Part shown: positions 1-64,000 of the stretch, in pieces | How the letters are laid out: each line of letters opens with the position of its first letter | Position numbering within the stretch: position 1 is the first letter of the stretch | Origin: an uncultured Acidimicrobiaceae bacterium | Lineage (GTDB): Bacteria; Actinomycetota; Acidimicrobiia; Acidimicrobiales; Bog-793 | Reading direction: 5' to 3' | Length of the DNA stretch: 64,000 bases | NCBI GenBank assembly: GCA_963803025.1 | Contig: CAWDKZ010000013.1 | Location: 148,831-212,830, forward strand | Notes under the pieces: generated by a model | Seen by the model: only the letters and a program-made list of their open reading frames with translations | What the model was told of the DNA's origin: nothing | Database searches by the model: none | Position numbers and translations under genes: made by a program

Positions 1-106
1 CGTTGAAGACCGAGACGAGCGTGTACCGGATGAACCGCCCACCGATTGGAGTGGCGTAGAGACGCCGAGCTCGCTCGATCCAGCCACGGCGATCACTTGC
101 TGACAT
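1..106 (-). CDS. GtrA-family membrane protein, N-terminal fragment (rest lies outside the window)
   Basis: Minus-strand ATG at 106..104, then MSASDRRGWIERARRLYATPIGGRFIRYTLVSVFN. The RFxRYxLVSxxN pattern is typical of GtrA N-termini. The ORF runs off the window edge. Confidence 0.4.
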   Translation of the reverse strand, partial: MSASDRRGWIERARRLYATPIGGRFIRYTLVSVFN

Positions 107-365
107 GAGATCTGTTCCTGTCTCGCGAAACCCGAGACTCGGTCGCCGCCGTCCGGGCGGGACGACTGCACCTCGACTCCGTTGGTGTGGCCGTATTCGT
201 CGGGTCCTCTGTGGCGACCGAGCGCACGAAGCAGACTTGCGCACTCCGTGTGCTTTGCTCTCTATGGCGTCTCTTTCCTTGGCGCCCAGGCTGGTGAGGA
301 GGCTACCCCTCATCCGTCCCGGTCGGCGGGCGTCTCGTCCGGTCAATCCGAGGCGGGAGTATCGG

Positions 366-501
366 CCAACGCAACGGGCGCAGGATCTCGAACCCTGCCC
401 GGATCCGAGTTGAAGGCGACCCGACAACGGACGCGCGGCGAGCGCGGACCGCGGCTCCACTGCGCGGCTGGACGAGCCGCGAGGCACCACCAACGCAACG
501 G
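366..501. repeat. 12-nt exact direct repeat CCAACGCAACGG (366-377 and 490-501)
   Basis: Read directly in the 420-bp intergenic region between the GtrA-like start and the catalase stop. The copies are 124 bp apart. Confidence 0.6.
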
Positions 502-525
502 TCCAGGACGCGTCCCTCCGCCGCG

Positions 526-1998
526 CTAGTGCAGGTTGAGGGCCTTGGCCACTCGTCCGCCGAGGTCGGTGTCGACGGAACGCCAGTAGTCGAGCACCCT
601 CGTGAGCATCTGCGGAGTCACGCCGTTGCTCGCGTGACCCGCGATGTTCCCGACGAGGTGCTGGCGGTCGTTCTCGGAGAGCACGTTGCGGTAGAGCGCT
701 CTTGCCTGTCCGAAGTCATCGTCTTCCTTATGGAGGTCGTAAGCCGCACGCACGATCTCACCGGCCGCCAACCAACCCGCGGGGTCGCCGAAGCGGGTCG
801 GGTCCGCCGCGGGTCCCCCGAAGGAGTTCGGTGCGTAGACGGGATCGCCGCGGCTCTCGTACCGCATCGCGCCGTCCTTGTTGTAGGAGTTGACCTGCGA
901 CTTGGGACGGTTCACCGGCAATTGGAGGTAGTTCGTCCCGATACGGTGGCGGTGGGTGTCGGGGTAGCTGAACATCCGCCCGAGCAGCATCTTGTCCGGG
1001 CTCGGCCCGATGCCGGGGACCATGTTCGAGGGCTCGAATGCCGCTTGTTCGATCTGGGTGAAGTAGTCCTCGGGGTTGCGGTTGAGGGTCAGCCGTCCGA
1101 TCTTGATCGGCGGGTAGTCGGAGTGCGGCCACACCTTCGTGAGGTCGAAGGGATTGAATCGGTAGTCGGCGGCGTCCTCGAAGCCCATGATCTGCATCTC
1201 GAGGGTCCAGCTCGGGTACTCGCCACGCCCGATCGCCGCGTGCAGGTCGCGCAAGTGGAAGTCTGGGTCCTCTGCCGCCAGTACCTTCGCCTCGGCGTCG
1301 GTGAGGTTCTCGATTCCCTGGTCCGTCTTGAAGTGGTACTTGACCCAGTACTTCTGCCCGCCGGCGCTGATCCACATGAAGGTGTGGCTCCCGTAGCCGT
1401 TCATGTGCCGCCAAGTCCGGGGGGTGCCCCGGTCGGTCATGAGGAACGTCACCTGGTGCGCGGACTCCGGCGAGAGCGTCCAGAAATCCCACTGCATGTT
1501 GTTGTCGCGTAGGTGCGTGTCGGCCCGTCGCTTCTGAGAGTGGATGAAGTCCGAGAACTTCGAGGGGTCGCGGATGAAGAAGATCGGGGTGTTGTTCCCG
1601 ACGAGGTCGTAGTTGCCCTCGTCGGTATAGAACTTGATCGCAAAACCACGCGGGTCTCGCACGGTGTCGGCCGAGCCGAGTTCACCGGCGACCGTGGAAA
1701 ACCGGATGAGCACGTCAGTCGTTGTCTTCTTCTGAAATACCTGTGCTCGCGTGTACTGGCTCACGTCCTCAAAGCACTCGAAGACGCCGAAGGCACCGCC
1801 GCCTTTGGCATGGACGACGCGTTCGGGGACGCGCTCCCGGTTGAACTGCGCCATCTTCTGAACGAGGTAGTGGTCCTGCAGCAGGATCGGCCCGTTGGGT
1901 CCCACGGTGAGCGAGTGTTCGTCACTCGGCGCGGGGATCCCGGCGTCGGTCGTGGTCGGAGGTCGAGTGCCATCCGACGTGTCTTCTCTCTGGGGCAT
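526..1998 (-). CDS. katA: Monofunctional heme catalase
   Basis: The translation has catalase hallmarks ([53 protein letters not shown]). The ATG at 1998 sits 8 nt after GAAAGAGG; the ORF track starts at a GTG at 2007. Confidence 0.95.
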
Positions 1999-2003
1999 CG
2001 CGG

Positions 2004-2549
2004 TCACCTCTTTCGATCTTGATACGACGCACTTGCGGTTCGTTTTCCGGAGGGCTGATCCCGGGCAGGTGTACTTGCGGACTCGTCGTTGTGGTTCGCC
2101 TGTGAACGGGCCGTGTCCGATGTCTGGCAGCGCGGGCAGAGGCCCCAGAAGGTCACCTCGGCTTCATCGAGGAGGAAGCCGTGCAGTTCGGACGGTTCGA
2201 GACAGGGCGCCGTTCCGACGGCGCAGTCGACGTCGACGGTGGTGCCGCAGGCCCGGCAGACGATGTGATGGTGGTTGTCGCCGACGCGCTTCTCGTAGCG
2301 GGCGGGACTTCCCGCGGGCTCGACCCGGCGGAGAAGATTGACTGCGGTGAGCGAACGGAGCGTGTCATATACGGCCTGCCGCGAAACACTGCCCAGCTGG
2401 TTGTCGACCGCGTGGAAGATCGCCTCCACGTTTGCGTGGGGTCGGGCCCCGACTTGTTCGAGGACGGCGAGGCGCACGGCCGTGACGCGTCGGCCCGCGG
2501 AGCGCAGAAGTTGGACGTCGTCCCCCATCGTCGTCACGAACCAGGACAC
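2004..2549 (-). CDS. furA: Fur-family peroxide-type regulator directly upstream of the catalase
   Basis: Winged-helix region ([14 protein letters not shown]) plus [10 protein letters not shown]...CPRC metal sites. The stop lies 5 nt before the catalase ATG, the furA-kat arrangement known from mycobacteria. Confidence 0.8.
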
Positions 2550-2606
2550 TAGAACATGATCTGGAATCAGTCAAGAAGTTGGACTGGCTCCAGTTAAGAG
2601 AATCGG

Positions 2607-3074
2607 TTGCCGCGGATCCGCCATGATCGCGACGTGACGAAGACAAGGCCACACGTGGTCGCCCTGGCGTTAATAGGTCGACCGGGAACGAAGGAGATCC
2701 TCGTCTCGAACAGCCGGGACGAGGTCGCGGGCATTCGGTTCCAACGACCGTTCGGCGGCGGTGTGGACTTCGGCGAGCGCGGCGAAGAGGCGCTGCGCCG
2801 CGAAATCCGCGAGGAGCTCGGCGTCGAACTCGGGGCGGTGCGTCTCGTCGGCGTCGTCGAGAACCTCTTCGTCTTCGAGGGAAGGCCGGGCCACGAGATC
2901 CTGATGCTCTACAGGACGGAGTTCGCCGACGCCTCGCTCTACGCGAGGGATGTCTTTGCAGGAGTGGAGCCCGAACCGAAGGTCGGGGTCTGGCGCGATC
3001 TCGGTGCTGTCGCAGATGACGTGCCGTTGTACCCGCCGGGGTTGGCAGATCACGTTCTTTCGGCAAACCGCTGA
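2607..3074 (+). CDS. NUDIX hydrolase
   Basis: Nudix box GGGVDFGERGEEALRREIREELGVEL. Confidence 0.8.
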   Translation: MPRIRHDRDVTKTRPHVVALALIGRPGTKEILVSNSRDEVAGIRFQRPFGGGVDFGERGEEALRREIREELGVELGAVRLVGVVENLFVFEGRPGHEILMLYRTEFADASLYARDVFAGVEPEPKVGVWRDLGAVADDVPLYPPGLADHVLSANR

Positions 3075-3108
3075 ATCAGCGCTCAGGAAGTGCCCGGGCG
3101 GGGCCGGG

Positions 3109-3624
3109 TCAGTCCGGAGACGGTCGCCGACTGCAGTCGCGGCAGCGTCCGCGCATGGCGAAATGGTGGGGGTCGATCGTGAACCCGTACTCCGCGAGGG
3201 CGGCCGTTGCGAGCGACGCGAAGAGCTGATCACCGACTTCGAGCACCGTCCCGCACCCTTCGCAGACAAGATGGCAGTGCGTCGTGGGGGCGAGGTGGTA
3301 GGTCGCCGGGCCGTGCCCGAGGTGCACGTGGGTGACAACGCCGAGGCGTTCGAGTTCCTCGAGGTTGCGGTAGACGGTCGAGATATGGACGTCGGGAGCC
3401 TCAACCTGAACCTCGGCGGTGAGATCCTCCGCGGTCCGGTGGTGGGGCGACCCGAACAGCGACCGCAAGATCAGCCGCCTGGCGGTCGTCGCCCTCCCGC
3501 CGGTCGCCCGCAGGCGCCGGAGCACGTCAGCAACGGACTCGTCGACCGTCGCGTCGTGGGTCTCGTCGTGCTGCGGTGGCGCCGATTCGGCTGGACACGC
3601 AACGGGGATTCGCCGGTCGGGCAC
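3109..3624 (-). CDS. Fur-family metalloregulator
   Basis: ISTVYRNLEELERLGVV wing helix, HCHLVCEGCG and CRDC cysteine pairs. Confidence 0.8.
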   Translation of the reverse strand: MPDRRIPVACPAESAPPQHDETHDATVDESVADVLRRLRATGGRATTARRLILRSLFGSPHHRTAEDLTAEVQVEAPDVHISTVYRNLEELERLGVVTHVHLGHGPATYHLAPTTHCHLVCEGCGTVLEVGDQLFASLATAALAEYGFTIDPHHFAMRGRCRDCSRRPSPD

Positions 3625-3641
3625 CTGGTGGTCGGTCCGGC

Positions 3642-4193
3642 TCAGTTCCGCCGGGTCGGTGACGTGACGACGCCACGGGTGCGGGTCGTCGAGCCTGCGA
3701 CCCGCACGGCCTGGAGTCCGGGGACCGTTCCGGGGGTGTGGGGCATCCAGGCCTCGGGGTCGGCCGTGATCAGCCGGACGGCGAGGGGAATATTCCGCGT
3801 CGCGATGTCCGCCACCGAGACCGACTCGAGGATCGTGCGGATGTGCTCGCGCACGGCGATCCAGACCTCGACGAGTGGCTCGGCCGAGCCCTTGTAGTCG
3901 AGCTGGTCGGGGCGGACGTCGCCCACTTGGGCGAGGGGCCCCTCGACGGCGCGCACGATGTCGGCCAGGCTGATCTCGGCTGCGGCTCGGCCGAGGCGGA
4001 AGCCGCCCTCGTTGCCGCGTTGGCTGGCGACGATGCCGGCCCGCTTCAGCTCGAACAGGATGTTCAGCAAGAACTTCCCAGGGATGTCCTGTGCGGCGGC
4101 GAGGGTCTCCGCCTTCACCGGCCAGGAGTCCTCGAGCGTGGCAAGTTCGACGACGGCCCGGATCGCGTAGTCGGCCTTGGAAGAGATTCGCAC
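3642..4193 (-). CDS. Rrf2-family transcriptional regulator
   Basis: (V)RISSKADYAIRAVVELA...IPGKFLLNILFELKRAGIVASQRGNEGGFRL. The likely GTG start is at 4193; the ORF track extends to 4226. Confidence 0.85.
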   Translation of the reverse strand: MRISSKADYAIRAVVELATLEDSWPVKAETLAAAQDIPGKFLLNILFELKRAGIVASQRGNEGGFRLGRAAAEISLADIVRAVEGPLAQVGDVRPDQLDYKGSAEPLVEVWIAVREHIRTILESVSVADIATRNIPLAVRLITADPEAWMPHTPGTVPGLQAVRVAGSTTRTRGVVTSPTRRN

Positions 4194-4233
4194 ATCCCTA
4201 TCTTGGCGCTTCCGGGACGGTGCCACACGCGGC

Positions 4234-4571
4234 TCATGGCACGCGGCGCGGTCGGCCCGTCTTCCTCACCTTGGTGGCGCCGTCGTAGGCGCAAATCTCG
4301 GTCCAGACGCCGCCCATCTCCGACGTGTCGGGGCGCATCGCCAGAACGGCGTTCGCGCCGCGCGCCCCGCCGCCTCGGCCAGGCGGTCGATGACCTCCTG
4401 TCGGCTCGCTTCGAGGTCCTTCGTCATCCCCTTCAACTCGCCGCCGACGAACGACTTCAGCCAGGTGCCCATCTGGGAGAACGCGTTGCGGAAACGCACC
4501 CTGAGGCCGAACACCTGACCGAGGACCTCGTAGCCGGGAGCGTCATTTGTCGTCTCAACCAGCCTGCCCAC
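4234..4571 (-). pseudogene. YbjQ/UPF0145-family protein with an apparent 1-nt frameshift
   Basis: The N-terminal frame reads ...GYEVLGQVFGLRV...GGELKGMTKDLEASRQEVIDRLAEAAGR. The family-typical C-terminus GANAVLAMRPDTSEMGGVWTEICAYDGATKV continues in another frame to a stop at 4234. The junction lies near 4351-4380. Confidence 0.65.
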
Positions 4572-4680
4572 ACCCTCCTCGATTCAAACATTGTCGATGC
4601 TCACCCCCGTTGGCGCCGAAATCGCGCGGTTGCATCAAAACCTCGTCGCGCCAGACACGCTGGGCGGCCCGACCCGTGGC

Positions 4681-5460
4681 CTAGTGGCGAATTGGCCTGA
4701 AGACGTAGGTGAGGAACGACCGTGGTGGCGAGATCGAGCCGATGGCCTTCGATCCGACCTCGACGGTGAGTGCCGTGGCATCGGCGCCAAGCATGAGCGA
4801 GGCCGGTCCGGCCAGCTTGATCACCACGGGGCTCTGGTTCGCCGTGATCGTCCTCGCGAAGAGGAACGTCGACGACGCGGGCGGGGACTTCACCTGCGTC
4901 CAGCAGGGATGGGTCGTCGAGATGGCGACGGAGAACCCTGTTGACGTCGGAACCGAGTAGGTCGCGCTCGACCTGGTGGTCGAAACGAGCACAAGCTGCC
5001 CGAGCCCTCGTGTCGGTTGGGTCGTCGAGGATCGCGGCGCTGAGCGGGTGCTCGACGACGTCGAGCCGCGGGAAGCACGCCGTGGTGTTGTGGCGGCCGT
5101 ATTGCGGAGGAACGCGACCCAGCTCGGATGGAAGTGCTCAGCCGCGAGCCCGATCAAGCCGAGGACGAAGAGAACGAAAAGAACCCAGACCGCGATCTCC
5201 AGACCCCACGGCGCGGGGAGGCGCCGTTCGATGTCGGGGTGCCAGCCGTCTCCGTGGGCGAACTGCGGACGTGGCGCCGGAGATACGCGTGGAATCTCCA
5301 CCGTCGTGATGACCGCCTCCGGGCGAGGAGCAGCCGGAGCCGTGGCTCGCCGGTTGGCCCGGATCGGCTTTCCGCTCTCCCCCGCGTCGTTTGCCCTGGT
5401 CACCTCGGCACCCGCTTCGTCCGGCACGCACCGGTTACAAAGACGGTACCGCGTGCCCAC
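4681..5460 (-). CDS. Hypothetical single-pass membrane protein
   Basis: One hydrophobic helix (GLEIAVWVLFVLFVLGLIGLAA), an S/T-rich linker and a beta-rich C-terminal domain. No motif recognised with confidence. Confidence 0.45.
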   Translation of the reverse strand: MGTRYRLCNRCVPDEAGAEVTRANDAGESGKPIRANRRATAPAAPRPEAVITTVEIPRVSPAPRPQFAHGDGWHPDIERRLPAPWGLEIAVWVLFVLFVLGLIGLAAEHFHPSWVAFLRNTAATTPRRASRGSTSSSTRSAPRSSTTQPTRGLGQLVLVSTTRSSATYSVPTSTGFSVAISTTHPCWTQVKSPPASSTFLFARTITANQSPVVIKLAGPASLMLGADATALTVEVGSKAIGSISPPRSFLTYVFRPIRH

Positions 5461-5475
5461 GCCTAGGAGCGCAGG

Positions 5476-6300
5476 TCAGGATGCCGCTCCAGCGGGAATC
5501 CACGCGGCACCGACGACGCCACCCCCGGTATGCACCTGCATCGCGATGCTGAATCCGCTGACGAAGTCGGCACCCCCAAGCAGTTCGTTGAGCCGCTCCG
5601 CCAGGTGCGGGGCGTTGGCGTGGAACACGGCTGAGCGTTCGGTCCCCCGGGGCGCGCTCGCCACATACGCCGCACGAATCTTCTCGAGCGTCTCTTCGGC
5701 TGTCGCCATGGTCCCGATCGGTTCGACCGTGCCGTCGCGCATGCGAAAGACACTCCGCATCCCGCTCGGACCGGGGTCCCCGAGTACGTCATTGGGGACT
5801 GGCCCACTCCGCCGGATCGGTTCCAGCGTCGCGAGCGAAGCGACGAGCTCGACGCGGCGGGAGGCTTCTTCGACGACGCGCACGACTTCTTCGATCCCGG
5901 CCCCGTTGGCCGCCGCTTCCGCGCCGGCGAGGACGACGAGCGCCTGGCCGGCCGCCGCGGTCCGGGCATCGACCAACACGACCGGTCGGGTCGCAAACTC
6001 CGCGGCGAGCGCGGCATTGCGGTACATCGTCGCGAACTCGACTGCCGGCGCGATGACGACCGCGGCGTCGAACTCCGGAGACTCGATGGCCTGCAGGTAC
6101 TCTGTGACGAAGGGATGATTGGCCCCGGCGAGCTCTTCTCGCGCGAGCGCTTCGGGCAGGATCACGCCCTGGCCGTTGGACGGATCAAGGCCGGCTGCGC
6201 CGTCCTCGGGTAGGAAGACACTGATGGGGAGCACGCAGACACCGAACTTGGCGACGAGCTCTGCGGGCACGCAGGCGCTTGAGTCAGTGATGACGCGCAC
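5476..6300 (-). CDS. DegV-family fatty-acid-binding protein
   Basis: GTG at 6300 gives VRVITDSSACVPAEL..., a typical DegV N-terminus. The rest of the 595-aa track ORF is antisense to the next gene. Confidence 0.85.
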   Translation of the reverse strand: MRVITDSSACVPAELVAKFGVCVLPISVFLPEDGAAGLDPSNGQGVILPEALAREELAGANHPFVTEYLQAIESPEFDAAVVIAPAVEFATMYRNAALAAEFATRPVVLVDARTAAAGQALVVLAGAEAAANGAGIEEVVRVVEEASRRVELVASLATLEPIRRSGPVPNDVLGDPGPSGMRSVFRMRDGTVEPIGTMATAEETLEKIRAAYVASAPRGTERSAVFHANAPHLAERLNELLGGADFVSGFSIAMQVHTGGGVVGAAWIPAGAAS

Positions 6301-6381
6301 ACGTCCCACGGCGGGGACGTTACCGCCCCGGACGCGGATCCGGAGAAACTTGCGACTGGACCACGGAAGGCCACGGCTGCG

Positions 6382-7212
6382 ATGACACTCGCCGCGAGGG
6401 TCTCGCGCCAGTTCACGATGTCCGAACTTGTCGAACGAACCGGGGTCGCCGCCGCGACCGTCCGCTACTACCTCGCTGCCAAAGTGCTGCCGCCCCCGCA
6501 GAAGGTCTCGTCCAACCGCTTCCTGTACGACGAGCGGCACGTCGAGCTGATCCGGCTCATCCGGCTCGTGCGCGAGAGACGTGGGTTGTCGATCGAGACG
6601 ATCGGGAGGCTGCTCACCGAGTTGCTGCCCGACCTGTTCGACAAACCGTCGCACGGGGTGTTCCGCCCGGAGATGTGGAATCAGCTGCTCGCCGCCGAGA
6701 CGCAGCTTGAAGAGGGCACCTCCGTCGACGAGCGCCTCGTCGAAGCCGGGCTCACACTGTTCAGCCGTCGCGGCTACGCCGATGTCTCGATCGACGACGT
6801 CTGCCGGAGCGCGCTGATCGCCAAGGGATCGTTCTACCGGCACTACTCGTCGAAGGGGGCGCTCTTCGTCGCGGTCGCGGAGGAAGCGGCGCGACGGACG
6901 GAGCGGGAGTTCGAGGCGTCGTCTTCGGGTGGGGGCGACGTCGCCTCGGCGATCGACGGTCTGGCCGGTGTCCTCGTGCCCTACGTCACGCTGCTCCTCG
7001 ATCTCGCCTCGCTGGCCACGCAGCGGCGCCTTGGCTATGGGCGCGTGCTCGGTCGGGTCACCGACGTGCTCGCTGCCGGCGTCGCCCGTCGGGCGACGGG
7101 TGACGCCGTCTCGCCGCGAGAAATCGTCGGTCGTGCCGTCGGCGAGGCAGTCCGCCGTGCGGCGGACGAACAGGCTGCGGCCGCGGTGCTGGTGGACGTG
7201 CAGCGCAGGTAG
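6382..7212 (+). CDS. Transcriptional regulator with tandem MerR-type and TetR-type HTH domains
   Basis: MerR HTH: MSELVERTGVAAATVRYYLAAKVLPPP...FLYDERHVELIRLIRLVRERRGLSIETIGRLL. TetR HTH: LVEAGLTLFSRRGYADVSIDDVCRSALIAKGSFYRHYSSKGALF. An alternative ATG lies at 6418. Confidence 0.75.
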   Translation: MTLAARVSRQFTMSELVERTGVAAATVRYYLAAKVLPPPQKVSSNRFLYDERHVELIRLIRLVRERRGLSIETIGRLLTELLPDLFDKPSHGVFRPEMWNQLLAAETQLEEGTSVDERLVEAGLTLFSRRGYADVSIDDVCRSALIAKGSFYRHYSSKGALFVAVAEEAARRTEREFEASSSGGGDVASAIDGLAGVLVPYVTLLLDLASLATQRRLGYGRVLGRVTDVLAAGVARRATGDAVSPREIVGRAVGEAVRRAADEQAAAAVLVDVQRR

Positions 7213-7323
7213 GGTGAGGAGCGGCGCAGCGCGCTGTGCAGCGCTTTTCGGGGTACCGGCCACGACATGAACCTCGTTGACGGCCCTGGTGTCATCTGAA
7301 AGGATGAGCTGCGAGCAATCGGT

Positions 7324-7339
7324 GTGACCAGCTGGTCAC
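7324..7339. promoter_or_regulatory. Perfect 16-bp palindrome GTGACCAGCTGGTCAC, candidate operator upstream of dxs
   Basis: Self-complementary on inspection. The half-site GCTGGTCAC recurs at 7410-7418. It lies about 120 nt upstream of the likely dxs start. Confidence 0.5.
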
Positions 7340-7457
7340 TGTGACTTCGTGTGAACGGGTCTCGTCGACAATCGGACGGCTCGGGGGTGCAGCGGGGCGG
7401 CACCCGGTTGCTGGTCACGGATGGCCGCGTTGGAAACGACGAGCGAAAGAAGACGTC

Positions 7458-9500
7458 GTGAGCAGAGAAGACAAGCCTTCGTACCCCCTCCTTGACACGA
7501 TTTCGTCCCCTGATGACCTGAAGGCGCTCTCCTTGGAAGAGTGCGAGATCCTCGCCGCCGAGATCCGGCAATTCATCGTCGAGGCGGTCACGACCGGTGG
7601 CACCGGACACCTCGGTTCGAATCTCGGAGCGGTGGAGATCACCCTCGCGATGCACCGGGTCTTCACGTCGCCGCGCGATGTCCTCCTTTTCGACACTGGC
7701 CATCAGAGCTACGTCCACAAACTCGTGACCGGTCGGCACACGGGTTTCGCGCTCCTGCGTCGTGAGGGAGGACTCTCGGGATACCCGAGCCGCGCCGAGT
7801 CCGAGCACGACTGGATCGAGAACTCGCATGCGTCGACGGCGCTCAGCTACGCCTTCGGGATCGCGCAGGCGTTCAAGATGAGCGGCGAGGACGCGACCCG
7901 GCGAGTCGTGGCCCTCGTCGGTGACGGCGCCCTGACCGGTGGACTGGCATACGAGGCGATGAACAACCTCGGCCACGCCGACTCGCGGGTCTGCATCATC
8001 CTCAACGACAACGGCCGCAGCTACGCCCCGACGGTGTCGCGGCTCTCGGAGTCGCTGACCCAGCTGCGGCTGAGCCCGAGTTTCAGCGCGATCCAGTCCC
8101 GCGTCACGCGCGTCCTGCAGGACTTGCCCGGAGTCGGCACACTCGCCGGTCAGTCGATCCGGAGCCTCACGGCGGCGATCCGTGAGCTCGTCGAACCCCA
8201 GGTCTTCTTCGAAGCGTTAGGCATTCGCTACGCGGGGCCGATCGACGGGCACAACATCGCGGCGGTCGAGCAGGCGCTGAAGCGTGCTGCGACCTGGAAA
8301 GGACCGATCGTTCTCCATGTCCTCACGACCAAGGGCAAGGGCTACGGACCCGCCGAAGAGGACACGGTGCAGTGCCTGCACGACTACAAGCTCCAGCCGC
8401 AGCTCGCCTCGCCCGGCATCGCCATCGATGACGGCGCGGTCACCTCGGGCCCGCGCAGCCCCGACAGGAACTACACGGAGGCGTTCGGCCAGGCGATGCT
8501 CGACATCGCCAGTCGGGACGAACGCGTCGTCGCGATCACCGCAGCGATGCCCGGACCGACGGGGTTGTTGAGCTTCGAGGCACACCACCCGGACCGTTTC
8601 CTCGATGTCGGGATAGCGGAGAGCCACGCGATGACGGCGGCGGCGGGTATGGCGATGGCGGGTTTCCGCCCGGTGGTCGCGATCTACTCGACGTTCCTGT
8701 CGCGTTGTTTTGACCAGGAGAATCTCGACGTCGGTCTCCACCGGGCACCGGTCGTGATTTGCGCGGACCGAGCGGGCATCACCGGGGACGACGGGGCGAG
8801 CCACCACGGTGTGCTCGACATGGTCCTCGGGCTCGCGGTCCCCGGCCTCGTGATCTTCGCTCCCGCCGAGCCGTCCGAAATCGCCCCGATGCTCGAGACG
8901 GCGCTCGGGCTTGATAAACCGTCGATCATCCGCTACCCGAAGACGCCGGGGCCGGGCGCGCTCGCCCGGGCTGGAACGGGGATGCGCTCGCGGGTGTTGC
9001 GCGAAGGCAGCGGCGACATCGTGCTCGTCGGGATCGGCAAGCTCGCAGCGACGTCGCTTGAGGCGGCGAAGCTGCTCGAGCAGGACGGGCTCGACGTGAC
9101 GGTGCTCGACCCCCGCGTCGTGCGACCGTTGGACCCCGCTCTCGTGGAGCGGTGTCGCAACGCTCGCCTCGTCGTCACCGCCGAGGACGGGCTCGTCCAC
9201 GGTGGGGCGGGACAGCACCTGCGAGGCGTCCTCGAACGCGCCGCCGAACTCGTGAGCGAGCGCCCCCCGAGCGTGTTGTGCCTCGGCGTGCCGACGGTCT
9301 ACGTGGGTCACGCCGACCCAGATGTCATCCTCCAGCGTCTCGAGCTGGACGCGTCCGGGATCGCGGCGTCGACCCGCACGGCGTCGGAACGGCTGATCAA
9401 ACAGGCGGGCAACGGGGCGGGCGCGTTCACCGTCGAGAAGCGTTTCGGGCGGCGACATCGCCGTCTGTCCGTAGGGGGCGAGGGGATGGTCGCGCGATGA
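7458..9500 (+). CDS. dxs: 1-deoxy-D-xylulose-5-phosphate synthase
   Basis: YPLLDTISSPDDLKALS, GHLGSNLGAVE, GDGALTGGLAYEAMNN, IAESHAMTAAAGMA. The GTG at 7458 gives the usual N-terminus; the track ORF starts at 7341. Confidence 0.95.
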   Translation: MSREDKPSYPLLDTISSPDDLKALSLEECEILAAEIRQFIVEAVTTGGTGHLGSNLGAVEITLAMHRVFTSPRDVLLFDTGHQSYVHKLVTGRHTGFALLRREGGLSGYPSRAESEHDWIENSHASTALSYAFGIAQAFKMSGEDATRRVVALVGDGALTGGLAYEAMNNLGHADSRVCIILNDNGRSYAPTVSRLSESLTQLRLSPSFSAIQSRVTRVLQDLPGVGTLAGQSIRSLTAAIRELVEPQVFFEALGIRYAGPIDGHNIAAVEQALKRAATWKGPIVLHVLTTKGKGYGPAEEDTVQCLHDYKLQPQLASPGIAIDDGAVTSGPRSPDRNYTEAFGQAMLDIASRDERVVAITAAMPGPTGLLSFEAHHPDRFLDVGIAESHAMTAAAGMAMAGFRPVVAIYSTFLSRCFDQENLDVGLHRAPVVICADRAGITGDDGASHHGVLDMVLGLAVPGLVIFAPAEPSEIAPMLETALGLDKPSIIRYPKTPGPGALARAGTGMRSRVLREGSGDIVLVGIGKLAATSLEAAKLLEQDGLDVTVLDPRVVRPLDPALVERCRNARLVVTAEDGLVHGGAGQHLRGVLERAAELVSERPPSVLCLGVPTVYVGHADPDVILQRLELDASGIAASTRTASERLIKQAGNGAGAFTVEKRFGRRHRRLSVGGEGMVAR

Positions 9501-10381
9501 ACCTCCCGGTCGAGTTCGACGGCGCCACGAGGGCGACGCCGGTCGTGCTCGACACGGCTGTTGTCATGGCGAAGGCTGGTGCCGAGAATTTCCCGGTCGC
9601 GACGCGCCTGCTGCCGGGACGGCTTCGCGAGCGGCTGCTCGCGATCTACGGTTACGCCCGCTTCGTCGACGACGTCGGCGATCGCGTGCCGGGCGATCGC
9701 CTCGCACAGCTCGACTGGGTCGAGGCCGAGCTCAATCGGGCGCTTCTGGGCGCGGCTTCTCATCCGGTCTTCGTCCGCGCCGGTAGGCTCGCGAACGAAC
9801 TCGGCCTCGACCGTGAGCCGTTCGCCGATCTCATCGAGGCGAATCGCCACGACCAGGTGACGACGAGGTACCCGACGTACGAGGCGCTCGGGGCGTACTG
9901 CGCGCTGTCGGCGAATCCGGTCGGCCGACTCGTCCTCGCGGTCTTCGGCCGGCGCGACGAGCACTCCTTGGAGCTCTCGAGCCGGGTGTGCACGGCGTTG
10001 CAGCTCGTCGAGCACCTCCAGGACGTCGCCGAGGACTTCGCGATGGGGCGCGTCTACCTACCCCAGGAGGATCTCTCCCGGTTCGCCGTCGACGAGTCGG
10101 TGATCGCGAGCGGTGTCGCGACGCCAGCCTTCCGGCGGCTCATGGCCTTCGAGGTGGCGCGGACGCGGCGTCTTCTCATGTCTGGAAGTTCGCTGGTGGC
10201 GTCGCTTTCCGGATGGGGCCGGGTCGCGGTCGCGGGTTTCGTCGGCGGCGGCCTCGCCCAGCTCGACGCCATCGGACGCCATGGCTATGACGTCCTGTCG
10301 GCTCGGGTGAAGGCTTCCGGGGCCCACGTGGTGTGGCGCAGCCTGGGGGTGTACGCAGCAGCGCGAAGGGATCTGCTGTGA
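9497..10381 (+). CDS. hpnC: Squalene synthase-like enzyme, HpnC type (hydroxysqualene synthase)
   Basis: AGAENFPVATRLLP...YGYARFVDDVGD. Its ATG overlaps the dxs stop (ATGA). Confidence 0.8.
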   Translation: MNLPVEFDGATRATPVVLDTAVVMAKAGAENFPVATRLLPGRLRERLLAIYGYARFVDDVGDRVPGDRLAQLDWVEAELNRALLGAASHPVFVRAGRLANELGLDREPFADLIEANRHDQVTTRYPTYEALGAYCALSANPVGRLVLAVFGRRDEHSLELSSRVCTALQLVEHLQDVAEDFAMGRVYLPQEDLSRFAVDESVIASGVATPAFRRLMAFEVARTRRLLMSGSSLVASLSGWGRVAVAGFVGGGLAQLDAIGRHGYDVLSARVKASGAHVVWRSLGVYAAARRDLL

Positions 10382-11235
10382 GCGACATCGCCCTGGCGTA
10401 CAGGCGCTGCGAAGCGATCACGCGCCGTGAAGCTCGGAACTTCTTCTACGGCATCCGCTTGTTGCCGGAGCCGAAGCGGGCCGCGATGTCGGCCCTCTAC
10501 GCGTTCGCCCGGCGGGTCGACGACATCGGCGACGGTGCCGGCACGACCGGTGAGAAACAGGAAGCGCTCGCCCGGGTCCGAGACGAGATCGTCCAGGTGG
10601 CGAGCGGCCACCCGCCGTGTGACGACGCGGTGCTCGTCGCCCTGGCCGACGCAGTGGCCCACTTCCCGATCCCGGTCGACGCCCTCGGCGAGATCGTGAC
10701 GGGTTGCGAGATGGACTGCCGACGCGAGAGGTACGCGACGTTCGAAGAGCTCACTGCCTACTGCCGGTGCGTCGCCGGCTCGGTCGGTCGGCTCTCTCTC
10801 GGCGTGTTCGGGTCGGCCGACGCGGCGACGGCACCGGAGCTCGCCGACAGGCTCGGCATCGCCCTGCAGCTGACGAATATCTTGCGTGACATCGTCGAGG
10901 ACCGCGACGAGATGGGGCGCGTCTATCTGCCGGTCGAGGATCTCGCGCGTTTCGGCTGCGAGCGCGACGCGACCGGCCCGCCGGACGCGCTCGTCGGACT
11001 GCTGCGGTTCGAGGCCGGACGGGCGCGGCTGCACTACGAGAAGGGTCTCGGGCTGCTCGACCTGCTCGACCGGCGTTCGCGCGCCTGTGTCGCGGCGATG
11101 GCGGGGATCTACCACCGCTTGCTCGACCGCATCGAGAAGGACCCGCTCGCGGCGCTCGACCATCGCGTGAGCCTTCCCGCCTGGGAGAAGGCGTGGGTCA
11201 CGGTCCGCAGCCTGAGGCGGGTGTCCGCCGCATGA
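10378..11235 (+). CDS. hpnD: Presqualene diphosphate synthase, HpnD type
   Basis: YRRCEAITRREARNFFYGIRLLPEPKRAAMSALYAFARRVDDIGD. GTGA overlap with hpnC. Confidence 0.8.
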   Translation: MSDIALAYRRCEAITRREARNFFYGIRLLPEPKRAAMSALYAFARRVDDIGDGAGTTGEKQEALARVRDEIVQVASGHPPCDDAVLVALADAVAHFPIPVDALGEIVTGCEMDCRRERYATFEELTAYCRCVAGSVGRLSLGVFGSADAATAPELADRLGIALQLTNILRDIVEDRDEMGRVYLPVEDLARFGCERDATGPPDALVGLLRFEAGRARLHYEKGLGLLDLLDRRSRACVAAMAGIYHRLLDRIEKDPLAALDHRVSLPAWEKAWVTVRSLRRVSAA

Positions 11236-12638
11236 GGACGGAACCGGCGCACATCGTGGTCGTTGGGGGAGGTCTCGCCGGCCTGTCGGCGGGGATCGCC
11301 TGCGCGGACGGCGGCAGCAAGGTGACGCTGTTTGAAGGGCGCCCGCGCCTTGGTGGCGCGACGTGGTCGTTCGAGCGCAACGGCCTCGTGTTCGACAACG
11401 GCCAGCACGTTTTCCTGCGCTGCTGTGCTGCCTACCGGCGGTTCCTCGGCAGGCTCGGCACGGCGGATCGCGCGGTTTTGCAGCACAGGCTCGCGGTACC
11501 GGTGCTGCGCCCCGATACGCAAGGCGGTGAGCCGCAGGTGGCGTGGCTCCGGCGCAGCGGCCTTCCCGCGCCCGCCCACCTGGTGGGCTCCCTCGTCCGC
11601 TACCGGCACCTGTCGCTAGCCGAGCGGGCACGTGTCGGGCGGGCCGTATCTGCTCTGCGACGGCTCAGCCTCGACGCTCCCGGTCTCGACTCGGAGACGT
11701 TCGCGTCGTTCCTCTCCCGTCAGGGGCAGTCGCGCGACGCCATCGCCAGGCTCTGGGAGCTCATCACGCTTCCGACCGTCAACCTCAGCGCAGCCGAAAT
11801 GTCACTTACGCTTGGGGCCAAGGTTTTCCGGACGGGACTCCTCGACCGCGCCGATGCTGCCGATGTCGGTTGGGCGCGCGTGCCGCTCAACGCGCTCCAC
11901 GTCGATCCCGCCGCGGCACTGTTGGGCCGTCTCGGGGGGAGCGTCCACCAGCGGGCGAAGGTCGACGCAATCGACCTCGCCCCCGGGACTGGACAGAGGG
12001 CGGCAACCGGCGTCGTGGTGAACGGCGAACACGTCGACGCCGACGCGGTCATCATCGCTGTTCCGCACCGTGCCGCCGCCCAGCTCCTGCCGGAGGGCGG
12101 CTTCGTGAGACCCGCGCGTCTCGAGGCGCTCGGCACCTCGCCGATCGTCGACGTGCACGTTGTCTACGACCGCAAGGTCACCGAGTACGAAATTGCCGCG
12201 GGTGTCGACACGCCGGTCCAGTACGTCTTCGACAGGACCGTGGCCGCGGGGCTGGACCCCGCGGCCGGCCAGGTGCTCGCAGTGTCCATCTCCGGTGCGG
12301 ACGCCGAGCACGGGGAGCGGCCCGAGGCGCTCATCGAGCGCTACACGGGAGCGCTGCGCGATCTCTTCCCACGGGCGCGTTCGGCCACCGTCGTCGACGC
12401 GGTCGTGAGCCGTGAGCACGAGGCGACGTTCCGCGGCGCGCCGGGGACCGCGGGACTACGGCCCGGCCCCGAGACAGGGTTCGAACGGCTCTACCTCGCC
12501 GGCGCGTGGACCGACACGGGTTGGCCCGCGACGATGGAGAGCGCGGTGTTGAGCGGCACACGTGCGGCGGTGCACGCGCTGCGTGTCGTCGGTGCGACCC
12601 GCCTGTCGGTCGATCTCGGCCGGGAAGTCGTCGCGTGA
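11232..12638 (+). CDS. hpnE: FAD-dependent hydroxysqualene dehydroxylase
   Basis: Dinucleotide fold IVVVGGGLAGLSAGIACADGGSKVTLFEGRPRLGG. ATGA overlap with hpnD. Confidence 0.8.
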   Translation: MRTEPAHIVVVGGGLAGLSAGIACADGGSKVTLFEGRPRLGGATWSFERNGLVFDNGQHVFLRCCAAYRRFLGRLGTADRAVLQHRLAVPVLRPDTQGGEPQVAWLRRSGLPAPAHLVGSLVRYRHLSLAERARVGRAVSALRRLSLDAPGLDSETFASFLSRQGQSRDAIARLWELITLPTVNLSAAEMSLTLGAKVFRTGLLDRADAADVGWARVPLNALHVDPAAALLGRLGGSVHQRAKVDAIDLAPGTGQRAATGVVVNGEHVDADAVIIAVPHRAAAQLLPEGGFVRPARLEALGTSPIVDVHVVYDRKVTEYEIAAGVDTPVQYVFDRTVAAGLDPAAGQVLAVSISGADAEHGERPEALIERYTGALRDLFPRARSATVVDAVVSREHEATFRGAPGTAGLRPGPETGFERLYLAGAWTDTGWPATMESAVLSGTRAAVHALRVVGATRLSVDLGREVVA

Positions 12639-13684
12639 TCCCGACGGAGAGGGCACCGGCGGTCTTCGGACGGGCGCGCGATCTCGTCGCGCCTGCGCTG
12701 CGTACGGCCGTCGACCGGCTTTCGGCCGAGATGAGGCCCGTCGTCGAGTACCACTTCGGTTGGTCGGACGCCGAGGGGCGCCCCGTCGGCGGCGGCGGTG
12801 GCAAGGGCGTGCGCCCGGCGCTGGCGATCCTGTCGGCGGAGGCGGTGGGCGCGGACGCCGCGGTCGGCATTCCCGGTGGCGTCGCGGTCGAGCTCGTCCA
12901 CAACTTCTCGCTCATCCACGACGACGTGATCGACGGCGACGTTGAGCGGCGCCACCGCCCGACGGTCTGGGCGTTGTTCGGCGTCGGGCAAGCGGTGATC
13001 GTCGGTGACGCGCTCTTGGCGCTCGCCCAGCAGGTCCTGCTCGACCCGGCGGGGACGTTGAAGCTCGAGCACGTCGCCGATGACGACGCCGCCCGGCGTG
13101 CCGCCAGCCGGATTGCCGACGCGACCGCCGCGATGATCGCCGGACAGGCGCTCGACATGGCCTTCGAGTCGCTGCCGACCGTGGACGTCGCGGGGTGTCT
13201 CGCGATGGAGGGTGGCAAGACCGGGGCGCTTCTCGGCTGCGCGGCTTCGATCGGGGCGGAGCTCGCAGGCGCGCCCGCGGAGATGGTGGCCGGGCTCGAT
13301 CGCTTCGGGTTCGAGCTCGGGCTGGCCTTCCAGGCCGTCGACGACCTGCTCGGCATCTGGGGGGACCCCACCTGCACCGGCAAGCCGGCGTGGAGTGACC
13401 TGCGTCAGCACAAGAAGACCCTCCCGGTCGCGGCGGCGCTCGCCGCGGGGGGCGACGGGGCCGCAGAGCTGGGCGAATTGCTCGCGACGCCCTTGCTCAG
13501 CGACGACCAGATCGCTCGGGCGGCCGAGCTCGTGGAGAAGGCGGGAGGTCGCGAGATCTCAGCGGACGAGGCGCGCCGCCGGTTGGATGCCGCACTCGGG
13601 GCGCTCGATTCGGCCCACTTCGTCGCCGACGCGCAGGCGGAGCTGGCAGAGGTCGCGCGATTCGTCATCGAGAGGGAGTTCTAG
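12635..13684 (+). CDS. Polyprenyl diphosphate synthase (FPP/GGPP synthase type)
   Basis: First DDxxD motif in ELVHNFSLIHDDVIDGDVERRHRPTVW, second in LAFQAVDDLLGIWGD. GTGA overlap with hpnE. Confidence 0.85.
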   Translation: MIPTERAPAVFGRARDLVAPALRTAVDRLSAEMRPVVEYHFGWSDAEGRPVGGGGGKGVRPALAILSAEAVGADAAVGIPGGVAVELVHNFSLIHDDVIDGDVERRHRPTVWALFGVGQAVIVGDALLALAQQVLLDPAGTLKLEHVADDDAARRAASRIADATAAMIAGQALDMAFESLPTVDVAGCLAMEGGKTGALLGCAASIGAELAGAPAEMVAGLDRFGFELGLAFQAVDDLLGIWGDPTCTGKPAWSDLRQHKKTLPVAAALAAGGDGAAELGELLATPLLSDDQIARAAELVEKAGGREISADEARRRLDAALGALDSAHFVADAQAELAEVARFVIEREF

Positions 13685-13686
13685 GG

Positions 13687-15681
13687 ATGGGGCGGACCGA
13701 GACGGTGGAGGAGCTGGAGCTCGCCGCGGCGCGTCGGGCGCTCGAAAAGGCGCGTCGGCATCTTCTCGGGCTGCAAGAGGCAGAGGGCTGGTGGAAGGGC
13801 GAACTCGAGACGAACGTCACGATGGATGCAGAAGATCTGCTGCTTCGGGAGTTCCTCGGCATCCGCCAGGAGAACGACACGGCCGGGGCAGCGGCGTGGA
13901 TCCGTTCGAAGCAGCGATCCGACGGGACGTGGGCCACCTACCACGGTGGACCCGGGGACCTGTCGACGACGGTCGAGGCGTACTGCGCCCTGCGTCTCGC
14001 GGGGGACGATCCAGTCGATCCGCACATGGCACGGGCCGCGGCGTTCGTGCGGGACGCAGGTGGCGTCGAGAACTCGCGAGTGTTCACGCGGATCTGGCTC
14101 GCGTTGTTCGGACTGTGGCCCTGGGAAGATCTGCCGACTTTGCCGCCGGAGATCGTGGCGCTCCCGGCGTGGGTTCCGTGCAACATCTACGACTTCGGCT
14201 GCTGGGCGCGTCAGACGGCGGTCGCCATCACGGTCGTCGGTGCTTACCGTCCGGTACGGCCGACCGTGTTCGGCATCGAGGAGCTGCGGACGTGCAAGGC
14301 CCCCGACCGCCCGGGACCGTCGCTGCGCGACTGGACCGGACGTTTCGTCCTGCTCGACCGCGTCCTCCAGCGCTACGAGCGGATCGCGAACCGGTCGCCG
14401 CTGCGCCAGACGGTGCGGGAGGCAGCGCTGCGCAAGGCCGAGACCTGGATCGTCCGGCGCCAGGAGGCCGATGGCAGCTGGGGGGGCATCCAACCGCCGT
14501 GGGTCTACTCGATCCTTGCGTTGCATCTGCGGGGTTACCCCCTTGACCACCCTGTGCTCGCCGCGGCCTTCGCGGGCCTCGAGCGCTTTCTCGTGCGCGA
14601 AGACGGCCTACGCCGACTCGAGGCCTGTCAGTCCCCGGTCTGGGACACCGCGCTCGCCATCGTGGCGCTCGTCGACGCGGGTCTTTCCCCGGACGACGAG
14701 GCGTTGCAGCGCGCGACCAGGTGGACGCTCGGCGAGGAAGTGCGTGTGCGCGGCGACTGGTCGGTGCGCCGACCACGGGTCCCCGAGGGAGGTTGGGCGT
14801 TCGAGTTCGAGAACGACAACTACCCCGACGTCGACGACACCGCCGAGGTCGTGCTCTCGTTGCGCCGCGTCGCCTACGAGGACCCGATCGCGCTCGAGGA
14901 CGCTGTGCAACGTGCGGTCGCTTGGACCGAGGGCATGGCGTCCAAGGACGGCGCGTGGGGTGCATTCGACGCCGACAACGTTCGGCAGATCCTCTACGAG
15001 CTCCCTTTTTGCGATTTCGGCGCGGTCATCGACCCCCCGAGCGCGGACGTCACCGCCCACGTCGTCGAGATGCTCGCCCACGAGCCGTCGGCGGATCCCA
15101 CGGTGCTCGCCGCGGGGGTCGACTGGCTGCTCGCGCAGCAGGAGGAGGACGGAGCCTGGTTCGGACGTTGGGGCGTGAACTACCTCTACGGCGTCGGTGC
15201 CGCGGTGCCCGCCCTTGTCGCCGCCGGCGCGGACCCGGACGAGCCCCCGATCCGGCGCGCGATCGATTTCCTCGAAGCACACCAGAACGACGACGGAGGC
15301 TGGGGCGAGGACATCCGCTCCTACGACGACCCGGCGCTGCGTGCCCAGGGCGCGTCGACTGCCTCGCAGACGGCCTGGGCGCTGCTTGCGCTGGTGGCTG
15401 CCGGCCGGGCGCGGTCGACGTCGGCGCGACGCGGGGTCGCCTGGCTGGCGGCGGCACAGCTCGCCAACGGGAACTGGGATGAGCCGTGGTACACAGGAAC
15501 GGGATTCCCCGGCGACTTCTACCTCAATTACCACCTCTACCGATTGGTCTTCCCGCTCTCAGCGCTCGGTCGGTGGTGCCGCGCGATCGACGATGCCTCG
15601 GCGGCCGCGAGCGTGCGCACCGAAGCCGCGCATCAGGCCCATGCCGTCCGCAACTCGCCGCACGCGAAAGTCGGGCGTTGA
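13687..15681 (+). CDS. shc: Squalene-hopene cyclase
   Basis: WWKGELETNVTMDAE, catalytic DVDDTAEVV, and repeated QW-type motifs (DGSWGG, DGAWFGRWG, DGGWGE). Confidence 0.95.
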   Translation: MGRTETVEELELAAARRALEKARRHLLGLQEAEGWWKGELETNVTMDAEDLLLREFLGIRQENDTAGAAAWIRSKQRSDGTWATYHGGPGDLSTTVEAYCALRLAGDDPVDPHMARAAAFVRDAGGVENSRVFTRIWLALFGLWPWEDLPTLPPEIVALPAWVPCNIYDFGCWARQTAVAITVVGAYRPVRPTVFGIEELRTCKAPDRPGPSLRDWTGRFVLLDRVLQRYERIANRSPLRQTVREAALRKAETWIVRRQEADGSWGGIQPPWVYSILALHLRGYPLDHPVLAAAFAGLERFLVREDGLRRLEACQSPVWDTALAIVALVDAGLSPDDEALQRATRWTLGEEVRVRGDWSVRRPRVPEGGWAFEFENDNYPDVDDTAEVVLSLRRVAYEDPIALEDAVQRAVAWTEGMASKDGAWGAFDADNVRQILYELPFCDFGAVIDPPSADVTAHVVEMLAHEPSADPTVLAAGVDWLLAQQEEDGAWFGRWGVNYLYGVGAAVPALVAAGADPDEPPIRRAIDFLEAHQNDDGGWGEDIRSYDDPALRAQGASTASQTAWALLALVAAGRARSTSARRGVAWLAAAQLANGNWDEPWYTGTGFPGDFYLNYHLYRLVFPLSALGRWCRAIDDASAAASVRTEAAHQAHAVRNSPHAKVGR

Positions 15682-15805
15682 AGGCGACGCGCCGGGCGGC
15701 GCGCCGCCCGTGCGCCGAGCGGACCCGAACGGCGGACGAGGTCAGGCGACACTGAACGCCCGAGTTCAACCTCGATCAACCCCACGAACAGGCCGGTGAA
15801 TCCTG

Positions 15806-16813
15806 ATGCCCATACCGATCCGACAGAACCTCCTCATGGCGGCGTATCTCACGCGTCAAAGGCTGGCGAAACGCGAGAAGTACCCGCTGATCGTCGAGCT
15901 CGAACCGCTCTTCGCGTGCAATCTCGCCTGTCCCGGTTGCGGCAAGATCCAGTACCCGACGGAGATCCTCCGTCAGCGCGTGACCCCAGAGGCGGCGTTC
16001 GCCGCGGTCGAGGAGTGCGGCGCGCCGATGGTCTCGATCGCCGGGGGCGAGCCGCTGCTCCACCCCCAGATCGAGGAGATGGTCGAGGGTCTCATCAGGC
16101 GCAAGCGGTTCGTCTACCTCTGCACGAATGCGATCCTCCTGAAGCGGCGGATCGACCGGTTCAAGCCGTCGCCGTACTTCTCGTGGGTGGTCCACCTCGA
16201 CGGGCTGAAGGAGCGTCACGACGCGGCCGTCGACCGCGCGGGAGTCTTCGACGCGGCGATCGAGGCGATCCGCCTCGCCAAGTCGAAGGGCTTCCGCGTC
16301 ACGACGAACTCGACGTTCTTCACCACCGACTCCGCCAAGACGATCCGCGAGGTCCTCGACTTCCTGAACGACGAGCTGCGAGTCGACGCGATGATGATCT
16401 CGCCGGCCTACGCCTACGAGAAGGCGTCCGACCAGGAGCACTTCCTTCCGGTCGACCAGGCCCGGGAGGTGTTCCGCGAGGCCTTCGGGGACGGTCGGCG
16501 CAGGAGGTGGCGATTCAATCACACGCCTTTGTTCCTCGACTTCCTCGAGGGCAAGGTCGACTACCAGTGCACGCCGTGGGGGATTCCCAGCTACTCGGTC
16601 TTCGGCTGGCAGCGACCGTGCTACTTGATGAGCGACGGCTATGCGGCGACCTACAAGGAGCTCGTCGAGACGACCGACTGGGACAAGTACGGGCGGGGAC
16701 GGGATCCGCGCTGTGACAACTGCATGGCGCACTGCGGCTACGAACCCTCCGCCGTCGCCGCCACGACGAAGTCGCTCCGTCAGGCGCTACGCGCCGCGGT
16801 CGGGACGCGCTGA
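15806..16813 (+). CDS. hpnH: Radical SAM adenosylhopane synthase
   Basis: MPIPIRQNLLMAAYLTRQRLAKREKYPLIVELEPLFACNLACPGCGKIQYP, with the CxxxCxxC-type cluster motif. Confidence 0.9.
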   Translation: MPIPIRQNLLMAAYLTRQRLAKREKYPLIVELEPLFACNLACPGCGKIQYPTEILRQRVTPEAAFAAVEECGAPMVSIAGGEPLLHPQIEEMVEGLIRRKRFVYLCTNAILLKRRIDRFKPSPYFSWVVHLDGLKERHDAAVDRAGVFDAAIEAIRLAKSKGFRVTTNSTFFTTDSAKTIREVLDFLNDELRVDAMMISPAYAYEKASDQEHFLPVDQAREVFREAFGDGRRRRWRFNHTPLFLDFLEGKVDYQCTPWGIPSYSVFGWQRPCYLMSDGYAATYKELVETTDWDKYGRGRDPRCDNCMAHCGYEPSAVAATTKSLRQALRAAVGTR

Positions 16814-16866
16814 ACGGCCGGTCGCAGGGTCGAATCGGCCCCGAGGGCGCGTAGGCTTGCGCCCGC

Positions 16867-16940
16867 GGGGCTGTAGCTCAGCTGGTTAGAGCGACTGGTT
16901 TGCAACCAGTAGGTCACGGGTTCGAATCCCGTCAGCTCCA
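16867..16940 (+). tRNA. tRNA-Ala (anticodon TGC)
   Basis: Cloverleaf folded by hand. Acceptor GGGGCTG/CAGCTCC with the G3:U70 identity pair, anticodon loop TTTGCAA, T-loop GGTTCGAATCC. Confidence 0.9.
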
Positions 16941-17135
16941 CCCGGTGCCCTGTAGCCCGTTTGGTGGACCACTTCTTGTGACGACGTGGCCTGGGGTTGG
17001 GGTGGTGAGCGTAGGTCTTCGAATTCGACCGGAGTGCGGTACCCGAGCGAGCTGTGGCGTCGAGCTGGCTCGGGATCGCCGTGCCCCGCCCGAACCTCGC
17101 CCAGTCCCCCCTGAGAGGAAAGCGTGCTCGGCTAG

Positions 17136-18889
17136 GTCGGTGTTGATTAAAGCGCCTCTTTGAGGGTGCTCGCGAATTGCCCGCGCACCCACAAGACTGG
17201 GTGCATGCAGGGAAGATCGAATCCAGACCGTCAGATGCTCGACGCGGCGGCGTTCTGCCGTGGCCTCGTCGAAGAGGGCACGATCTATGCCTTCCTCGCC
17301 GATCACCGCGGCGAGCTCTTCCAGGATGGGGACTTCGCCGACCTCTTCCCGTCGGGCCGCGGGCGGCCCTCGATCCCGGTCGACGTCATCTGCTCGGTGA
17401 TGGTGCTCCAGGCCTTGGAGGGACTCTCGGACCGTGACGCGATCCGGGCGCTGAGGACGCGGATCGACTGGAAGGTCGCCTGCGGGCTGGCCCTCGACGA
17501 TCCGGGCTTCGACTTCACGAATCTCACCTATTGGCGCGCCCGGCTCCGCAACTCTGGCCGTCCCGAACGGATCCTCGACGCCGTCCGCCGGGTCGTCGCC
17601 GAGACCGGCGTGCTGAGAACGAAGCACCGCCGCGCGCTCGACTCGACGATCCTCGACGACGCGGTCGCCACCCAGGACACCGTCACCCAGATCATCTCGG
17701 CGATCCGCCGGGTGCGGGCTGAGATCCCCCGGCTCGAGGCGCTCGAGCTCGGCCAGGACTACTCGACGGGAAAGAAGCCCGTCATCGACTGGTCGGATGC
17801 CGAGGTGCGCGACGGGCTCGTCTCGGCGCTCGTTACGGACGCGACGACGCTCCTCGACGCCGTCGATGATGAAGCACTCGACCAGGACCAGGCCGACGCC
17901 CTGGGCCTGCTCGCCCTCGTCTCGGCCCAAGACGTCGAGCCCGGCGAGAAAGATGGGACCTGGCGCATCGCCCGTCGGGTGGCCAAGGACCGTCTGATCT
18001 CGGTCGTCGACCAAGAGGCCCGTCACGGCCACAAGTCGGTCTCGGTGAGGAAAGACGGGTTCAAGGCGCACCTCTGTGTCGAACCGGACACCGGCCTCGT
18101 GACCGGGGCCGCGATCACGCCGGCGAACGCCCCGGACGGGCCGACCGGTGTCGCCCTCCTGGGGGATGAGCCCTCCGGGCTCGAGGTGCTCGCCGACTCC
18201 GCTTATGGATCGGGCCCGACGAGGAGAGAACTGAAGCTCCGCCGCCACCGTCTCGTCATCAAGCCGATGCCCTCCCACCCGGCCGTCAAAGGCGGGTTGC
18301 GGCGAGACGAGTTCAGCGTCGACCACGAGGCGCGCACCGTCACCTGCCCGGCCGGTCACACCGCCCGGTTCTCCCCGACCGGGGTGGCGAAGTTCGCCCC
18401 GCACTGTGAGCCCTGCCCGTTGCGTTCCCGCTGCACGACGGCGACGGCGCGCTCGTTCACGATCGGGCCGAACGACGACGAGCTCGTCGCCGCCCGGGCC
18501 GCCTGGCGCGACCCCGAGGTGACGGCGACCTACCGGAGACACCGCCCGATGGCCGAGCGCTCGATCTCCTGGCTCGTCGCGAAGGGAAACCGCCGCCTCC
18601 GCTATCGGGGGATCGAGCGCAACAACTCCTGGCTCCAGATCCGTGTCGCAGCCCTCAATCTCCGCCGTCTCTTGGCGCTCGGGCTCGCCTTCGAGGAGGG
18701 CTGGGTGCTGAACACCACGTAGTGGGCCCTCGGGAGTGACAAAGAGGGACGTCTATGAGGCCAAAGGCCAATCTGCGAGGCCGCTTTTCACCCTCGACCA
18801 CGGCTCTTCGATCAGGTCATCGTCCCGAGGACCCGATCGAACGCTACGACCCGTCAGCCCCCGGTGAAAGGCCTTTGTCCAACACCGCC
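17136..18889 (+). mobile_element. IS1182-family insertion sequence flanked by CTAG
   Basis: Left end GTCGGTGTTG (17136-17145) matches the reverse complement of 18880-18889 (GGCGGTGTTG) at 9/10, and about 14/20 when extended. CTAG flanks both ends (17132-17135 and 18890-18893). A single transposase ORF lies inside. Confidence 0.75.
17205..18722 (+). CDS. IS1182-family DDE transposase
   Basis: MQGRSNPDRQMLDAAAFCRGLVEEGTIYAFLADHRGELF...GRPSIPVDVICSVMVLQALEGLSDRDAIRALRTRIDWKVACGL and a C-terminal ERSISWLV...LRYRG motif. Confidence 0.9.
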   Translation: MQGRSNPDRQMLDAAAFCRGLVEEGTIYAFLADHRGELFQDGDFADLFPSGRGRPSIPVDVICSVMVLQALEGLSDRDAIRALRTRIDWKVACGLALDDPGFDFTNLTYWRARLRNSGRPERILDAVRRVVAETGVLRTKHRRALDSTILDDAVATQDTVTQIISAIRRVRAEIPRLEALELGQDYSTGKKPVIDWSDAEVRDGLVSALVTDATTLLDAVDDEALDQDQADALGLLALVSAQDVEPGEKDGTWRIARRVAKDRLISVVDQEARHGHKSVSVRKDGFKAHLCVEPDTGLVTGAAITPANAPDGPTGVALLGDEPSGLEVLADSAYGSGPTRRELKLRRHRLVIKPMPSHPAVKGGLRRDEFSVDHEARTVTCPAGHTARFSPTGVAKFAPHCEPCPLRSRCTTATARSFTIGPNDDELVAARAAWRDPEVTATYRRHRPMAERSISWLVAKGNRRLRYRGIERNNSWLQIRVAALNLRRLLALGLAFEEGWVLNTT

Positions 18890-19390
18890 CTAGGTGGTTC
18901 TCAGGCTGGTGGCGGACCTGCCGACGACGAACGCGCCGAGCGCGATGAGGAGGCACCCGGCGCCGCCGAAGTACCCGATGAAGTACTCGAGTTTGGTGAG
19001 AGCCGTGCCGGGGGCGAAGAAACTCGGAACGGTGTACAGGACCGGCCAAGCCAACGCGCCGATGACGAACCAGGCGCCCGCGATCACCGCGAGAACTCCC
19101 GCGAAGCGCGCCACCGCGAGATGGAAGATCTTTGTGCCTCCACCCCTCATGATGAGCAGTCCTGCCAGGCACGCCGCCACTCCGGGAACGAGCGACAAAA
19201 TGGCGTGGGCGAGGTCCCAGTACCACGAACCCGCGCCGTCGGCGCTGTATCCGAAGGTCGGGCCGAGGAAGGGCACGATCCCGCCCCACGCACCGAGCAG
19301 GACGACGAGAAGACCCGCCACGCCGAGGCTGAACCGAGGTACCGTCAGCCGCGCATTGTGGCTATCGTGTTGCATGTCTGTCATTTCCAT
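18890..19390 (-). CDS. Hypothetical integral membrane protein (about 4 TM helices)
   Basis: Hydrophobic segments LGVAGLLVVLLGAWGGIV, ILSLVPGVAACLAGLLIM, FAGVLAVIAGAWFVIGALAW and GYFGGAGCLLIALGAFVV. The stop codon lies in the CTAG next to the IS. Confidence 0.5.
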   Translation of the reverse strand: MEMTDMQHDSHNARLTVPRFSLGVAGLLVVLLGAWGGIVPFLGPTFGYSADGAGSWYWDLAHAILSLVPGVAACLAGLLIMRGGGTKIFHLAVARFAGVLAVIAGAWFVIGALAWPVLYTVPSFFAPGTALTKLEYFIGYFGGAGCLLIALGAFVVGRSATSLRTT

Positions 19391-19639
19391 GACTGCCTGT
19401 CCCTTTCTTCGAGCAGGGCACAGAACATTGCGCCAACCACGCTAAGTCTTTTTGACCTGGCGGGTCGGAGAGCGGTGTCGGTCCGGCGGCAGGAGCGTAG
19501 GGCGCGGCAGGGCCAGCGGCCCTTTACCCTCTGTCGCATCTAGAGTTTCCTCGAGCCGACGACGATCGGTACCTGGTGATTCGTCGACCAGATCGGTCCG
19601 CGAAGTGGCGAGGATCGATCTGCCGGCGGGAGGAGAGAG

Positions 19640-20656
19640 ATGGGCTTTGTGACCCCGGCCCAGCGCTACGACGTGATCAGCGTCGGCGACGTGGCGACCG
19701 ACCTGTTCATCCGGCTGTCCGACAGCCGGGTGGGAAGGCGCGTCGACGAGCGGGGGACGTGGCTCGAGTTCCCGCTCGGCGCCAAGATTCCCTACGAGAA
19801 GGCGACGACCGTCGAGGCCGGCGGGAGCGCTGCCAACGCGGCCGTGGCTTTCGCGCGCCTCGGCCTCCGGGTCGCGCTGGCGAGTTTCCTCGCCCACGAC
19901 GAGCTCGGGCGCGACCTGCTCGGGGCGCTGCACACCGAGCGCGTCGACACGCGCCTCGTGCATGTCGACTCGCCCGCCCACACGAACCGCAATTTTGTGC
20001 TGTCGCTGCACGGCGAGCGGACGCTTCTCGTCCGGCACGAACGGTTCGACTACCACTGGCCCCATCTCCGGCCGAGTGAGGTGCCGAGCTGGCTGTACCT
20101 CACCTCGCTCGGATCGCACGCCCTCGACTACCAGGACCAGATTGCCGATTGGCTCGAGGAGAACCCCGCCGTCCGGATGGCGTTCCAACCCGGCACGTTC
20201 CAGGTCGAGGAGGGGGTTGGCCGCCTCGCGCGTCTCTACCGGCGCGCGGAGGTGCTCGTCTGCGACCATGCCCAGGCCGTCGTGATCACGGGCGGTCACG
20301 TCGACGATCCCGTCGAGCTGCTCGATCCGCTGCTGAAGCTCGGCCCACAGCAGGTCGTCGTGCTCGACGAGACGGGTGGTGCCGTCGCGAGCGACGGCAG
20401 CCAGCGGTACGCCGTCCCGCCGTTTCCCGACTCGAGCGCGCCCCTCGATCGCACCGGGGCTGAGGACGCCTTCGCGGCGACGCTGGTCGCAGCGCTCGTC
20501 CGGGGGTCGCCGTTCGCCGAAGCCTTGCTCTGGCCGCCGGTGAACTTCATGAGCGTCTCGCACGAACTCGGATCACAGGCCGGCCTGCTGCACGAAGAGC
20601 AGCTGCTCGAACACCTCGGCGAGGCGGGCGGCGCCTTCTCCGTGCGTCGCTGCTGA
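19640..20656 (+). CDS. PfkB-family carbohydrate kinase
   Basis: VISVGDVATDLF, GGSAANAAVAFARLG, C-terminal DRTGAEDAFAATLVAALV. Confidence 0.8.
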   Translation: MGFVTPAQRYDVISVGDVATDLFIRLSDSRVGRRVDERGTWLEFPLGAKIPYEKATTVEAGGSAANAAVAFARLGLRVALASFLAHDELGRDLLGALHTERVDTRLVHVDSPAHTNRNFVLSLHGERTLLVRHERFDYHWPHLRPSEVPSWLYLTSLGSHALDYQDQIADWLEENPAVRMAFQPGTFQVEEGVGRLARLYRRAEVLVCDHAQAVVITGGHVDDPVELLDPLLKLGPQQVVVLDETGGAVASDGSQRYAVPPFPDSSAPLDRTGAEDAFAATLVAALVRGSPFAEALLWPPVNFMSVSHELGSQAGLLHEEQLLEHLGEAGGAFSVRRC

Positions 20657-20812
20657 CGCGCTCGGCGATCGTCGCGAGACGGCCGTGGCGGGCGCGGGTG
20701 CCTGAGTTGCTGACCGGTTAGAGGCCAAACGGGGCCCTGGGTGCGGCTGCGACGTTCTTGCAGCATTACCCTAGTTGCATCGAATTCGCATTTGGCTAAC
20801 CTGGGCGGCGGG

Positions 20813-21982
20813 ATGGACGAATCCGTTGAGATGAACGTGGGACATGATCGGCCGTCGGCGCGCGAGCCGCTCAGCGCGGCGGAATGGCGCCGAGTGGGCG
20901 GCATGACGCTTGTCGTCGCGCTCTTCCATGCGCTCGGCTGGGGGGTCTTCGTCTTCGCGATCCTCCCGGCGCATTACAAGCTGCTCGGGTTCGGGGTCGC
21001 GGTCACGGCGTACACGCTCGGTTTGCGCCACGCCTTCGACGCCGACCACATCTCGGCGATCGACAACACGACCCGCAAGCTCATGGCCGAGGGCAAACGA
21101 CCGCTCAGTGTCGGGTTCTTTTTCTCGCTCGGCCACTCTTCGATCGTCGTCGCACTCGGCGTCGCGTTGACGATCGCCACCAAGGGCGTCTTTCACGCGG
21201 TGCGGGACCCACACTCGGCCCTGCAGAGTTTCGGCGGGGTGTTCGGGACGGCGATCTCCGGCTCGTTCCTCTACCTCATCGCGGCGATCAACGTCGTCAT
21301 CCTCGTCGGGATCACGAGGATCTTCTTCGCCATGAGGCGCGGCATCTACGAGGAGGACGAGCTCGAGAACCAGCTCCAGGCGCGCGGCTTCATGTTCCGG
21401 ATCCTCGGGAAGCGTCTCGGTGCGATCACGAAGCCCTGGCAGATGTACCCCGTCGGCGTCCTGTTCGGACTGGGTTTCGACACGGCGACGGAGGTCGCGC
21501 TCCTCGCTGCGACGGCAGGGGCCGCCGAGTCGTCGCTGCCGTGGTACGCGGTGATGGCGCTGCCGGTGCTCTTCACCGCCGGGATGACCCTTCTCGACAC
21601 GGTCGACGGCTCGTTCATGAACTTCGCCTACGGTTGGGCCTTCGCCCAACCCGTCCGGAAGGTGTACTACAACCTCGCGATCACGGGACTCTCGGTCGCG
21701 GTGGCCTTCGTCGTGGGCACGATCGAGATCCTCGGGCTCGTCTCGAGCGAGCTCCGCCTCGGCGGTTTCTGGGGCTCCTTCGCCGGGTTCAACATCAACA
21801 TCGCCGGGTTCGTCATCGCCGGGATGTTCGTCGTCGTCTGGGTCGCGGCGCTGGCCATTTGGCGCTTCGGGCACATCGAGCAGCGGTGGGAGTCCGCGGC
21901 CGCGGCGCAGCGGGCCCTGCGGGGCGAGCTCGTCCTGCAACCGGCCTACCGCGACCCCGATCAGGTGACCGCGGGCGGCTAG
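20813..21982 (+). CDS. NiCoT (HoxN/HupN/NixA) family nickel/cobalt permease
   Basis: Signature LGLRHAFDADHISAIDNTTRKL and FFFSLGHSSIVV. The start at ATG 20813 is chosen over the track start at 20741. Confidence 0.9.
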   Translation: MDESVEMNVGHDRPSAREPLSAAEWRRVGGMTLVVALFHALGWGVFVFAILPAHYKLLGFGVAVTAYTLGLRHAFDADHISAIDNTTRKLMAEGKRPLSVGFFFSLGHSSIVVALGVALTIATKGVFHAVRDPHSALQSFGGVFGTAISGSFLYLIAAINVVILVGITRIFFAMRRGIYEEDELENQLQARGFMFRILGKRLGAITKPWQMYPVGVLFGLGFDTATEVALLAATAGAAESSLPWYAVMALPVLFTAGMTLLDTVDGSFMNFAYGWAFAQPVRKVYYNLAITGLSVAVAFVVGTIEILGLVSSELRLGGFWGSFAGFNINIAGFVIAGMFVVVWVAALAIWRFGHIEQRWESAAAAQRALRGELVLQPAYRDPDQVTAGG

Positions 21983-22428
21983 CCGGTCGCCCGGGCGCAG
22001 GACGAACACCGTCCGACGAGTTCGAGACGGTGGTCCGCGACGTCGATTCCGTTCGCCTCGGCGATCGCGCGGGCCGTCTCGGCGAGCGCCACCTCGCAGC
22101 GGGCCGAGCTCGTCGCGTCGATGACTAGGCCGCACGCGCTGCACACGGCGTCGTGGTGGTGCCCGCTCACCTCCTCGACGAGCCCGAAGCGCCCGGGGAT
22201 CGCCGTCCCGTTGAGGCGCCGCACCTCACCGGTTTCGCCGGGGATGGCGAGGCTGCGAGAGGCAGTGCTGACCGGCGGCGTCGTGCTTGGCGTGTCGCTT
22301 TCAGTATCACTCGGTGCGGTTTTCGCGGTCTGTGCGGTCGACCTGCTCGTCACCGTGCTGATCGTTTCGCGCGTGCGACGCGAACAATCTCGAACTTCTC
22401 GACGACGGGCCCATGAAATGGACGACAC
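21979..22428 (-). CDS. Fur-family-like protein with atypical S/T-rich N-terminal region
   Basis: The C-terminal 85 aa are Fur-like (GEVRRLNG...GHHHDAVCSACGLVID...HRLELVGRCSSC). The N-terminal 65 aa show no clear winged helix. The stop overlaps the NiCoT stop in a CTAG. Confidence 0.5.
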   Translation of the reverse strand: MSSISWARRREVRDCSRRTRETISTVTSRSTAQTAKTAPSDTESDTPSTTPPVSTASRSLAIPGETGEVRRLNGTAIPGRFGLVEEVSGHHHDAVCSACGLVIDATSSARCEVALAETARAIAEANGIDVADHRLELVGRCSSCARATG

Positions 22429-22764
22429 GCGACGTCACTATGCCGTGCCAGAGGACACGCGAACGACTGACGCGTGGCTTCGTGCAGCCGTCGAGCAGAA
22501 GGAGGCACCTACCGGCTGCCGAACGTATCGTTGGCAGCACCGTCGCGAAGAAGAACATCGCTGCGAAGGGCATTTCCTGGGTGTCGGAGACCGGACCTAA
22601 GCCCACACCCTGAGGCGTTCTGCCGGCGATCCACTCGCGAATAGCCGGAGTTCTGGGGGGAAGCGTTTGTTGTGTCACCCCGAGGGCCAAAGACCGGGGC
22701 TTGAGACAGACGGATGCTCTGCACCCGTGCTTCCCCTGCCCAGCGATGGGCCAAGAGGGACGCG
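22429..22764. other. Structured noncoding region (candidate leader or small RNA, class unknown)
   Basis: No credible ORF in any frame. Nested helices: 22657-22664/22729-22736 (8 bp) encloses 22678-22682/22695-22699 and 22710-22713/22725-22728. Further hairpins at 22623-22648 and 22579-22610. Confidence 0.35.
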
Positions 22765-23247
22765 CTACGACTCACACCCTCCCGTTCCATTGCACGCGTG
22801 GGTCTCACTACCCGGCTGGGGTTGCCTCGTCATGCAGTTCGTACACGTTCCGATGATCTCGATGGTGTGGGTCGTGCCGCCAAAGCCGTTTTCCGTGGCA
22901 ATGCGGGTCGCCCACCGCTCGACCTCTGCGTCTTCGACTTCCACTGTCGTGCCACATTCCCGACACACGAGGTGGTGGTGGTGGTGTTCGGAGCCACAGC
23001 GGCGGTAGAGCGTTTCTCCGTCATTTGAGCGCAGGACGTCGACCTCGCCAGCTACCGCCAGAGCGCGCAGCTGGTTATAGATCGTTGTGAGTCCGACGTT
23101 TTCACCTCGGGACCGAAGTTGTGTGAACAGCTCCTGGGCAGACTGAAAGGAATCGGAGCCTTCGAGAATCCCAGCGAGCGCACGCTTTTGGCGGGTCAAT
23201 CGTTCCCGAGGTGCCCTGGGAGCCACTTCTTCGATCCCCCCGGTCAT
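22765..23247 (-). CDS. zur: Fur-family zinc uptake regulator
   Basis: LTTIYNQLRALAVAGEV, HHHHHLVCRECG, GTCTNC. ATGA-coupled to an ArsR/SmtB gene and divergent from a metal ABC importer. Confidence 0.8.
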   Translation of the reverse strand: MTGGIEEVAPRAPRERLTRQKRALAGILEGSDSFQSAQELFTQLRSRGENVGLTTIYNQLRALAVAGEVDVLRSNDGETLYRRCGSEHHHHHLVCRECGTTVEVEDAEVERWATRIATENGFGGTTHTIEIIGTCTNCMTRQPQPGSETHACNGTGGCES

Positions 23248-23564
23248 CGCTCCTCCTCCCTCAGGGCGTGATGCATCGCGTCGTCGACGAGGTGACCGAT
23301 GCGGTCATCTGCCAGTTGGTAGGTGATCTCCGTTCCCACGCGGGTCGTGATGACGAGCCCGGCGTCCCGGAGGATCTTCAAATGCTGTGAGAGCAACGGC
23401 TGACTGACCTCACGGTCATGGGCACGCAGAGCGGCCTGCAGTTCACGCACACACCGTGGAGCGATTCCCAGCTCGACAACCACTGCCAGGCGCACCTCGG
23501 CGGCTAGTGCCTTGAGAAGCTCCACGGCGTCTATCAGGGCGTCACGACGGGCGGTCTGCAGCAC
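23244..23564 (-). CDS. ArsR/SmtB-family metalloregulator
   Basis: LKALAAEVRLAVVVEL...CVRELQAAL...VSQPLLSQHLKILRDAGLV. Arranged as in the mycobacterial smtB-zur operon. Confidence 0.8.
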   Translation of the reverse strand: MLQTARRDALIDAVELLKALAAEVRLAVVVELGIAPRCVRELQAALRAHDREVSQPLLSQHLKILRDAGLVITTRVGTEITYQLADDRIGHLVDDAMHHALREEER

Positions 23565-23593
23565 GTCATAACATTAGCACATGTTTATATAAG

Positions 23594-23607
23594 GACATCG
23601 CGATGTC
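23594..23607. promoter_or_regulatory. Perfect 14-bp palindrome GACATCGCGATGTC in the AT-rich divergent promoter region
   Basis: Read directly. It is flanked by the imperfect inverted repeat ATAACAT-n6-ATGTTTAT (23568-23590). Candidate Zur/SmtB operators. Confidence 0.45.
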
Positions 23608-23728
23608 ACTAGTTGTAACGGTTCCTATTGCTGTTAGCATACTGACGAGCGGTCGAATCCGCTCTTCCAAACCTAAGGGCGGCGGCTAGGTCGGTCGTAC
23701 GGCGCTATCTGAACGGGGGCAATGTTCC

Positions 23729-24673
23729 ATGGGCGCACGGCAGAGGATCCGACGAGGCGCGGGGGTGGGGGTGCTTGCCGTGGCAGTGGTAGTCACGCTC
23801 GTCGGATTCGGCGCGCGCCCAACGGCAAGCGGAGGTTCGACGAGGGGGAAGATTGTCGTCGTTGCGGCAGAGAACGAATACGGCAATGTCGCTTTGCAGA
23901 TCGGTGGGAAGTACGTCGCCGTCGACTCCATCGAAAGCAATCCCAACACGGACCCACACACGTACGAGGTCTCGCCCGGAGTCGCTCAGGCTGTCAGCTC
24001 CGCCCAGGTCGTCATCCAGAACGGGATTGGCTACGACGACTTCATGACCAAGATCGAATCGGCCTCACCGAACAGGAAGCGATACGTCATCGACGTGCAG
24101 CACCTCCTGGGCCTCCCGGATAGCACGCCCAACCCGCACCTTTGGTACAACCCGATCACGATGCCAGCTGTCGCAGACAAGCTTGCGGCCGACTTTTCCT
24201 CGCTCGACCCGGCGCACTCCGCCAATTTCAAGGGCAACGCCGCGACGTTCATCGCGTCGCTCCATCCGTGGCTCGAGACGATCGCGAAGTTCAAGGCGAC
24301 GTACCCGAACACGCCCGTCGCAACGACAGAGCCTGTGGCCGATTACATGCTTGAAGCAGCCGGTACCAAGAACATGACGCCGTTCACCTTGCAAGCGGAC
24401 ATCATGAACGGCGTTGACCCGTCGCCACAGGACGTCACTACCCAGGAGAACCTGTTCTCGCAGCGCAAAGTCAAGGTCTTCGTATACAACCAACAGGTGA
24501 CGGATTCACTTACCCAGAGCTTCATAGCTGATGCTCACAACGCGGATATTCCCGTCATCGGGGTCTACGAGACGATGCCAGTGCCGGGCTACAACTACCA
24601 GTCGTGGATGCTTGCGGAGGTGACCGCATTGGAAAAAGCCGTGGCCGACCACGTTTCAACGACCCGCCTGTAG
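23729..24673 (+). CDS. ZnuA/TroA-family metal-binding lipoprotein or periplasmic component
   Basis: Signal-like N-terminus. NPNTDPHTYEVSP and NPHLWYNP metal-site motifs typical of cluster A-I binding proteins. Confidence 0.85.
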   Translation: MGARQRIRRGAGVGVLAVAVVVTLVGFGARPTASGGSTRGKIVVVAAENEYGNVALQIGGKYVAVDSIESNPNTDPHTYEVSPGVAQAVSSAQVVIQNGIGYDDFMTKIESASPNRKRYVIDVQHLLGLPDSTPNPHLWYNPITMPAVADKLAADFSSLDPAHSANFKGNAATFIASLHPWLETIAKFKATYPNTPVATTEPVADYMLEAAGTKNMTPFTLQADIMNGVDPSPQDVTTQENLFSQRKVKVFVYNQQVTDSLTQSFIADAHNADIPVIGVYETMPVPGYNYQSWMLAEVTALEKAVADHVSTTRL

Positions 24674-24675
24674 CC

Positions 24676-25512
24676 ATGGCGGGCACAACCGGGAGCAGCT
24701 CGTCGGAGATTCTCGCAGTCGAGGACGTCAGTGTTTCCTTTTCAGGTCGGGAGATCCTCCGTGACGTCAGCTTCCGATGCGAAGCGGGAGAGTTCATCGG
24801 ACTGATCGGTTCGAACGGAGCAGGTAAGACGACGCTCTTGCGGGTCATCATGGGCCTGGTCGCACCGACGTCTGGCACCGTCCGAGTGGCAGGAAAAGCC
24901 CGGTCGAGTCGGGATCCGCTCATTGGCTACGTGCCGCAGAAGATAGGACTCGATCCCGATATGCCCATCCGAGCTCGGGACCTCGTCGGGCTCGGGATCG
25001 ACGGCCATCGTTTCGGGATGCCGCGACCGACAGCGAAACGCAATGCCCTCATCGACGCGATGCTCGACGCAGTCGACGCAAGCCGCTTCGCGGATGCCCG
25101 GGTGGGCAACCTCTCGGGTGGTGAGCAACAGCGCATCATGATCGCCCACGCCCTCATCAGCCGGCCCAGACTCCTCTTGCTCGACGAGCCGCTGGCGAAC
25201 CTCGACATCAAGGGCGAACAGGAGGTCGTGCGCCTGGTCGCGCGCGTCGCCGCAGAGCAGAACGTCGCTGTTCTCTTGGCGGCTCATGGCATGAATCCCC
25301 TCCTGCCCGTGATGGACCGGGTCGTCTACATCGCGGGAGGCAGGGTTGCGAGCGGCAGCGCGGAGGATGTTGTCACCACGGAATCCCTGAGTCGGCTCTA
25401 CGGACGTCACGTTGACGTCATCAAGGTGCACGACCGGGTCCTCGTCGTTGCCGGCCGCGAGGACGAGGGGCTCCACCATCCAGAATCGACCGCTCGCGCG
25501 GGGTTGGCGTGA
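24676..25512 (+). CDS. Metal ABC transporter ATP-binding protein
   Basis: Walker A GSNGAGKTT, signature LSGGEQQR, Walker B LLLLDEP. The ATG at 24676 lies 2 nt after the binding-protein stop. Confidence 0.9.
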   Translation: MAGTTGSSSSEILAVEDVSVSFSGREILRDVSFRCEAGEFIGLIGSNGAGKTTLLRVIMGLVAPTSGTVRVAGKARSSRDPLIGYVPQKIGLDPDMPIRARDLVGLGIDGHRFGMPRPTAKRNALIDAMLDAVDASRFADARVGNLSGGEQQRIMIAHALISRPRLLLLDEPLANLDIKGEQEVVRLVARVAAEQNVAVLLAAHGMNPLLPVMDRVVYIAGGRVASGSAEDVVTTESLSRLYGRHVDVIKVHDRVLVVAGREDEGLHHPESTARAGLA

Positions 25513-26411
25513 TACGGGCGAGCATCGGCTCGGCGATCATCGAGCCGGGATTCTTCTCTAGCTCCCCAGTCCAGGTCGCCCTCATCGTCGGAAGTGTCGC
25601 TGCCGTCGTTTCCGGCGTCGTCGGCGTCTTCACCATCGTGCGGGGACAGTCATTCGCAGGGCATTCCCTCGCCGACACCGGAACTGCCGGAGGTTCGGTG
25701 GCGTTCCTTCTCGGCGTCAGTCCGTTGTACGGATTTATTGTCATGAACCTCATCGTGGCCGGCGTGATGGAGCTCATCGGTATTCGACGACCGAGGGGCA
25801 GAGACGTCGCCACGGGCATCGTCCTAGGGGCGGCGCTCGGGCTTGCTGCGCTCTTCCTCTACTTCGATACGACGTCGACGAGCACGACCGGGGCAACGAT
25901 TAACGTGCTGTTCGGGTCAATCTTCACCCTTCCCTCCTCGATGGTCCCGGTCATCGTCGTTCTTAGCGCTCTGGCGATCGGCGTGACGTTGTTCTTGTAT
26001 CGCCCTCTCATTCTCAGCTCTCTCAGTTCCGATCTCGCCGTTGCCCGCGGCGTCTCGCTCCGACTCGTCGGGATTGGCTTTCTCGTCGCCCTCGCACTTG
26101 CCGTATCACTTTCCGCGATAACGATCGGGGCGATCCTCTCGACTGCCCTCCTCATCGGTCCGGCCGCAACCGCCCTGCGACTCACGAAGCGAACCGGGAC
26201 CGCCGTCGTGACTGCTGCCGTCATTGGCGTTGGCGCAACGTGGCTCGGCGTCCTCCTCGCCTACGACAGCTACTACTGGACGCCATCACACCGGGGGTGG
26301 CCGGTCAGCTTTTTTGTTGTGACGGTGGTCTTTGTCTTCTACCTGGTCGTGGACTTCGCTGCCGGACATCACGCGACGGCCCGTCGCTCCGTCTCTCGAG
26401 GGGCTCTCTGA
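25509..26411 (+). CDS. Metal ABC transporter permease 1 (ZnuB/TroC type)
   Basis: Polytopic membrane protein. GTGA overlap with the ATPase gene. Confidence 0.85.
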   Translation: MIRASIGSAIIEPGFFSSSPVQVALIVGSVAAVVSGVVGVFTIVRGQSFAGHSLADTGTAGGSVAFLLGVSPLYGFIVMNLIVAGVMELIGIRRPRGRDVATGIVLGAALGLAALFLYFDTTSTSTTGATINVLFGSIFTLPSSMVPVIVVLSALAIGVTLFLYRPLILSSLSSDLAVARGVSLRLVGIGFLVALALAVSLSAITIGAILSTALLIGPAATALRLTKRTGTAVVTAAVIGVGATWLGVLLAYDSYYWTPSHRGWPVSFFVVTVVFVFYLVVDFAAGHHATARRSVSRGAL

Positions 26412-27265
26412 TGTTCTCGCAGTTCATGATCAACGCCTGGGAGGCGTCCACGATCGTCGCCGTCGTTGCAGGGGTCGTCGGATTCTTCACGGTCCTTCGC
26501 GGCTCATCGTTCGCTGCCCACGCGCTCCCGAACGGAGCGTTCGCAGGAGCCGCAGGAGCCAGTCTTATCGGCGTCAACACCATCCTCGGCCTTGGAGTCT
26601 TTTCGCTCTTCGGAGCGATCGGAATCGCGAGTCTCGGACGCAGAGCACGTCACGACGTCGCAACGGCCCTGGCCATCGTCGTGATGCTCGGACTCGGTTC
26701 TCTCTTCCTGTCGATGACGACGGAATATGCGCCCGAGATCTTCTCGTTGCTCTTCGGCGAGGTGCTGGGCGTCAGCAGCAACGAGCTGCTACCGACCGCG
26801 GCGATCGGGGCGACCTGCATCGTGGCGATCATCGTTCTCTACCGTCCGTTGCTCCTATCCTCGGTGATGCCCGACGTGGCCGAATCACGTGGAATCAAGG
26901 GACACCGGATGGAACTGGCGTTCCTCCTCGTGGTGGCGCTCGTCACCACCATGGCTGTTCCAGTGGTGGGCACACTCCTCATCTTTAGCTTGCTCATCAG
27001 TCCGGCTGCTGCTGCTCGATCCTTCACGAATACGCCGCTCACGGCGATGGGACTTTCAGTCGTCATTGCACTCGTTACCGTGTGGTCCGCTATCGCGCTT
27101 TCCTACACGTCGAGCCTGCCGATCGGGTTCTTCGTCGGGGCCATCGGCGCCGTGACCTATGCCATCAGTCGAGGTTGGGCTGCGCAGCGGCACAGCCGCC
27201 GAACGTCGCCGGGGACCCGACATCGGGGATCCGCTGTGCACGCTCTGGTCGAAGCGTCGGACTGA
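26411..27265 (+). CDS. Metal ABC transporter permease 2 (ZnuB/TroD type)
   Basis: MFSQFMINAWEASTIVAVVAGVVGFF... is paralogous to permease 1. The start overlaps the previous stop (TGATG). Confidence 0.85.
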   Translation: MFSQFMINAWEASTIVAVVAGVVGFFTVLRGSSFAAHALPNGAFAGAAGASLIGVNTILGLGVFSLFGAIGIASLGRRARHDVATALAIVVMLGLGSLFLSMTTEYAPEIFSLLFGEVLGVSSNELLPTAAIGATCIVAIIVLYRPLLLSSVMPDVAESRGIKGHRMELAFLLVVALVTTMAVPVVGTLLIFSLLISPAAAARSFTNTPLTAMGLSVVIALVTVWSAIALSYTSSLPIGFFVGAIGAVTYAISRGWAAQRHSRRTSPGTRHRGSAVHALVEASD

Positions 27266-27280
27266 TGGACGGGACCCGCT

Positions 27281-27298
27281 AAGCACGAAGGCGTGCTT
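27281..27298 (+). terminator. Stem-loop AAGCACG-aagg-CGTGCTT after the permease operon
   Basis: Perfect 7-bp stem with a 4-nt loop, 16 nt after the stop. Only a weak T tract follows (gtcgcgttt). Confidence 0.4.
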
Positions 27299-27559
27299 GT
27301 CGCGTTTCCCCTGCCGGCACCTCGGTTGGTAGTTGTCAAGTTCGGCAACTCGTCAACGAGCAAGACACGCGGTGAGATGGACCGCTTCCACGCTTCACCC
27401 TTCGCTTCGTCGAGGTGAGACGCTGGGATGATGAAGCAGTTCTGAAGACCGAGATTGAGGTTTGGTTCAGTCGCTGGTTAGCAAGACGCAGTTACTGACA
27501 ACGTATTCCTTAGGTGCTTCGACGATCGCCTCGGCCCGAGATGGTTCCACGTCTCGATA

Positions 27560-28100
27560 CTCGGTGAGCAGGTCCGTGGGCGTGGCACCGTCCTCGCCTT
27601 CTCGTTCCGACGCCTTTCCCCCTCGCTCTTCACGGAGAACTCGATCGACGCGTTCGCCCTGTTGTTCGGTCAGATTACCGGCGAGACGACCTGGGACCTC
27701 ATCGTCACCGTCGCGCCGAGCGCGATCGCGCTCGGCGCGATTGCCGCCGTGCACAGGCCGTTGCTGTTCGCACGGTCGAGGAGGTCCTGGCCGAGGCGTG
27801 TCGCGTATCGATGAGAACTTCGCCGGCTGGGTTCACGCTCGTTCTCGCCTTCGCCGTGCCGACGGCGGTGGAGGTGATCGGGGTGGTTTGGATCTGCGCC
27901 CTGCTCGTGACGCCGGCCGCGGTCGCCGAGCGTCTGACGCGCCGACCGGGTGCGGCTGTTGCGTGCGCGTCGGGCGCGCGGCGCCGTTCGTGTGGGCGGG
28001 GCTCGCACTCGCCAACTGCCACCCGCACCAGCCGGGCTTCTTCGTCGTGGGACTCACCTTCGTGGCCTCCGTCGCCGTACGGATCGTGCCGAGCACGCGG
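27560..28100 (+). pseudogene. Decayed third ZnuB-type permease, lacking its N-terminus and spread over three frames
   Basis: Three segments lie in different frames: SIDAFALLFGQITGETTWDLIVTVAPSAIALGAIAAVHRPLLFA, then GFTLVLAFAVPTAVEVIGVVWICALLVTPAAVAERLTRRPG, then FVWAGLALAN...GFFVVGLTFVASVAVRIV. Each parallels the two intact permeases. Confidence 0.6.
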
Positions 28101-28129
28101 ACGTGGTCGCGACGCGGTCTAATAGAGCA

Positions 28130-28915
28130 ATGGGACATCTCGACAAGATCGACCTCTCCGCTTCGCTGACGCGGGAGAAGTCCGAACAGAAGATCGAACG
28201 GCTCCAGCTGCGCCTGCTCCACCTTCGCCTGGTGAGTGGCGGCCTGCTCGGCACGGGCGAGCTCGGCCCCCCGCTGTGCATCGTGTTCGAAGGGTGGGAC
28301 GCGTCCGGCAAGGGCGGTGCGATCAAACGGCTCGTCGGGCGGATCGATCCCCGGCACGTCTCCGTCGCCGAGTTCGGGGTCCCCTCGGAGGAGGAGAAGC
28401 GGCACCACTTCCTGTGGCGCTTCGGGGAGAGCCTGCCGGGCTGGGGAGAGATGAGCGTCTTCGACCGGTCGTGGTACGGGCGGGTGCTCGTCGAGCGGGT
28501 CGAGAAGCTCGTGAAGCCGGACGAGTGGAACCGCGCCTATGGCGAGATCAACGCCTTCGAGCACGGGCTCGTCGACGAGGGGATGACGCTCGTCAAGTTC
28601 TGGCTCCACATCTCCGACGAGGAACAGAAGCGTCGTTTCGAAGCCCGGCGCGACGACCCGCTCCGGCGATGGAAGCTCACCGACGAGGACTGGAGAAACC
28701 GCTCGAAGCGCGCCGAATACGTGAAGGCCGTCGAGGACATGCTCGACAAGACGGACAAGGGCTACGCCCCGTGGAACCTCGTCGCGGCGGAGAGCAAGCA
28801 CTACGCGCGTGTCGCGGTCCTGAAGACCGTCATCGCCCGCATGGAAGAGGGGATGCGCCGCTGGGGGATCGAGCCGCCGGTGTCCGAGGGATCGGACTAC
28901 GACAAGTCGACGTAG
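28130..28915 (+). CDS. ppk2: Polyphosphate kinase 2 family protein
   Basis: IVFEGWDASGKGGAIKRL, FDRSWYGRVLVERV, RRWKLTDEDWRNR. ATG at 28130. Confidence 0.9.
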   Translation: MGHLDKIDLSASLTREKSEQKIERLQLRLLHLRLVSGGLLGTGELGPPLCIVFEGWDASGKGGAIKRLVGRIDPRHVSVAEFGVPSEEEKRHHFLWRFGESLPGWGEMSVFDRSWYGRVLVERVEKLVKPDEWNRAYGEINAFEHGLVDEGMTLVKFWLHISDEEQKRRFEARRDDPLRRWKLTDEDWRNRSKRAEYVKAVEDMLDKTDKGYAPWNLVAAESKHYARVAVLKTVIARMEEGMRRWGIEPPVSEGSDYDKST

Positions 28916-28992
28916 CAACAGGCGAGACGTCTCACGCTGACGACAGCCTGTGGGTTCGTCCCCGAGGAGCAGATGGCCCGCGTTAGACGTGC

Positions 28993-29838
28993 TCAGGGGC
29001 GCTCGCGGGCCTGGGCGGCGAGTTCATCGAGGCATGCGTCGGGGACTGCGAGATCGCCCGTGCCGGTGCCGACGGCGATGTCCGGCCGATACGTCCCGTG
29101 GAAGTCCGATCCTCCCGTCGCGACGAGACCGTGGCGGAGGGCGAGACGGACGAGGTCTTCGCGTGTCGCCGGGTCGTAGTTGCCGTAGCGGGCCTCGAGC
29201 CCGGCGAGTCCGTCGGTGGCGAGTCCCGACACGAGGGCGTCGAATTCGTCGGGGGAAAGCCCTGCTGAAAGGGGATGGGCGAGGACGACCACGGCACCCG
29301 AGGCGCGCGCCCTCTCGATCACCAGCGATGGCGCGACCGGATTGCGCGCCGTGTAGGCGGGCGCTCCGGTCCTCAGGTAGCGGCCGAATGCCTCGTCGAT
29401 CGAGCCCACGACGCCCCGGCGCACGAGCGCGGCCGCGAAGTGCGGCCTGCCGACGACCGACCCGTGCGACTCGGCACGGACCTCCTCGTAGGAAAGCGGG
29501 ATGCCGAGCTCGGCGAAGCGCTTGACGATCGCCGCGTTGCGTGTTTCGCGGTCGACGCGGAGGCGCCCGAGCAGGTCGGCGAGTGGGTTGTGCCCGTCGG
29601 CGACGAAGTAGCACAGGAGGTGGATTGGACCCCTGTCGGACGTGGAGGAGACCTCACAGCCCGGAACGAAACGGATCCCCATTTCGTGGGCTCGCTCTGC
29701 CGCCGGGGCGATCCCGAACAGCCCGTCGTGATCCGTGAGCGACACCGCCGTGCAACCCGCTTCGGCGGCGAGCTCGACGACGCGTCCGGGAGATTCGCTG
29801 CCGTCCGAGCACGTCGAGTGGGTGTGGAGGTCGATCAC
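28993..29838 (-). CDS. PHP-domain phosphoesterase (TrpH/YciV type)
   Basis: GTG at 29838 gives VIDLHTHSTCSDGSESP...AVSLTDHDG. The longer track ORF overlaps purF and is rejected. Confidence 0.8.
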   Translation of the reverse strand: MIDLHTHSTCSDGSESPGRVVELAAEAGCTAVSLTDHDGLFGIAPAAERAHEMGIRFVPGCEVSSTSDRGPIHLLCYFVADGHNPLADLLGRLRVDRETRNAAIVKRFAELGIPLSYEEVRAESHGSVVGRPHFAAALVRRGVVGSIDEAFGRYLRTGAPAYTARNPVAPSLVIERARASGAVVVLAHPLSAGLSPDEFDALVSGLATDGLAGLEARYGNYDPATREDLVRLALRHGLVATGGSDFHGTYRPDIAVGTGTGDLAVPDACLDELAAQARERP

Positions 29839-29920
29839 TTCAAGAACCGTAGCGGCGGCGGTTCGCTTCGAGACGGGGGACCGAACCTGGCGACGGCACC
29901 GGAATGGCACAATGGCATGA

Positions 29921-31429
29921 GTGAGGGAGGCCTGCGGCGTCTTTGGCGTGTATGCGCCTCGCGTCGAGGTCGCGCCGCTTGTCTTTGACGGGTTGTTCAC
30001 GCTGCAGCACCGCGGACAGGAATCAGCCGGCATGGCGGTGAGCGACGGGCAGACGATCACCGTCGTGAAGGACATGGGCCTGGTGACGTCCGTGTTCACG
30101 CCGCACTCGCTCGACTCGTTGCAGGGCCACCTCGGGCTCGGCCACGTCCGCTACTCGACGATGGGTCAGAGCAACTGGCGCAACGCCCAACCCGTCTACC
30201 GGTCGCACGGTGACGCCGGCTTCGCGCTGGGGCACAACGGGAACCTCACGAACGTCGCCATGTTGGAATCCGAGGCGGGGATGCTCCCCGGGTTCACGCC
30301 GTCGGACAGCGACCTCATCGGCGAGCTCCTTGCTCGGGCGTTTCCCATCGCCGACGAGGGCTCCGTCGCAGAGGGCCTTGAGGAGGCTCTCTGCTCGGTC
30401 TTGCCGCGGCTCGAAGGGGCGTTCTCGCTCGGCTTGATTGACGCGACCCGTCTCTACGCGGTGCGTGACCCGAACGGCTTTCGTCCGTTGTGTCTCGGCC
30501 GTCTCGAGTGGCCGGACGAGGAGGGCTGGGCGGTCGCCTCCGAAAGTCCCGCGCTCGCGACCGTGGGCGCGAGCTTCGTGCGCGAGATCGAACCGGGCGA
30601 ACTCGTCGTCATCGGCCAAGACGGCGTCCGTTCGTTGCGGCCGTTCCCGCCCGCTCGCGTCGTGCCGAAGCTGTGCGTCTTCGAGTTCGTCTACTTCGCG
30701 CGGCCGGACGCCGAGCTGTACGGGAGGGAAGTTCACGCCGCGCGCCGCAGGATGGGCGAGCGACTCGCGGACGAGTCGCCCGTCGAGGCCGACCTGGTGA
30801 TCGGCGTGCCGGACTCCGGTGTCCCGGCCGCGGAGGGATTCTCGGTTCGCAGCGGGATCCCGTTCGGGCAGGGACTCGTGAAGAACCGCTACATCGGGCG
30901 GACGTTCATCGCTCCGACCGTGGCGGCCCGTTCAGACGGCGTCCGGCGCAAGCTCAACCCGTTGCGGGAAAGCGTCGGGGGCAAGCGACTTGTCGTCATC
31001 GACGACTCGATCGTGCGCGGCACGACGACGAGCCAGATCGTACGGGTCCTGCGCGAGGCGGGAGCACGCGAGATCCACCTCCGGATCTCGTCGCCGCCGT
31101 TTCGTTGGCCCTGTTTTTACGGGATCGACACCCCCGTGCGGGAGGAGCTGCTCGCCGCCTTTTCGGACACCGCGGGAATCGCCGCCCAACTCGGTGCGGA
31201 TTCCGTCGCGTACCTGTCGCTGGAAGGGTTGTTTCAGGCCATCGGCGTCCCGGGGTCCGAGTTCTGTTCGGCTTGTCTTTCCGGCGAGTACCCGACTCGG
31301 GTTTCCCTGTCCGCGCCGGACGCCGCCGGCGTTGCGGCCCGCGGAACCTCGGTGCCGCCGGCCGGGTCCGATCGCGTGGTCGCCGGCCACGGGGGGAGTC
31401 TGTGGTCGGGACCGGCGTCGATCCGGTGA
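29921..31429 (+). CDS. purF: Amidophosphoribosyltransferase
   Basis: N-terminal nucleophile MREACGVFGVY, then LQHRGQESAGM and VIDDSIVRGTT (PRPP site). Confidence 0.95.
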   Translation: MREACGVFGVYAPRVEVAPLVFDGLFTLQHRGQESAGMAVSDGQTITVVKDMGLVTSVFTPHSLDSLQGHLGLGHVRYSTMGQSNWRNAQPVYRSHGDAGFALGHNGNLTNVAMLESEAGMLPGFTPSDSDLIGELLARAFPIADEGSVAEGLEEALCSVLPRLEGAFSLGLIDATRLYAVRDPNGFRPLCLGRLEWPDEEGWAVASESPALATVGASFVREIEPGELVVIGQDGVRSLRPFPPARVVPKLCVFEFVYFARPDAELYGREVHAARRRMGERLADESPVEADLVIGVPDSGVPAAEGFSVRSGIPFGQGLVKNRYIGRTFIAPTVAARSDGVRRKLNPLRESVGGKRLVVIDDSIVRGTTTSQIVRVLREAGAREIHLRISSPPFRWPCFYGIDTPVREELLAAFSDTAGIAAQLGADSVAYLSLEGLFQAIGVPGSEFCSACLSGEYPTRVSLSAPDAAGVAARGTSVPPAGSDRVVAGHGGSLWSGPASIR

Positions 31430-31475
31430 CCTCGCGCTTTTCAGGCGCGCGCTCTGCCTGCTGAGCTACCCGACC
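31403..31475 (-). tRNA. tRNA-Phe (anticodon GAA)
   Basis: Hand-folded: GGTCGGG/CCCGACC acceptor, anticodon loop CTGAAAA, T-arm ACCGG-ATCGACG-CCGGT. Overlaps the last 27 nt of the purF ORF. Confidence 0.8.
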
Positions 31476-31556
31476 ATGCCGACGATTGTCGACGCGTCCA
31501 TTGTGCCCGACGCGCGACGCTGCGGGGGAAAGTCGGTCAGCGCAGCGACCATTCAG

Positions 31557-31630
31557 CGGACCTGACGGGATTTGAACCCGCGACCTCCGGCTTGACAGGC
31601 CAGCGTGCACTCCAGGCTGCACCACAGGTC
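31557..31630 (-). tRNA. tRNA-Asp (anticodon GTC)
   Basis: GGACCTG/CAGGTCC acceptor, anticodon loop CTGTCAA, T-loop GGGTTCAAATCCC. Confidence 0.9.
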
Positions 31631-31727
31631 CTTGTCCGCTCGTCCCTCGGATCGCCTCGATCGTGCGTCCCCGGGCGGGCGGGAATGCCCGCTGATCCTA
31701 GGCGATAGCGCGCGGCCGGCGATCGAA

Positions 31728-31800
31728 GCACCCCCAACGGGATTCGAACCCGTGTTTCCGCCTTGAAGGGGCGATGTCCTCGGCCGCTGGACGATGGGGG
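31728..31800 (-). tRNA. tRNA-Glu (anticodon TTC)
   Basis: GCCCCCA acceptor, anticodon arm TCGCC-CCTTCAA-GGCGG, 4-nt variable loop, T-loop GGGTTCGAATCCC. Glu-Asp-Phe gene order as in mycobacteria. Confidence 0.85.
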
Positions 31801-31910
31801 CTCGGTCCGAATGGAGCGCGCGGAGATTACCAGTGACCTGCATGCCGGCGTCACAGCGCTCGTTCCCGCCACGGCGCGGCGACCATCTCGGGCGGCCCGG
31901 GATGTGCCGG

Positions 31911-32528
31911 TCACGGGTCCCGCGGCACGGGAGTGCCGTCCCAGCGCAGGCCACCCGGGGGGTCTCCCCAGGGGTCGTCGGGTGTCGCGCGGTCTGCGGT
32001 CGGCGGTGTCCGCGGCAAGAGCTCGGCGAGCGAGTCGACGACCAGTGACTCGAGGTACGTGAGGTAGTCGTAACAGAGCCATTCCGCGTACCTCGGATCG
32101 TCCGGCGAGGGTTCGACCATCTCCTCGGTCACCCCGAGCGACGCGCCCATGACGATCCGCAGGTCGTTCAGCGCGGCGAGCCACGCCTCGGCCTCGTCGT
32201 CGGTGAGGCGTGTGGCTGATGCCGTGCGCGCGAGGACCGCGAGGGCATTTCGATGGTGTTCGACGAGATCAGCGCGCACGAGGCTGACGTAATTCGCCTC
32301 GGCCGACGCGTCGGTCGGGTACGCGGCCGGGAAGAGCCGACGCAGCCCCCCGGGGAGTTCCTCGTCGGACTCGCCGACCACGGCGAGTGCCTCCGTGAGC
32401 TGGGCCGGGATCGAGGAGAGCAAGGCGCGCTCGACCGGAGAGAGCGACAGCGCGAACCCGCGGTCGGTGCGGGCGAGGACAGGTGGGCGTTCGCGCGCGC
32501 TCAACTCTGGTGCTCCAGGGTCGCCCAC
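31911..32528 (-). CDS. Conserved actinobacterial hypothetical protein (DUF2017-like, usual clpS neighbour)
   Basis: Acidic protein whose start overlaps the clpS 3' end. The family assignment is from memory of clpS neighbourhoods and is not verified. Confidence 0.5.
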
Positions 32529-32791
32529 AGGCCGTGGCGGTGGAGGCGGGCGACATCGAGCTCGGCGCGTTCACGCGGACCCGAGGCGACCACGGCGCGG
32601 CCTTTCCGATGCACGTCCAACATGAGTCGGGTGGCCTTGGCGAACGAGTAGCCGAACAACTTCTGGAAGACGTAGGTGACGTAGCTCATCAAGTTTACCG
32701 GGTCGTTCCAGACGATGACGAGCCACGGCCGGTCGACGCCCAAGTCGTCGTGGGTGGCGGGTTCCACGTCGACCATGGGGCCGCTCACCAT
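32501..32791 (-). CDS. clpS: ATP-dependent Clp protease adaptor ClpS
   Basis: [46 protein letters not shown]. Confidence 0.9.
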
Positions 32792-32838
32792 CGGGGCACG
32801 CAGCTCTCCGCCGATCGTTGTCAGACGCCCACGGCCCG

Positions 32839-33633
32839 CTAGTGGCGGCGAGCCGTCTCGAAGCGGTAGCCGAGGCCGCGGATCGTCGTGATGAGCTTCG
32901 GTTGGGACGGATTGACCTCGATGTGGGCGCGCAGCCGCTTCACATGGACGTCAAGTGTCTTCGTGTCGCCGACGTAGTCCGCGCCCCAGACCCGCGAGAT
33001 CAGCGTGTCACGGGTGAGAACCCGACCCGCCCTGAGGAGCAGCTGTTCGAGGAGTTCGAACTCCTTCAGCGGCAAGGTGACCTCGCTGCCCCGGACGGTG
33101 CATTCGTGGCGGTCGAGATCGAGCGTCACGTCGCCAACCTCGAGCACGTTGCGGGGGAACACGTCCGACGCCGACGACATCGCGGTTTCCGTCGCCGTCG
33201 ACCGTGGACTTTCCTTGGATTCCACCCGTTGCGTCCTGCGAAGCACGGCGCGCATGCGAGACACGAGCTCGTGCAGGCGGTAGGGCTTGGCCACGTAGTC
33301 GTCGGCGCCGACCTCGAGGCCGACGACCGTGTCGATTTCGGTGGTCTTCGCCGTGACCATGATGATCGGCACCGCCGAACGCGTTCGGATCGTCCGGCAC
33401 ACGTCGAGCCCCGAGATCTTCGGCAGCATGATGTCGAGCAGGATCAGATCGGGTTCGCTTTCTTTGAAGCGCTCGAGTGCTTCGGCGCCGTCGCGTGCGA
33501 CCGTGATGGCGAAGCCTTCGCGCTCGAGCCCGATGACGAGTGCATCGACGAAGGATTCCTCGTCCTCCGCGAGCAGTACCTCGATGCGCCTGTCCGTTGC
33601 CGCGCGTTCGTCGGAATCCGTCGTGGCGGTCAT
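32839..33633 (-). CDS. OmpR/PhoB-family response regulator (RegX3/PhoP-like)
   Basis: Receiver domain (VLLAEDEE...[16 protein letters not shown]...MVTAK) and winged-helix output ([13 protein letters not shown]...LDVHVKRLR...IRGLGYRF). Confidence 0.85.
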
Positions 33634-34886
33634 TGGTCACCTCTTCCCTGCAAGGGGAGTCGGAGCGTAAACGTTGAGCCTTCGCCCTCGCGCGAGTCGA
33701 CGTGGACACTGCCGTGGTGGCTGTTCGCGACGTGGCGGACGATCGAAAGACCAAGCCCCGTTCCGCCGGTCGATCGGCTCCGTCCGTGGTCGACGCGGTA
33801 GAAACGCTCGAAGATCCGTTCGAGATCGCGAGTCGGTATCCCCAGTCCCTTGTCGGCAACAGCGATGGCGACGTCGTCGCCGTCGAGGTAGCCGATGAAG
33901 TCGACGACTCCGCCTTCGTAGGAGAACTTCACTGCGTTCTCGAGCAGGTTGTAGAGCGCCGAGGTCAGTTGGCGGCGGTCGCCGAGCACCGCGACCGGCG
34001 GGGAGGGTTCCTCGAGTTCGATCTCGACGCCCCGTTGCTCGGCCGCCGACCGGACTCGTTCTGCGGCTTCGGCCATGACGAGGTTGACCAACACGGGTTC
34101 GCGCGGTGGTGACTCCTCGTTCTCGATGCGCGACAGATCCAGCAGGTCGTCGATGATCCGAGAGATGCGGAATGCCTCGGAGTGGATACGTTGCGCGAGA
34201 CGCCTCGACACCTCGGGTTCGGTCTCGGTGAGCAGCGTCTCGGCGAGAAGCCCGAGCGCACCCATCGGCGTCTTCAGCTCGTGGCTGACGTTGGCGACGA
34301 AGTCCCGGCGGACTTCCTCGAGCCGACGCCGTTCGGAGACGTCATCGATGATGGCGATGACCCCGAGCGTCCGCTGGCCGTTGTCGATGGTCTGCGTCCG
34401 GACCGACAATGTCCGGCGCGGCGGGCCGTAAAGCTCGAGGGTGCGCTCCTCGGAAGCACCCGGCGACGTCGTGCCGAGCAACTCGTCGACCGCTTGCGCG
34501 GCGAGAGCGTCGCCGTGGCGGCTGCCCATCAGTGCGAGGGCGCGGCTGTTACGAAAGACCACTTCACCGTGCTCGTCACAGACGATCACGGCCTGGGCGA
34601 GGGAATCGAGGACCTGGCGCAGCCGGATGGCGTCTGCGCTCGAATCGGCGACCGCCTCGGCCGCATGCTCGGTCGCGCGCTCGACGTGACCAAGCGCATC
34701 CTCGATTCGCTTGGGGTCTCTCGGCAGCGGGTCGGCACCGAGCCGATCGCCGAGGGCGACCAGTCTCTGCTTGAGCGCGTGCACACCACGTCGGCTGCCG
34801 ATGGCGTACGCCACGCCAACGAGTACGACGAAGATGGCAGCTGCGATCGGCAGGTTGAGAACGGTCGCTCGCAGGACGGCGATCAC
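33630..34886 (-). CDS. Sensor histidine kinase (SenX3/PhoR-like; TM, PAS, HisKA, HATPase)
   Basis: H-box FVANVSHELKTPM, N/G boxes LYNLLENAVKF and DKGLGIP...GGTGLGLSIV. ATGA-coupled to the regulator. Confidence 0.85.
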   Translation of the reverse strand: MIAVLRATVLNLPIAAAIFVVLVGVAYAIGSRRGVHALKQRLVALGDRLGADPLPRDPKRIEDALGHVERATEHAAEAVADSSADAIRLRQVLDSLAQAVIVCDEHGEVVFRNSRALALMGSRHGDALAAQAVDELLGTTSPGASEERTLELYGPPRRTLSVRTQTIDNGQRTLGVIAIIDDVSERRRLEEVRRDFVANVSHELKTPMGALGLLAETLLTETEPEVSRRLAQRIHSEAFRISRIIDDLLDLSRIENEESPPREPVLVNLVMAEAAERVRSAAEQRGVEIELEEPSPPVAVLGDRRQLTSALYNLLENAVKFSYEGGVVDFIGYLDGDDVAIAVADKGLGIPTRDLERIFERFYRVDHGRSRSTGGTGLGLSIVRHVANSHHGSVHVDSREGEGSTFTLRLPLQGRGDQ

Positions 34887-34953
34887 GGCAACCGCCGAGG
34901 AACTGGCACACCTCCAGCATTGCAGTTTGGGGGATGGTTTCCCGCGCCGATTA

Positions 34954-34978
34954 TGAAAGCTATTGAAATAGCATGAAA
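34954..34978. promoter_or_regulatory. Three TGAAA direct repeats at exact 10-bp spacing in the senX3/T4SS-like divergent promoter region
   Basis: TGAAA at 34954, 34964 and 34974, inside the only AT-rich stretch of the 227-bp intergenic region. On the senX3 strand it reads TTCAT-n5-TTCAA-n5-TTCAT. Confidence 0.45.
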
Positions 34979-35113
34979 CTTAGTGTACGGTGACGACCGC
35001 GCGTCGGAAGGCTGCCGTTGCTGGTGGGATCCGAACGCCGCCGCTCGTCGGGACTGCCCGACCGTCCGGTCGCGACGACCGGACCCATCGTCTCTATCCC
35101 GAGGAGGGGCACC

Positions 35114-35434
35114 GTGTCGACCGTCCTTGCAATCGTGTCCGGCTGCTTTGTCGAGTCTGGCACGCTTTCGCTCAACCCGAACTCCCAGGGCCTCCCGGGC
35201 AGCGGGACACTGCAGGATCTCGTGAACGGGATCGGCTTCTGGGGACTGCTCGCGGCGTTGGCGGGGTTGGTCATCGGCGCCGCGACGTGGGCACTCGGCG
35301 CGCACACGAACAACTATCAGAACGCGTCCACCGGTCGGCGTGCCGTGCTCGTCTCCGCGGCTGCGGCGCTCGTCATCGGCGCGGCGCCGACGCTGCTCAA
35401 CTTCCTGTTCAACGCCGGTCAGAGTTTGCACTGA
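35114..35434 (+). CDS. Small two-helix membrane protein, VirB2/TrbC pilin-like topology
   Basis: GTG 6 nt after GAGGAGG. A short N-terminus ends in VSGC. Two hydrophobic helices (FWGLLAALAGLVIGAATWALG; AVLVSAAAALVIGAAPTLL) are separated by a polar loop. Confidence 0.45.
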   Translation: MSTVLAIVSGCFVESGTLSLNPNSQGLPGSGTLQDLVNGIGFWGLLAALAGLVIGAATWALGAHTNNYQNASTGRRAVLVSAAAALVIGAAPTLLNFLFNAGQSLH

Positions 35435-35437
35435 GCC

Positions 35438-36581
35438 GTGCGGCCCGGTGCAGTGGTTGGCCAAGCTGCCGGACACGACTCTGTGCTTGCCGGGATCATC
35501 TCGATCAGCGTTGGCGCCCTCGTCAACGGCTTACTCAACGGCATTACCAGCTGGATAGAGAGCGGAACGGCGGCGCTGCTCACGGCGTTCGGTCACGCGC
35601 TCGAATGCCACGACGAGTTCACCCCTCGGCAACGGGTTCGGCACAGAGTTCGGCGTCGTGTGGAAGATCGGTGCGCTTCTCACACTGCCGTTCCTTCTGC
35701 TCGCAACCATCCATGCTGTCGTTCGACAGGACCTCAGCCTGATCACGCGAGCCGTGTTCGTGCGGCTGCCGTTCGCCGTGCTCTTCGGGGGCCTCGCCGT
35801 CGAGCTCGTCACCCAAGCGCTTGCCGTGACCGATTCGCTGAGTTCGGCGATCCTCGCCGCGGCCGGCCATCCGGCGCGCCTCGAGATCAACCAGCTGGTC
35901 GGGGCCTTCGCGCCAGGGTTCGGTGGGAACGTCCTGTCGGGATTCGTCGGCGTGCTGTTTGCTCTGCTCGCCGCCGCCGTGGCGTTCATCCTCTGGGTCG
36001 AGCTGATCGTGCGATCTGCCGCGGTCGCGGTCGCGACGCTATTCATGCCAATCGCGCTCGCCGGACTCGTGTGGTCAGCCACAGCGCACTGGGCGCGCCG
36101 CGTCGGTGAAACACTCGCCGCGCTCATCTTCTCGAAGCTCGTCATCGCTGGCGTGCTCGCCCTGGCGGCGTTGTCACTCGGAGCCGCCTCCGGTTTGTCG
36201 GGCGTGGTCCAAGGCATCGCCCTCCTCGCCTTGGCGGCGCTCTCGCCGTTCACGCTGCTGAAGCTGATCCCGCTGTTCGAGTCCGGTGCGGTTTCGCACC
36301 TCGAAGGTGTCGCCCGTCGTGGATCTCGCGCGGCGTTGGATGCCGCGGCCCTCGTCGCCGGTCCAGGAGATCTCCTCGAGGCCGGTGCCGTGCCTGGCGG
36401 CGATACGGCGGTCGAGTTCGCCCAGGGTGCGCGCCTGACGGGAGCCGAGTACCTGGCGACAGTCGCGCACTTCCGTGAGGAGATCGCACAGCACGACGCG
36501 TTGAGCGATGCACCCGAGGCCGGGCCCGAGCACGTCGACGCCCGCGAGGCGTCGCGTGAAGCCGGAAGCGACGATGACTGA
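35438..36581 (+). CDS. Polytopic membrane protein, VirB6/TrbL-like, with an apparent +1 frameshift near 35559-35630
   Basis: The N-terminal frame (SVLAGIISISVGALVNGLLNGITSWIESGTAALLTAFGHAL) and the downstream frame (LGNGFGTEFGVVWKIGALLTLPFLLLATI..., at least 6 TM) are contiguous only after a 1-nt shift. The span is 1144 nt, which is 3n+1. Confidence 0.55.
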
Positions 36582-37999
36582 CGACAAGGAGCGCTTTCGG
36601 TTCGGTCCCCGCGACCGCCGCGGACTCGTTGCCGGTGCCCGTGCGGGTCAGCTCGCCGTCGTCGCGCTCGCGCTTGTCGTGTCCGTCGTCGTGCTCCGTG
36701 CACTGGGTGGACCGGCGCGCGGGCCCGTCGCGCTCGCGGTCGTGCTCGTCGCGGTCGGGTCGGTGAGTTGGCCGATCAACGGGCGCACGCTCGACGAATG
36801 GGTGCCCGTGGTCGTCCGTTTCGCATCCGGCGCCATCGCTGGTGGCCGACAAGATGCCGTCGGCGTTCACCGCGGGGGCGACACCCGCCGTGCGCCATCG
36901 CTGTTCGGTTCGTTCGAGGTCTCTGAGGTCGCGACCGATTCGTCCGGATCGATCGGCGTCGTCCGCGATCGACAACTCGGGACGGTGACGGCGTTGCTCG
37001 CTCTCGGTGGCGAATCGTTTTCGCTCCTCGGCGAGGCCGATCGGGCACGCCGCATCGACGGCTGGGCGAGCGTGCTCGCGAGTGTCGCACGCGAGGCCGG
37101 TTCGGTGCACCGTCTGCAGTGGATCGAGAGGACCGTCCCGGATCCGGGCGATGCCCTCCTCGCCCATCTCGAGGAGGCGGTCGCGGCGTCGGGCGGATTC
37201 GATGGCACCACCTTCGCCGTCCAGCGTTCCTACCGCGAACTGCTCGCCACCGAATGTTCCCGAGCGCTCGCTCACGAGCTCTACTTCGCGCTGACCGTCC
37301 GTGGTCCGCGGCGTCCCGGTGCGGGAGACGAGCGTGTGGCGGCGACGCTCGAGACGGAGATTGCGCTCCTCGACGAGCGCTGCCGGCGCGCTGGGCTCGA
37401 GGTGATCGGGGTCCTCACCACCCGCGGCATCGCCTCGGCCTTGCGGCGTGGCTTCGACGTCGTTCCGGCGCCGAAGCCGGCGGAATGGCCTTGGCCGGTG
37501 GCCGTCTCGTCAACCTGGACCTCGTTCCGGACCGACGGGCTGTGGCACGCGACGTTTTGGATCGCGGAATGGCCACGGCACGAGGTCGGCAGCGATTTCC
37601 TGGTGCCGCTCCTCGTTGGCGCAGGAGACCGTCGGGCCGTGTCGGTCGTCATGGCGCCGGTCCCGCCGCTGCGCGCCGTCCGCACGGCCGAGCACGCCCG
37701 CACGTCCGGCGTCGCCGACGCCGAGCTCCGTCGTCAACACGGCTTTGCCCTCACGGCGAGAGTCCGGCGGGAGCACGAGGCGGTGGTGCAACGCGAGCAC
37801 GAGCTCGCCGAGGGTCATGGGGCCTATCGCTTCTCCGCCTATGTCACCGTCGAGCGCGCCAAGCCCGGGCGAGCTCGACCGGGCTTGCCACCGGGTGGAG
37901 CACGCGTCCGCTCTGGCGGGACTCGACCTCTGCCGGCTCTACGGAACGCAGGCCGAGGCGTTCTGCTGCACGCTTCCCGTCGGTCGCGGATGCGAATGA
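36574..37999 (+). CDS. VirB4 N-terminal-half-like protein (actinobacterial SCO6880-like) with an apparent +1 frameshift near 37849-37869
   Basis: MTDDKERFRFGPRDRRGLVAG followed by a TM hairpin. The C-terminus PGELDRACHRVEHASALAGLDLCRLYGTQAEAFCCTLPVGRGCE reads in the next frame and ends in an ATGA overlap with the ATPase gene. Confidence 0.6.
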
Positions 38000-39252
38000 G
38001 GCTGCCCGCGCACGAGGCGACCACGGCGCAACTCGGTGCCGCTTACCCCTGTGTCGCGACGCGTCGGCTTCCTGCCAGGGGTGTGTTCATTGGACGCGAC
38101 CTGTTCGGCGGATCGTTCGTGTACGACCCGTTCGAGCTGTATCGGGCGGGCGCGATCACCAACCCGAACATGGTCGTGCTCGGGCAGATCGGCCGGGGCA
38201 AGAGCGCGTTCGTGAAGACGTATCTCCTCCGGCAGGCGGCGTTCGGACGCCGCATCGTGATCCTCGATCCCAAAGGCGAGTACGGGCCCTTCGCCCGGGC
38301 TCTCGGTGCCGAACCCATCGTCCTCCGCCCGGGGGGTTCGGTCCGGCTGAACCCGCTCTCGGTCGCCGAACGCTCGACGGCGGATGAGTCGGGCGACGTG
38401 TCGTCGCGCCGTTCGGTCGTCGCCGATCTCGCTTCCGCGTGTCTCGGCCGATCCCTCGGTCCCGCCGAGCACGTGGCGATCGATCTCGCGCTCGACAGGG
38501 CGCGCCGCGCGGCCAGGTCGCCGACGCTGTCCTCCATCGTCACAGCGCTGCTCGAACCGAGCAGCGGGTCTGCCCGCTCGATCGGTTGCCGCGTCGCCGA
38601 GTTGGCCGCCGACGGACGGGAGGTTGGTCTCGAGCTCCGCCGTCTCGTGTCGGGTGAGCTGGCGGGAATGTTCGACGGCGCGACAACACCAGGAGTTGAC
38701 CTCTGCGCGCGCGTCGTGGTCATCGATCTTTCGCACGTCTACAGTTCGCCGGCCCTCGGGGCGCTCGTCACGTGTGCTGCCGCGGCGCTCGAGCGCGTCT
38801 TGGACCGACCCGGGACGGCCCAGACCTTCCTCGTCATCGACGAGGGATGGGCCGTCGTGCACAACCCCGGCGCGGCGAGGTTCCTCCAGGCGTCCTTCAA
38901 GCTTGCCCGGGCGCGCGGGATCGCCAACATCGTCGTCGTCCACCGGGTATCGGATTTCGCCGCCTCGGGCCCCGCCGGAAGTGTCGCCGTCCGCCTTGCC
39001 GAGGGTTTGGTCGCGGACTGCGAGACGGTCGTCTGCTATGCGCAAAGCGACGCGGAGGTCCCGGCAGCGATGCGGCTCTTCGGGCTCTCGGAGGCCGAGT
39101 CGCGCTTGTTGCCGAGGCTCCGCCGAGGGGTCTCGTTGTGGCGCATCGGAACTCGGCCGTACCTCGTCGAGCATCGCCTCGCGCCGTCCGAACGCGCGAT
39201 CGTCGACACCGACGCGCGACTCGCATCTCCGACGTCGAGCGCGCCAGCGTGA
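37996..39252 (+). CDS. VirB4 C-terminal-half-like ATPase
   Basis: Walker A VVLGQIGRGKSAF, Walker B TFLVIDEGW. It is the in-frame second part of the 914-aa track ORF. Confidence 0.75.
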   Translation: MRLPAHEATTAQLGAAYPCVATRRLPARGVFIGRDLFGGSFVYDPFELYRAGAITNPNMVVLGQIGRGKSAFVKTYLLRQAAFGRRIVILDPKGEYGPFARALGAEPIVLRPGGSVRLNPLSVAERSTADESGDVSSRRSVVADLASACLGRSLGPAEHVAIDLALDRARRAARSPTLSSIVTALLEPSSGSARSIGCRVAELAADGREVGLELRRLVSGELAGMFDGATTPGVDLCARVVVIDLSHVYSSPALGALVTCAAAALERVLDRPGTAQTFLVIDEGWAVVHNPGAARFLQASFKLARARGIANIVVVHRVSDFAASGPAGSVAVRLAEGLVADCETVVCYAQSDAEVPAAMRLFGLSEAESRLLPRLRRGVSLWRIGTRPYLVEHRLAPSERAIVDTDARLASPTSSAPA

Positions 39253-41027
39253 GCTCGGGTTCCCGCAGGCGGACTCGCGGCGTGCACCCGGAGTGGAAGC
39301 GGCGGTCGGCGGGCTCCAGCCGGTCCGCCGGGCAAGGTCAGGTCGTTGTCGCCGCCGGCGTCGCTGGGCTATCGGGGCTCTGTTGGGTCGCGGGGGGCTG
39401 CGCGACGCTCGTCGCCGGCCACGGCTGGCACGAGATCCGCCCTGTCGCGTCCCTCGGTTTGCTCGTCGGTCTGCTCTGCCACCCGGCCACGCCGGATCTT
39501 GCCTGGCCCGTTGCCGTCCGAAGGTTCCTGCCCCCCGGGGGGATCTGCTGGGTGATCCTTGCCGCGCTCACGCTCGGTTGCGGTGCGACCGGGATCGCAG
39601 TGCGGTCGATCGTCCGGTCCTGGCCCGGCCGCGCGCGGCCGCCTCGGGACTCCGGGGCCGTGTGGGCGGGACGAGACGACCTCCGATCGCTCGTCGTCAG
39701 GAGACCGGGAGCAGGCCGCCTTGTTGTCGGGCGTGTCGGACGGACGCTTGTCGCGGCCGAGTGCGGACAGTCGTTGCTCGTCGCCGGGCCGACACAGTCC
39801 GGCAAGACCTCGGGGCTGGCGATCCCGGCGATTCTGGAATGGGACGGCCCGGTCGTCGCGACCAGCGTGAAGACCGACCTCGTGCGGCAGACGGCCCGGT
39901 GGCGGGAGTCGATCGGCCGTGTGCTCGTCTACGACCCGACCGGTGTCACGGGCGCGTCGGGTGCGGGTTGGTCGCCGCTCGCCGAGGCGTCCGACTGGGC
40001 GGGGGCGCGGCGGGTCGCGGCGGGACTGTCCGCCGTCCAGCGGGAGGGTGGTGTTTCCGAGGACGCCGCGTTCTGGATCGGGCTCGCAGAGAAGATGCTC
40101 GGTCCGTTGCTTCTCGCGGCGGCGGCGTCGGGGCGAAGGATGGCCGACGTCGTGCGGTGGGTCGACTCGGGGGAGGTCACCGAGGTGCTCGACGCCCTGG
40201 AATCCGCGGGCGCCTCCGAGGCGTTGTCGGCCGCGCAGGCGAGTTTCTCGCGAGAGGACCGTCAGCTGAGCTCTGTCTACGCGACCGTCGAGACCCTCGT
40301 CGCGGCCTTCGCGGACCCCGCCATCGCCGCCGCGACGGCGAGTCACGACATCGACGCGACGCGATTCTTCGACGAGGGTGCCGGCACGCTGTTCCTCGTC
40401 GCGCCGTCGCACGAGCAGGCGCGGTTCCGTCCGGTGTTTGTCGCAGTTCTGCGCTGCATCCTCGAGCGCGCGATCACGAAAGCGTCGCGTGACGGCCGTC
40501 TCGATCCTCCGTTGCTCGTCGTGCTCGACGAGGCCGCCAACATCGCGCCACTGTCGGATCTTGACGTGCTGGCGTCGACGGCGTCCTCGCACGGCATTCA
40601 GCTCGTCACCGTCTGGCAGGATTTCGCCCAGATCGAGGCGCGTTACGGGGCTCGCGCCGCGACCGTCGTGAACAACCACCGGGCCAAGCTCGTCTGTTCG
40701 GGGATCGCCGACCCGGCGACACTCGAGCAGATGTCCCGGCTCATCGGTGAGGAGCTGCGCCCGGTCGAGACGCTGACCGTCGACCGGGCTGGCACCGCGT
40801 CGACGACGCGCAGCCATGCCGAACGTCGCCTCGCGTCGGCCGCGTGGTTGCGGCGACTCGACCCCGGTGAGGCGGTCCTCCTCTACGGTCACCTGCCGCC
40901 GGCTCGAGTCATGCTGCGCCCCTTCTACGCCGAGGGCGACCTTCGACGCATGGCCGGCTCCTCGACAGCGGACGCCCCGCGGCACGCACCGGGCGCGCGT
41001 CGCCGCCGGTCGCGCCGGCGGCGGTAG
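39249..41027 (+). CDS. Type IV coupling protein (VirD4/TraG family)
   Basis: N-terminal TM helices, Walker A LLVAGPTQSGKTS, Walker B PLLVVLDEAANI, then HGIQLVTVWQDFAQI. GTGA overlap with the upstream ATPase. Confidence 0.8.
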   Translation: MSSGSRRRTRGVHPEWKRRSAGSSRSAGQGQVVVAAGVAGLSGLCWVAGGCATLVAGHGWHEIRPVASLGLLVGLLCHPATPDLAWPVAVRRFLPPGGICWVILAALTLGCGATGIAVRSIVRSWPGRARPPRDSGAVWAGRDDLRSLVVRRPGAGRLVVGRVGRTLVAAECGQSLLVAGPTQSGKTSGLAIPAILEWDGPVVATSVKTDLVRQTARWRESIGRVLVYDPTGVTGASGAGWSPLAEASDWAGARRVAAGLSAVQREGGVSEDAAFWIGLAEKMLGPLLLAAAASGRRMADVVRWVDSGEVTEVLDALESAGASEALSAAQASFSREDRQLSSVYATVETLVAAFADPAIAAATASHDIDATRFFDEGAGTLFLVAPSHEQARFRPVFVAVLRCILERAITKASRDGRLDPPLLVVLDEAANIAPLSDLDVLASTASSHGIQLVTVWQDFAQIEARYGARAATVVNNHRAKLVCSGIADPATLEQMSRLIGEELRPVETLTVDRAGTASTTRSHAERRLASAAWLRRLDPGEAVLLYGHLPPARVMLRPFYAEGDLRRMAGSSTADAPRHAPGARRRRSRRRR

Positions 41028-41185
41028 AAGGGACCGACCGCCGGCAGCGATGCTGGTTCGCCGCTCGGTTCCGCCGCGTCGTCGTCGCGCGAACGTCGGC
41101 CGACGGGTCGGGATCGCGGCTTCGTGCCCGTCGCGAAGTCGCAGCTGAGCGGGAGCGAAACGGCACCCGTCGCCGTCGGGAAGGA

Positions 41186-41212
41186 TTCATGCGGACGTCA
41201 TCGTCTGGTCAC
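41186..41212 (+). promoter_or_regulatory. Pho-box-like triple direct repeat at 11-bp periodicity upstream of pstB
   Basis: TTCAT (41186), GTCAT (41197) and GTCAC (41208). About 90 nt upstream of the pstB ATG at 41302. Confidence 0.45.
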
Positions 41213-41301
41213 TTGGAGTTCTCTTTCGGTTCAAGTCGCCTGGGTACGGTCGCGGCGACGTGGCGAATCCCTTTGAAGCGTTCGAACCCAAGGTGGCCTC
41301 A

Positions 41302-42111
41302 ATGGTCGGGAGCGGCGCCGCCGGCACGACACTGCTCGAGGACACAGACGTCATGCACGCGCACCAGGTATCGCTCGGGTTCGGCGCCACGACGATCATG
41401 CGGGACATCTCCGTCGGTTTCCCGAAGGGCACGATCACGGCGCTGATCGGCCCGTCGGGCTCCGGCAAGACGACCTTCCTGCGCGCGCTGAACCGGATGA
41501 ACGACAAGGTTCGCGACTTCTGGCACCACGGCCAGATCTCGCTCTACGACGACGAGATCTACCACGCCAGCATGGACCCGCTCGTGCTGCGCCGACGCGT
41601 CGGTATGGTCTTCCAACGGCCGAATCCGTTCCCGATGTCGATCCTCGACAACATCGTCTCGGGCGTCCGAGCCCACCGCATGGCGAAGCGATCCGAGCTG
41701 AGGGACATCGCCGAGACCCGTCTCGCCGAGGTCGGCCTGTGGAGCCACGTGGCGGACCGCCTTCACGACTCGCCGTTCCGACTCTCCGGTGGTCAGCAGC
41801 AGATGCTCTGCCTCGCCCGCGCCCTCGCCGTCGAGCCGGAGGTGCTGCTGCTCGACGAACCGACCTCCTCACTCGACCCCCGGTCGACCGAGGCGGTCGA
41901 GGAGCTGGTCCGTCGTCTCACCCCCGGGCTCACGGTGATCATCGTGACGCACGATCTCCACCAGGCCCGCCGCCTCTCGGACAACACGATCTTCTTCTAC
42001 GAGGGCTGCATGATCGAAACGGCGCCGACTTCGCAACTGTTCACTCGTCCCGAACGTCCCGAGACCGCTCGGTACATAGGAGGCGAGGTCGATCCGACAG
42101 GGAGACCCTGA
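41302..42111 (+). CDS. pstB: Phosphate ABC transporter ATP-binding protein
   Basis: ALIGPSGSGKTTFLRALNRMND, LSGGQQQMLCLARAL, LLLDEPTS. ATG 5 nt after AAGGTGG; the track ORF starts at 41260. Confidence 0.9.
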   Translation: MVGSGAAGTTLLEDTDVMHAHQVSLGFGATTIMRDISVGFPKGTITALIGPSGSGKTTFLRALNRMNDKVRDFWHHGQISLYDDEIYHASMDPLVLRRRVGMVFQRPNPFPMSILDNIVSGVRAHRMAKRSELRDIAETRLAEVGLWSHVADRLHDSPFRLSGGQQQMLCLARALAVEPEVLLLDEPTSSLDPRSTEAVEELVRRLTPGLTVIIVTHDLHQARRLSDNTIFFYEGCMIETAPTSQLFTRPERPETARYIGGEVDPTGRP

Positions 42112-42225
42112 ACGGGGATCGACGTGAGTGCCAGGGGACCGGTGACGGAGCCGGGATCCTCTGGAGGCAACTGCCCCGCAGACCGCCCCCCCCGGGCGGA
42201 GGACCGAAAGGAGCACAACCGAGTT

Positions 42226-43437
42226 ATGTACACGAACGCAGTAGGTACGACGAGGCGCAGCCGGTTCGGCCGGGGCCGGGTGACGGGCGTCGCGGCGATC
42301 GCTCTCGCCGCCGCCCTCGGTCTTGGCGCGATCGTCGTGTCACCGGGCGGCGCGGCGACGAGCAAGGCAATGACGATGAGCCAAGCCGAAGCGGCACTGG
42401 CGACCCTCGAGGCGCTGGCGCCGGCGAAGGCGCCGACGCTCACCGAGGCGGGCTCCTCGCTCTTCTACCCGCTCTGGGAGGAGTGGTCCGGGTCGACGGC
42501 CCCGTCGCCACCCGTGCCGGTGAGCCCCGGCAAGGGCGGCTCGGGTCTGGGACAGTCCGAAGCAGAAAACGGCACGATCAACATCGGCGGGTCGGACGGG
42601 TTCCTGCCGGCAGCGACGATGACGGGACCGCCCGCCGTTCTCAACATTCCCGTGACGGTCTCGGCGCAGGCGGTCGTCTACGACCTGCACAGCATCCCCG
42701 CGACGGATCACCTGAAGTTCTCGTCGACCGTGCTGAACGGCATCTACCAAGGAAAGATCAAGAACTGGGACAGCAAGGCGATCGCCGCGTTGAACCCCAA
42801 GGTGAAGCTGCCGGACAAGCCGATCATCCCCGTCCGTCGCATCGACTCGAGTGGTGACACGTTCATCTTCACGTCGTACCTGTACTACGGGGACAAGGAG
42901 AGCTGGACGCGCCAGTCGCCGTACGACGGGCCGCAGCTCATCTACACGACGTGGCCGTACGTCGACAACGAGCTCGCCGAAAGCGGTAACTCGGGCATCG
43001 AGGCGGCTGTCGAGGCGAACCCCGGCTCCATCGGCTACCTGGGTGTCAGCTACCTGCCATCGGCGGTTTTCGCCTCCCCGCCCCTGGGCTACGCGGAACT
43101 GGAGAACGGCTCGAACAAGTTCGTACTCCCGACGCCGGGGTCGATCAAGGCCGAAGTGGAGGCCTACCCGGACATCCCGGCAAATGGTGCGATTTCGCTC
43201 ATTGATTCGTCCAGTGCGCCGACCGGCTACCCGATCGTGAACTTCGAGTACGCGATCGTGCTCGAACACCAGCCGAGTCTGACGGCGGCCGACTCCATCA
43301 AGGCGGAGCTCGCCTGGGCGATGGACCCCGCTCACGGTGCGACCCCGGCGTTCCTCAACCCGGTGGAGTTCAGGCCACTGGCGCTCAATGCGCTCAGCGT
43401 GTCGATCGGCCTGCTTAACGAGATCAGCGCTTCCTAG
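42226..43437 (+). CDS. pstS: Phosphate-binding protein PstS
   Basis: ATG after AAGGAG. Signal peptide, then GSSLFYPLW and INIGGSDG motifs typical of PstS. Confidence 0.9.
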   Translation: MYTNAVGTTRRSRFGRGRVTGVAAIALAAALGLGAIVVSPGGAATSKAMTMSQAEAALATLEALAPAKAPTLTEAGSSLFYPLWEEWSGSTAPSPPVPVSPGKGGSGLGQSEAENGTINIGGSDGFLPAATMTGPPAVLNIPVTVSAQAVVYDLHSIPATDHLKFSSTVLNGIYQGKIKNWDSKAIAALNPKVKLPDKPIIPVRRIDSSGDTFIFTSYLYYGDKESWTRQSPYDGPQLIYTTWPYVDNELAESGNSGIEAAVEANPGSIGYLGVSYLPSAVFASPPLGYAELENGSNKFVLPTPGSIKAEVEAYPDIPANGAISLIDSSSAPTGYPIVNFEYAIVLEHQPSLTAADSIKAELAWAMDPAHGATPAFLNPVEFRPLALNALSVSIGLLNEISAS

Positions 43438-43520
43438 CAGGGGATCCCGCGGTCACGGATGCCCGTTCATGGTGCGGCAACGTCCTGTGGGTGTGGCATC
43501 CCGTGACCGACTGGAGTGCA

Positions 43521-44624
43521 ATGACGACAGCTAGCGAGGCGGCCGGCGCGAAGGGTGCGCGCCGGCCGCCCCTGTTGCCAGGCACTGGGTCCGGTGTTCG
43601 TGGCAGCGGTGCCGTCTCGCCGCGCCGGCACAGCCGCTACCTCGAGCGGCTCCTCGCCGCAGGCAGCGGCTTGTTGGCGACCTTGCCCTTCGCGGCGCTC
43701 ATCGCCATGCTCGTCGTGTTGCTCGTCGAGGCGATGCCGTCGATCCGCTACAACGGGACACGGTTCGTCACGTCGAGCACCTGGACGATCGGCAACACCT
43801 ACGGCGACATCCTCCACAGCGGCGGGGTCGCCCACCTCGCCGGCGCGGAGTTCGGGTCCTGGCCGCTCATCGTCGGGACCCTGGAGTCATCGGCGATCGC
43901 GCTCCTCGTCGGGCTGCCGATCGCCGTGGGCGCGGCCGTCCTGGTCGTGGAGAAGCTCCCCGCCCGCGCCGGCACGGTGATCGGCATCTGCCTCGAGATC
44001 CTCGCCGGCATCCCGAGCATCGTCATCGGCGTGTGGGGCGCCCTCACCTTCGGGCCGTGGATCGCCAAGGAGATCTACCCCGCGCTCTCGCACCTGCCGA
44101 ACGTGCCGCCGTTCGACATCTTCAGGGGCGCCGTCGGCGACGGCGAGGGGCTGCTGACGGGTGGTCTCGTGCTCGCCGCGATGATCATTCCGATCATCGC
44201 GGCGACGACCCGTGACCTGTTGCGCCAGGTGCCCGAGACGACGAAGGAAGGAGCCGAGGCGCTCGGGATGACCGACGCCGAGGTCTTCCGACGGGTCCAG
44301 GCGCGCTGGGTGCGGACCGGCGTGATCGGGGCGGCCGTGCTCGGGCTCGGCCGGGCACTCGGCGAGACGATGGCCGTCGCACTGATCTGCGGCGGCGAGA
44401 ACCAGCTCGCCCACAACATCTACGGCGTCATGACGACGATCGCGGCGAACATCGTGTTGACCCTCGACTCCGCGCAGACCGACCCGAGCGGCCTCGCGGT
44501 GAAGGCACTCGCCGAGCTCGCGCTCGTGCTCCTGATCATCACGCTCATCGTGAACGTCCTCGCGCGCGTCATCGTCCGACGTTCCGCCCACGGCGCGGTG
44601 CTCCCGGTCGGTGCCGGCTTCTGA
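43521..44624 (+). CDS. pstC: Phosphate ABC transporter permease PstC
   Basis: Polytopic. EAA-type loop TKEGAEALGMTDAEVFRRV. ATG 5 nt after GGAG; the track ORF starts at 43491. Confidence 0.9.
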   Translation: MTTASEAAGAKGARRPPLLPGTGSGVRGSGAVSPRRHSRYLERLLAAGSGLLATLPFAALIAMLVVLLVEAMPSIRYNGTRFVTSSTWTIGNTYGDILHSGGVAHLAGAEFGSWPLIVGTLESSAIALLVGLPIAVGAAVLVVEKLPARAGTVIGICLEILAGIPSIVIGVWGALTFGPWIAKEIYPALSHLPNVPPFDIFRGAVGDGEGLLTGGLVLAAMIIPIIAATTRDLLRQVPETTKEGAEALGMTDAEVFRRVQARWVRTGVIGAAVLGLGRALGETMAVALICGGENQLAHNIYGVMTTIAANIVLTLDSAQTDPSGLAVKALAELALVLLIITLIVNVLARVIVRRSAHGAVLPVGAGF

Positions 44625-45676
44625 TGGCGGCAACCACCGGGGCTGTCATACCACCCCGTCGCGCGACCGGCACCCCGTCGTCGACGCCTCGGACGGTCCT
44701 GTACCGGCGTCGGGTCATCAACTGGCTGTGGTGGGCAGGTTGCGGCTTCGGCCTCGCGTTCCTGGTCGCGCCGGTGGTGTGGATCCTCTACGGCGTGTTC
44801 CAACGCGGCATCAACGGTTGGCGCTGGAACGTGCTCTGGACCCCGACGTCCGGGCTCGGTGGCGGTCTCGCCAACGACATCGTCGGAACCTTGCTCATCA
44901 CGTTCGGCGTCGCGGTGATCGCGGGGATCGTGGGGATCGGGGCCGGGATCTACCTCGCCGAGTTCTGCCGGCCGGGCATCGTCTCGACGGTGCTGCGGAG
45001 CGCGTCGGAGGTGCTCTCCGGTGTCCCCTCGATCGTGTTCGGCTACGTCGGGTACCTCGCGCTCGTCATCGGGCTGCGCTGGAAGTTCTCGCTGCTCGCC
45101 GCCCTTGTCGTGCTCTCGCTGCTGGTCGTGCCCTACATCGCGAAGTCGACGGAACTCGCCCTCAACCAGGTGCCGCTCGCCTATCGCGAAGGTGGCGAGG
45201 CGCTCGGGATGGAGAAGTCCCACATGCTGCGTCGGGTTGTGCTGCGCTCGGCGGTCCCGGGGATACTCACGGGCATCGTTGTCGCGATCGCGATCTCGAT
45301 CGGCGAGACGGCGCCGCTGCTCTACACCGCCGGGCAGAACAGCACGTCCTACCCGACGGGCGCGTTACTCCACTCCGCGGTCCCCTACCTCACCTATGTC
45401 GTCTACGCCGACTATGACAGCCCGTTCCCGACCCAGCACGTCCTCTCGCACGACGCCGCGATGGTCCTCGTCGTGCTCGTCGTCGCCCTGATCCTCGGCT
45501 CCCGCCTCATCGTGCGCGCGACCCAGCGCTACGCGCCGAACCGGGCGCTCGCCGCGGCGAACAAGGGATGGCGGGCGCGCATGCCGCGGGCCGATATCGA
45601 GCCTGGGGTCGACAGACTTTTCGGCCGCGAGGCCGCGCCGGTGGACCCGGACGAATCGCCTCTCAGTAGGCGGTAA
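44624..45676 (+). CDS. pstA: Phosphate ABC transporter permease PstA
   Basis: YREGGEALGMEKSHMLRRVVL loop. Start overlaps the pstC stop. Confidence 0.9.
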   Translation: MAATTGAVIPPRRATGTPSSTPRTVLYRRRVINWLWWAGCGFGLAFLVAPVVWILYGVFQRGINGWRWNVLWTPTSGLGGGLANDIVGTLLITFGVAVIAGIVGIGAGIYLAEFCRPGIVSTVLRSASEVLSGVPSIVFGYVGYLALVIGLRWKFSLLAALVVLSLLVVPYIAKSTELALNQVPLAYREGGEALGMEKSHMLRRVVLRSAVPGILTGIVVAIAISIGETAPLLYTAGQNSTSYPTGALLHSAVPYLTYVVYADYDSPFPTQHVLSHDAAMVLVVLVVALILGSRLIVRATQRYAPNRALAAANKGWRARMPRADIEPGVDRLFGREAAPVDPDESPLSRR

Positions 45677-47819
45677 GGGCGCGGGCCGCGGCGACGATGT
45701 CCGCCGTCTGCGGCAGGACTGCCCGCTCCAGACCGGGGTCGTAACCGACCCAGGCGTCCTGGGCGGCGACACGGCGCACCGGGGCGTCGAGGTCAGCGAA
45801 GCACTCCGCGGCGACGAAGGCGGCGACCTCGGCGCCGAACCCGGACGTGACGACGTCCTCGTGGACGACGAGGCAGCGCGCCGTGCGCGCGACTGAGGCG
45901 GCGACCGCGTCTTTGTCCCAGGGCGCCAGGGTGCGCAGGTCGATCACCTCGAGCTCGACGCCCTCGGCGGCGAGCTGTTCGGCGGCGTCGAGCGAAAGCT
46001 GCACGGTGGCTCCCCAGGTCACGACCGAGAGGTCGCGGCCCGCCCGGGCGGTCGTCGCCCTGCCGAGCGGCAGGACGTAGTCGGGTCCTGGGAAGGGATC
46101 CATCGCGTAGCGCTGACGGAACAGGTGCTTGTGCTCCAGGAACAGCACCGGATCCTCGCAGCGGAACGCGGCGCGCAACAGCCCGGCTGCGTCGCGGGCG
46201 CGGGACGGGAACATGACGACCAACCCGGGGGTGTGGGTGAAGATGGACTCGCCGGACTGCGAGTGCCAGATCGCCCCGCCGCGCAGGTAGCCGCCGATCG
46301 CGACGCGCACGACGAGCGGCACGCAGAACGAGCCGTTCGAGCGCCATCTCGCCGTCGCCGCCTCGGTGCGGATCTGTTGCATGGCCGTCCAGATGTAGTC
46401 GAAGAACTGCACCTCGACCGCCGGACGCAGGCCGCGGATCGCCTGGCCGATCCCGCGACCGACGATGTTCGCCTCGGCGAGCGGCGCGTTGTAGCAGCGG
46501 TCGTCGCCGAAGGCCCGTTGCAGCCCGTGGGTGAGGCCGAAGACGCCGCCGAGGCCCTCGAGCTTCTCGTCGGGGGCGTCGGCGACGTCCTGGCCGAATA
46601 CGCGCACCCGTTCGTCGTTCGTCATCGTCTCGTGGAGCGTGCGGCGGATCGCCTCGCCGAAGTTGACCGGCGCCCCGTCCTCGCGGCATTCGGGAGGTTC
46701 CGGCAGCTCCGGCAGCTGCCAGAGTCGCGCCGTCGCGCTCGCGGGATCGGGTTTGGCAGCGCGCAGGGCCGCCTGACCGGCCGTCGCGACGAGCGCGCGG
46801 ACCTCGTCACGGATGGCGATCGCTTGTTCGGAGTCGAGGAGGCCGACCCCGGTCAGCTCCTCGCGCAGGCGTCGCACCGGGTCGTTGCTGTGATCCTCGG
46901 CGATCTCGGCGGCACAGCGGTACTTGGTCTGGTCGTCCGACGACGAGTGCGAGCTCAGCCGGACGACGTGGGCGTGGATGAGCACCGGGCCGGCTCCGTC
47001 ACGAGCCCGCGCGATCGCCTCGGCGCCGACGGCGCGGGCCGTGAAGTAGTCGCAGCCGTCGAGTTCCGCGACCTTGAGCCCGGGGAAGCCGGCGACGAGG
47101 TCGGAGACCGGCGCGGGGGATTGGTCCGCGACCGGGACCGAGATCGCGAAGCCGTTGTCCTCGACGACGTAGACGACGGGAAGGCGCAGCCGACAGGCGG
47201 TGTTCAGGCTCTCCCAGAACTCCCCCTCCGAGGTGGCCCCCTCGCCGAGCGAGACGAAGGTCACCTCGTCGGCGTGGGCCGTGATCCCGGTTAGGTCGTG
47301 GGCGGCGATGTAGCGTCCGGCTTCGGCGCACCCGATCGCCGGCAGGCACTGGCTGCCCGTCGCGCTCGTTTGGGAGACGATGTGCAGCTCAGGGCATCCC
47401 CAGTGCGCGGTCATCTGGCGCCCACCCGAGGCCGGGTCGGCGGCCGCACCGACGCACTGCAAGAGCACGTCGTAGGGGGTCACGCCGAGGGCGAGCACCA
47501 GGGCGAGGTCCCGGTAGTAGGGGAAGAACCAGTCGTAGCCGGCTCGTAGCGACCGGGCGAGACCGACGAGGAGGGCCTCGTGCCCGGCCCCCGAGACGTG
47601 GAAGTACGCCGCGCCCTGTTTGTGGATCGTGAGTTCACGTTCGTCGATCGCCTGGGCAAGGCACGCGAGCCGGAAGTCCTCGATCGCCTCGGCGGCGGGA
47701 AACCCACGCCAGGTCGGTTCGCCGGGGAAGCCGTTGCCCCGCGCGGCGATCGTCAGTGCCGCGGGCTCCTCGTCCCTGTCGCGTCGCCCGTCATGATCGG
47801 GACGCACTGGCGCCGTCAT
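45663..47819 (-). CDS. Thiamine-diphosphate-dependent 2-oxoacid dehydrogenase E1 with fused alpha and beta subunits
   Basis: The alpha-type N-terminal half (GAGHEALLVGLA, YRDLALVL, GEGATSEGEFWESLN) and the transketolase-like beta half (FGQDVA...GGVFG, PLAEANIVG) are in one 718-aa ORF. Confidence 0.85.
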   Translation of the reverse strand: MTAPVRPDHDGRRDRDEEPAALTIAARGNGFPGEPTWRGFPAAEAIEDFRLACLAQAIDERELTIHKQGAAYFHVSGAGHEALLVGLARSLRAGYDWFFPYYRDLALVLALGVTPYDVLLQCVGAAADPASGGRQMTAHWGCPELHIVSQTSATGSQCLPAIGCAEAGRYIAAHDLTGITAHADEVTFVSLGEGATSEGEFWESLNTACRLRLPVVYVVEDNGFAISVPVADQSPAPVSDLVAGFPGLKVAELDGCDYFTARAVGAEAIARARDGAGPVLIHAHVVRLSSHSSSDDQTKYRCAAEIAEDHSNDPVRRLREELTGVGLLDSEQAIAIRDEVRALVATAGQAALRAAKPDPASATARLWQLPELPEPPECREDGAPVNFGEAIRRTLHETMTNDERVRVFGQDVADAPDEKLEGLGGVFGLTHGLQRAFGDDRCYNAPLAEANIVGRGIGQAIRGLRPAVEVQFFDYIWTAMQQIRTEAATARWRSNGSFCVPLVVRVAIGGYLRGGAIWHSQSGESIFTHTPGLVVMFPSRARDAAGLLRAAFRCEDPVLFLEHKHLFRQRYAMDPFPGPDYVLPLGRATTARAGRDLSVVTWGATVQLSLDAAEQLAAEGVELEVIDLRTLAPWDKDAVAASVARTARCLVVHEDVVTSGFGAEVAAFVAAECFADLDAPVRRVAAQDAWVGYDPGLERAVLPQTADIVAAARALTAY

Positions 47820-48004
47820 GTTCGCTCGTTGCTCCCCTGGGCTCGCGCGCCGGCGCGCCTCGACTGGCTTGTGTCCGGTGCGGCGTCCGCGGACATCCGG
47901 CCACCTTACCGAGCCCGGCGGCCCGCTCGCGAGGCACCTGGTGGGGGGCGTACCGCGCGGCGTCCAGTCGGTCTAGCATTGACGCCGCGACGAGAGGAGG
48001 GCCT

Positions 48005-48253
48005 GTGTCAGCAGGCGTGCTCGCAAATGTTTTCGGACCGGACGGCCTCATCATCATCGCGGTCGTCGTCATCGTGTTGCTCTTCGGTGGAAGCAAGCTG
48101 CCCGAGCTCGCCCGCGGTCTCGGAAGTGCCTCACACGAGTTCAAGAAGGGCCTCGCCGAAGGTGGTGAGGAAACCTCGAAGGCGGCTGAGACGGCGAAGA
48201 CCGCAGAGGCCGCGAAGGACTCCGAGGCGCCGAAGGACTCGAGCGGCAGCTGA
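48005..48253 (+). CDS. tatA: Twin-arginine translocase subunit TatA/E
   Basis: GTG 4 nt after GAGAGGAGG. IIIAVVVIVLLFGGSKLPELARGLGSASHEFKKG. Confidence 0.85.
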   Translation: MSAGVLANVFGPDGLIIIAVVVIVLLFGGSKLPELARGLGSASHEFKKGLAEGGEETSKAAETAKTAEAAKDSEAPKDSSGS

Positions 48254-48285
48254 GCCGGCGCGGCGCCGCAGACGGCCGACCGTCG

Positions 48286-48888
48286 GTGCGCCCCGGACGC
48301 CCGGCCGCTGACGCGGGGGTGAGGAGCGGGCCCGCGCGTCGGCGCGTTCCCTTTCTCGGTCACCAGATCGTCGAGTACGTCGTCGCGATCGCGCTGATCG
48401 CCGTCGGCTTCCACCTGACCGGTGGGGCAGAGATCGCGCTGGTGGCGGCGGGAATCCTGCTGCTGCTGCTGAACGTCGTCACCGTTGGCCGGTTGAGCGC
48501 GGTCGGGCTGTTGAGCCGGCGCGCCCACCACGTCGGGGATTTCGTCGTGGCGGCCGTGCTGATCGTCGTGCCGGTGTTCGAGTACTCGCGCGTCCACGTC
48601 ACGGGCGTGGCGCTTTCCGAGGGGGTGGCGCTCCTCGTTCTCTGGATCGAGCGCTCGACGCTGTACGTCGACCGGGTCCGGCCCCCCCGACCGGCCACGG
48701 ACGGCGGTGACAAGCCCGCACCGCGCGTTCCGAGCACCTTCGAGACTGCCGGCATCGTCGCCGGCGCGCTCGCGCCCGAGGCGGGGCGAGCCGCGCGTCA
48801 GGCGGCGCGCCGGATCGGAGTCGTCACCGGCGTCACCAAGCGCGTCGTCAAGCAGCGCCGCGCCGCGTCGTCGGACCCGGGGGGTTGA
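48286..48888 (+). CDS. Hypothetical membrane protein
   Basis: Three to four hydrophobic helices (VEYVVAIALIAVGF, IALVAAGILLLLLNVV, DFVVAAVLIVVPVF). No motif recognised. Confidence 0.4.
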   Translation: MRPGRPAADAGVRSGPARRRVPFLGHQIVEYVVAIALIAVGFHLTGGAEIALVAAGILLLLLNVVTVGRLSAVGLLSRRAHHVGDFVVAAVLIVVPVFEYSRVHVTGVALSEGVALLVLWIERSTLYVDRVRPPRPATDGGDKPAPRVPSTFETAGIVAGALAPEAGRAARQAARRIGVVTGVTKRVVKQRRAASSDPGG

Positions 48889-48988
48889 TCGGTCCGTCCG
48901 TCGCGCCACCGCGGGGATCTCCGATCGCGAGCGCGCACCGACACGTGCATCCGCCGCAGCGCCAGGTGATCGGCGCGAAGCCGCGCGG

Positions 48989-49867
48989 CTACTGCGCGGC
49001 CTTCAACCGGACGAGCCCCTCCTGGACGGCACTGGCGACGAGGTGGCCGTCCCTCTTGAACAGCAGGCCGCGCGCGAGTCCGCGGCCGCCGAAGGCGACA
49101 GGGCTCGTCTGGTCGTAGAACAACCATTCGTCGGCGCGGAAGGGCCGGTGGAACCACAGGCTGTGGTCGAGGCTCGCGCCCACGAAATGCTCGTCGAAGG
49201 GGGTCGTTCCATGGCGCTGGAGGATGGTGTCGACGAGCGTCAGGTCCGACGCGAAGGTGAGGATGGCCGCGTGGATGAGAGGGTCGTCACCGATCGGCCC
49301 CGTCGCGCGCAGCCAGAGTTGCTCCTTGTCGGACGACGAGCCGTCGCGTTGCCACGGGTATTCGGTCACGAAGCGGATGTCGAGGCCGTAGGTGTTGAGG
49401 AACGTCGGCGACGGCTCGTCGCTTCGGGCGGTGAGCGCCTGCGTGAGCGTCGGAAGCTCCTCGGGGCCGGGCACGTCGGGGATGCGGTCCCCGTGGACGA
49501 GTCCCTCCTCGTCTCGGTGGAACGAGCACATCAAGCCGAAGATCGGCTTACCGACCTGGATCCCGATCACCCAGCGGGTCGTGAAGGAGGCGCCGTCGCG
49601 AATCCTCTCGACTCTGTAAAGGGTCGGGCGGTGCGAATCCCCGGGCCGCAGGAAGTAGCCGTGGAGCGAGTGCACGCGGCGATGGGCGACCGTCCGACCG
49701 GCGGCGACGAGCGCCTGTGCGGCCACCTGGCCCCCGAAGACGCGGCGCCGCGTTTCGTCGAGGCTCACGCCCCGGAAGAGGTCCTCCTCGATCTGCTCGA
49801 GGTCGAGCAGATCGAGGAGCTGTCCGTCCGTCGCGTCCACGTTGAGACGGTACACTCGGGCAATCAT
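48989..49867 (-). CDS. tesB: Acyl-CoA thioesterase II
   Basis: LLDLEQIEEDLFRG...RRVFGGQVAAQALVAA...SLHGYFLRPGD...RGLARGLLF. ATG at 49867 chosen over the track start at 49987. Confidence 0.85.
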   Translation of the reverse strand: MIARVYRLNVDATDGQLLDLLDLEQIEEDLFRGVSLDETRRRVFGGQVAAQALVAAGRTVAHRRVHSLHGYFLRPGDSHRPTLYRVERIRDGASFTTRWVIGIQVGKPIFGLMCSFHRDEEGLVHGDRIPDVPGPEELPTLTQALTARSDEPSPTFLNTYGLDIRFVTEYPWQRDGSSSDKEQLWLRATGPIGDDPLIHAAILTFASDLTLVDTILQRHGTTPFDEHFVGASLDHSLWFHRPFRADEWLFYDQTSPVAFGGRGLARGLLFKRDGHLVASAVQEGLVRLKAAQ

Positions 49868-50420
49868 GCGTAAAGCTCTTTCGCACCCTCTCGCTTTCGC
49901 GCGCGAACTCACCCGGCATCCGAACTTCTCCAAGATCTGGCGCTTCTCCTTCGTCTCGGTCGTCTCGACGGTCCTCACCCTCGGCATGCTCTACGTGTTC
50001 TTCCGCGTGCTGAAGATCGGTTCGGCGGCGGAGAGCAACCTGCTCGCGACGTCGATCGCCACTGCACCCGCCTACTGGCTCAACCGCACCTGGACCTGGG
50101 GGAAGACCGGTAGGTCGCACGTGATGCGCGAAGTCGTCCCGTTCTGGACGATCGCCATCGCTGGCGTCCTGCTCTCGACCGCCGCGGTGCATTTCGCCGC
50201 GGTCGAGGCGCACCACTTCACCCATTCCAAGATGGGTGTCACGATCCTCGTCGAATTCGCCAACTTCTTCACCTACGGCGTGCTGTGGGTCGGCAAGTTC
50301 ACGATCTTCAACCGCTATCTGTTCAACACGCCGAACGCCGTCTCCGACGAGGACAACCTCGAACGGAACGACGCAGGTCCCGGCGGCGAGCTGGCCGCCG
50401 ACGAGCTCAGCACCGTCTAG
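49866..50420 (+). CDS. GtrA-family membrane protein
   Basis: KIWRFSFVSVVSTVLTLGMLYVF...YWLNRTWTWG...FANFFTYGVLWVGKFTIFN. Confidence 0.75.
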   Translation: MRKALSHPLAFARELTRHPNFSKIWRFSFVSVVSTVLTLGMLYVFFRVLKIGSAAESNLLATSIATAPAYWLNRTWTWGKTGRSHVMREVVPFWTIAIAGVLLSTAAVHFAAVEAHHFTHSKMGVTILVEFANFFTYGVLWVGKFTIFNRYLFNTPNAVSDEDNLERNDAGPGGELAADELSTV

Positions 50421-51974
50421 TCGACGAAGCCCCGACGGGCCGGCCGGCGACGCCACGCGCCGAGCGCGTCTCCGTCGCGTTCGGCGAGCCGCAGCGCCCA
50501 GCCGAGAGCCACGGCGAGCGCCGAGCCGGCGAGGACCGGCAGGTCGCCAAACCGTTCGTAGAGCGTCGCGCCCGTCCGCAACGCGACGACGCCCCGCAAG
50601 AGGTCCGGGGTTCCCAGACCACTTTGCCGGGTGACGACCCCGTTTGGCGAGATGAGCGCCGAGTAGCCGGTCGTCGCCGACTGGACGAGATCGCGGCCCT
50701 CGGCGATCGCCTGCAGCCGCGAGGCGGCGAGCTCGGCGGCGGGGACGATGTCGGTCGCGTACGAGGCGGTGTTCGTCTCGACGACGAGGAGCTCGCCGCC
50801 GGCGCGCACCCCGCTGCGGGCCCGGTCCGCGAAGAAAGCCTCGAAGGAGTTGAGGATCGCGACGCGCCCCGCCGGGGTCGTGAGCTCCCCGTCGTTACGG
50901 CCGACGATCACGTCTCTCGGCACCCCGGTGAGGCTCGCGATCCGGGAGAACAGCGAACGCAGGGGAACGTACTCGCCGAACGGGACCGGATGGGTTTTCT
51001 CGACGGACCCGATGATCCGGCCGGACGGTCCCCAGGCGGTGATCTCGTTCTCGAACCGGGTCGAGCCGACTGGCGTGGTGACCCCGGCGAGCACCGTCGT
51101 GTCGAGCCGCCGGGCGAGGGTCGCGACGCGATCCGCTTTGATCGAACCGGCGAGCGGGCCGGCGACCGCGACGGTGTCCTCGGGCCAGACGACGAGGCCG
51201 ACCGGTCGCCGGAGTCGGGACGTCACGTGCCAGGTCGCGGCGAAGACGTGACTGGCCGGCACGTTGAGAGAGCTCATGCCGCGCCGACCTCCCCCCTGGA
51301 CGATCGCGACGGCGACGGCGGCGCGAGGCGGCCCGCCGCCGGGCGCCAGTGCGGCGAGGCCGCCGGTGAGGGCGACGAGGCCGATGGCCGCCAAGCCGGC
51401 GAGCGCGGTGCCCTTCACGGGAGGCTTGTCGGTCGAGAGGCGGGCCCAACCCGCGGAGCCGAGCGCGGCGAGGCCGGCGCCGGCGAGTCCGACCGCGGCG
51501 ACGAGAAGGAGCGGGCCGCCGACCCGCGAGTGCGGCGAGGGGGCCGTCCACCTGGCCGAGCGCAGTGCCGCCGAGCGGCAGGCCGCCGAAGGGCCAGTGA
51601 TCGCGCGCCCATTCGAGGAGCGTGAGCGCGCCGGCGAAGGCGATGAGCCGGCCCCGTCTGGGCGGGACCGCGATGAAGGCGACCGTGACGAACAACGACT
51701 CGCAGGCGACGAGGGCGACGTAGCCGAGCCCGGTGAACTCGAGCGCCCAGACGCATCCGACACTGAACTGGCCGATACCGACGAGCAGACCGCAAAGCGC
51801 CCGTCGACCCACCGACCGTCGCGTGATCGTCCCGGCCGCGACCGCAAGTCCGAGCGGCGCGAGGTACCAGGGTCCGAACGGTGGCAGCGAGCAGCCGACG
51901 AGCCCTCCCGCGAGAAGCGCGAGAGCGCCGCGGCCGGCCAACCTCGCGGCACCTGGCGCCACCGGCGGGTTCAT
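50417..51974 (-). CDS. lnt: Apolipoprotein N-acyltransferase with an apparent 1-nt frameshift near 51530-51550
   Basis: The membrane domain (MNPPVAPGAARLAG...LLEWARDHWPFGGLPLGGTALGQVDGP) is in one frame. The rest (GGPLLLVAAVGLAG...CN-hydrolase VVWPEDTV...ILNSFEAFF) is in another. The span is 3n+1. A G5 run lies at 51539-51543. Confidence 0.8.
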
Positions 51975-53404
51975 CAGCGGAGCGCGCCCGCGAGCAGCGA
52001 CGCGGCCCGTTTGGCCTGGGCGATGCACGCCGGGATGCCGATGCCGTGCGTCCACGCGCCGGCGAGGGCGATCGGGCCGAGGTCCGCCGCGAGCGTCTCG
52101 AGGCGCGCCACCCGGGCGAGATGACCGACGACGTACTGCGGGAAGGACTCGGGCCAGCGCCGCACGAGGACGTCGAGGGGCGGGGCTGTGACGCCGAGGA
52201 CCGTCGCGATCTCCGACCGGAGATGCGCGAGGAGCGTCCCGTCGTCGAGGGCGAGGGCGCGTTCGTCTCCGTGCCGCCCGGCGGAGGCCCGCACGACGAT
52301 CTCGTCGGGTCGCGCCGAGCGGGGCCACTTCGACGAGGTGAGGCTGAGCGCGGTCGAAAGCAACCCGGAGCGGCGGGGGACGAGCACCCCGCTCCCGATG
52401 AGGGCGAGCGACGAGGCGGCGATGACGTCCGCCGGCCAGGCGAACGCGACGGTGACGACGCCCGAGTAGGGGATCGCCCGCAGCAGCGAGGCGAGCTCGG
52501 GGAAGGGCGCGGCGACCATCCCGGCCGTGACGTGGCTTGGTACCGCGAGCAGGATTCCGTCGCAGGCGAGCTCGTCCGCACCGACCACGGCCTGCCAGCC
52601 GTGGCCGCGCCCCCCCCGGCGAAGCTCGACGACGGCGGCGTTCGTCCGGATCTCGACACCGCGCGCGGCGCAGTCCTGCTCGAGCACGCGGGCCAGTGTC
52701 TCGAGCCCGCGCGCAAGACCGAGGAAGATCGGGGACTTCTGCGTCCGAGGTCTGGTGCCGGCCTTCAGATGGGCGCGCAGCGCGAGGAGCATGGACCGAC
52801 GTCCGGCGATCGCGCGGGCGAGCTCCGGCGCGGTGGCGGTAAACGAAAGTTGCCGCACGTCTCCGGCGTTGATGCCCCCGAGGAGCGGGTCGACGAGCGT
52901 CCCGACCACCTCGCGTCCGAGACGACGGCCGACGACCGCGCCGACCGAGAGGTCGGTTCCCGCTGATGCCGTGCCGGACCCGAAGTCGACCGGCGCGACC
53001 CGACCGCGCGGGACGAGGTCGGTGGCCGCGCGCACGACGGCCACCGGCGAGACGACGCCCGAGCGCAACAGCCTGACGAGGTCGATCGGGATGCCGAGCG
53101 CGAGACCCGACGGGAATGGGCGGAGGCGACCACGTGCCCAGATCGCGGCCCTCGAGGTCGACGGGGCGATGAGCTCCTCGCCGAGATCGAGCTCACGGCA
53201 GAGCTGTTCAGCCGCCGGGTTGCGGGTGATGAAGACGTCCGGTCCGAGGTCGAGCGGGCAGCCGCGGAAGTCGACGGTGCGCATCTTCCCGCCGACGGTG
53301 CCTTCGGCCTCGGCCAGCACGACGTCGTGGGCGCCAGCGAGCGCCCGCGCCGCGACAAGTCCGCTCACGCCAGCGCCGGCGACGAGGATCCGTTTTCGTG
53401 GCAT
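51974..53404 (-). CDS. hemY: Protoporphyrinogen/coproporphyrinogen III oxidase (HemY/CgoX)
   Basis: ILVAGAGVSGLVAARALAG...GGKMRT FAD fold. Its stop overlaps the lnt ATG (ATGA). Confidence 0.9.
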   Translation of the reverse strand: MPRKRILVAGAGVSGLVAARALAGAHDVVLAEAEGTVGGKMRTVDFRGCPLDLGPDVFITRNPAAEQLCRELDLGEELIAPSTSRAAIWARGRLRPFPSGLALGIPIDLVRLLRSGVVSPVAVVRAATDLVPRGRVAPVDFGSGTASAGTDLSVGAVVGRRLGREVVGTLVDPLLGGINAGDVRQLSFTATAPELARAIAGRRSMLLALRAHLKAGTRPRTQKSPIFLGLARGLETLARVLEQDCAARGVEIRTNAAVVELRRGGRGHGWQAVVGADELACDGILLAVPSHVTAGMVAAPFPELASLLRAIPYSGVVTVAFAWPADVIAASSLALIGSGVLVPRRSGLLSTALSLTSSKWPRSARPDEIVVRASAGRHGDERALALDDGTLLAHLRSEIATVLGVTAPPLDVLVRRWPESFPQYVVGHLARVARLETLAADLGPIALAGAWTHGIGIPACIAQAKRAASLLAGALR

Positions 53405-53424
53405 CTCCCGGCCAGCGAGTCGCG

Positions 53425-54354
53425 TCAGGGTCGCCCGGGCGGGTCGGGGTCCGCCGCAGAGACGAGGCGCGCGAGCAGGCCGATGAGTCCGGGGTCGTCG
53501 TTGAGCGAGGCGGTGCGCGCGAACCCGAGCCCCAGCTCGGCGGCCCTGCGGGCCGCGACAATGTCAAGGTCGTAGCAGAGTTCGAGGTGATCCGAGGTGA
53601 AGCCGGCTGGGCAGACGACGACGGCGCGTGCCCCCTCGTTGGCGATGGCGGCGAGGAGTTCGGTGATGTCCGGGCCGAGCCACGGCTCCTCGGTCCGTCC
53701 CGCGCTCTGCCAACCGGTCCGCCAACGGACGAGCCGGCAGCGTGCCGCGACGAGCCCCGCGGTCTCGGCGAGTTCGTCGGGATAGTGGTCGCCCAAGAAG
53801 ACGACCCGTTCCGGCAGGCTGTGCGCCGTGAACACGACCTCGATCTCGGACGTGGCTCGGTCGCCGAGCGAGGCCACGGCTGCGGCTGTGCGACCGGCGA
53901 GAAGCTCGATGAGTTCCGGTTCGGCGCCCCAGCGTGTGACGAACGCCGCGGCGACGCCGCGCGCCGCGGTCCGCGCCCGGGCCCGTTCGAGATACTCGCC
54001 GACGCTGCCCACGGAGTAGTGCGGCGCGAGGACGAGCCCGACGATCGCCGAGACGCCGGCGTCGGCGAGCTCGTCGACCGCCGCCTCGATCTTCGGGGCC
54101 GAGTGCTTCGCGCCGAAGGCGGTGCGGAAATGGTCGGGCGCGATCACCTCGAGTGCCCGGCCGAGCGCGGCCACCTGCGCCGTGGTTCTCGCGGCGAGGG
54201 GTGAGGCGCCACCAATCGCCGTGTACCGCGCCTGGAGCTCGCTCAGCTGGGGCCCGGTCGGCGGTCGGCCGTGGCGGATGTCGGTGTAGAAGGCCTCGAC
54301 GTCGTCGGGGCCGGTCGGCGTGCCGTACGCCATCACGAGGACTCCCGTGGTCAT
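53425..54354 (-). CDS. hemH: Ferrochelatase (coproporphyrin type)
   Basis: MTTGVLVMAYGTPTGPDDVEAFYTDIRHGR...FTAHSLPERV...CPAGFTSDHLE. ATGA overlap with hemE. Confidence 0.9.
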   Translation of the reverse strand: MTTGVLVMAYGTPTGPDDVEAFYTDIRHGRPPTGPQLSELQARYTAIGGASPLAARTTAQVAALGRALEVIAPDHFRTAFGAKHSAPKIEAAVDELADAGVSAIVGLVLAPHYSVGSVGEYLERARARTAARGVAAAFVTRWGAEPELIELLAGRTAAAVASLGDRATSEIEVVFTAHSLPERVVFLGDHYPDELAETAGLVAARCRLVRWRTGWQSAGRTEEPWLGPDITELLAAIANEGARAVVVCPAGFTSDHLELCYDLDIVAARRAAELGLGFARTASLNDDPGLIGLLARLVSAADPDPPGRP

Positions 54355-55400
54355 CGGCCCATTGCTCCACGCCGGGGGGATGTCGCGTGAACGAGCTCGA
54401 CCAGGCGCTGGAGCACGGCGGGGTCGGTCCCCGGCAGGACGCCGTGGCCGAGGTTGAACACGTGCCCCGGGGCCGCGCGGCCTTCGTCGAGGACCCTTCT
54501 CGCTGCCACCCCGGCGGCATCGAATCCGGCGAGGCAGATCGCCGGGTCGAGATTGCCCTGGAGAGCCGTGTGCGGCCCGACTCGCACGGCGGCGCGGTCG
54601 AGCGGCACGCGCCAGTCGACGCCGACGACGTCGGCACCGGCGGTCGCCATGAGATCGAGCAGTTCCCCGGTTCCGACCCCGAACAGGATGCGCGGGACTC
54701 TGAAGGGCGCGAGACCCCCGAGGATCCGACGCGTCGCGGGCAGGGCGAAGCGTTCGTAGTCGGCGCGCGACAGCCACCCAGCCCAGCTGTCGAAGAGCTG
54801 GACCGCGCTCGCCCCGGCCTCGACCTGGCTGCGCAGGGAGGCGAGTGCGATCTCGGCGAGCCGGTCGGCGAGCGCGAACCAGGTCTCCGGCTCGGAGTGC
54901 ATCAGCTTCTTCGTCCGGGCGAAGTCACGGGAGGGCCCGCCCTCGACGAGGTAGCTCGCCAGCGTGAACGGGGCACCTGCGAAGCCGATGACGGGGACAT
55001 CGACCATGGCGACGACGCGCCGGACGGTCTCGCTGACGTAGGGCGTGTCGGCGACGGGATCGAGCAGTCGCAGACGCGTGAGATCGGAGCGCGCGCGGAA
55101 GGGGCGGTTCACGACGGGGCCCGTCCCCGGGACGATCTCCACCTCGAAGCCGACCGCGGCGATCGGGACCATGATGTCGGAGAAGAGGATCGCCGCGTCG
55201 ACGCCGTAGCGGCGCACCGGCTGGCAGGTGAGCTCGGCCGCGAGTTCCGGATCGCGCACCGCGTCGAGGATGCTGCCCTCGCCCCGTAGGGCGCGGAACT
55301 CCGGAAGTGAACGTCCGGCCTGGCGCATGAACCACACGGGCGGGCGCGCGACCGGCTCGCATCGGCACGCCGAGAGGAAGTCCGAGTCGGCGACGGGCAC
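54351..55400 (-). CDS. hemE: Uroporphyrinogen decarboxylase
   Basis: RPPVWFMRQAGRSLPEFRALR, AILFSDIMVP, FNLGHGVLP. Confidence 0.95.
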   Translation of the reverse strand: MPVADSDFLSACRCEPVARPPVWFMRQAGRSLPEFRALRGEGSILDAVRDPELAAELTCQPVRRYGVDAAILFSDIMVPIAAVGFEVEIVPGTGPVVNRPFRARSDLTRLRLLDPVADTPYVSETVRRVVAMVDVPVIGFAGAPFTLASYLVEGGPSRDFARTKKLMHSEPETWFALADRLAEIALASLRSQVEAGASAVQLFDSWAGWLSRADYERFALPATRRILGGLAPFRVPRILFGVGTGELLDLMATAGADVVGVDWRVPLDRAAVRVGPHTALQGNLDPAICLAGFDAAGVAARRVLDEGRAAPGHVFNLGHGVLPGTDPAVLQRLVELVHATSPRRGAMGR

Positions 55401-55805
55401 CCAACGACCCTATCGCCGTGGCCCGACGCAACCCCGTGGGTCGTTTGTCACGTTCCGGTGCCTCGGCGTCTCGGCTCAGATGCGTGGTTCGCAGGTCACG
55501 GGATCGGACAGCCCGTCCGCGGGATCGCCGCGTCCGCCCCAGACGCGAGTCGTCACTTCGTGGTGGCGCTGGCGGGCTTCCTCGAGAAGCGAGCCCGAGT
55601 ATCGCCTCGACGTCGCTGGGAACCCGCGGGGCGCGCGGCCGACGCGGAGGGCCCGGCGGGGAACGACTGGCCGCACGCGAGCTGTCGAGACGCGCCAGCA
55701 CGGGCGCCGTGTCGACGGGTGTCAGATCGGCGATGCGAGGAGCTCGGTCGCGGGCCGGCTCGAATCGGCCCTCCACCGGGCGCCCCGGGGGGGCATGATG
55801 GAGCG

Positions 55806-56177
55806 ATGATCGATCATCTCGCAATCCAGTGTTCCGATGTCACGAAGAGCCTCGCCTTCTACGACGCCGTTCTCGCGCCACTTGGCGGGAGTCGGGTGAT
55901 GGACTTCGAGACGGTCGTCGGCTTCGGGGTGGGGCAGCAACCGATGTTCTGGGTCGGGCCGCTCGAGACCGGCGAGGGTTTCCGTGAGTCCCACATCGCG
56001 TTCCACGCTGCCGACCGGGCGGCCGTGCGGTCCTTCTTCGACGCCGCCGTGGCGCAGGGAGCCGAGGTGCTCCACGAGCCGCGACTCTGGCCGGAGTACC
56101 ACCCTGGTTACTACGGCGCCTTCGTCCGAGACCCAGACGGCAACAACGTCGAAGCCGTCTGCCACGTTCCCGAGTGA
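55806..56177 (+). CDS. VOC/glyoxalase-family protein
   Basis: MIDHLAIQCSDVTKSLAFYDAVLAPLG...HIAFHA...GAFVRDPDGNNVEAV. Confidence 0.8.
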   Translation: MIDHLAIQCSDVTKSLAFYDAVLAPLGGSRVMDFETVVGFGVGQQPMFWVGPLETGEGFRESHIAFHAADRAAVRSFFDAAVAQGAEVLHEPRLWPEYHPGYYGAFVRDPDGNNVEAVCHVPE

Positions 56178-56428
56178 CGCCCGCCTCGCGCAAACCGAGC
56201 TCGGCCGGTGATGCTTCCCCCCGCCGGGAAGGTCAGCTGACGGGGTAGGGCGCGTCCGGCAGGTTCGCCAGGCAGTGTCCAGAGCGCGTCAGCTGGTCCG
56301 CGGCCGCGCGGTCTCAGGACGCGAGGTCCGACCGGCCGCGAGGACAACCGTCAGCAGCCATGGCGATGAGACACGTCGGCGGGCACAGGGCGCATCGAGC
56401 CTTCGTCGGCCAGGGAGTTCCCGACGAT

Positions 56429-56504
56429 TGGAGCCGGTGGTGGGACTCGAACCCACGACCTGACGATTACAAGTCGTCTGCGCTGCCAGCTGCGCCACAC
56501 CGGC
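56429..56504 (-). tRNA. tRNA-Thr (anticodon TGT), CCA encoded
   Basis: GCCGGTG/CACCGGC acceptor, anticodon loop CTTGTAA, T-loop GGGTTCGAGTCCC, 3' TCCA. Confidence 0.9.
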
Positions 56505-56744
56505 GTTCGCCGCGAGCGCCCCGCCGGCGCCGCGCGGTGTCGCACGCGCCCGCGGGGCCGGACCGAGGCCCGAATCCGCGAGGACAGCGACTAGACCCCC
56601 CACGCCGCGACTCGACTAAGCTCGTCGCTCGCACAATCAATCTACAAGTGTCACCACGTTGCGTCGCGCCCCGACTGGCATCTACCGAACTCGCTGTTCC
56701 CGGCGGTCTGTGGTGTGCCATGGCCAGGGTCGACCGACGAGTAG

Positions 56745-57956
<1,212 letters not shown>

Positions 57957-58095
57957 CGCCCGGCGGTCACGCCGCCGCGCGCCGACTCCCCAGACGGCCG
58001 TTTCTCGACCGCTAGCGTCAGCTCGATGTTGACCCCGCGGTCGTCGTGCACTTCCGCCGACCCGGCGTGAGCGTTGGCGCGTCGTCGCCGCGGTT

Positions 58096-59301
58096 GTGAT
58101 CATCCTCGTCGTTTGCCTCGTGGTCGGCGAGGTCGTCGACCAGGTCGTGAAGTCGTCCACCGCGGTCGGCCAGCGGACCGACAAGACGTGGGTCGCCGCT
58201 GTCGCGACCATCGTCGATGAGTCGAACACCCTGTCGCCGGCGCTGCACGCCATCCGCGCCCACGCCACCAATCCGGCGGTGTTCGACCGCGTGACGCTCG
58301 AGTACGCCCTCGCCCAGCTCGCGCGGAGCGCCGAGTCGGACGCGAACACCTACCGAGAGATCGGCCTCGCGGCCCCGTCGCAACGCGCGGACGCGCTCAT
58401 GGCCGGGGTTCTCAACCTGCGCCGCGCCGGCGCCGAGAGCCTCGCGCGCGGTATCGCGCTCGCCATCTCGCGTCGGGGAGGGCGATCGTCGCTGCCGCAG
58501 GCGGGTCAGCTCCTGGCGACCGCCGGGTCGCGCTTCCTCGCGGCGGACGCGGGTTATCACGCGCTCGTCGTCGCGCTCGACAAGGACGTGAGCGCCCGCC
58601 AGCTTCCGTCCTCGGTCTGGATCGCGTCGCCCGGCGTGTGGTCCGGGGCGGCGGCCCGCGCCTGGGCGAATGATCTGCGTTCCGCCGCGATCCTGGCTTT
58701 CTCCCCGGTGCTCTCCATCGTCGCCGTGACTCTCGAGCCACCGCCCCTCGACATCACGGGGCTTCCCGCGACGACGACCGTGACGACCACGACGTTGGCC
58801 GAGGTCACGACGCTGCCGACCACGGCGAAAACCGCTCGCAAGGGGCACGCGCGCCGTCAAGCGACCGTGACGACTTCGACGACGACACCGAACCCGGTGG
58901 CAAAGGTGTCGACGAACCCGGCGCGCGCCAAGCCGACGACGACCACGACGACGCTGCCCTCGGCGACGACGACCCTCCAGATCCCGCCTGCGGGCTCCGT
59001 CTCGGTCGTGGCGGCGACCTCGCGACTTGAGGTCGTCGTCGTCGTCGAGAACACGGGTGACGCGACCGCCCTCGGGGCCTACCTGACGGTCGTGCTCTCG
59101 CCCGTCCGTTCTTCCCACGCCGGCGCGGCACGGGTCAGCGCCCGGCACCGGCTGCTCAGCTTGGTGCCCGGCGCCTCGCAGTACGTGGTCATGCCGAAAC
59201 TCGCCGTGAAGCATGCGACCGGCTACGAGCTCGTCGTCACCGCTACGATCCCGAGCGGCCCCTCGGCGACGCGTTCGATCGCGCTCTATGTCTCAAACTG
59301 A
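58096..59301 (+). CDS. Hypothetical membrane-anchored protein with Thr/Pro-rich linker
   Basis: N-terminal hydrophobic helix, a helical domain, T-rich low-complexity tracts, and a C-terminal beta-rich domain (VVVVVENTGDATALGAYLTVVL). Confidence 0.4.
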   Translation: MIILVVCLVVGEVVDQVVKSSTAVGQRTDKTWVAAVATIVDESNTLSPALHAIRAHATNPAVFDRVTLEYALAQLARSAESDANTYREIGLAAPSQRADALMAGVLNLRRAGAESLARGIALAISRRGGRSSLPQAGQLLATAGSRFLAADAGYHALVVALDKDVSARQLPSSVWIASPGVWSGAAARAWANDLRSAAILAFSPVLSIVAVTLEPPPLDITGLPATTTVTTTTLAEVTTLPTTAKTARKGHARRQATVTTSTTTPNPVAKVSTNPARAKPTTTTTTLPSATTTLQIPPAGSVSVVAATSRLEVVVVVENTGDATALGAYLTVVLSPVRSSHAGAARVSARHRLLSLVPGASQYVVMPKLAVKHATGYELVVTATIPSGPSATRSIALYVSN

Positions 59302-59319
59302 GCCGTCAGGCGGCTTGGC

Positions 59320-60609
59320 CTACGCCTCTTCCGGCGGATCGGGCCTTCGGTCGGACTGCTCCCACCAGGCCCGCTCGGCGCGCTCGATGACCTCGCGGAC
59401 CGGGCGACCCGAGCGCAGCGCGAATTCGGCAGCGTCGTCGTGTTCGACCTTGACTCGTCCAGCGCTGACCTTCACGCGCAGCGAGACGCCGTCGAGTTCG
59501 ACGTGGTCGAGAAGTCGTGCCGCGGTCATCCGGCCGACTTCGCTCGCGCGCACCCCGAGCGTCCCGGTCTCGCCGGTGAACACGGCGCGAAGTTGGCCGA
59601 CGAGCGCACGGTCGGCGAGAACGCTCAGCACGTGGCCGGGACGGCCCTTCTTCATGACGACGGGCGTCACCCAGGCGTCGTTCGCGCCGGCTTCGAAGAG
59701 AGCACGCAGCGCGTCGGCGAGTTGTTCGCCCGTCGCGTCGTCGAGATTCGCCTCGAGCAGGACGAGCGGCTGTCCGTACGGGGTGCCTTCGGGCGTCTCG
59801 GTCGTGGCCCGCCAGCCGACGACGACCTGGGTGCAGTTCGGCAACCCGTCGATCTCGCGCGCACCGGCACCGTACCCGGTCGAGTCGACGACCATCGCCG
59901 GCATCGGGCCGAACCCCGCCGCCATGGCGGCGAGGATCGCCGCGCCCGTCGGGGTCGTCAGCTCGACGTTGATGTCACGTCCCCAGACCGGGGCCTCCTC
60001 GAGCAGGCCGAGGACGGCGGGCGAGGGGTTGGGCAGGAGGCCGTGACTCGTGCGCACCATGCCGTTCCCCATCGCGACCGGGCTCGAGAGGACCTCGTCG
60101 ACGCCGAGCACCTCGAGCGCGGCGGCGGTGCCGACGACGTCGACGATCGTGTCGTGTCCACCGACTTCGTGGAAATGAACCTGGCTTGTCGGACGGCGGT
60201 GGAGCCTGCCTTCGACGGTCGCCAACGCTGAGAACGTCGCCACCGCACGGTCGCGCACCCGCGGGGGCAGCTTCGCCTCGTCGAGGATCCCGAGGATGTG
60301 GGGGAAGGTTCGTACGACGCTCGTCTCGTTCACCGTGACGAGGACTTGGGTGGCGGCGACACCACCGCGCAACACAGGAACCGTGTCGAACGACCAACCG
60401 TCGATCGCGAGTCGCGCGAGTAGGCTGCGGACCTCGTCGATGTCGGCGCCCGCGTCGATGAGGCTCCCAAGCGCCATGTCACCGGCGATTCCCGCGAAGC
60501 AGTGGAACCAGGCGATTCGCCGGCCGCGCGACGAGCCCGAGGTATCGGCGGGACCGTGTCGGCGCCGGGGGGCGTTCTCGCTCATCGGAGTGCCCGTGTG
60601 ACGGCGCAC
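59320..60609 (-). CDS. larC: Nickel insertion protein LarC (DUF111 family)
   Basis: IAWFHCFAGIAGDMALGSLIDAGAD, HFHEVGGHDTIVDVVG. Confidence 0.85.
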   Translation of the reverse strand: MRRHTGTPMSENAPRRRHGPADTSGSSRGRRIAWFHCFAGIAGDMALGSLIDAGADIDEVRSLLARLAIDGWSFDTVPVLRGGVAATQVLVTVNETSVVRTFPHILGILDEAKLPPRVRDRAVATFSALATVEGRLHRRPTSQVHFHEVGGHDTIVDVVGTAAALEVLGVDEVLSSPVAMGNGMVRTSHGLLPNPSPAVLGLLEEAPVWGRDINVELTTPTGAAILAAMAAGFGPMPAMVVDSTGYGAGAREIDGLPNCTQVVVGWRATTETPEGTPYGQPLVLLEANLDDATGEQLADALRALFEAGANDAWVTPVVMKKGRPGHVLSVLADRALVGQLRAVFTGETGTLGVRASEVGRMTAARLLDHVELDGVSLRVKVSAGRVKVEHDDAAEFALRSGRPVREVIERAERAWWEQSDRRPDPPEEA

Positions 60610-61340
60610 GCCGCGCCGAAGCCGTTGTCGATGCCGACCACCGTGACACCGGGCGCGCAGGACGCCAGCATCGCGAGCAGCGCCGTCACCCCTGCGAGCG
60701 AGGCGCCGTAGCCGACGCTCGTCGGGATGGCGACGATCGGCGCTGGCGACATGCCCCCGACAACGCTCGCGAGCGCACCCTCCATTCCGGCGACGACGAC
60801 GACCGCGTCACACTTGGCGATGTCATCCTCGTTGGCGAGCAGGCGGTGGATCCCGGCGACGCCACTGTCGGCGATGAGAGTCGGGGCGAAACCGAAGGCC
60901 GAGAGGGTCGCAACGCATTCATGCGCGACCGGGAGGTCCGCGGTCCCGCCGGTGACGACTACGACCTGTTCGGTGCGTGGCGGCGCGGGTCGCCAGGCGA
61001 CGACGAACATCGTCGCCTGATCGGCCAGACCGGGTGTCACGGCGCCCCCCGGGCAGCGTTCGAGCGTGGCCGCGACCTGATCGCGATCGGCGCGAGTGAG
61101 AAGAACCGGTCCCGAGTCGTGCTCGAGCATCTCGGTGACGATCGCGGCGCACTGTCCAGCTGTCTTACCCTGGCCGAGTACGGCTTCGGGCAAGCCCTGG
61201 CGCAGCGATCGGTGATGGTCGACACGGGCGAACCCGAGGTCAGCGAACGGGAGCCGCCGCAGACGTTCGACAGCCGTGGCGGGTTCCACGCTCCCGTCGC
61301 GAACTCGCTCGAGGAGTTCGGACAGCTCTTTGAGGTCCAT
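60582..61340 (-). CDS. larB: LarB (AIR-carboxylase-like nickel-pincer cofactor biosynthesis protein)
   Basis: VVVVTGGTADLPVAHE...VVVVAGMEGALASVVGG...PTSVGYGAS. ATG at 61340 (MDLKELSELLERV). Confidence 0.85.
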   Translation of the reverse strand: MDLKELSELLERVRDGSVEPATAVERLRRLPFADLGFARVDHHRSLRQGLPEAVLGQGKTAGQCAAIVTEMLEHDSGPVLLTRADRDQVAATLERCPGGAVTPGLADQATMFVVAWRPAPPRTEQVVVVTGGTADLPVAHECVATLSAFGFAPTLIADSGVAGIHRLLANEDDIAKCDAVVVVAGMEGALASVVGGMSPAPIVAIPTSVGYGASLAGVTALLAMLASCAPGVTVVGIDNGFGAACAVTRALR

Positions 61341-61544
61341 CGCGCCCTCTATCCTGCCAGCACCGTCCCCACTCGCGGGCAACACGTTCCGCGCGTCCCC
61401 GGATCGGGTCGGGGAGGCCGGCGCGAATCCCCTCCCGGTGGGCCGGTGGACGCCCGCGGGGCCCGTGCGAAGCGACCGTTCGTCCCGGTCGCGCGTCACG
61501 TCATCGCTCCGAATGTCGGTCCTCTCCGGGCTAGCGTCGCCCGA

Positions 61545-61628
61545 GGAGGGATGGCAGAGCGGACGATTGTGACGGTCTTGAAAACCGTTGGGTGATAAGC
61601 CCCGTGGGTTCGAATCCCACTCCCTCCG
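61545..61628 (+). tRNA. tRNA-Ser (anticodon TGA)
   Basis: GGAGGGA/TCCCTCC acceptor, anticodon arm ACGGT-CTTGAAA-ACCGT, long variable arm, T-loop GGGTTCGAATCCC. Confidence 0.9.
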
Positions 61629-61721
61629 CCCGCGCGCAAATGTGAGTCGCCCTTCCTACGTGCGCGCCGGACCGTGACGTCGTCCAGGCGCGCGTTTCGA
61701 TGGCGAGGTGTGGGGAGGGCG

Positions 61722-62447
61722 TCAGAACCAGTTGAACCACGGATGGTCGTTACGCCACGCGACAAGGAAGACCTTGCCGATGATGTCGGACGCCGGCACG
61801 GGACCCCAGATCCTGCTGTCCGACGAGTTTGCCCGACAGTCGCCGAGGACGTAGTAGGAGTGAGGGGGTATCACGGTCTTCGGGATGTCGAGGTCGGGCG
61901 AATAGCAGTGGAAGTTGCCCGGAAGTCTCCTGAGATCTGGAAGCCAGGGTTCGGCGAGCGGATGGCCGTTGATATACACGGTGTCGCCCCTGGACGAGAT
62001 CGTCTCGTCGGGCAACCCGATGACCCGCTTTACCAGGTCTGAGGCCTTGGGCAGGTCGGCGTCCCGCGGAACCCGCTGGAAGACGACGATGTCGCCGCGC
62101 CGAATGTTGTGCGTGACGGTCGGCAGTTTGTCGACGAGGATGCGATCCCCCGCGAGCAGCGTCGGCATCATCGAACCCGACGGGACGTAGTAGGTCTGGA
62201 CGACGTAGGTCCTGATGACCACGCCGATTCCGACGGCGGCGCCGACGATCGCGATCCAGCTCAACGCCCGGCGGCGGCGGGACCTGCGCCGACGGCGCCG
62301 CTCCTCCCCGACCACGCGGGCTTCAGCCCTGATCGATTCTTCGCTCTCGAGGATCCAACTCCCCTCGAAGCCGTGCATCGGATCGTCCGAGACGGGTCTG
62401 GCGTCGATCCCGGGAGCGGACAACTGTCCGTGCGCGGCGTCGCTCAC
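61722..62447 (-). CDS. lepB: Signal peptidase I
   Basis: YVPSGSMMPTL (catalytic Ser), GDIVVF, LVKRVIGLPDE (catalytic Lys), YYVLGDCRANSSDSR. Confidence 0.9.
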   Translation of the reverse strand: MSDAAHGQLSAPGIDARPVSDDPMHGFEGSWILESEESIRAEARVVGEERRRRRRSRRRRALSWIAIVGAAVGIGVVIRTYVVQTYYVPSGSMMPTLLAGDRILVDKLPTVTHNIRRGDIVVFQRVPRDADLPKASDLVKRVIGLPDETISSRGDTVYINGHPLAEPWLPDLRRLPGNFHCYSPDLDIPKTVIPPHSYYVLGDCRANSSDSRIWGPVPASDIIGKVFLVAWRNDHPWFNWF

Positions 62448-62660
62448 GATCGACGCGGCGGGGGTGGCCCGGGACGACGTACTGGGTGCTCGGAGTTGTT
62501 GCGCGGCATTCCCGACAGGCTAGGACGTGCCTGGGTGCAAAAGGTAACGAGACGCGGCGGCCCGAAGTCGCCGGGTACCACCCGGACTCACGGTCGACAT
62601 CGAGCGCGTACGATGACGGCGCCGCGCGTCGGCGTACCAGCGTCGAGTGACCGTGGCGTC

Positions 62661-62735
62661 GCCCGGGTAGCTCAGTGGCAGAGCAGCGCACTCGTAATGC
62701 GCAGGTCGTGGGTTCGAATCCCACCTCGGGCTCCA
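62661..62735 (+). tRNA. tRNA-Thr (anticodon CGT), CCA encoded
   Basis: GCCCGGG/CTCGGGC acceptor, anticodon loop CTCGTAA, T-loop GGGTTCGAATCCC, 3' TCCA. Confidence 0.9.
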
Positions 62736-62849
62736 AGAGAATGTGCTGCCTCGGTTGATCTGCAACGTTCCGAGTTCGGTTGATTGCTCACACGCGTTCG
62801 GTCGATGTCCGACACCTTGCTCCAGCATCCTCCGCTGTGAGGCACAAGG

Positions 62850-62980
62850 AGATGGTCGAGTGGTCAGGGAGCTTTGCAAGATCACCCAGCGTTACGCGAT
62901 AGTCCTTGCCGTCATTCGGGACGGCATCCAGGTCACCGAGGTCGCCAAGGCGTTCGGGGTGGATCGCCACGCGGAGCACA
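62850..62980 (+). pseudogene. Possible remnant of a transposase/integrase-type HTH domain
   Basis: The only protein-like stretch in the ORF is ITQRYAIVLAVIRDGIQVTEVAKAFGVDRH. It sits in a low-GC patch just 3' of the tRNA-Thr. No catalytic domain follows. Confidence 0.3.
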
Positions 62981-63109
62981 TCGGGGCCGCGGTCTGCCAC
63001 GGAACCCGATCGGAGCGTCAACGCCGGTCAGAAGCGAAATGGGTCACCCGTCTGACGGGTTCCGCGGCCCGAAGACGTCACTGGCTCACCGTTTCTGGGC
63101 CCTACCACC

Positions 63110-64000
63110 TCATTTGTTCTGCGGCGCCTTCGGGGACTGGGCGGCGTCTCGGGCAAGTCCCAGCGCCATCTCGGCGAACCAGAAGCCGGCAGGGGGATCG
63201 ACCGTGCTCCACAGCGGGTCGAAAAGGCTCCGCGCCGTAACCGAGGTCGGCCATCCAGGCCGTTTGTAAGCCTCATAGTTCCACGCTCGCGCCCCACCAG
63301 CGGAATCGCACTGGCCCGCGGATTCACCGGGGGTCTTTAGCCAGAGGTAGGCATCCACGAGCGGATCGCCGGTGATCGCCGTCGGGGCGAGCCCAAGGCC
63401 CGAGGCGGGTGAATTGCAGAATTCGCCGTTGACAAGAGTGCTGATCACGCTGGCTGGCTGATGGTAGGGCGCCGCGGCATAGGTTTCCATGTCGTTCATG
63501 CCCCGGCCGTTTTCACTCGTGTCAATCACGAAGTGCGTGATTGGCACCGTGGCACCGAGCAATTTCGCGAAGTCCGTGTTAATCCCCGAGATGTTGAGAT
63601 CCGCCTTGGTCGTTGACCCGCTCCACACCCCGTACGAATTGAGCCCGACGCCCTTCCAGGCACCAAGCAGTTTGGCGATCTTTGTCCCGGACGGCCCGCC
63701 GTTCCAATACTGGTTCGGGCAGTTGTTGAACTTGCCAGGCTTGACGAACGTGCCATAGGCGATGCAGTCGGAGACCCAGGTGCCGTAGTCGGTGCTGTTC
63801 GTCGTGTACTGGTCACTGGAGATGTTCAAGACGAAGCCCTGGGCGCTCTGCACACCCGCCTGGACGAGCCTCTCAGCGATTACGCCAACGGATGCCCAGG
63901 CGCTGTTGCCCGCATCCAGATAGACGCTCACACGTGGATCAGTCTCAAGGGCGCTTACCGCGAAATTGATCTCAGCCAGGCGTTGCGCGTCGGTGAAGGG
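63110..64000 (-). CDS. Glycoside hydrolase family 6 (cellulase/cellobiohydrolase), 5'-truncated by the window end
   Basis: VYLDAGNSAW, HFVIDTSENGRG, DAYLWLKTPGESAGQCD. The reading frame stays open upstream of 63931 to the window edge. Lower GC than the bulk. Confidence 0.8.
   Translation of the reverse strand, partial: PFTDAQRLAEINFAVSALETDPRVSVYLDAGNSAWASVGVIAERLVQAGVQSAQGFVLNISSDQYTTNSTDYGTWVSDCIAYGTFVKPGKFNNCPNQYWNGGPSGTKIAKLLGAWKGVGLNSYGVWSGSTTKADLNISGINTDFAKLLGATVPITHFVIDTSENGRGMNDMETYAAAPYHQPASVISTLVNGEFCNSPASGLGLAPTAITGDPLVDAYLWLKTPGESAGQCDSAGGARAWNYEAYKRPGWPTSVTARSLFDPLWSTVDPPAGFWFAEMALGLARDAAQSPKAPQNK

Follow-up and report, generated by a model that had tools for sequence, protein, structure and literature searches.

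The stretch of DNA analysed here (the window) has a length of 64 kb and comes from an Acidimicrobiales genome. According to its ORFs and their motifs, five co-directional genes, g1 to g5, fill positions 35114-41027 of the plus strand (the module). The module and its surroundings consist of the following features:

31402-31801, tRNA-Phe/Asp/Glu cluster, 3.3 kb left of the module
32839-33633, minus strand, OmpR/PhoB-type response regulator, RegX3-like (Pfam Response_reg and Trans_reg_C)
33630-34886, minus strand, PAS-HisKA-HATPase sensor kinase, SenX3/PhoR-like (Pfam), divergent from the module
34953-34978, plus strand, three tandem WTGAAA hexamers (ATGAAA, TTGAAA, ATGAAA) with 10-nt spacing, candidate operator
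34986-34991, plus strand, putative -10 hexamer TACGGT, 17 nt after TTGAAA
35114-35434, plus strand, g1, 106-aa DUF6112 protein, two hydrophobic helices, VirB2-like topology
35438-36581, plus strand, g2, TrbL/VirB6-like polytopic membrane protein, SCO6881-like, with a +1 insertion in the window
35602, plus strand, extra C in CGCGCT[C]GAATGCC, changing the frame of g2 from 2 to 0
36574-37999, plus strand, g3, SCO6880-family protein, VirB3-like TM hairpin and VirB4 N-terminal domain, with a +1 insertion
37852, plus strand, extra G in ACCGTC[G]AGCGCG, frameshift of g3
37996-39252, plus strand, g4, 418-aa VirB4 C-terminal (RecA-like) ATPase
39249-41027, plus strand, g5, VirD4/TraG-type coupling protein
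41185-41250, plus strand, five 11-nt units (consensus GGTTCACCTGG) in a PHO-box-like array upstream of pstB, with TACGGT behind them
41260-45676, plus strand, pstB-pstS-pstC-pstA phosphate ABC transporter (Pfam), context outside the module

An SD-like GAGGAGG (35101-35107) precedes the GTG start of g1 at 35114. The g1/g2 junction is a gap of 3 nt (GCC), g2 and g3 overlap by 8 nt (ATGACTGA), and the g3/g4 and g4/g5 junctions are ATGA and GTGA, respectively. The module has a GC content of 70.3% versus 68.3% for the window; 22% of all 5.9-kb windows within the 64 kb reach at least the module's value, and its composition is thus ordinary. No relaxase or integrase is found among about 45 ORFs of the window scanned against Pfam, no TrwC homologue within the 64 kb, and no att-like repeats around the module in a direct-repeat search. 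Likewise, no peptidoglycan hydrolase, VirB8-like protein or adhesin is encoded in the module or by the neighbouring ORFs. An earlier note on this DNA had described the gene order, the junctions, the SD sequence, both flanks and the lack of relaxase and integrase in the same way. Its estimate of about 65% GC is too low, and of its statement that neither direct repeats nor tRNA genes flank the module only the former part stands, given the tRNA cluster to the left.

By family and structure matches, all five proteins are homologues of type IV secretion system (T4SS) components. Of the five genes g1 is the most strongly conserved (mean column identity 61% among 45 homologues); its protein has hydrophobic segments at residues 36-54 and 77-95 and matches DUF6112 (E 1e-11) and, weakly, T4SS_pilin (E 0.007). 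The g2 protein has about six hydrophobic segments and is 37% identical to an Iamia plasmid protein annotated as 'type IV secretion system protein'; its match to SCO6881_fam (E 2.5e-14) lies under the family cut-off, and 20 of 46 homologues match TrbL_4 or TrbL. The g3 protein is placed in the SCO6880 family above the cut-off (NF042935, E 2e-76). Its AF2 model (pLDDT 87.6) corresponds to the N-terminal half of TrwK/VirB4 only: the 14 best Foldseek matches in the PDB are all R388 TrwK/VirB4 chains (E 4e-10 to 5e-8, around 1e-9).

The complementary half is encoded by g4, which matches AAA_10, the TraG P-loop and DUF87 and aligns to positions ~413-728 of NCBIfam VirB4-family profiles, the C-terminal ATPase part. 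Its Walker A (GQIGRGKS) and Walker B (FLVIDEGW) motifs are invariant in 80 loci. The g5 protein carries two to three hydrophobic segments at its N-terminus and the motifs GPTQSGKTS and LLVVLDEAAN, its Walker A and B being conserved in 63 loci, and matches T4SS-DNA_transf (E 1e-34), TraG-D_C (E 8e-20) and TrwB_AAD_bind (E 1.5e-16). It may start at the GTG at 39282 (581 aa), the gene callers' choice in sister contigs, rather than at 39249. The profile searches thus support the T4SS homology that the earlier note had proposed, including the VirB2/TrbC-, VirB6/TrbL- and VirD4/TraG-like assignments of g1, g2 and g5 and the two halves of VirB4, and the Walker motifs and membrane topology agree with its description.

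The locus was compared with 80 related species-level loci. In 60 of them the block and the PhoR/SenX3-like two-component system are arranged divergently, as in the window. The senX3-regX3 pair directly adjoins g1 in 57 loci, mostly with gaps of 150-250 nt; in three further loci it is found on the same side at a distance of 2-3 kb, in one case with an IS1595-type transposase gene filling the gap. The right flank consists of pstBSCA or phoU in several clades only; the largest distant clade has lost this arrangement. Of the two neighbours named in the earlier note, the two-component system is the universal one, and pst is confined to some clades. In one sister clade a TrwC/MobF relaxase gene is divergent from g1, in the position of senX3; this clade has no integrase and no att sites.

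The dN/dS values of g1 to g5 (0.14, 0.18, 0.17, 0.17 and 0.25, respectively; 0.27-0.28 for pstC, pstA and the E1 dehydrogenase) indicate that the module is under purifying selection. Distances of g4 correlate with those of senX3 (r = 0.62) and of the E1 dehydrogenase (r = 0.66), close to the correlation of the latter two with each other (r = 0.70). The genes flanking the block are housekeeping genes. The block is co-inherited vertically with the two-component system across an order of soil actinobacteria. Together with the shared chromosomal site and the ordinary composition, this co-divergence upholds the earlier view that the module is not a recently integrated conjugative element (ICE).

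The best NCBIfam matches of the regulator are MtrA, YycF and PhoB, and those of the kinase PnpS (290 bits) and PhoR (275 bits), in each case under the cut-off. The true start of the regulator is probably a few codons downstream of the annotated one. PstS, PstC and PstA score above their cut-offs, PstB reaches 331 versus a cut-off of 343. A PPK2 gene is found 6 kb left of the module.

The WTGAAA array in the intergenic region overlaps a -35-like TTGAAA and is the only site of its kind in the window (2 overlapping matches versus 0.01 expected). Across 1.53 Mb of related loci the motif has 70 matches, each of them upstream of g1, even where TrwC replaces senX3, and the repeats are kept with g1 in six loci in which senX3 is absent or displaced. 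The repeats resemble the units of the pst PHO box, but with a spacing of 10 instead of 11 nt. Since they follow g1 without senX3 and differ in spacing, they may not be sites of the neighbouring regulator. When scored with a PHO-box PWM, the intergenic repeats are PHO-box-like in 41% of loci (5% expected), and those of the window exceed the 99th percentile of the controls. At the putative -10, T.TA...T is invariant in an alignment of 10 relatives; the hexamer is not called by a sigma-70 scan. An identical TACGGT also follows the array upstream of pstB, which is conserved in 16 relatives and whose consensus derives from the PWM.

The module is probably a domesticated, chromosomally fixed, relaxase-less derivative of an actinobacterial (Gram-positive type) conjugative T4SS, corresponding in the Acidimicrobiales to the cmd/SCO6880-type cluster of Streptomyces. 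Its genes would then encode a translocon of the cytoplasmic membrane only. Its coupling ATPase (g5) would select a cytoplasmic substrate, and its VirB4 motor would be split into g3, with the VirB3-like hairpin and the N-terminal domain, and g4, with the ATPase domain. The structure would be completed by g2, a channel protein of the VirB6 type, and by g1, a small and strongly conserved VirB2-like subunit with two helices. Self-transfer of a mobile element would have been lost, and a putative host substrate, protein or nucleoprotein, would be exported through the membrane, a role also proposed for Cmd. Transcription may be tied to the neighbouring regulator via the shared control region of 150-250 nt with its tandem TTCA-core repeats, and expression of the module may in this way be linked to phosphate. 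Several observations count against this explanation: g5 is a full coupling protein with TraG-D_C and all-alpha domains, as is usual in systems that transfer DNA, a TrwC relaxase gene stands right beside the block in a sister clade, the scores of kinase and regulator remain under the curated PhoR/PhoB cut-offs, and g2 and g3 are disrupted in the window itself.

The closest relative that has been studied is cmdABCDEF of Streptomyces coelicolor (SCO4126-4131). The cmd genes are chromosomal and affect sporulation and development, chromosome segregation and actinorhodin; plasmid transfer is independent of cmd, CmdC resembles SCO6880 and CmdD resembles SCO6881 (PMC2782261). Like the module, cmd is a chromosomal cluster with a VirB4-like membrane-associated ATPase and membrane proteins that lacks a relaxase and is conserved within its lineage; the cmd genes are co-transcribed. 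The paralogous cluster SCO6878/6880/6881 is related to cmd, and provides the families to which g3 belongs and which g2 matches weakly. In contrast to the five genes of the module, cmd consists of six; the host of the module (Acidimicrobiia) belongs to a different class, and no PhoR/SenX3-like two-component system is described as a partner of cmd. The cmd phenotypes are Streptomyces-specific, and the genes of the two clusters may be orthologues or paralogues. The earlier note overrated the novelty of the module: a relaxase-less chromosomal T4SS cluster is a known kind, exemplified by cmd, and the new element is the conserved link to a phosphate sensor.

Mobile versions of the same class (DUF6112/SCO6880/ATPase/TraG) include Streptomyces SLP2.19-23 and the T4SS-type ICEs of Ghinet/Bordeleau, and SCO6880-family homologues are found on 153 actinobacterial plasmids. 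The T4SS cluster on plasmid NZ_CP050950 of Iamia sp. SCSIO 61187 encodes homologues of all five proteins in unchanged order (33-46% identity to the module), together with a MobF relaxase and a DD-carboxypeptidase that the module lacks; the WTGAAA motif is absent upstream on this plasmid. In mobile actinobacterial versions the five proteins are accompanied by a MobF/TrwC relaxase, a ParA-like ATPase and an HTH protein, and also by further membrane proteins and a peptidoglycan hydrolase; the module has none of these. ICE versions additionally encode an integrase and have att sites, in many cases at tRNA genes; the module has neither. With R388 Trw and Agrobacterium VirB the module shares the VirB4 fold and ATPase, the VirD4 coupling protein, the VirB6/TrbL-like channel, the VirB3-like hairpin and the VirB2-like two-helix subunit. 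Unlike in these systems, VirB4 is encoded by two genes, the first of which fuses VirB3 to the N-terminal half, VirB1, B5, B7, B8, B9, B10 and B11 are missing, and no relaxosome is encoded. The organism is monoderm, hence the outer-membrane complex and pilus tip are absent.

MOBless T4SS arise repeatedly from conjugative systems (PMC3548315). Guglielmini et al. warn that where a T4SS of Actinobacteria seems to have no relaxase, the enzyme may simply have gone unrecognised. The module might accordingly still be a conjugation apparatus that moves chromosomal DNA or mobilisable elements with a relaxase and oriT encoded elsewhere, or with an unrecognised relaxase. A relaxase acting in trans could permit DNA transfer, because the coupling protein is complete (TraG-D_C and TrwB_AAD domains) and TrwC adjoins the block of the sister clade, there with the same upstream repeat motif; the MobF-associated Iamia plasmid points in the same direction. 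We nevertheless consider this reading unlikely, as the 64 kb contain no TrwC homologue and the scanned ORFs no relaxase or integrase, the peptidoglycan hydrolase, VirB8-like protein and adhesin usual in Gram-positive conjugation were not found within the block or next to it, inheritance of the locus is stable order-wide like that of a host operon, and the homologous cmd cluster leaves plasmid transfer unaffected.

Less likely still is a phosphate-starvation device, in which the regulator would turn on the translocon at low phosphate for DNA release or uptake or for secretion of phosphate-scavenging proteins. The conserved divergent pairing, the position between the two-component system and pstBSCA/phoU in several clades, the nearby PPK2 gene and the PHO-box-like repeats are consistent with such a role. 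A precedent exists in Mycobacterium tuberculosis, where RegX3 directly controls ESX-5 via three imperfect 5-bp direct repeats with a period of ~10 bp (bioRxiv 10.1101/400960). In both cases a phosphate-type OmpR-family regulator is beside or acts on a secretion locus, and the module has three WTGAA(A) repeats with a 10-bp period between the regulator pair and the operon. However, ESX-5 is a type VII and the module a T4SS-derived system, and the ESX-5 repeat is GGTGA versus WTGAA in the module, whose repeats are candidate sites only. The evidence for the device is positional, the repeat motif tracks g1 instead of senX3 with a spacing unlike that of the pst PHO boxes, and the largest distant clade lacks the pst/phoU adjacency. 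No conserved candidate gene for a secreted substrate adjoins the module in the related loci. To our knowledge, DNA-uptake T4SS of the ComB type have no coupling protein.

The earlier note had read through two insertions when it listed five ORFs. The extra C at 35602 is missing in L081, L082, L084, L086, L087 and L090 and in six relatives of 75-80% identity, the extra G at 37852 in L082-L087 and L090 and in six more distant relatives. Both genes are intact in every one of eight comparison assemblies (98.3-100% identical) that covers them; all eight lack both insertions, and one of them has zero mismatches over 7.2 kb. Uninterrupted g2 (365 aa called) is found in L081, L084, L086, L087 and L090, and g3 is whole (474-480 aa) in sister contigs. 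Both insertions are the same 8-mer change, CGCGCT^GA to CGCGCTCGA, on opposite strands. Given this shared context and the eight assemblies without insertions, the two frameshifts are most likely assembly (consensus) errors and not biology. That the module is instead a functionless remnant, pseudogenising in this genome by two real frameshifts, is very improbable: the comparison with short-read assemblies over ~20 kb yields no further indels, such that both lie inside the 5.9-kb module, but the probability for two random indels to do so (~0.09) is not compelling, and in the lineage selection is purifying and the catalytic motifs are invariant. As a consequence of its frameshift, the N-terminal part of g3 is joined in frame to g4, resulting in a 914-aa ORF (36508-39252).

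The module (35114-41027, plus strand) consists of five contiguous, co-directional genes, denoted g1 to g5, which are located between a divergent two-component system (senX3/regX3) and the pst operon, with no additional ORF inside the block. The locus comprises the following features.

31402-31801, minus strand: cluster of tRNA-Phe, tRNA-Asp and tRNA-Glu, 3.3 kb left of the module
32839-34886, minus strand: PAS-HisKA-HATPase kinase and OmpR-type regulator, left flank
34953-34978: three WTGAAA hexamers with 10-nt spacing, g1-senX3 intergenic region
41185-41250: PHO-box array of five 11-nt units with consensus GGTTCACCTGG, then TACGGT, upstream of pstB, conserved in 16 relatives
41260-45676, plus strand: pstB-pstS-pstC-pstA, right flank

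The GAGGAGG Shine-Dalgarno sequence, the four Walker motifs and the gene junctions that an earlier note had read from the DNA (a GCC gap, the overlap ATGACTGA, ATGA and GTGA) are all found in the window, the ATGA overlap joining g3 and g4.

All five proteins have counterparts in type IV secretion systems (T4SS). The most conserved protein of the block is g1 (106 aa, two hydrophobic helices), which matches DUF6112 (E 1e-11) and, weakly, the T4SS_pilin family. The g2 protein (about 365 aa) has about six hydrophobic segments and a weak TrbL_4 match below the Pfam gathering score. Among 46 homologues of g2, TrbL_4 is matched in 15 and TrbL in 5 (best E 4e-6); DUF6861 is matched weakly by a single member, and there is no other recurring family. 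The g2 protein also shares 37% identity (E 2e-13) with an annotated T4SS protein of an Iamia plasmid and matches NF047967 (SCO6881_fam, E 2.5e-14) with 53 bits, the cut-off of this narrow 'exception' model being 325. A profile of the g2 homologues gave no match to PDB sequences. The g3 protein (474 aa) belongs to the SCO6880 family, with a match to NF042935 (E 2e-76, 257.7 bits versus a cut-off of 60) spanning residues 10-470; the SCO6880-like family comprises 3,216 clusters (50% identity) with E values up to 1e-3. An AlphaFold model of g3, built with 64 homologues (pLDDT 87.6, pTM 0.85), has as its only significant structural matches 14 TrwK/VirB4 chains of the R388 T4SS (E 4e-10 to 5e-8, TM about 0.5), the next match following at E 0.02. 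This fold match, together with the N-terminal hairpin, makes g3 a predicted VirB3-like hairpin fused to a VirB4 N-terminal domain. An EccE-like identity of g3 was rejected, as the Pfam EccE match is weak (E 7e-4) and the fold matches VirB4. The g4 protein (418 aa) aligns with the C-terminal ATPase part only of the VirB4/TraC/CD1110 profiles (E 4e-21); a VirB4-family ATPase is hence present but split over two genes, g3 and g4. With a T4SS-DNA_transf match that exceeds the gathering score (E 1e-34) and further matches to TraG-D_C and TrwB_AAD_bind, g5 is a coupling protein of the VirD4/TraG type. Family profiles and the modelled fold of g3 thus bear out the five assignments proposed earlier, including that of a split VirB4, and we regard the T4SS identity of the five proteins as very probable.

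The observation of the block is real, but two frameshifts within it had gone unnoticed. A GC3 frame plot and the ORF table locate a frame change in g2 near 35600 and another in g3 near 37850, and an alignment with six relatives (75-80% DNA identity) assigns one surplus base to each site. Because of the second frameshift (insertion at 37852), 36508-39252 is read as one ORF of 914 aa in which the N-terminal part of g3 is in frame with g4, so that a gene caller would report a single protein. Look-ups of exact proteins retrieved, from independent assemblies, eight contigs belonging to the same species, namely two from GCA_049284135.1, four from Logan short-read assemblies, one ENA long-read contig and one 316-kb JGI contig, with 98.3-100% identity to the window. 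The extra C at 35602 and the extra G at 37852 are absent from every sister contig that spans the respective site, and on these contigs gene callers give a g2 of 365 aa and a g3 of 474-480 aa, both intact. For one sister contig, the two bases are the sole differences from the window over 7.2 kb. Programmed frameshifting is therefore ruled out, the extra bases being simply absent in the sister strains. Both insertions are the identical change, CGCGCT^GA to CGCGCTCGA, on opposite strands, and look like a context-dependent consensus error, possibly arising from long reads or methylation. Ten further CGCGCTGA sites in the window are unaltered, and no other indels relative to the short-read assemblies were seen in the approximately 20 kb compared. 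We note that two single-base insertions suffice to turn a split VirB4 into an apparent 914-aa fusion protein, which calls for caution in annotation; all functional arguments rest on the intact sequences of one sister contig (L084). Another protein (P0218, 928 aa), from a library of representative sequences, matches the g3 profile in its first half and could be either a natural fusion or an artefact of this kind.

According to the earlier note, the block does not look like a recently integrated element, and the genomic evidence agrees. Synteny was assessed in the best 80 related loci, each from a different species-level genome. The kinase-regulator pair is directly divergent from g1 in 57 of the 80 loci, mostly with gaps of 150-250 nt, and lies on the same side but 2-3 kb away in another three, one of which has an IS1595-type transposase gene in the gap; in total, the locus is syntenic in 60 of 80. 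The remaining loci are on truncated contigs, lack g1-g3 within 10 kb, or belong to a clade with a relaxase. The best relatives of g4 are all from MAGs of Acidimicrobiales/Acidimicrobiaceae (52-83% protein identity). For pairwise distances, the correlation of g4 is r 0.62 with senX3 and r 0.66 with the E1 dehydrogenase, comparable to the r of 0.70 between senX3 and the dehydrogenase. Relative to six relatives, dN/dS is 0.14-0.25 for g1-g5 and 0.27-0.28 for pstC, pstA and the E1 dehydrogenase, and the Walker A and B motifs of g4 and g5 are invariant or nearly so in 63-80 loci. The GC content of the module is ordinary (70.3% in a window of 68.3%; 22% of equal-sized windows are as high). Repeats around the block are short, GC-rich and only 70-90% identical, so that no att candidates flank it. 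Neither a relaxase nor an integrase domain was detected in the scanned ORFs of the window, and tblastn with four TrwC proteins from sister loci gave no match in the 64 kb. The other genes of the window are housekeeping in character (catalase, DXP synthase, hopanoid genes, metal transporters, PPK2, haem genes, Lar genes and a signal peptidase). One detail has to be corrected: flanking tRNA genes had been said to be missing, and the tRNA-Phe/Asp/Glu cluster lies 3.3 kb to the left, with the conserved ClpS and DUF2017 genes and the two-component system between it and the block. Taken together, the block is best read as a stably inherited, selected host operon across the order and not as a recent insertion.

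Individual loci depart from the common gene order. In L077 (7394-10001) and L078 (5709-10001), 2.6-4.3 kb are inserted between g3 and g4, the sole gene identified in the L078 insert being an FAD oxidoreductase-rhodanese. In some relatives among L032, L035, L079 and L049, g1-g3 are missing from the 10 kb that precede g4-g5; the corresponding stretch of L035 encodes a methyltransferase and flavin oxidoreductases, and L032 carries a second, partial copy of g4.

Five related loci encode a TrwC/MobF relaxase (700-900 aa, E down to 5e-63) that replaces senX3 divergent from g1.

L025, 4321-6885, divergent from g1: TrwC gene
L031, 4138-6852, divergent from g1: TrwC gene
L038, 3759-6452, divergent from g1: TrwC gene
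L057, 4837-7083, divergent from g1: TrwC gene
L072, 323-2449, divergent from g1: TrwC gene

TrwC was found neither in the other loci nor in the window. In a neighbour-joining tree of g4, the five loci form one clade together with L062, L040, L049 and L079, whose contigs do not cover the upstream region. The surroundings of the clade are housekeeping genes (MurT/GatD, an AI-2E transporter, a ZIP transporter, sigma-70), syntenic between genomes, and no integrase was detected at these loci; each could be a chromosomally fixed, Hfr-like minimal conjugation unit. The Iamia plasmid, also from the Acidimicrobiales, encodes homologues of all five proteins in the same order (33-46% identity) and additionally a MobF relaxase, a ParA-like ATPase, an HTH protein, membrane proteins and a DD-carboxypeptidase. 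The family thus spans three states, a plasmid conjugation system, a chromosomal block with relaxase and a chromosomal block without relaxase, the window representing the third; the g4 tree, being midpoint-rooted, does not decide which of the chromosomal states is ancestral.

The closest studied system is cmdABCDEF of Streptomyces, a chromosomal operon encoding a membrane-bound VirB4-like ATPase and five membrane proteins (PMC2782261; PMC6585502), of which CmdC and CmdD resemble SCO6880 and SCO6881, respectively (PMC2782261). Loss of cmd leaves plasmid transfer unaffected but impairs aerial growth, septation and the segregation of chromosomes and increases actinorhodin production (PMC2782261; PMC6585502). 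The module shares with it a SCO6880-family, CmdC-like protein (g3, above the NF042935 cut-off) and, in the same chromosomal operon without relaxase, a VirB4-like ATPase (g4), which we set beside CmdB by description. A conjugative nature is the main alternative. The defining set of actinobacterial ICEs of the T4SS type is integrase, TrwC relaxase, VirD4 and VirB4 (PMC3429521); the window has the latter two and lacks the former two. Known MPF_FATA elements encode a VirB8 homologue (review); unlike typical Gram-positive systems, the module has neither VirB8-like nor hydrolase parts, as no VirB8-like NTF2 protein and no VirB1-like PG hydrolase was found within the five-gene block or its immediate flanks. 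MOBless T4SS arise repeatedly from conjugative ones, and actinobacterial relaxases may be missed (PMC3548315). Lacking integrase, TrwC, VirB8-like and hydrolase parts, the module is not filed as a conjugative element; gene content points to a T4SS-derived translocon of the Cmd type. In the proposed mechanism, hexamers of g5 would select a cytoplasmic substrate, g3 and g4 would form a VirB4-type motor anchored by the g3 hairpin, and g2 and g1 would build the membrane channel. As wall-spanning and adhesin parts are absent, the system would act at the cytoplasmic membrane, and its substrate would be a host protein or nucleoprotein and not a self-transferring element. The interpretation offered earlier is in this respect largely right, and we lean towards a non-conjugative host function as the somewhat better reading. 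Relaxase-less T4SS clusters of actinobacteria are familiar from the Streptomyces cmd work and from surveys of MOBless T4SS; the present locus illustrates that such a module can be a stably inherited and selected host operon throughout an order of soil and peat bacteria that are abundant and for the most part uncultured.

The relation to phosphate is less uniform than the arrangement in the window suggests. The two-component system is the only universal neighbour of the module, and the right flank differs by clade: it is pstBSCA in the clade of the window and several others, and consists of ordinary metabolic genes in the largest distant clade. A phoU gene follows g5 convergently in eight loci (L017, L019-L023, L026 and L027, at about 13000-14100) and lies between g5 and pstB in three (L008, L028 and L030); no phoU homologue was found in the 64-kb window. 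As candidates for substrate or accessory genes downstream of g5, the distant clades offer only SDR, P450, luciferase-like, amidase or ROK genes, or phoU. The best family matches of the kinase are PnpS and PhoR, and those of the regulator include PhoB, all below curated cut-offs; the proximity of pstBSCA or phoU and the PHO boxes at pstB are context in favour of a putative phosphate sensor.

The array upstream of pstB is a textbook actinobacterial one, and its consensus is that of Streptomyces PHO boxes. The hexamers upstream of g1 form a separate element, the middle one (TTGAAA) being located 17 nt before a conserved TACGGT. The WTGAAA motif is highly specific: across 1.53 Mb of related loci it has 70 matches, every one of them upstream of g1, and it is kept there in the TrwC clade and in a locus whose senX3 is 2 kb away (L069); hence it belongs to the module and not to senX3. 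The Iamia plasmid lacks it. Only 7 of 58 loci show a strict triple TCA(T/C/A) pattern, in place of which a less stringent motif was used, together with a PWM derived from pst units alone. With this PWM, the g1-senX3 region scores above the GC-matched 95th percentile in 41% of the 58 loci (window 17.1, 99th percentile 15.9); the best-scoring arrays are oriented towards senX3 and have a spacing of 10 nt, not 11 nt. The RegX3 site at esx-5 of M. tuberculosis has three 5-bp repeats with a 10-bp period. Where a regulator and an operon are conserved as a divergent pair, this arrangement generally indicates regulation, as is established in comparative genomics. The neighbouring regulator may therefore plausibly control the module.

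A wider scheme, in which a domesticated T4SS translocon is a core trait throughout the Acidimicrobiales, is governed by a phosphate-sensing two-component system and at low phosphate moves DNA or a nucleoprotein through release, chromosomal transfer from cell to cell or scavenging, seems to us improbable. If it were true, the TrwC clade without integrase would be an Hfr-like intermediate of domestication. New with respect to earlier work are the order-wide pairing with a phosphate-type sensor system and the well-defined upstream repeat element. The locus provides three handles on Cmd-type function: a candidate regulator, a candidate operator, and a natural series that leads from the plasmid via a chromosomal block with relaxase to one that lacks it.

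Some further observations concern the putative promoter region. About 45 related loci have two to four tandem WTGAAA hexamers at the site equivalent to 34953-34991, followed by a TAC..T element resembling a -10 box. In several distant loci an ATG is found 7-9 nt past this element, hinting at either a leaderless transcript or a short ORF upstream. A generic scan for sigma-70 promoters and terminators returned no promoter, and terminators at chance level only. In the leader of about 115 nt between the putative promoter and g1, a block GCCGCTCGTCGGGAC...CCGG is conserved (35040-35100); the fold of 34995-35120 is not more stable than that of shuffled sequences (z = -1.46). An Rfam scan of 34800-41400 gave no match at E up to 1, and a scan of the whole window finds tRNAs only.

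Elsewhere in the window, the sole mobile-element gene seen encodes a DDE transposase (DUF772 and DDE_Tnp_1, 17160-18722) just past tRNA-Ala (16867-16942), 16 kb from the module and unrelated to it. The hopanoid genes (13687-16813) code for a squalene-hopene cyclase (664 aa), which has no gene call on the sister contig L088, and an HpnH-like radical-SAM/DUF3463 protein. A segment of lower GC content (60-63%, 22500-27500) contains a ZnuA/ABC/ABC-3 metal-uptake operon, beside which an ABC-3-like ORF (27462-28169) overlaps the start of PPK2. Its counterpart on the 98.3%-identical contig L090 is a shorter gene, a fragment of the ABC-3 family, and two compensating indels (27269/27972) distinguish the window from this contig near the PPK2 start.
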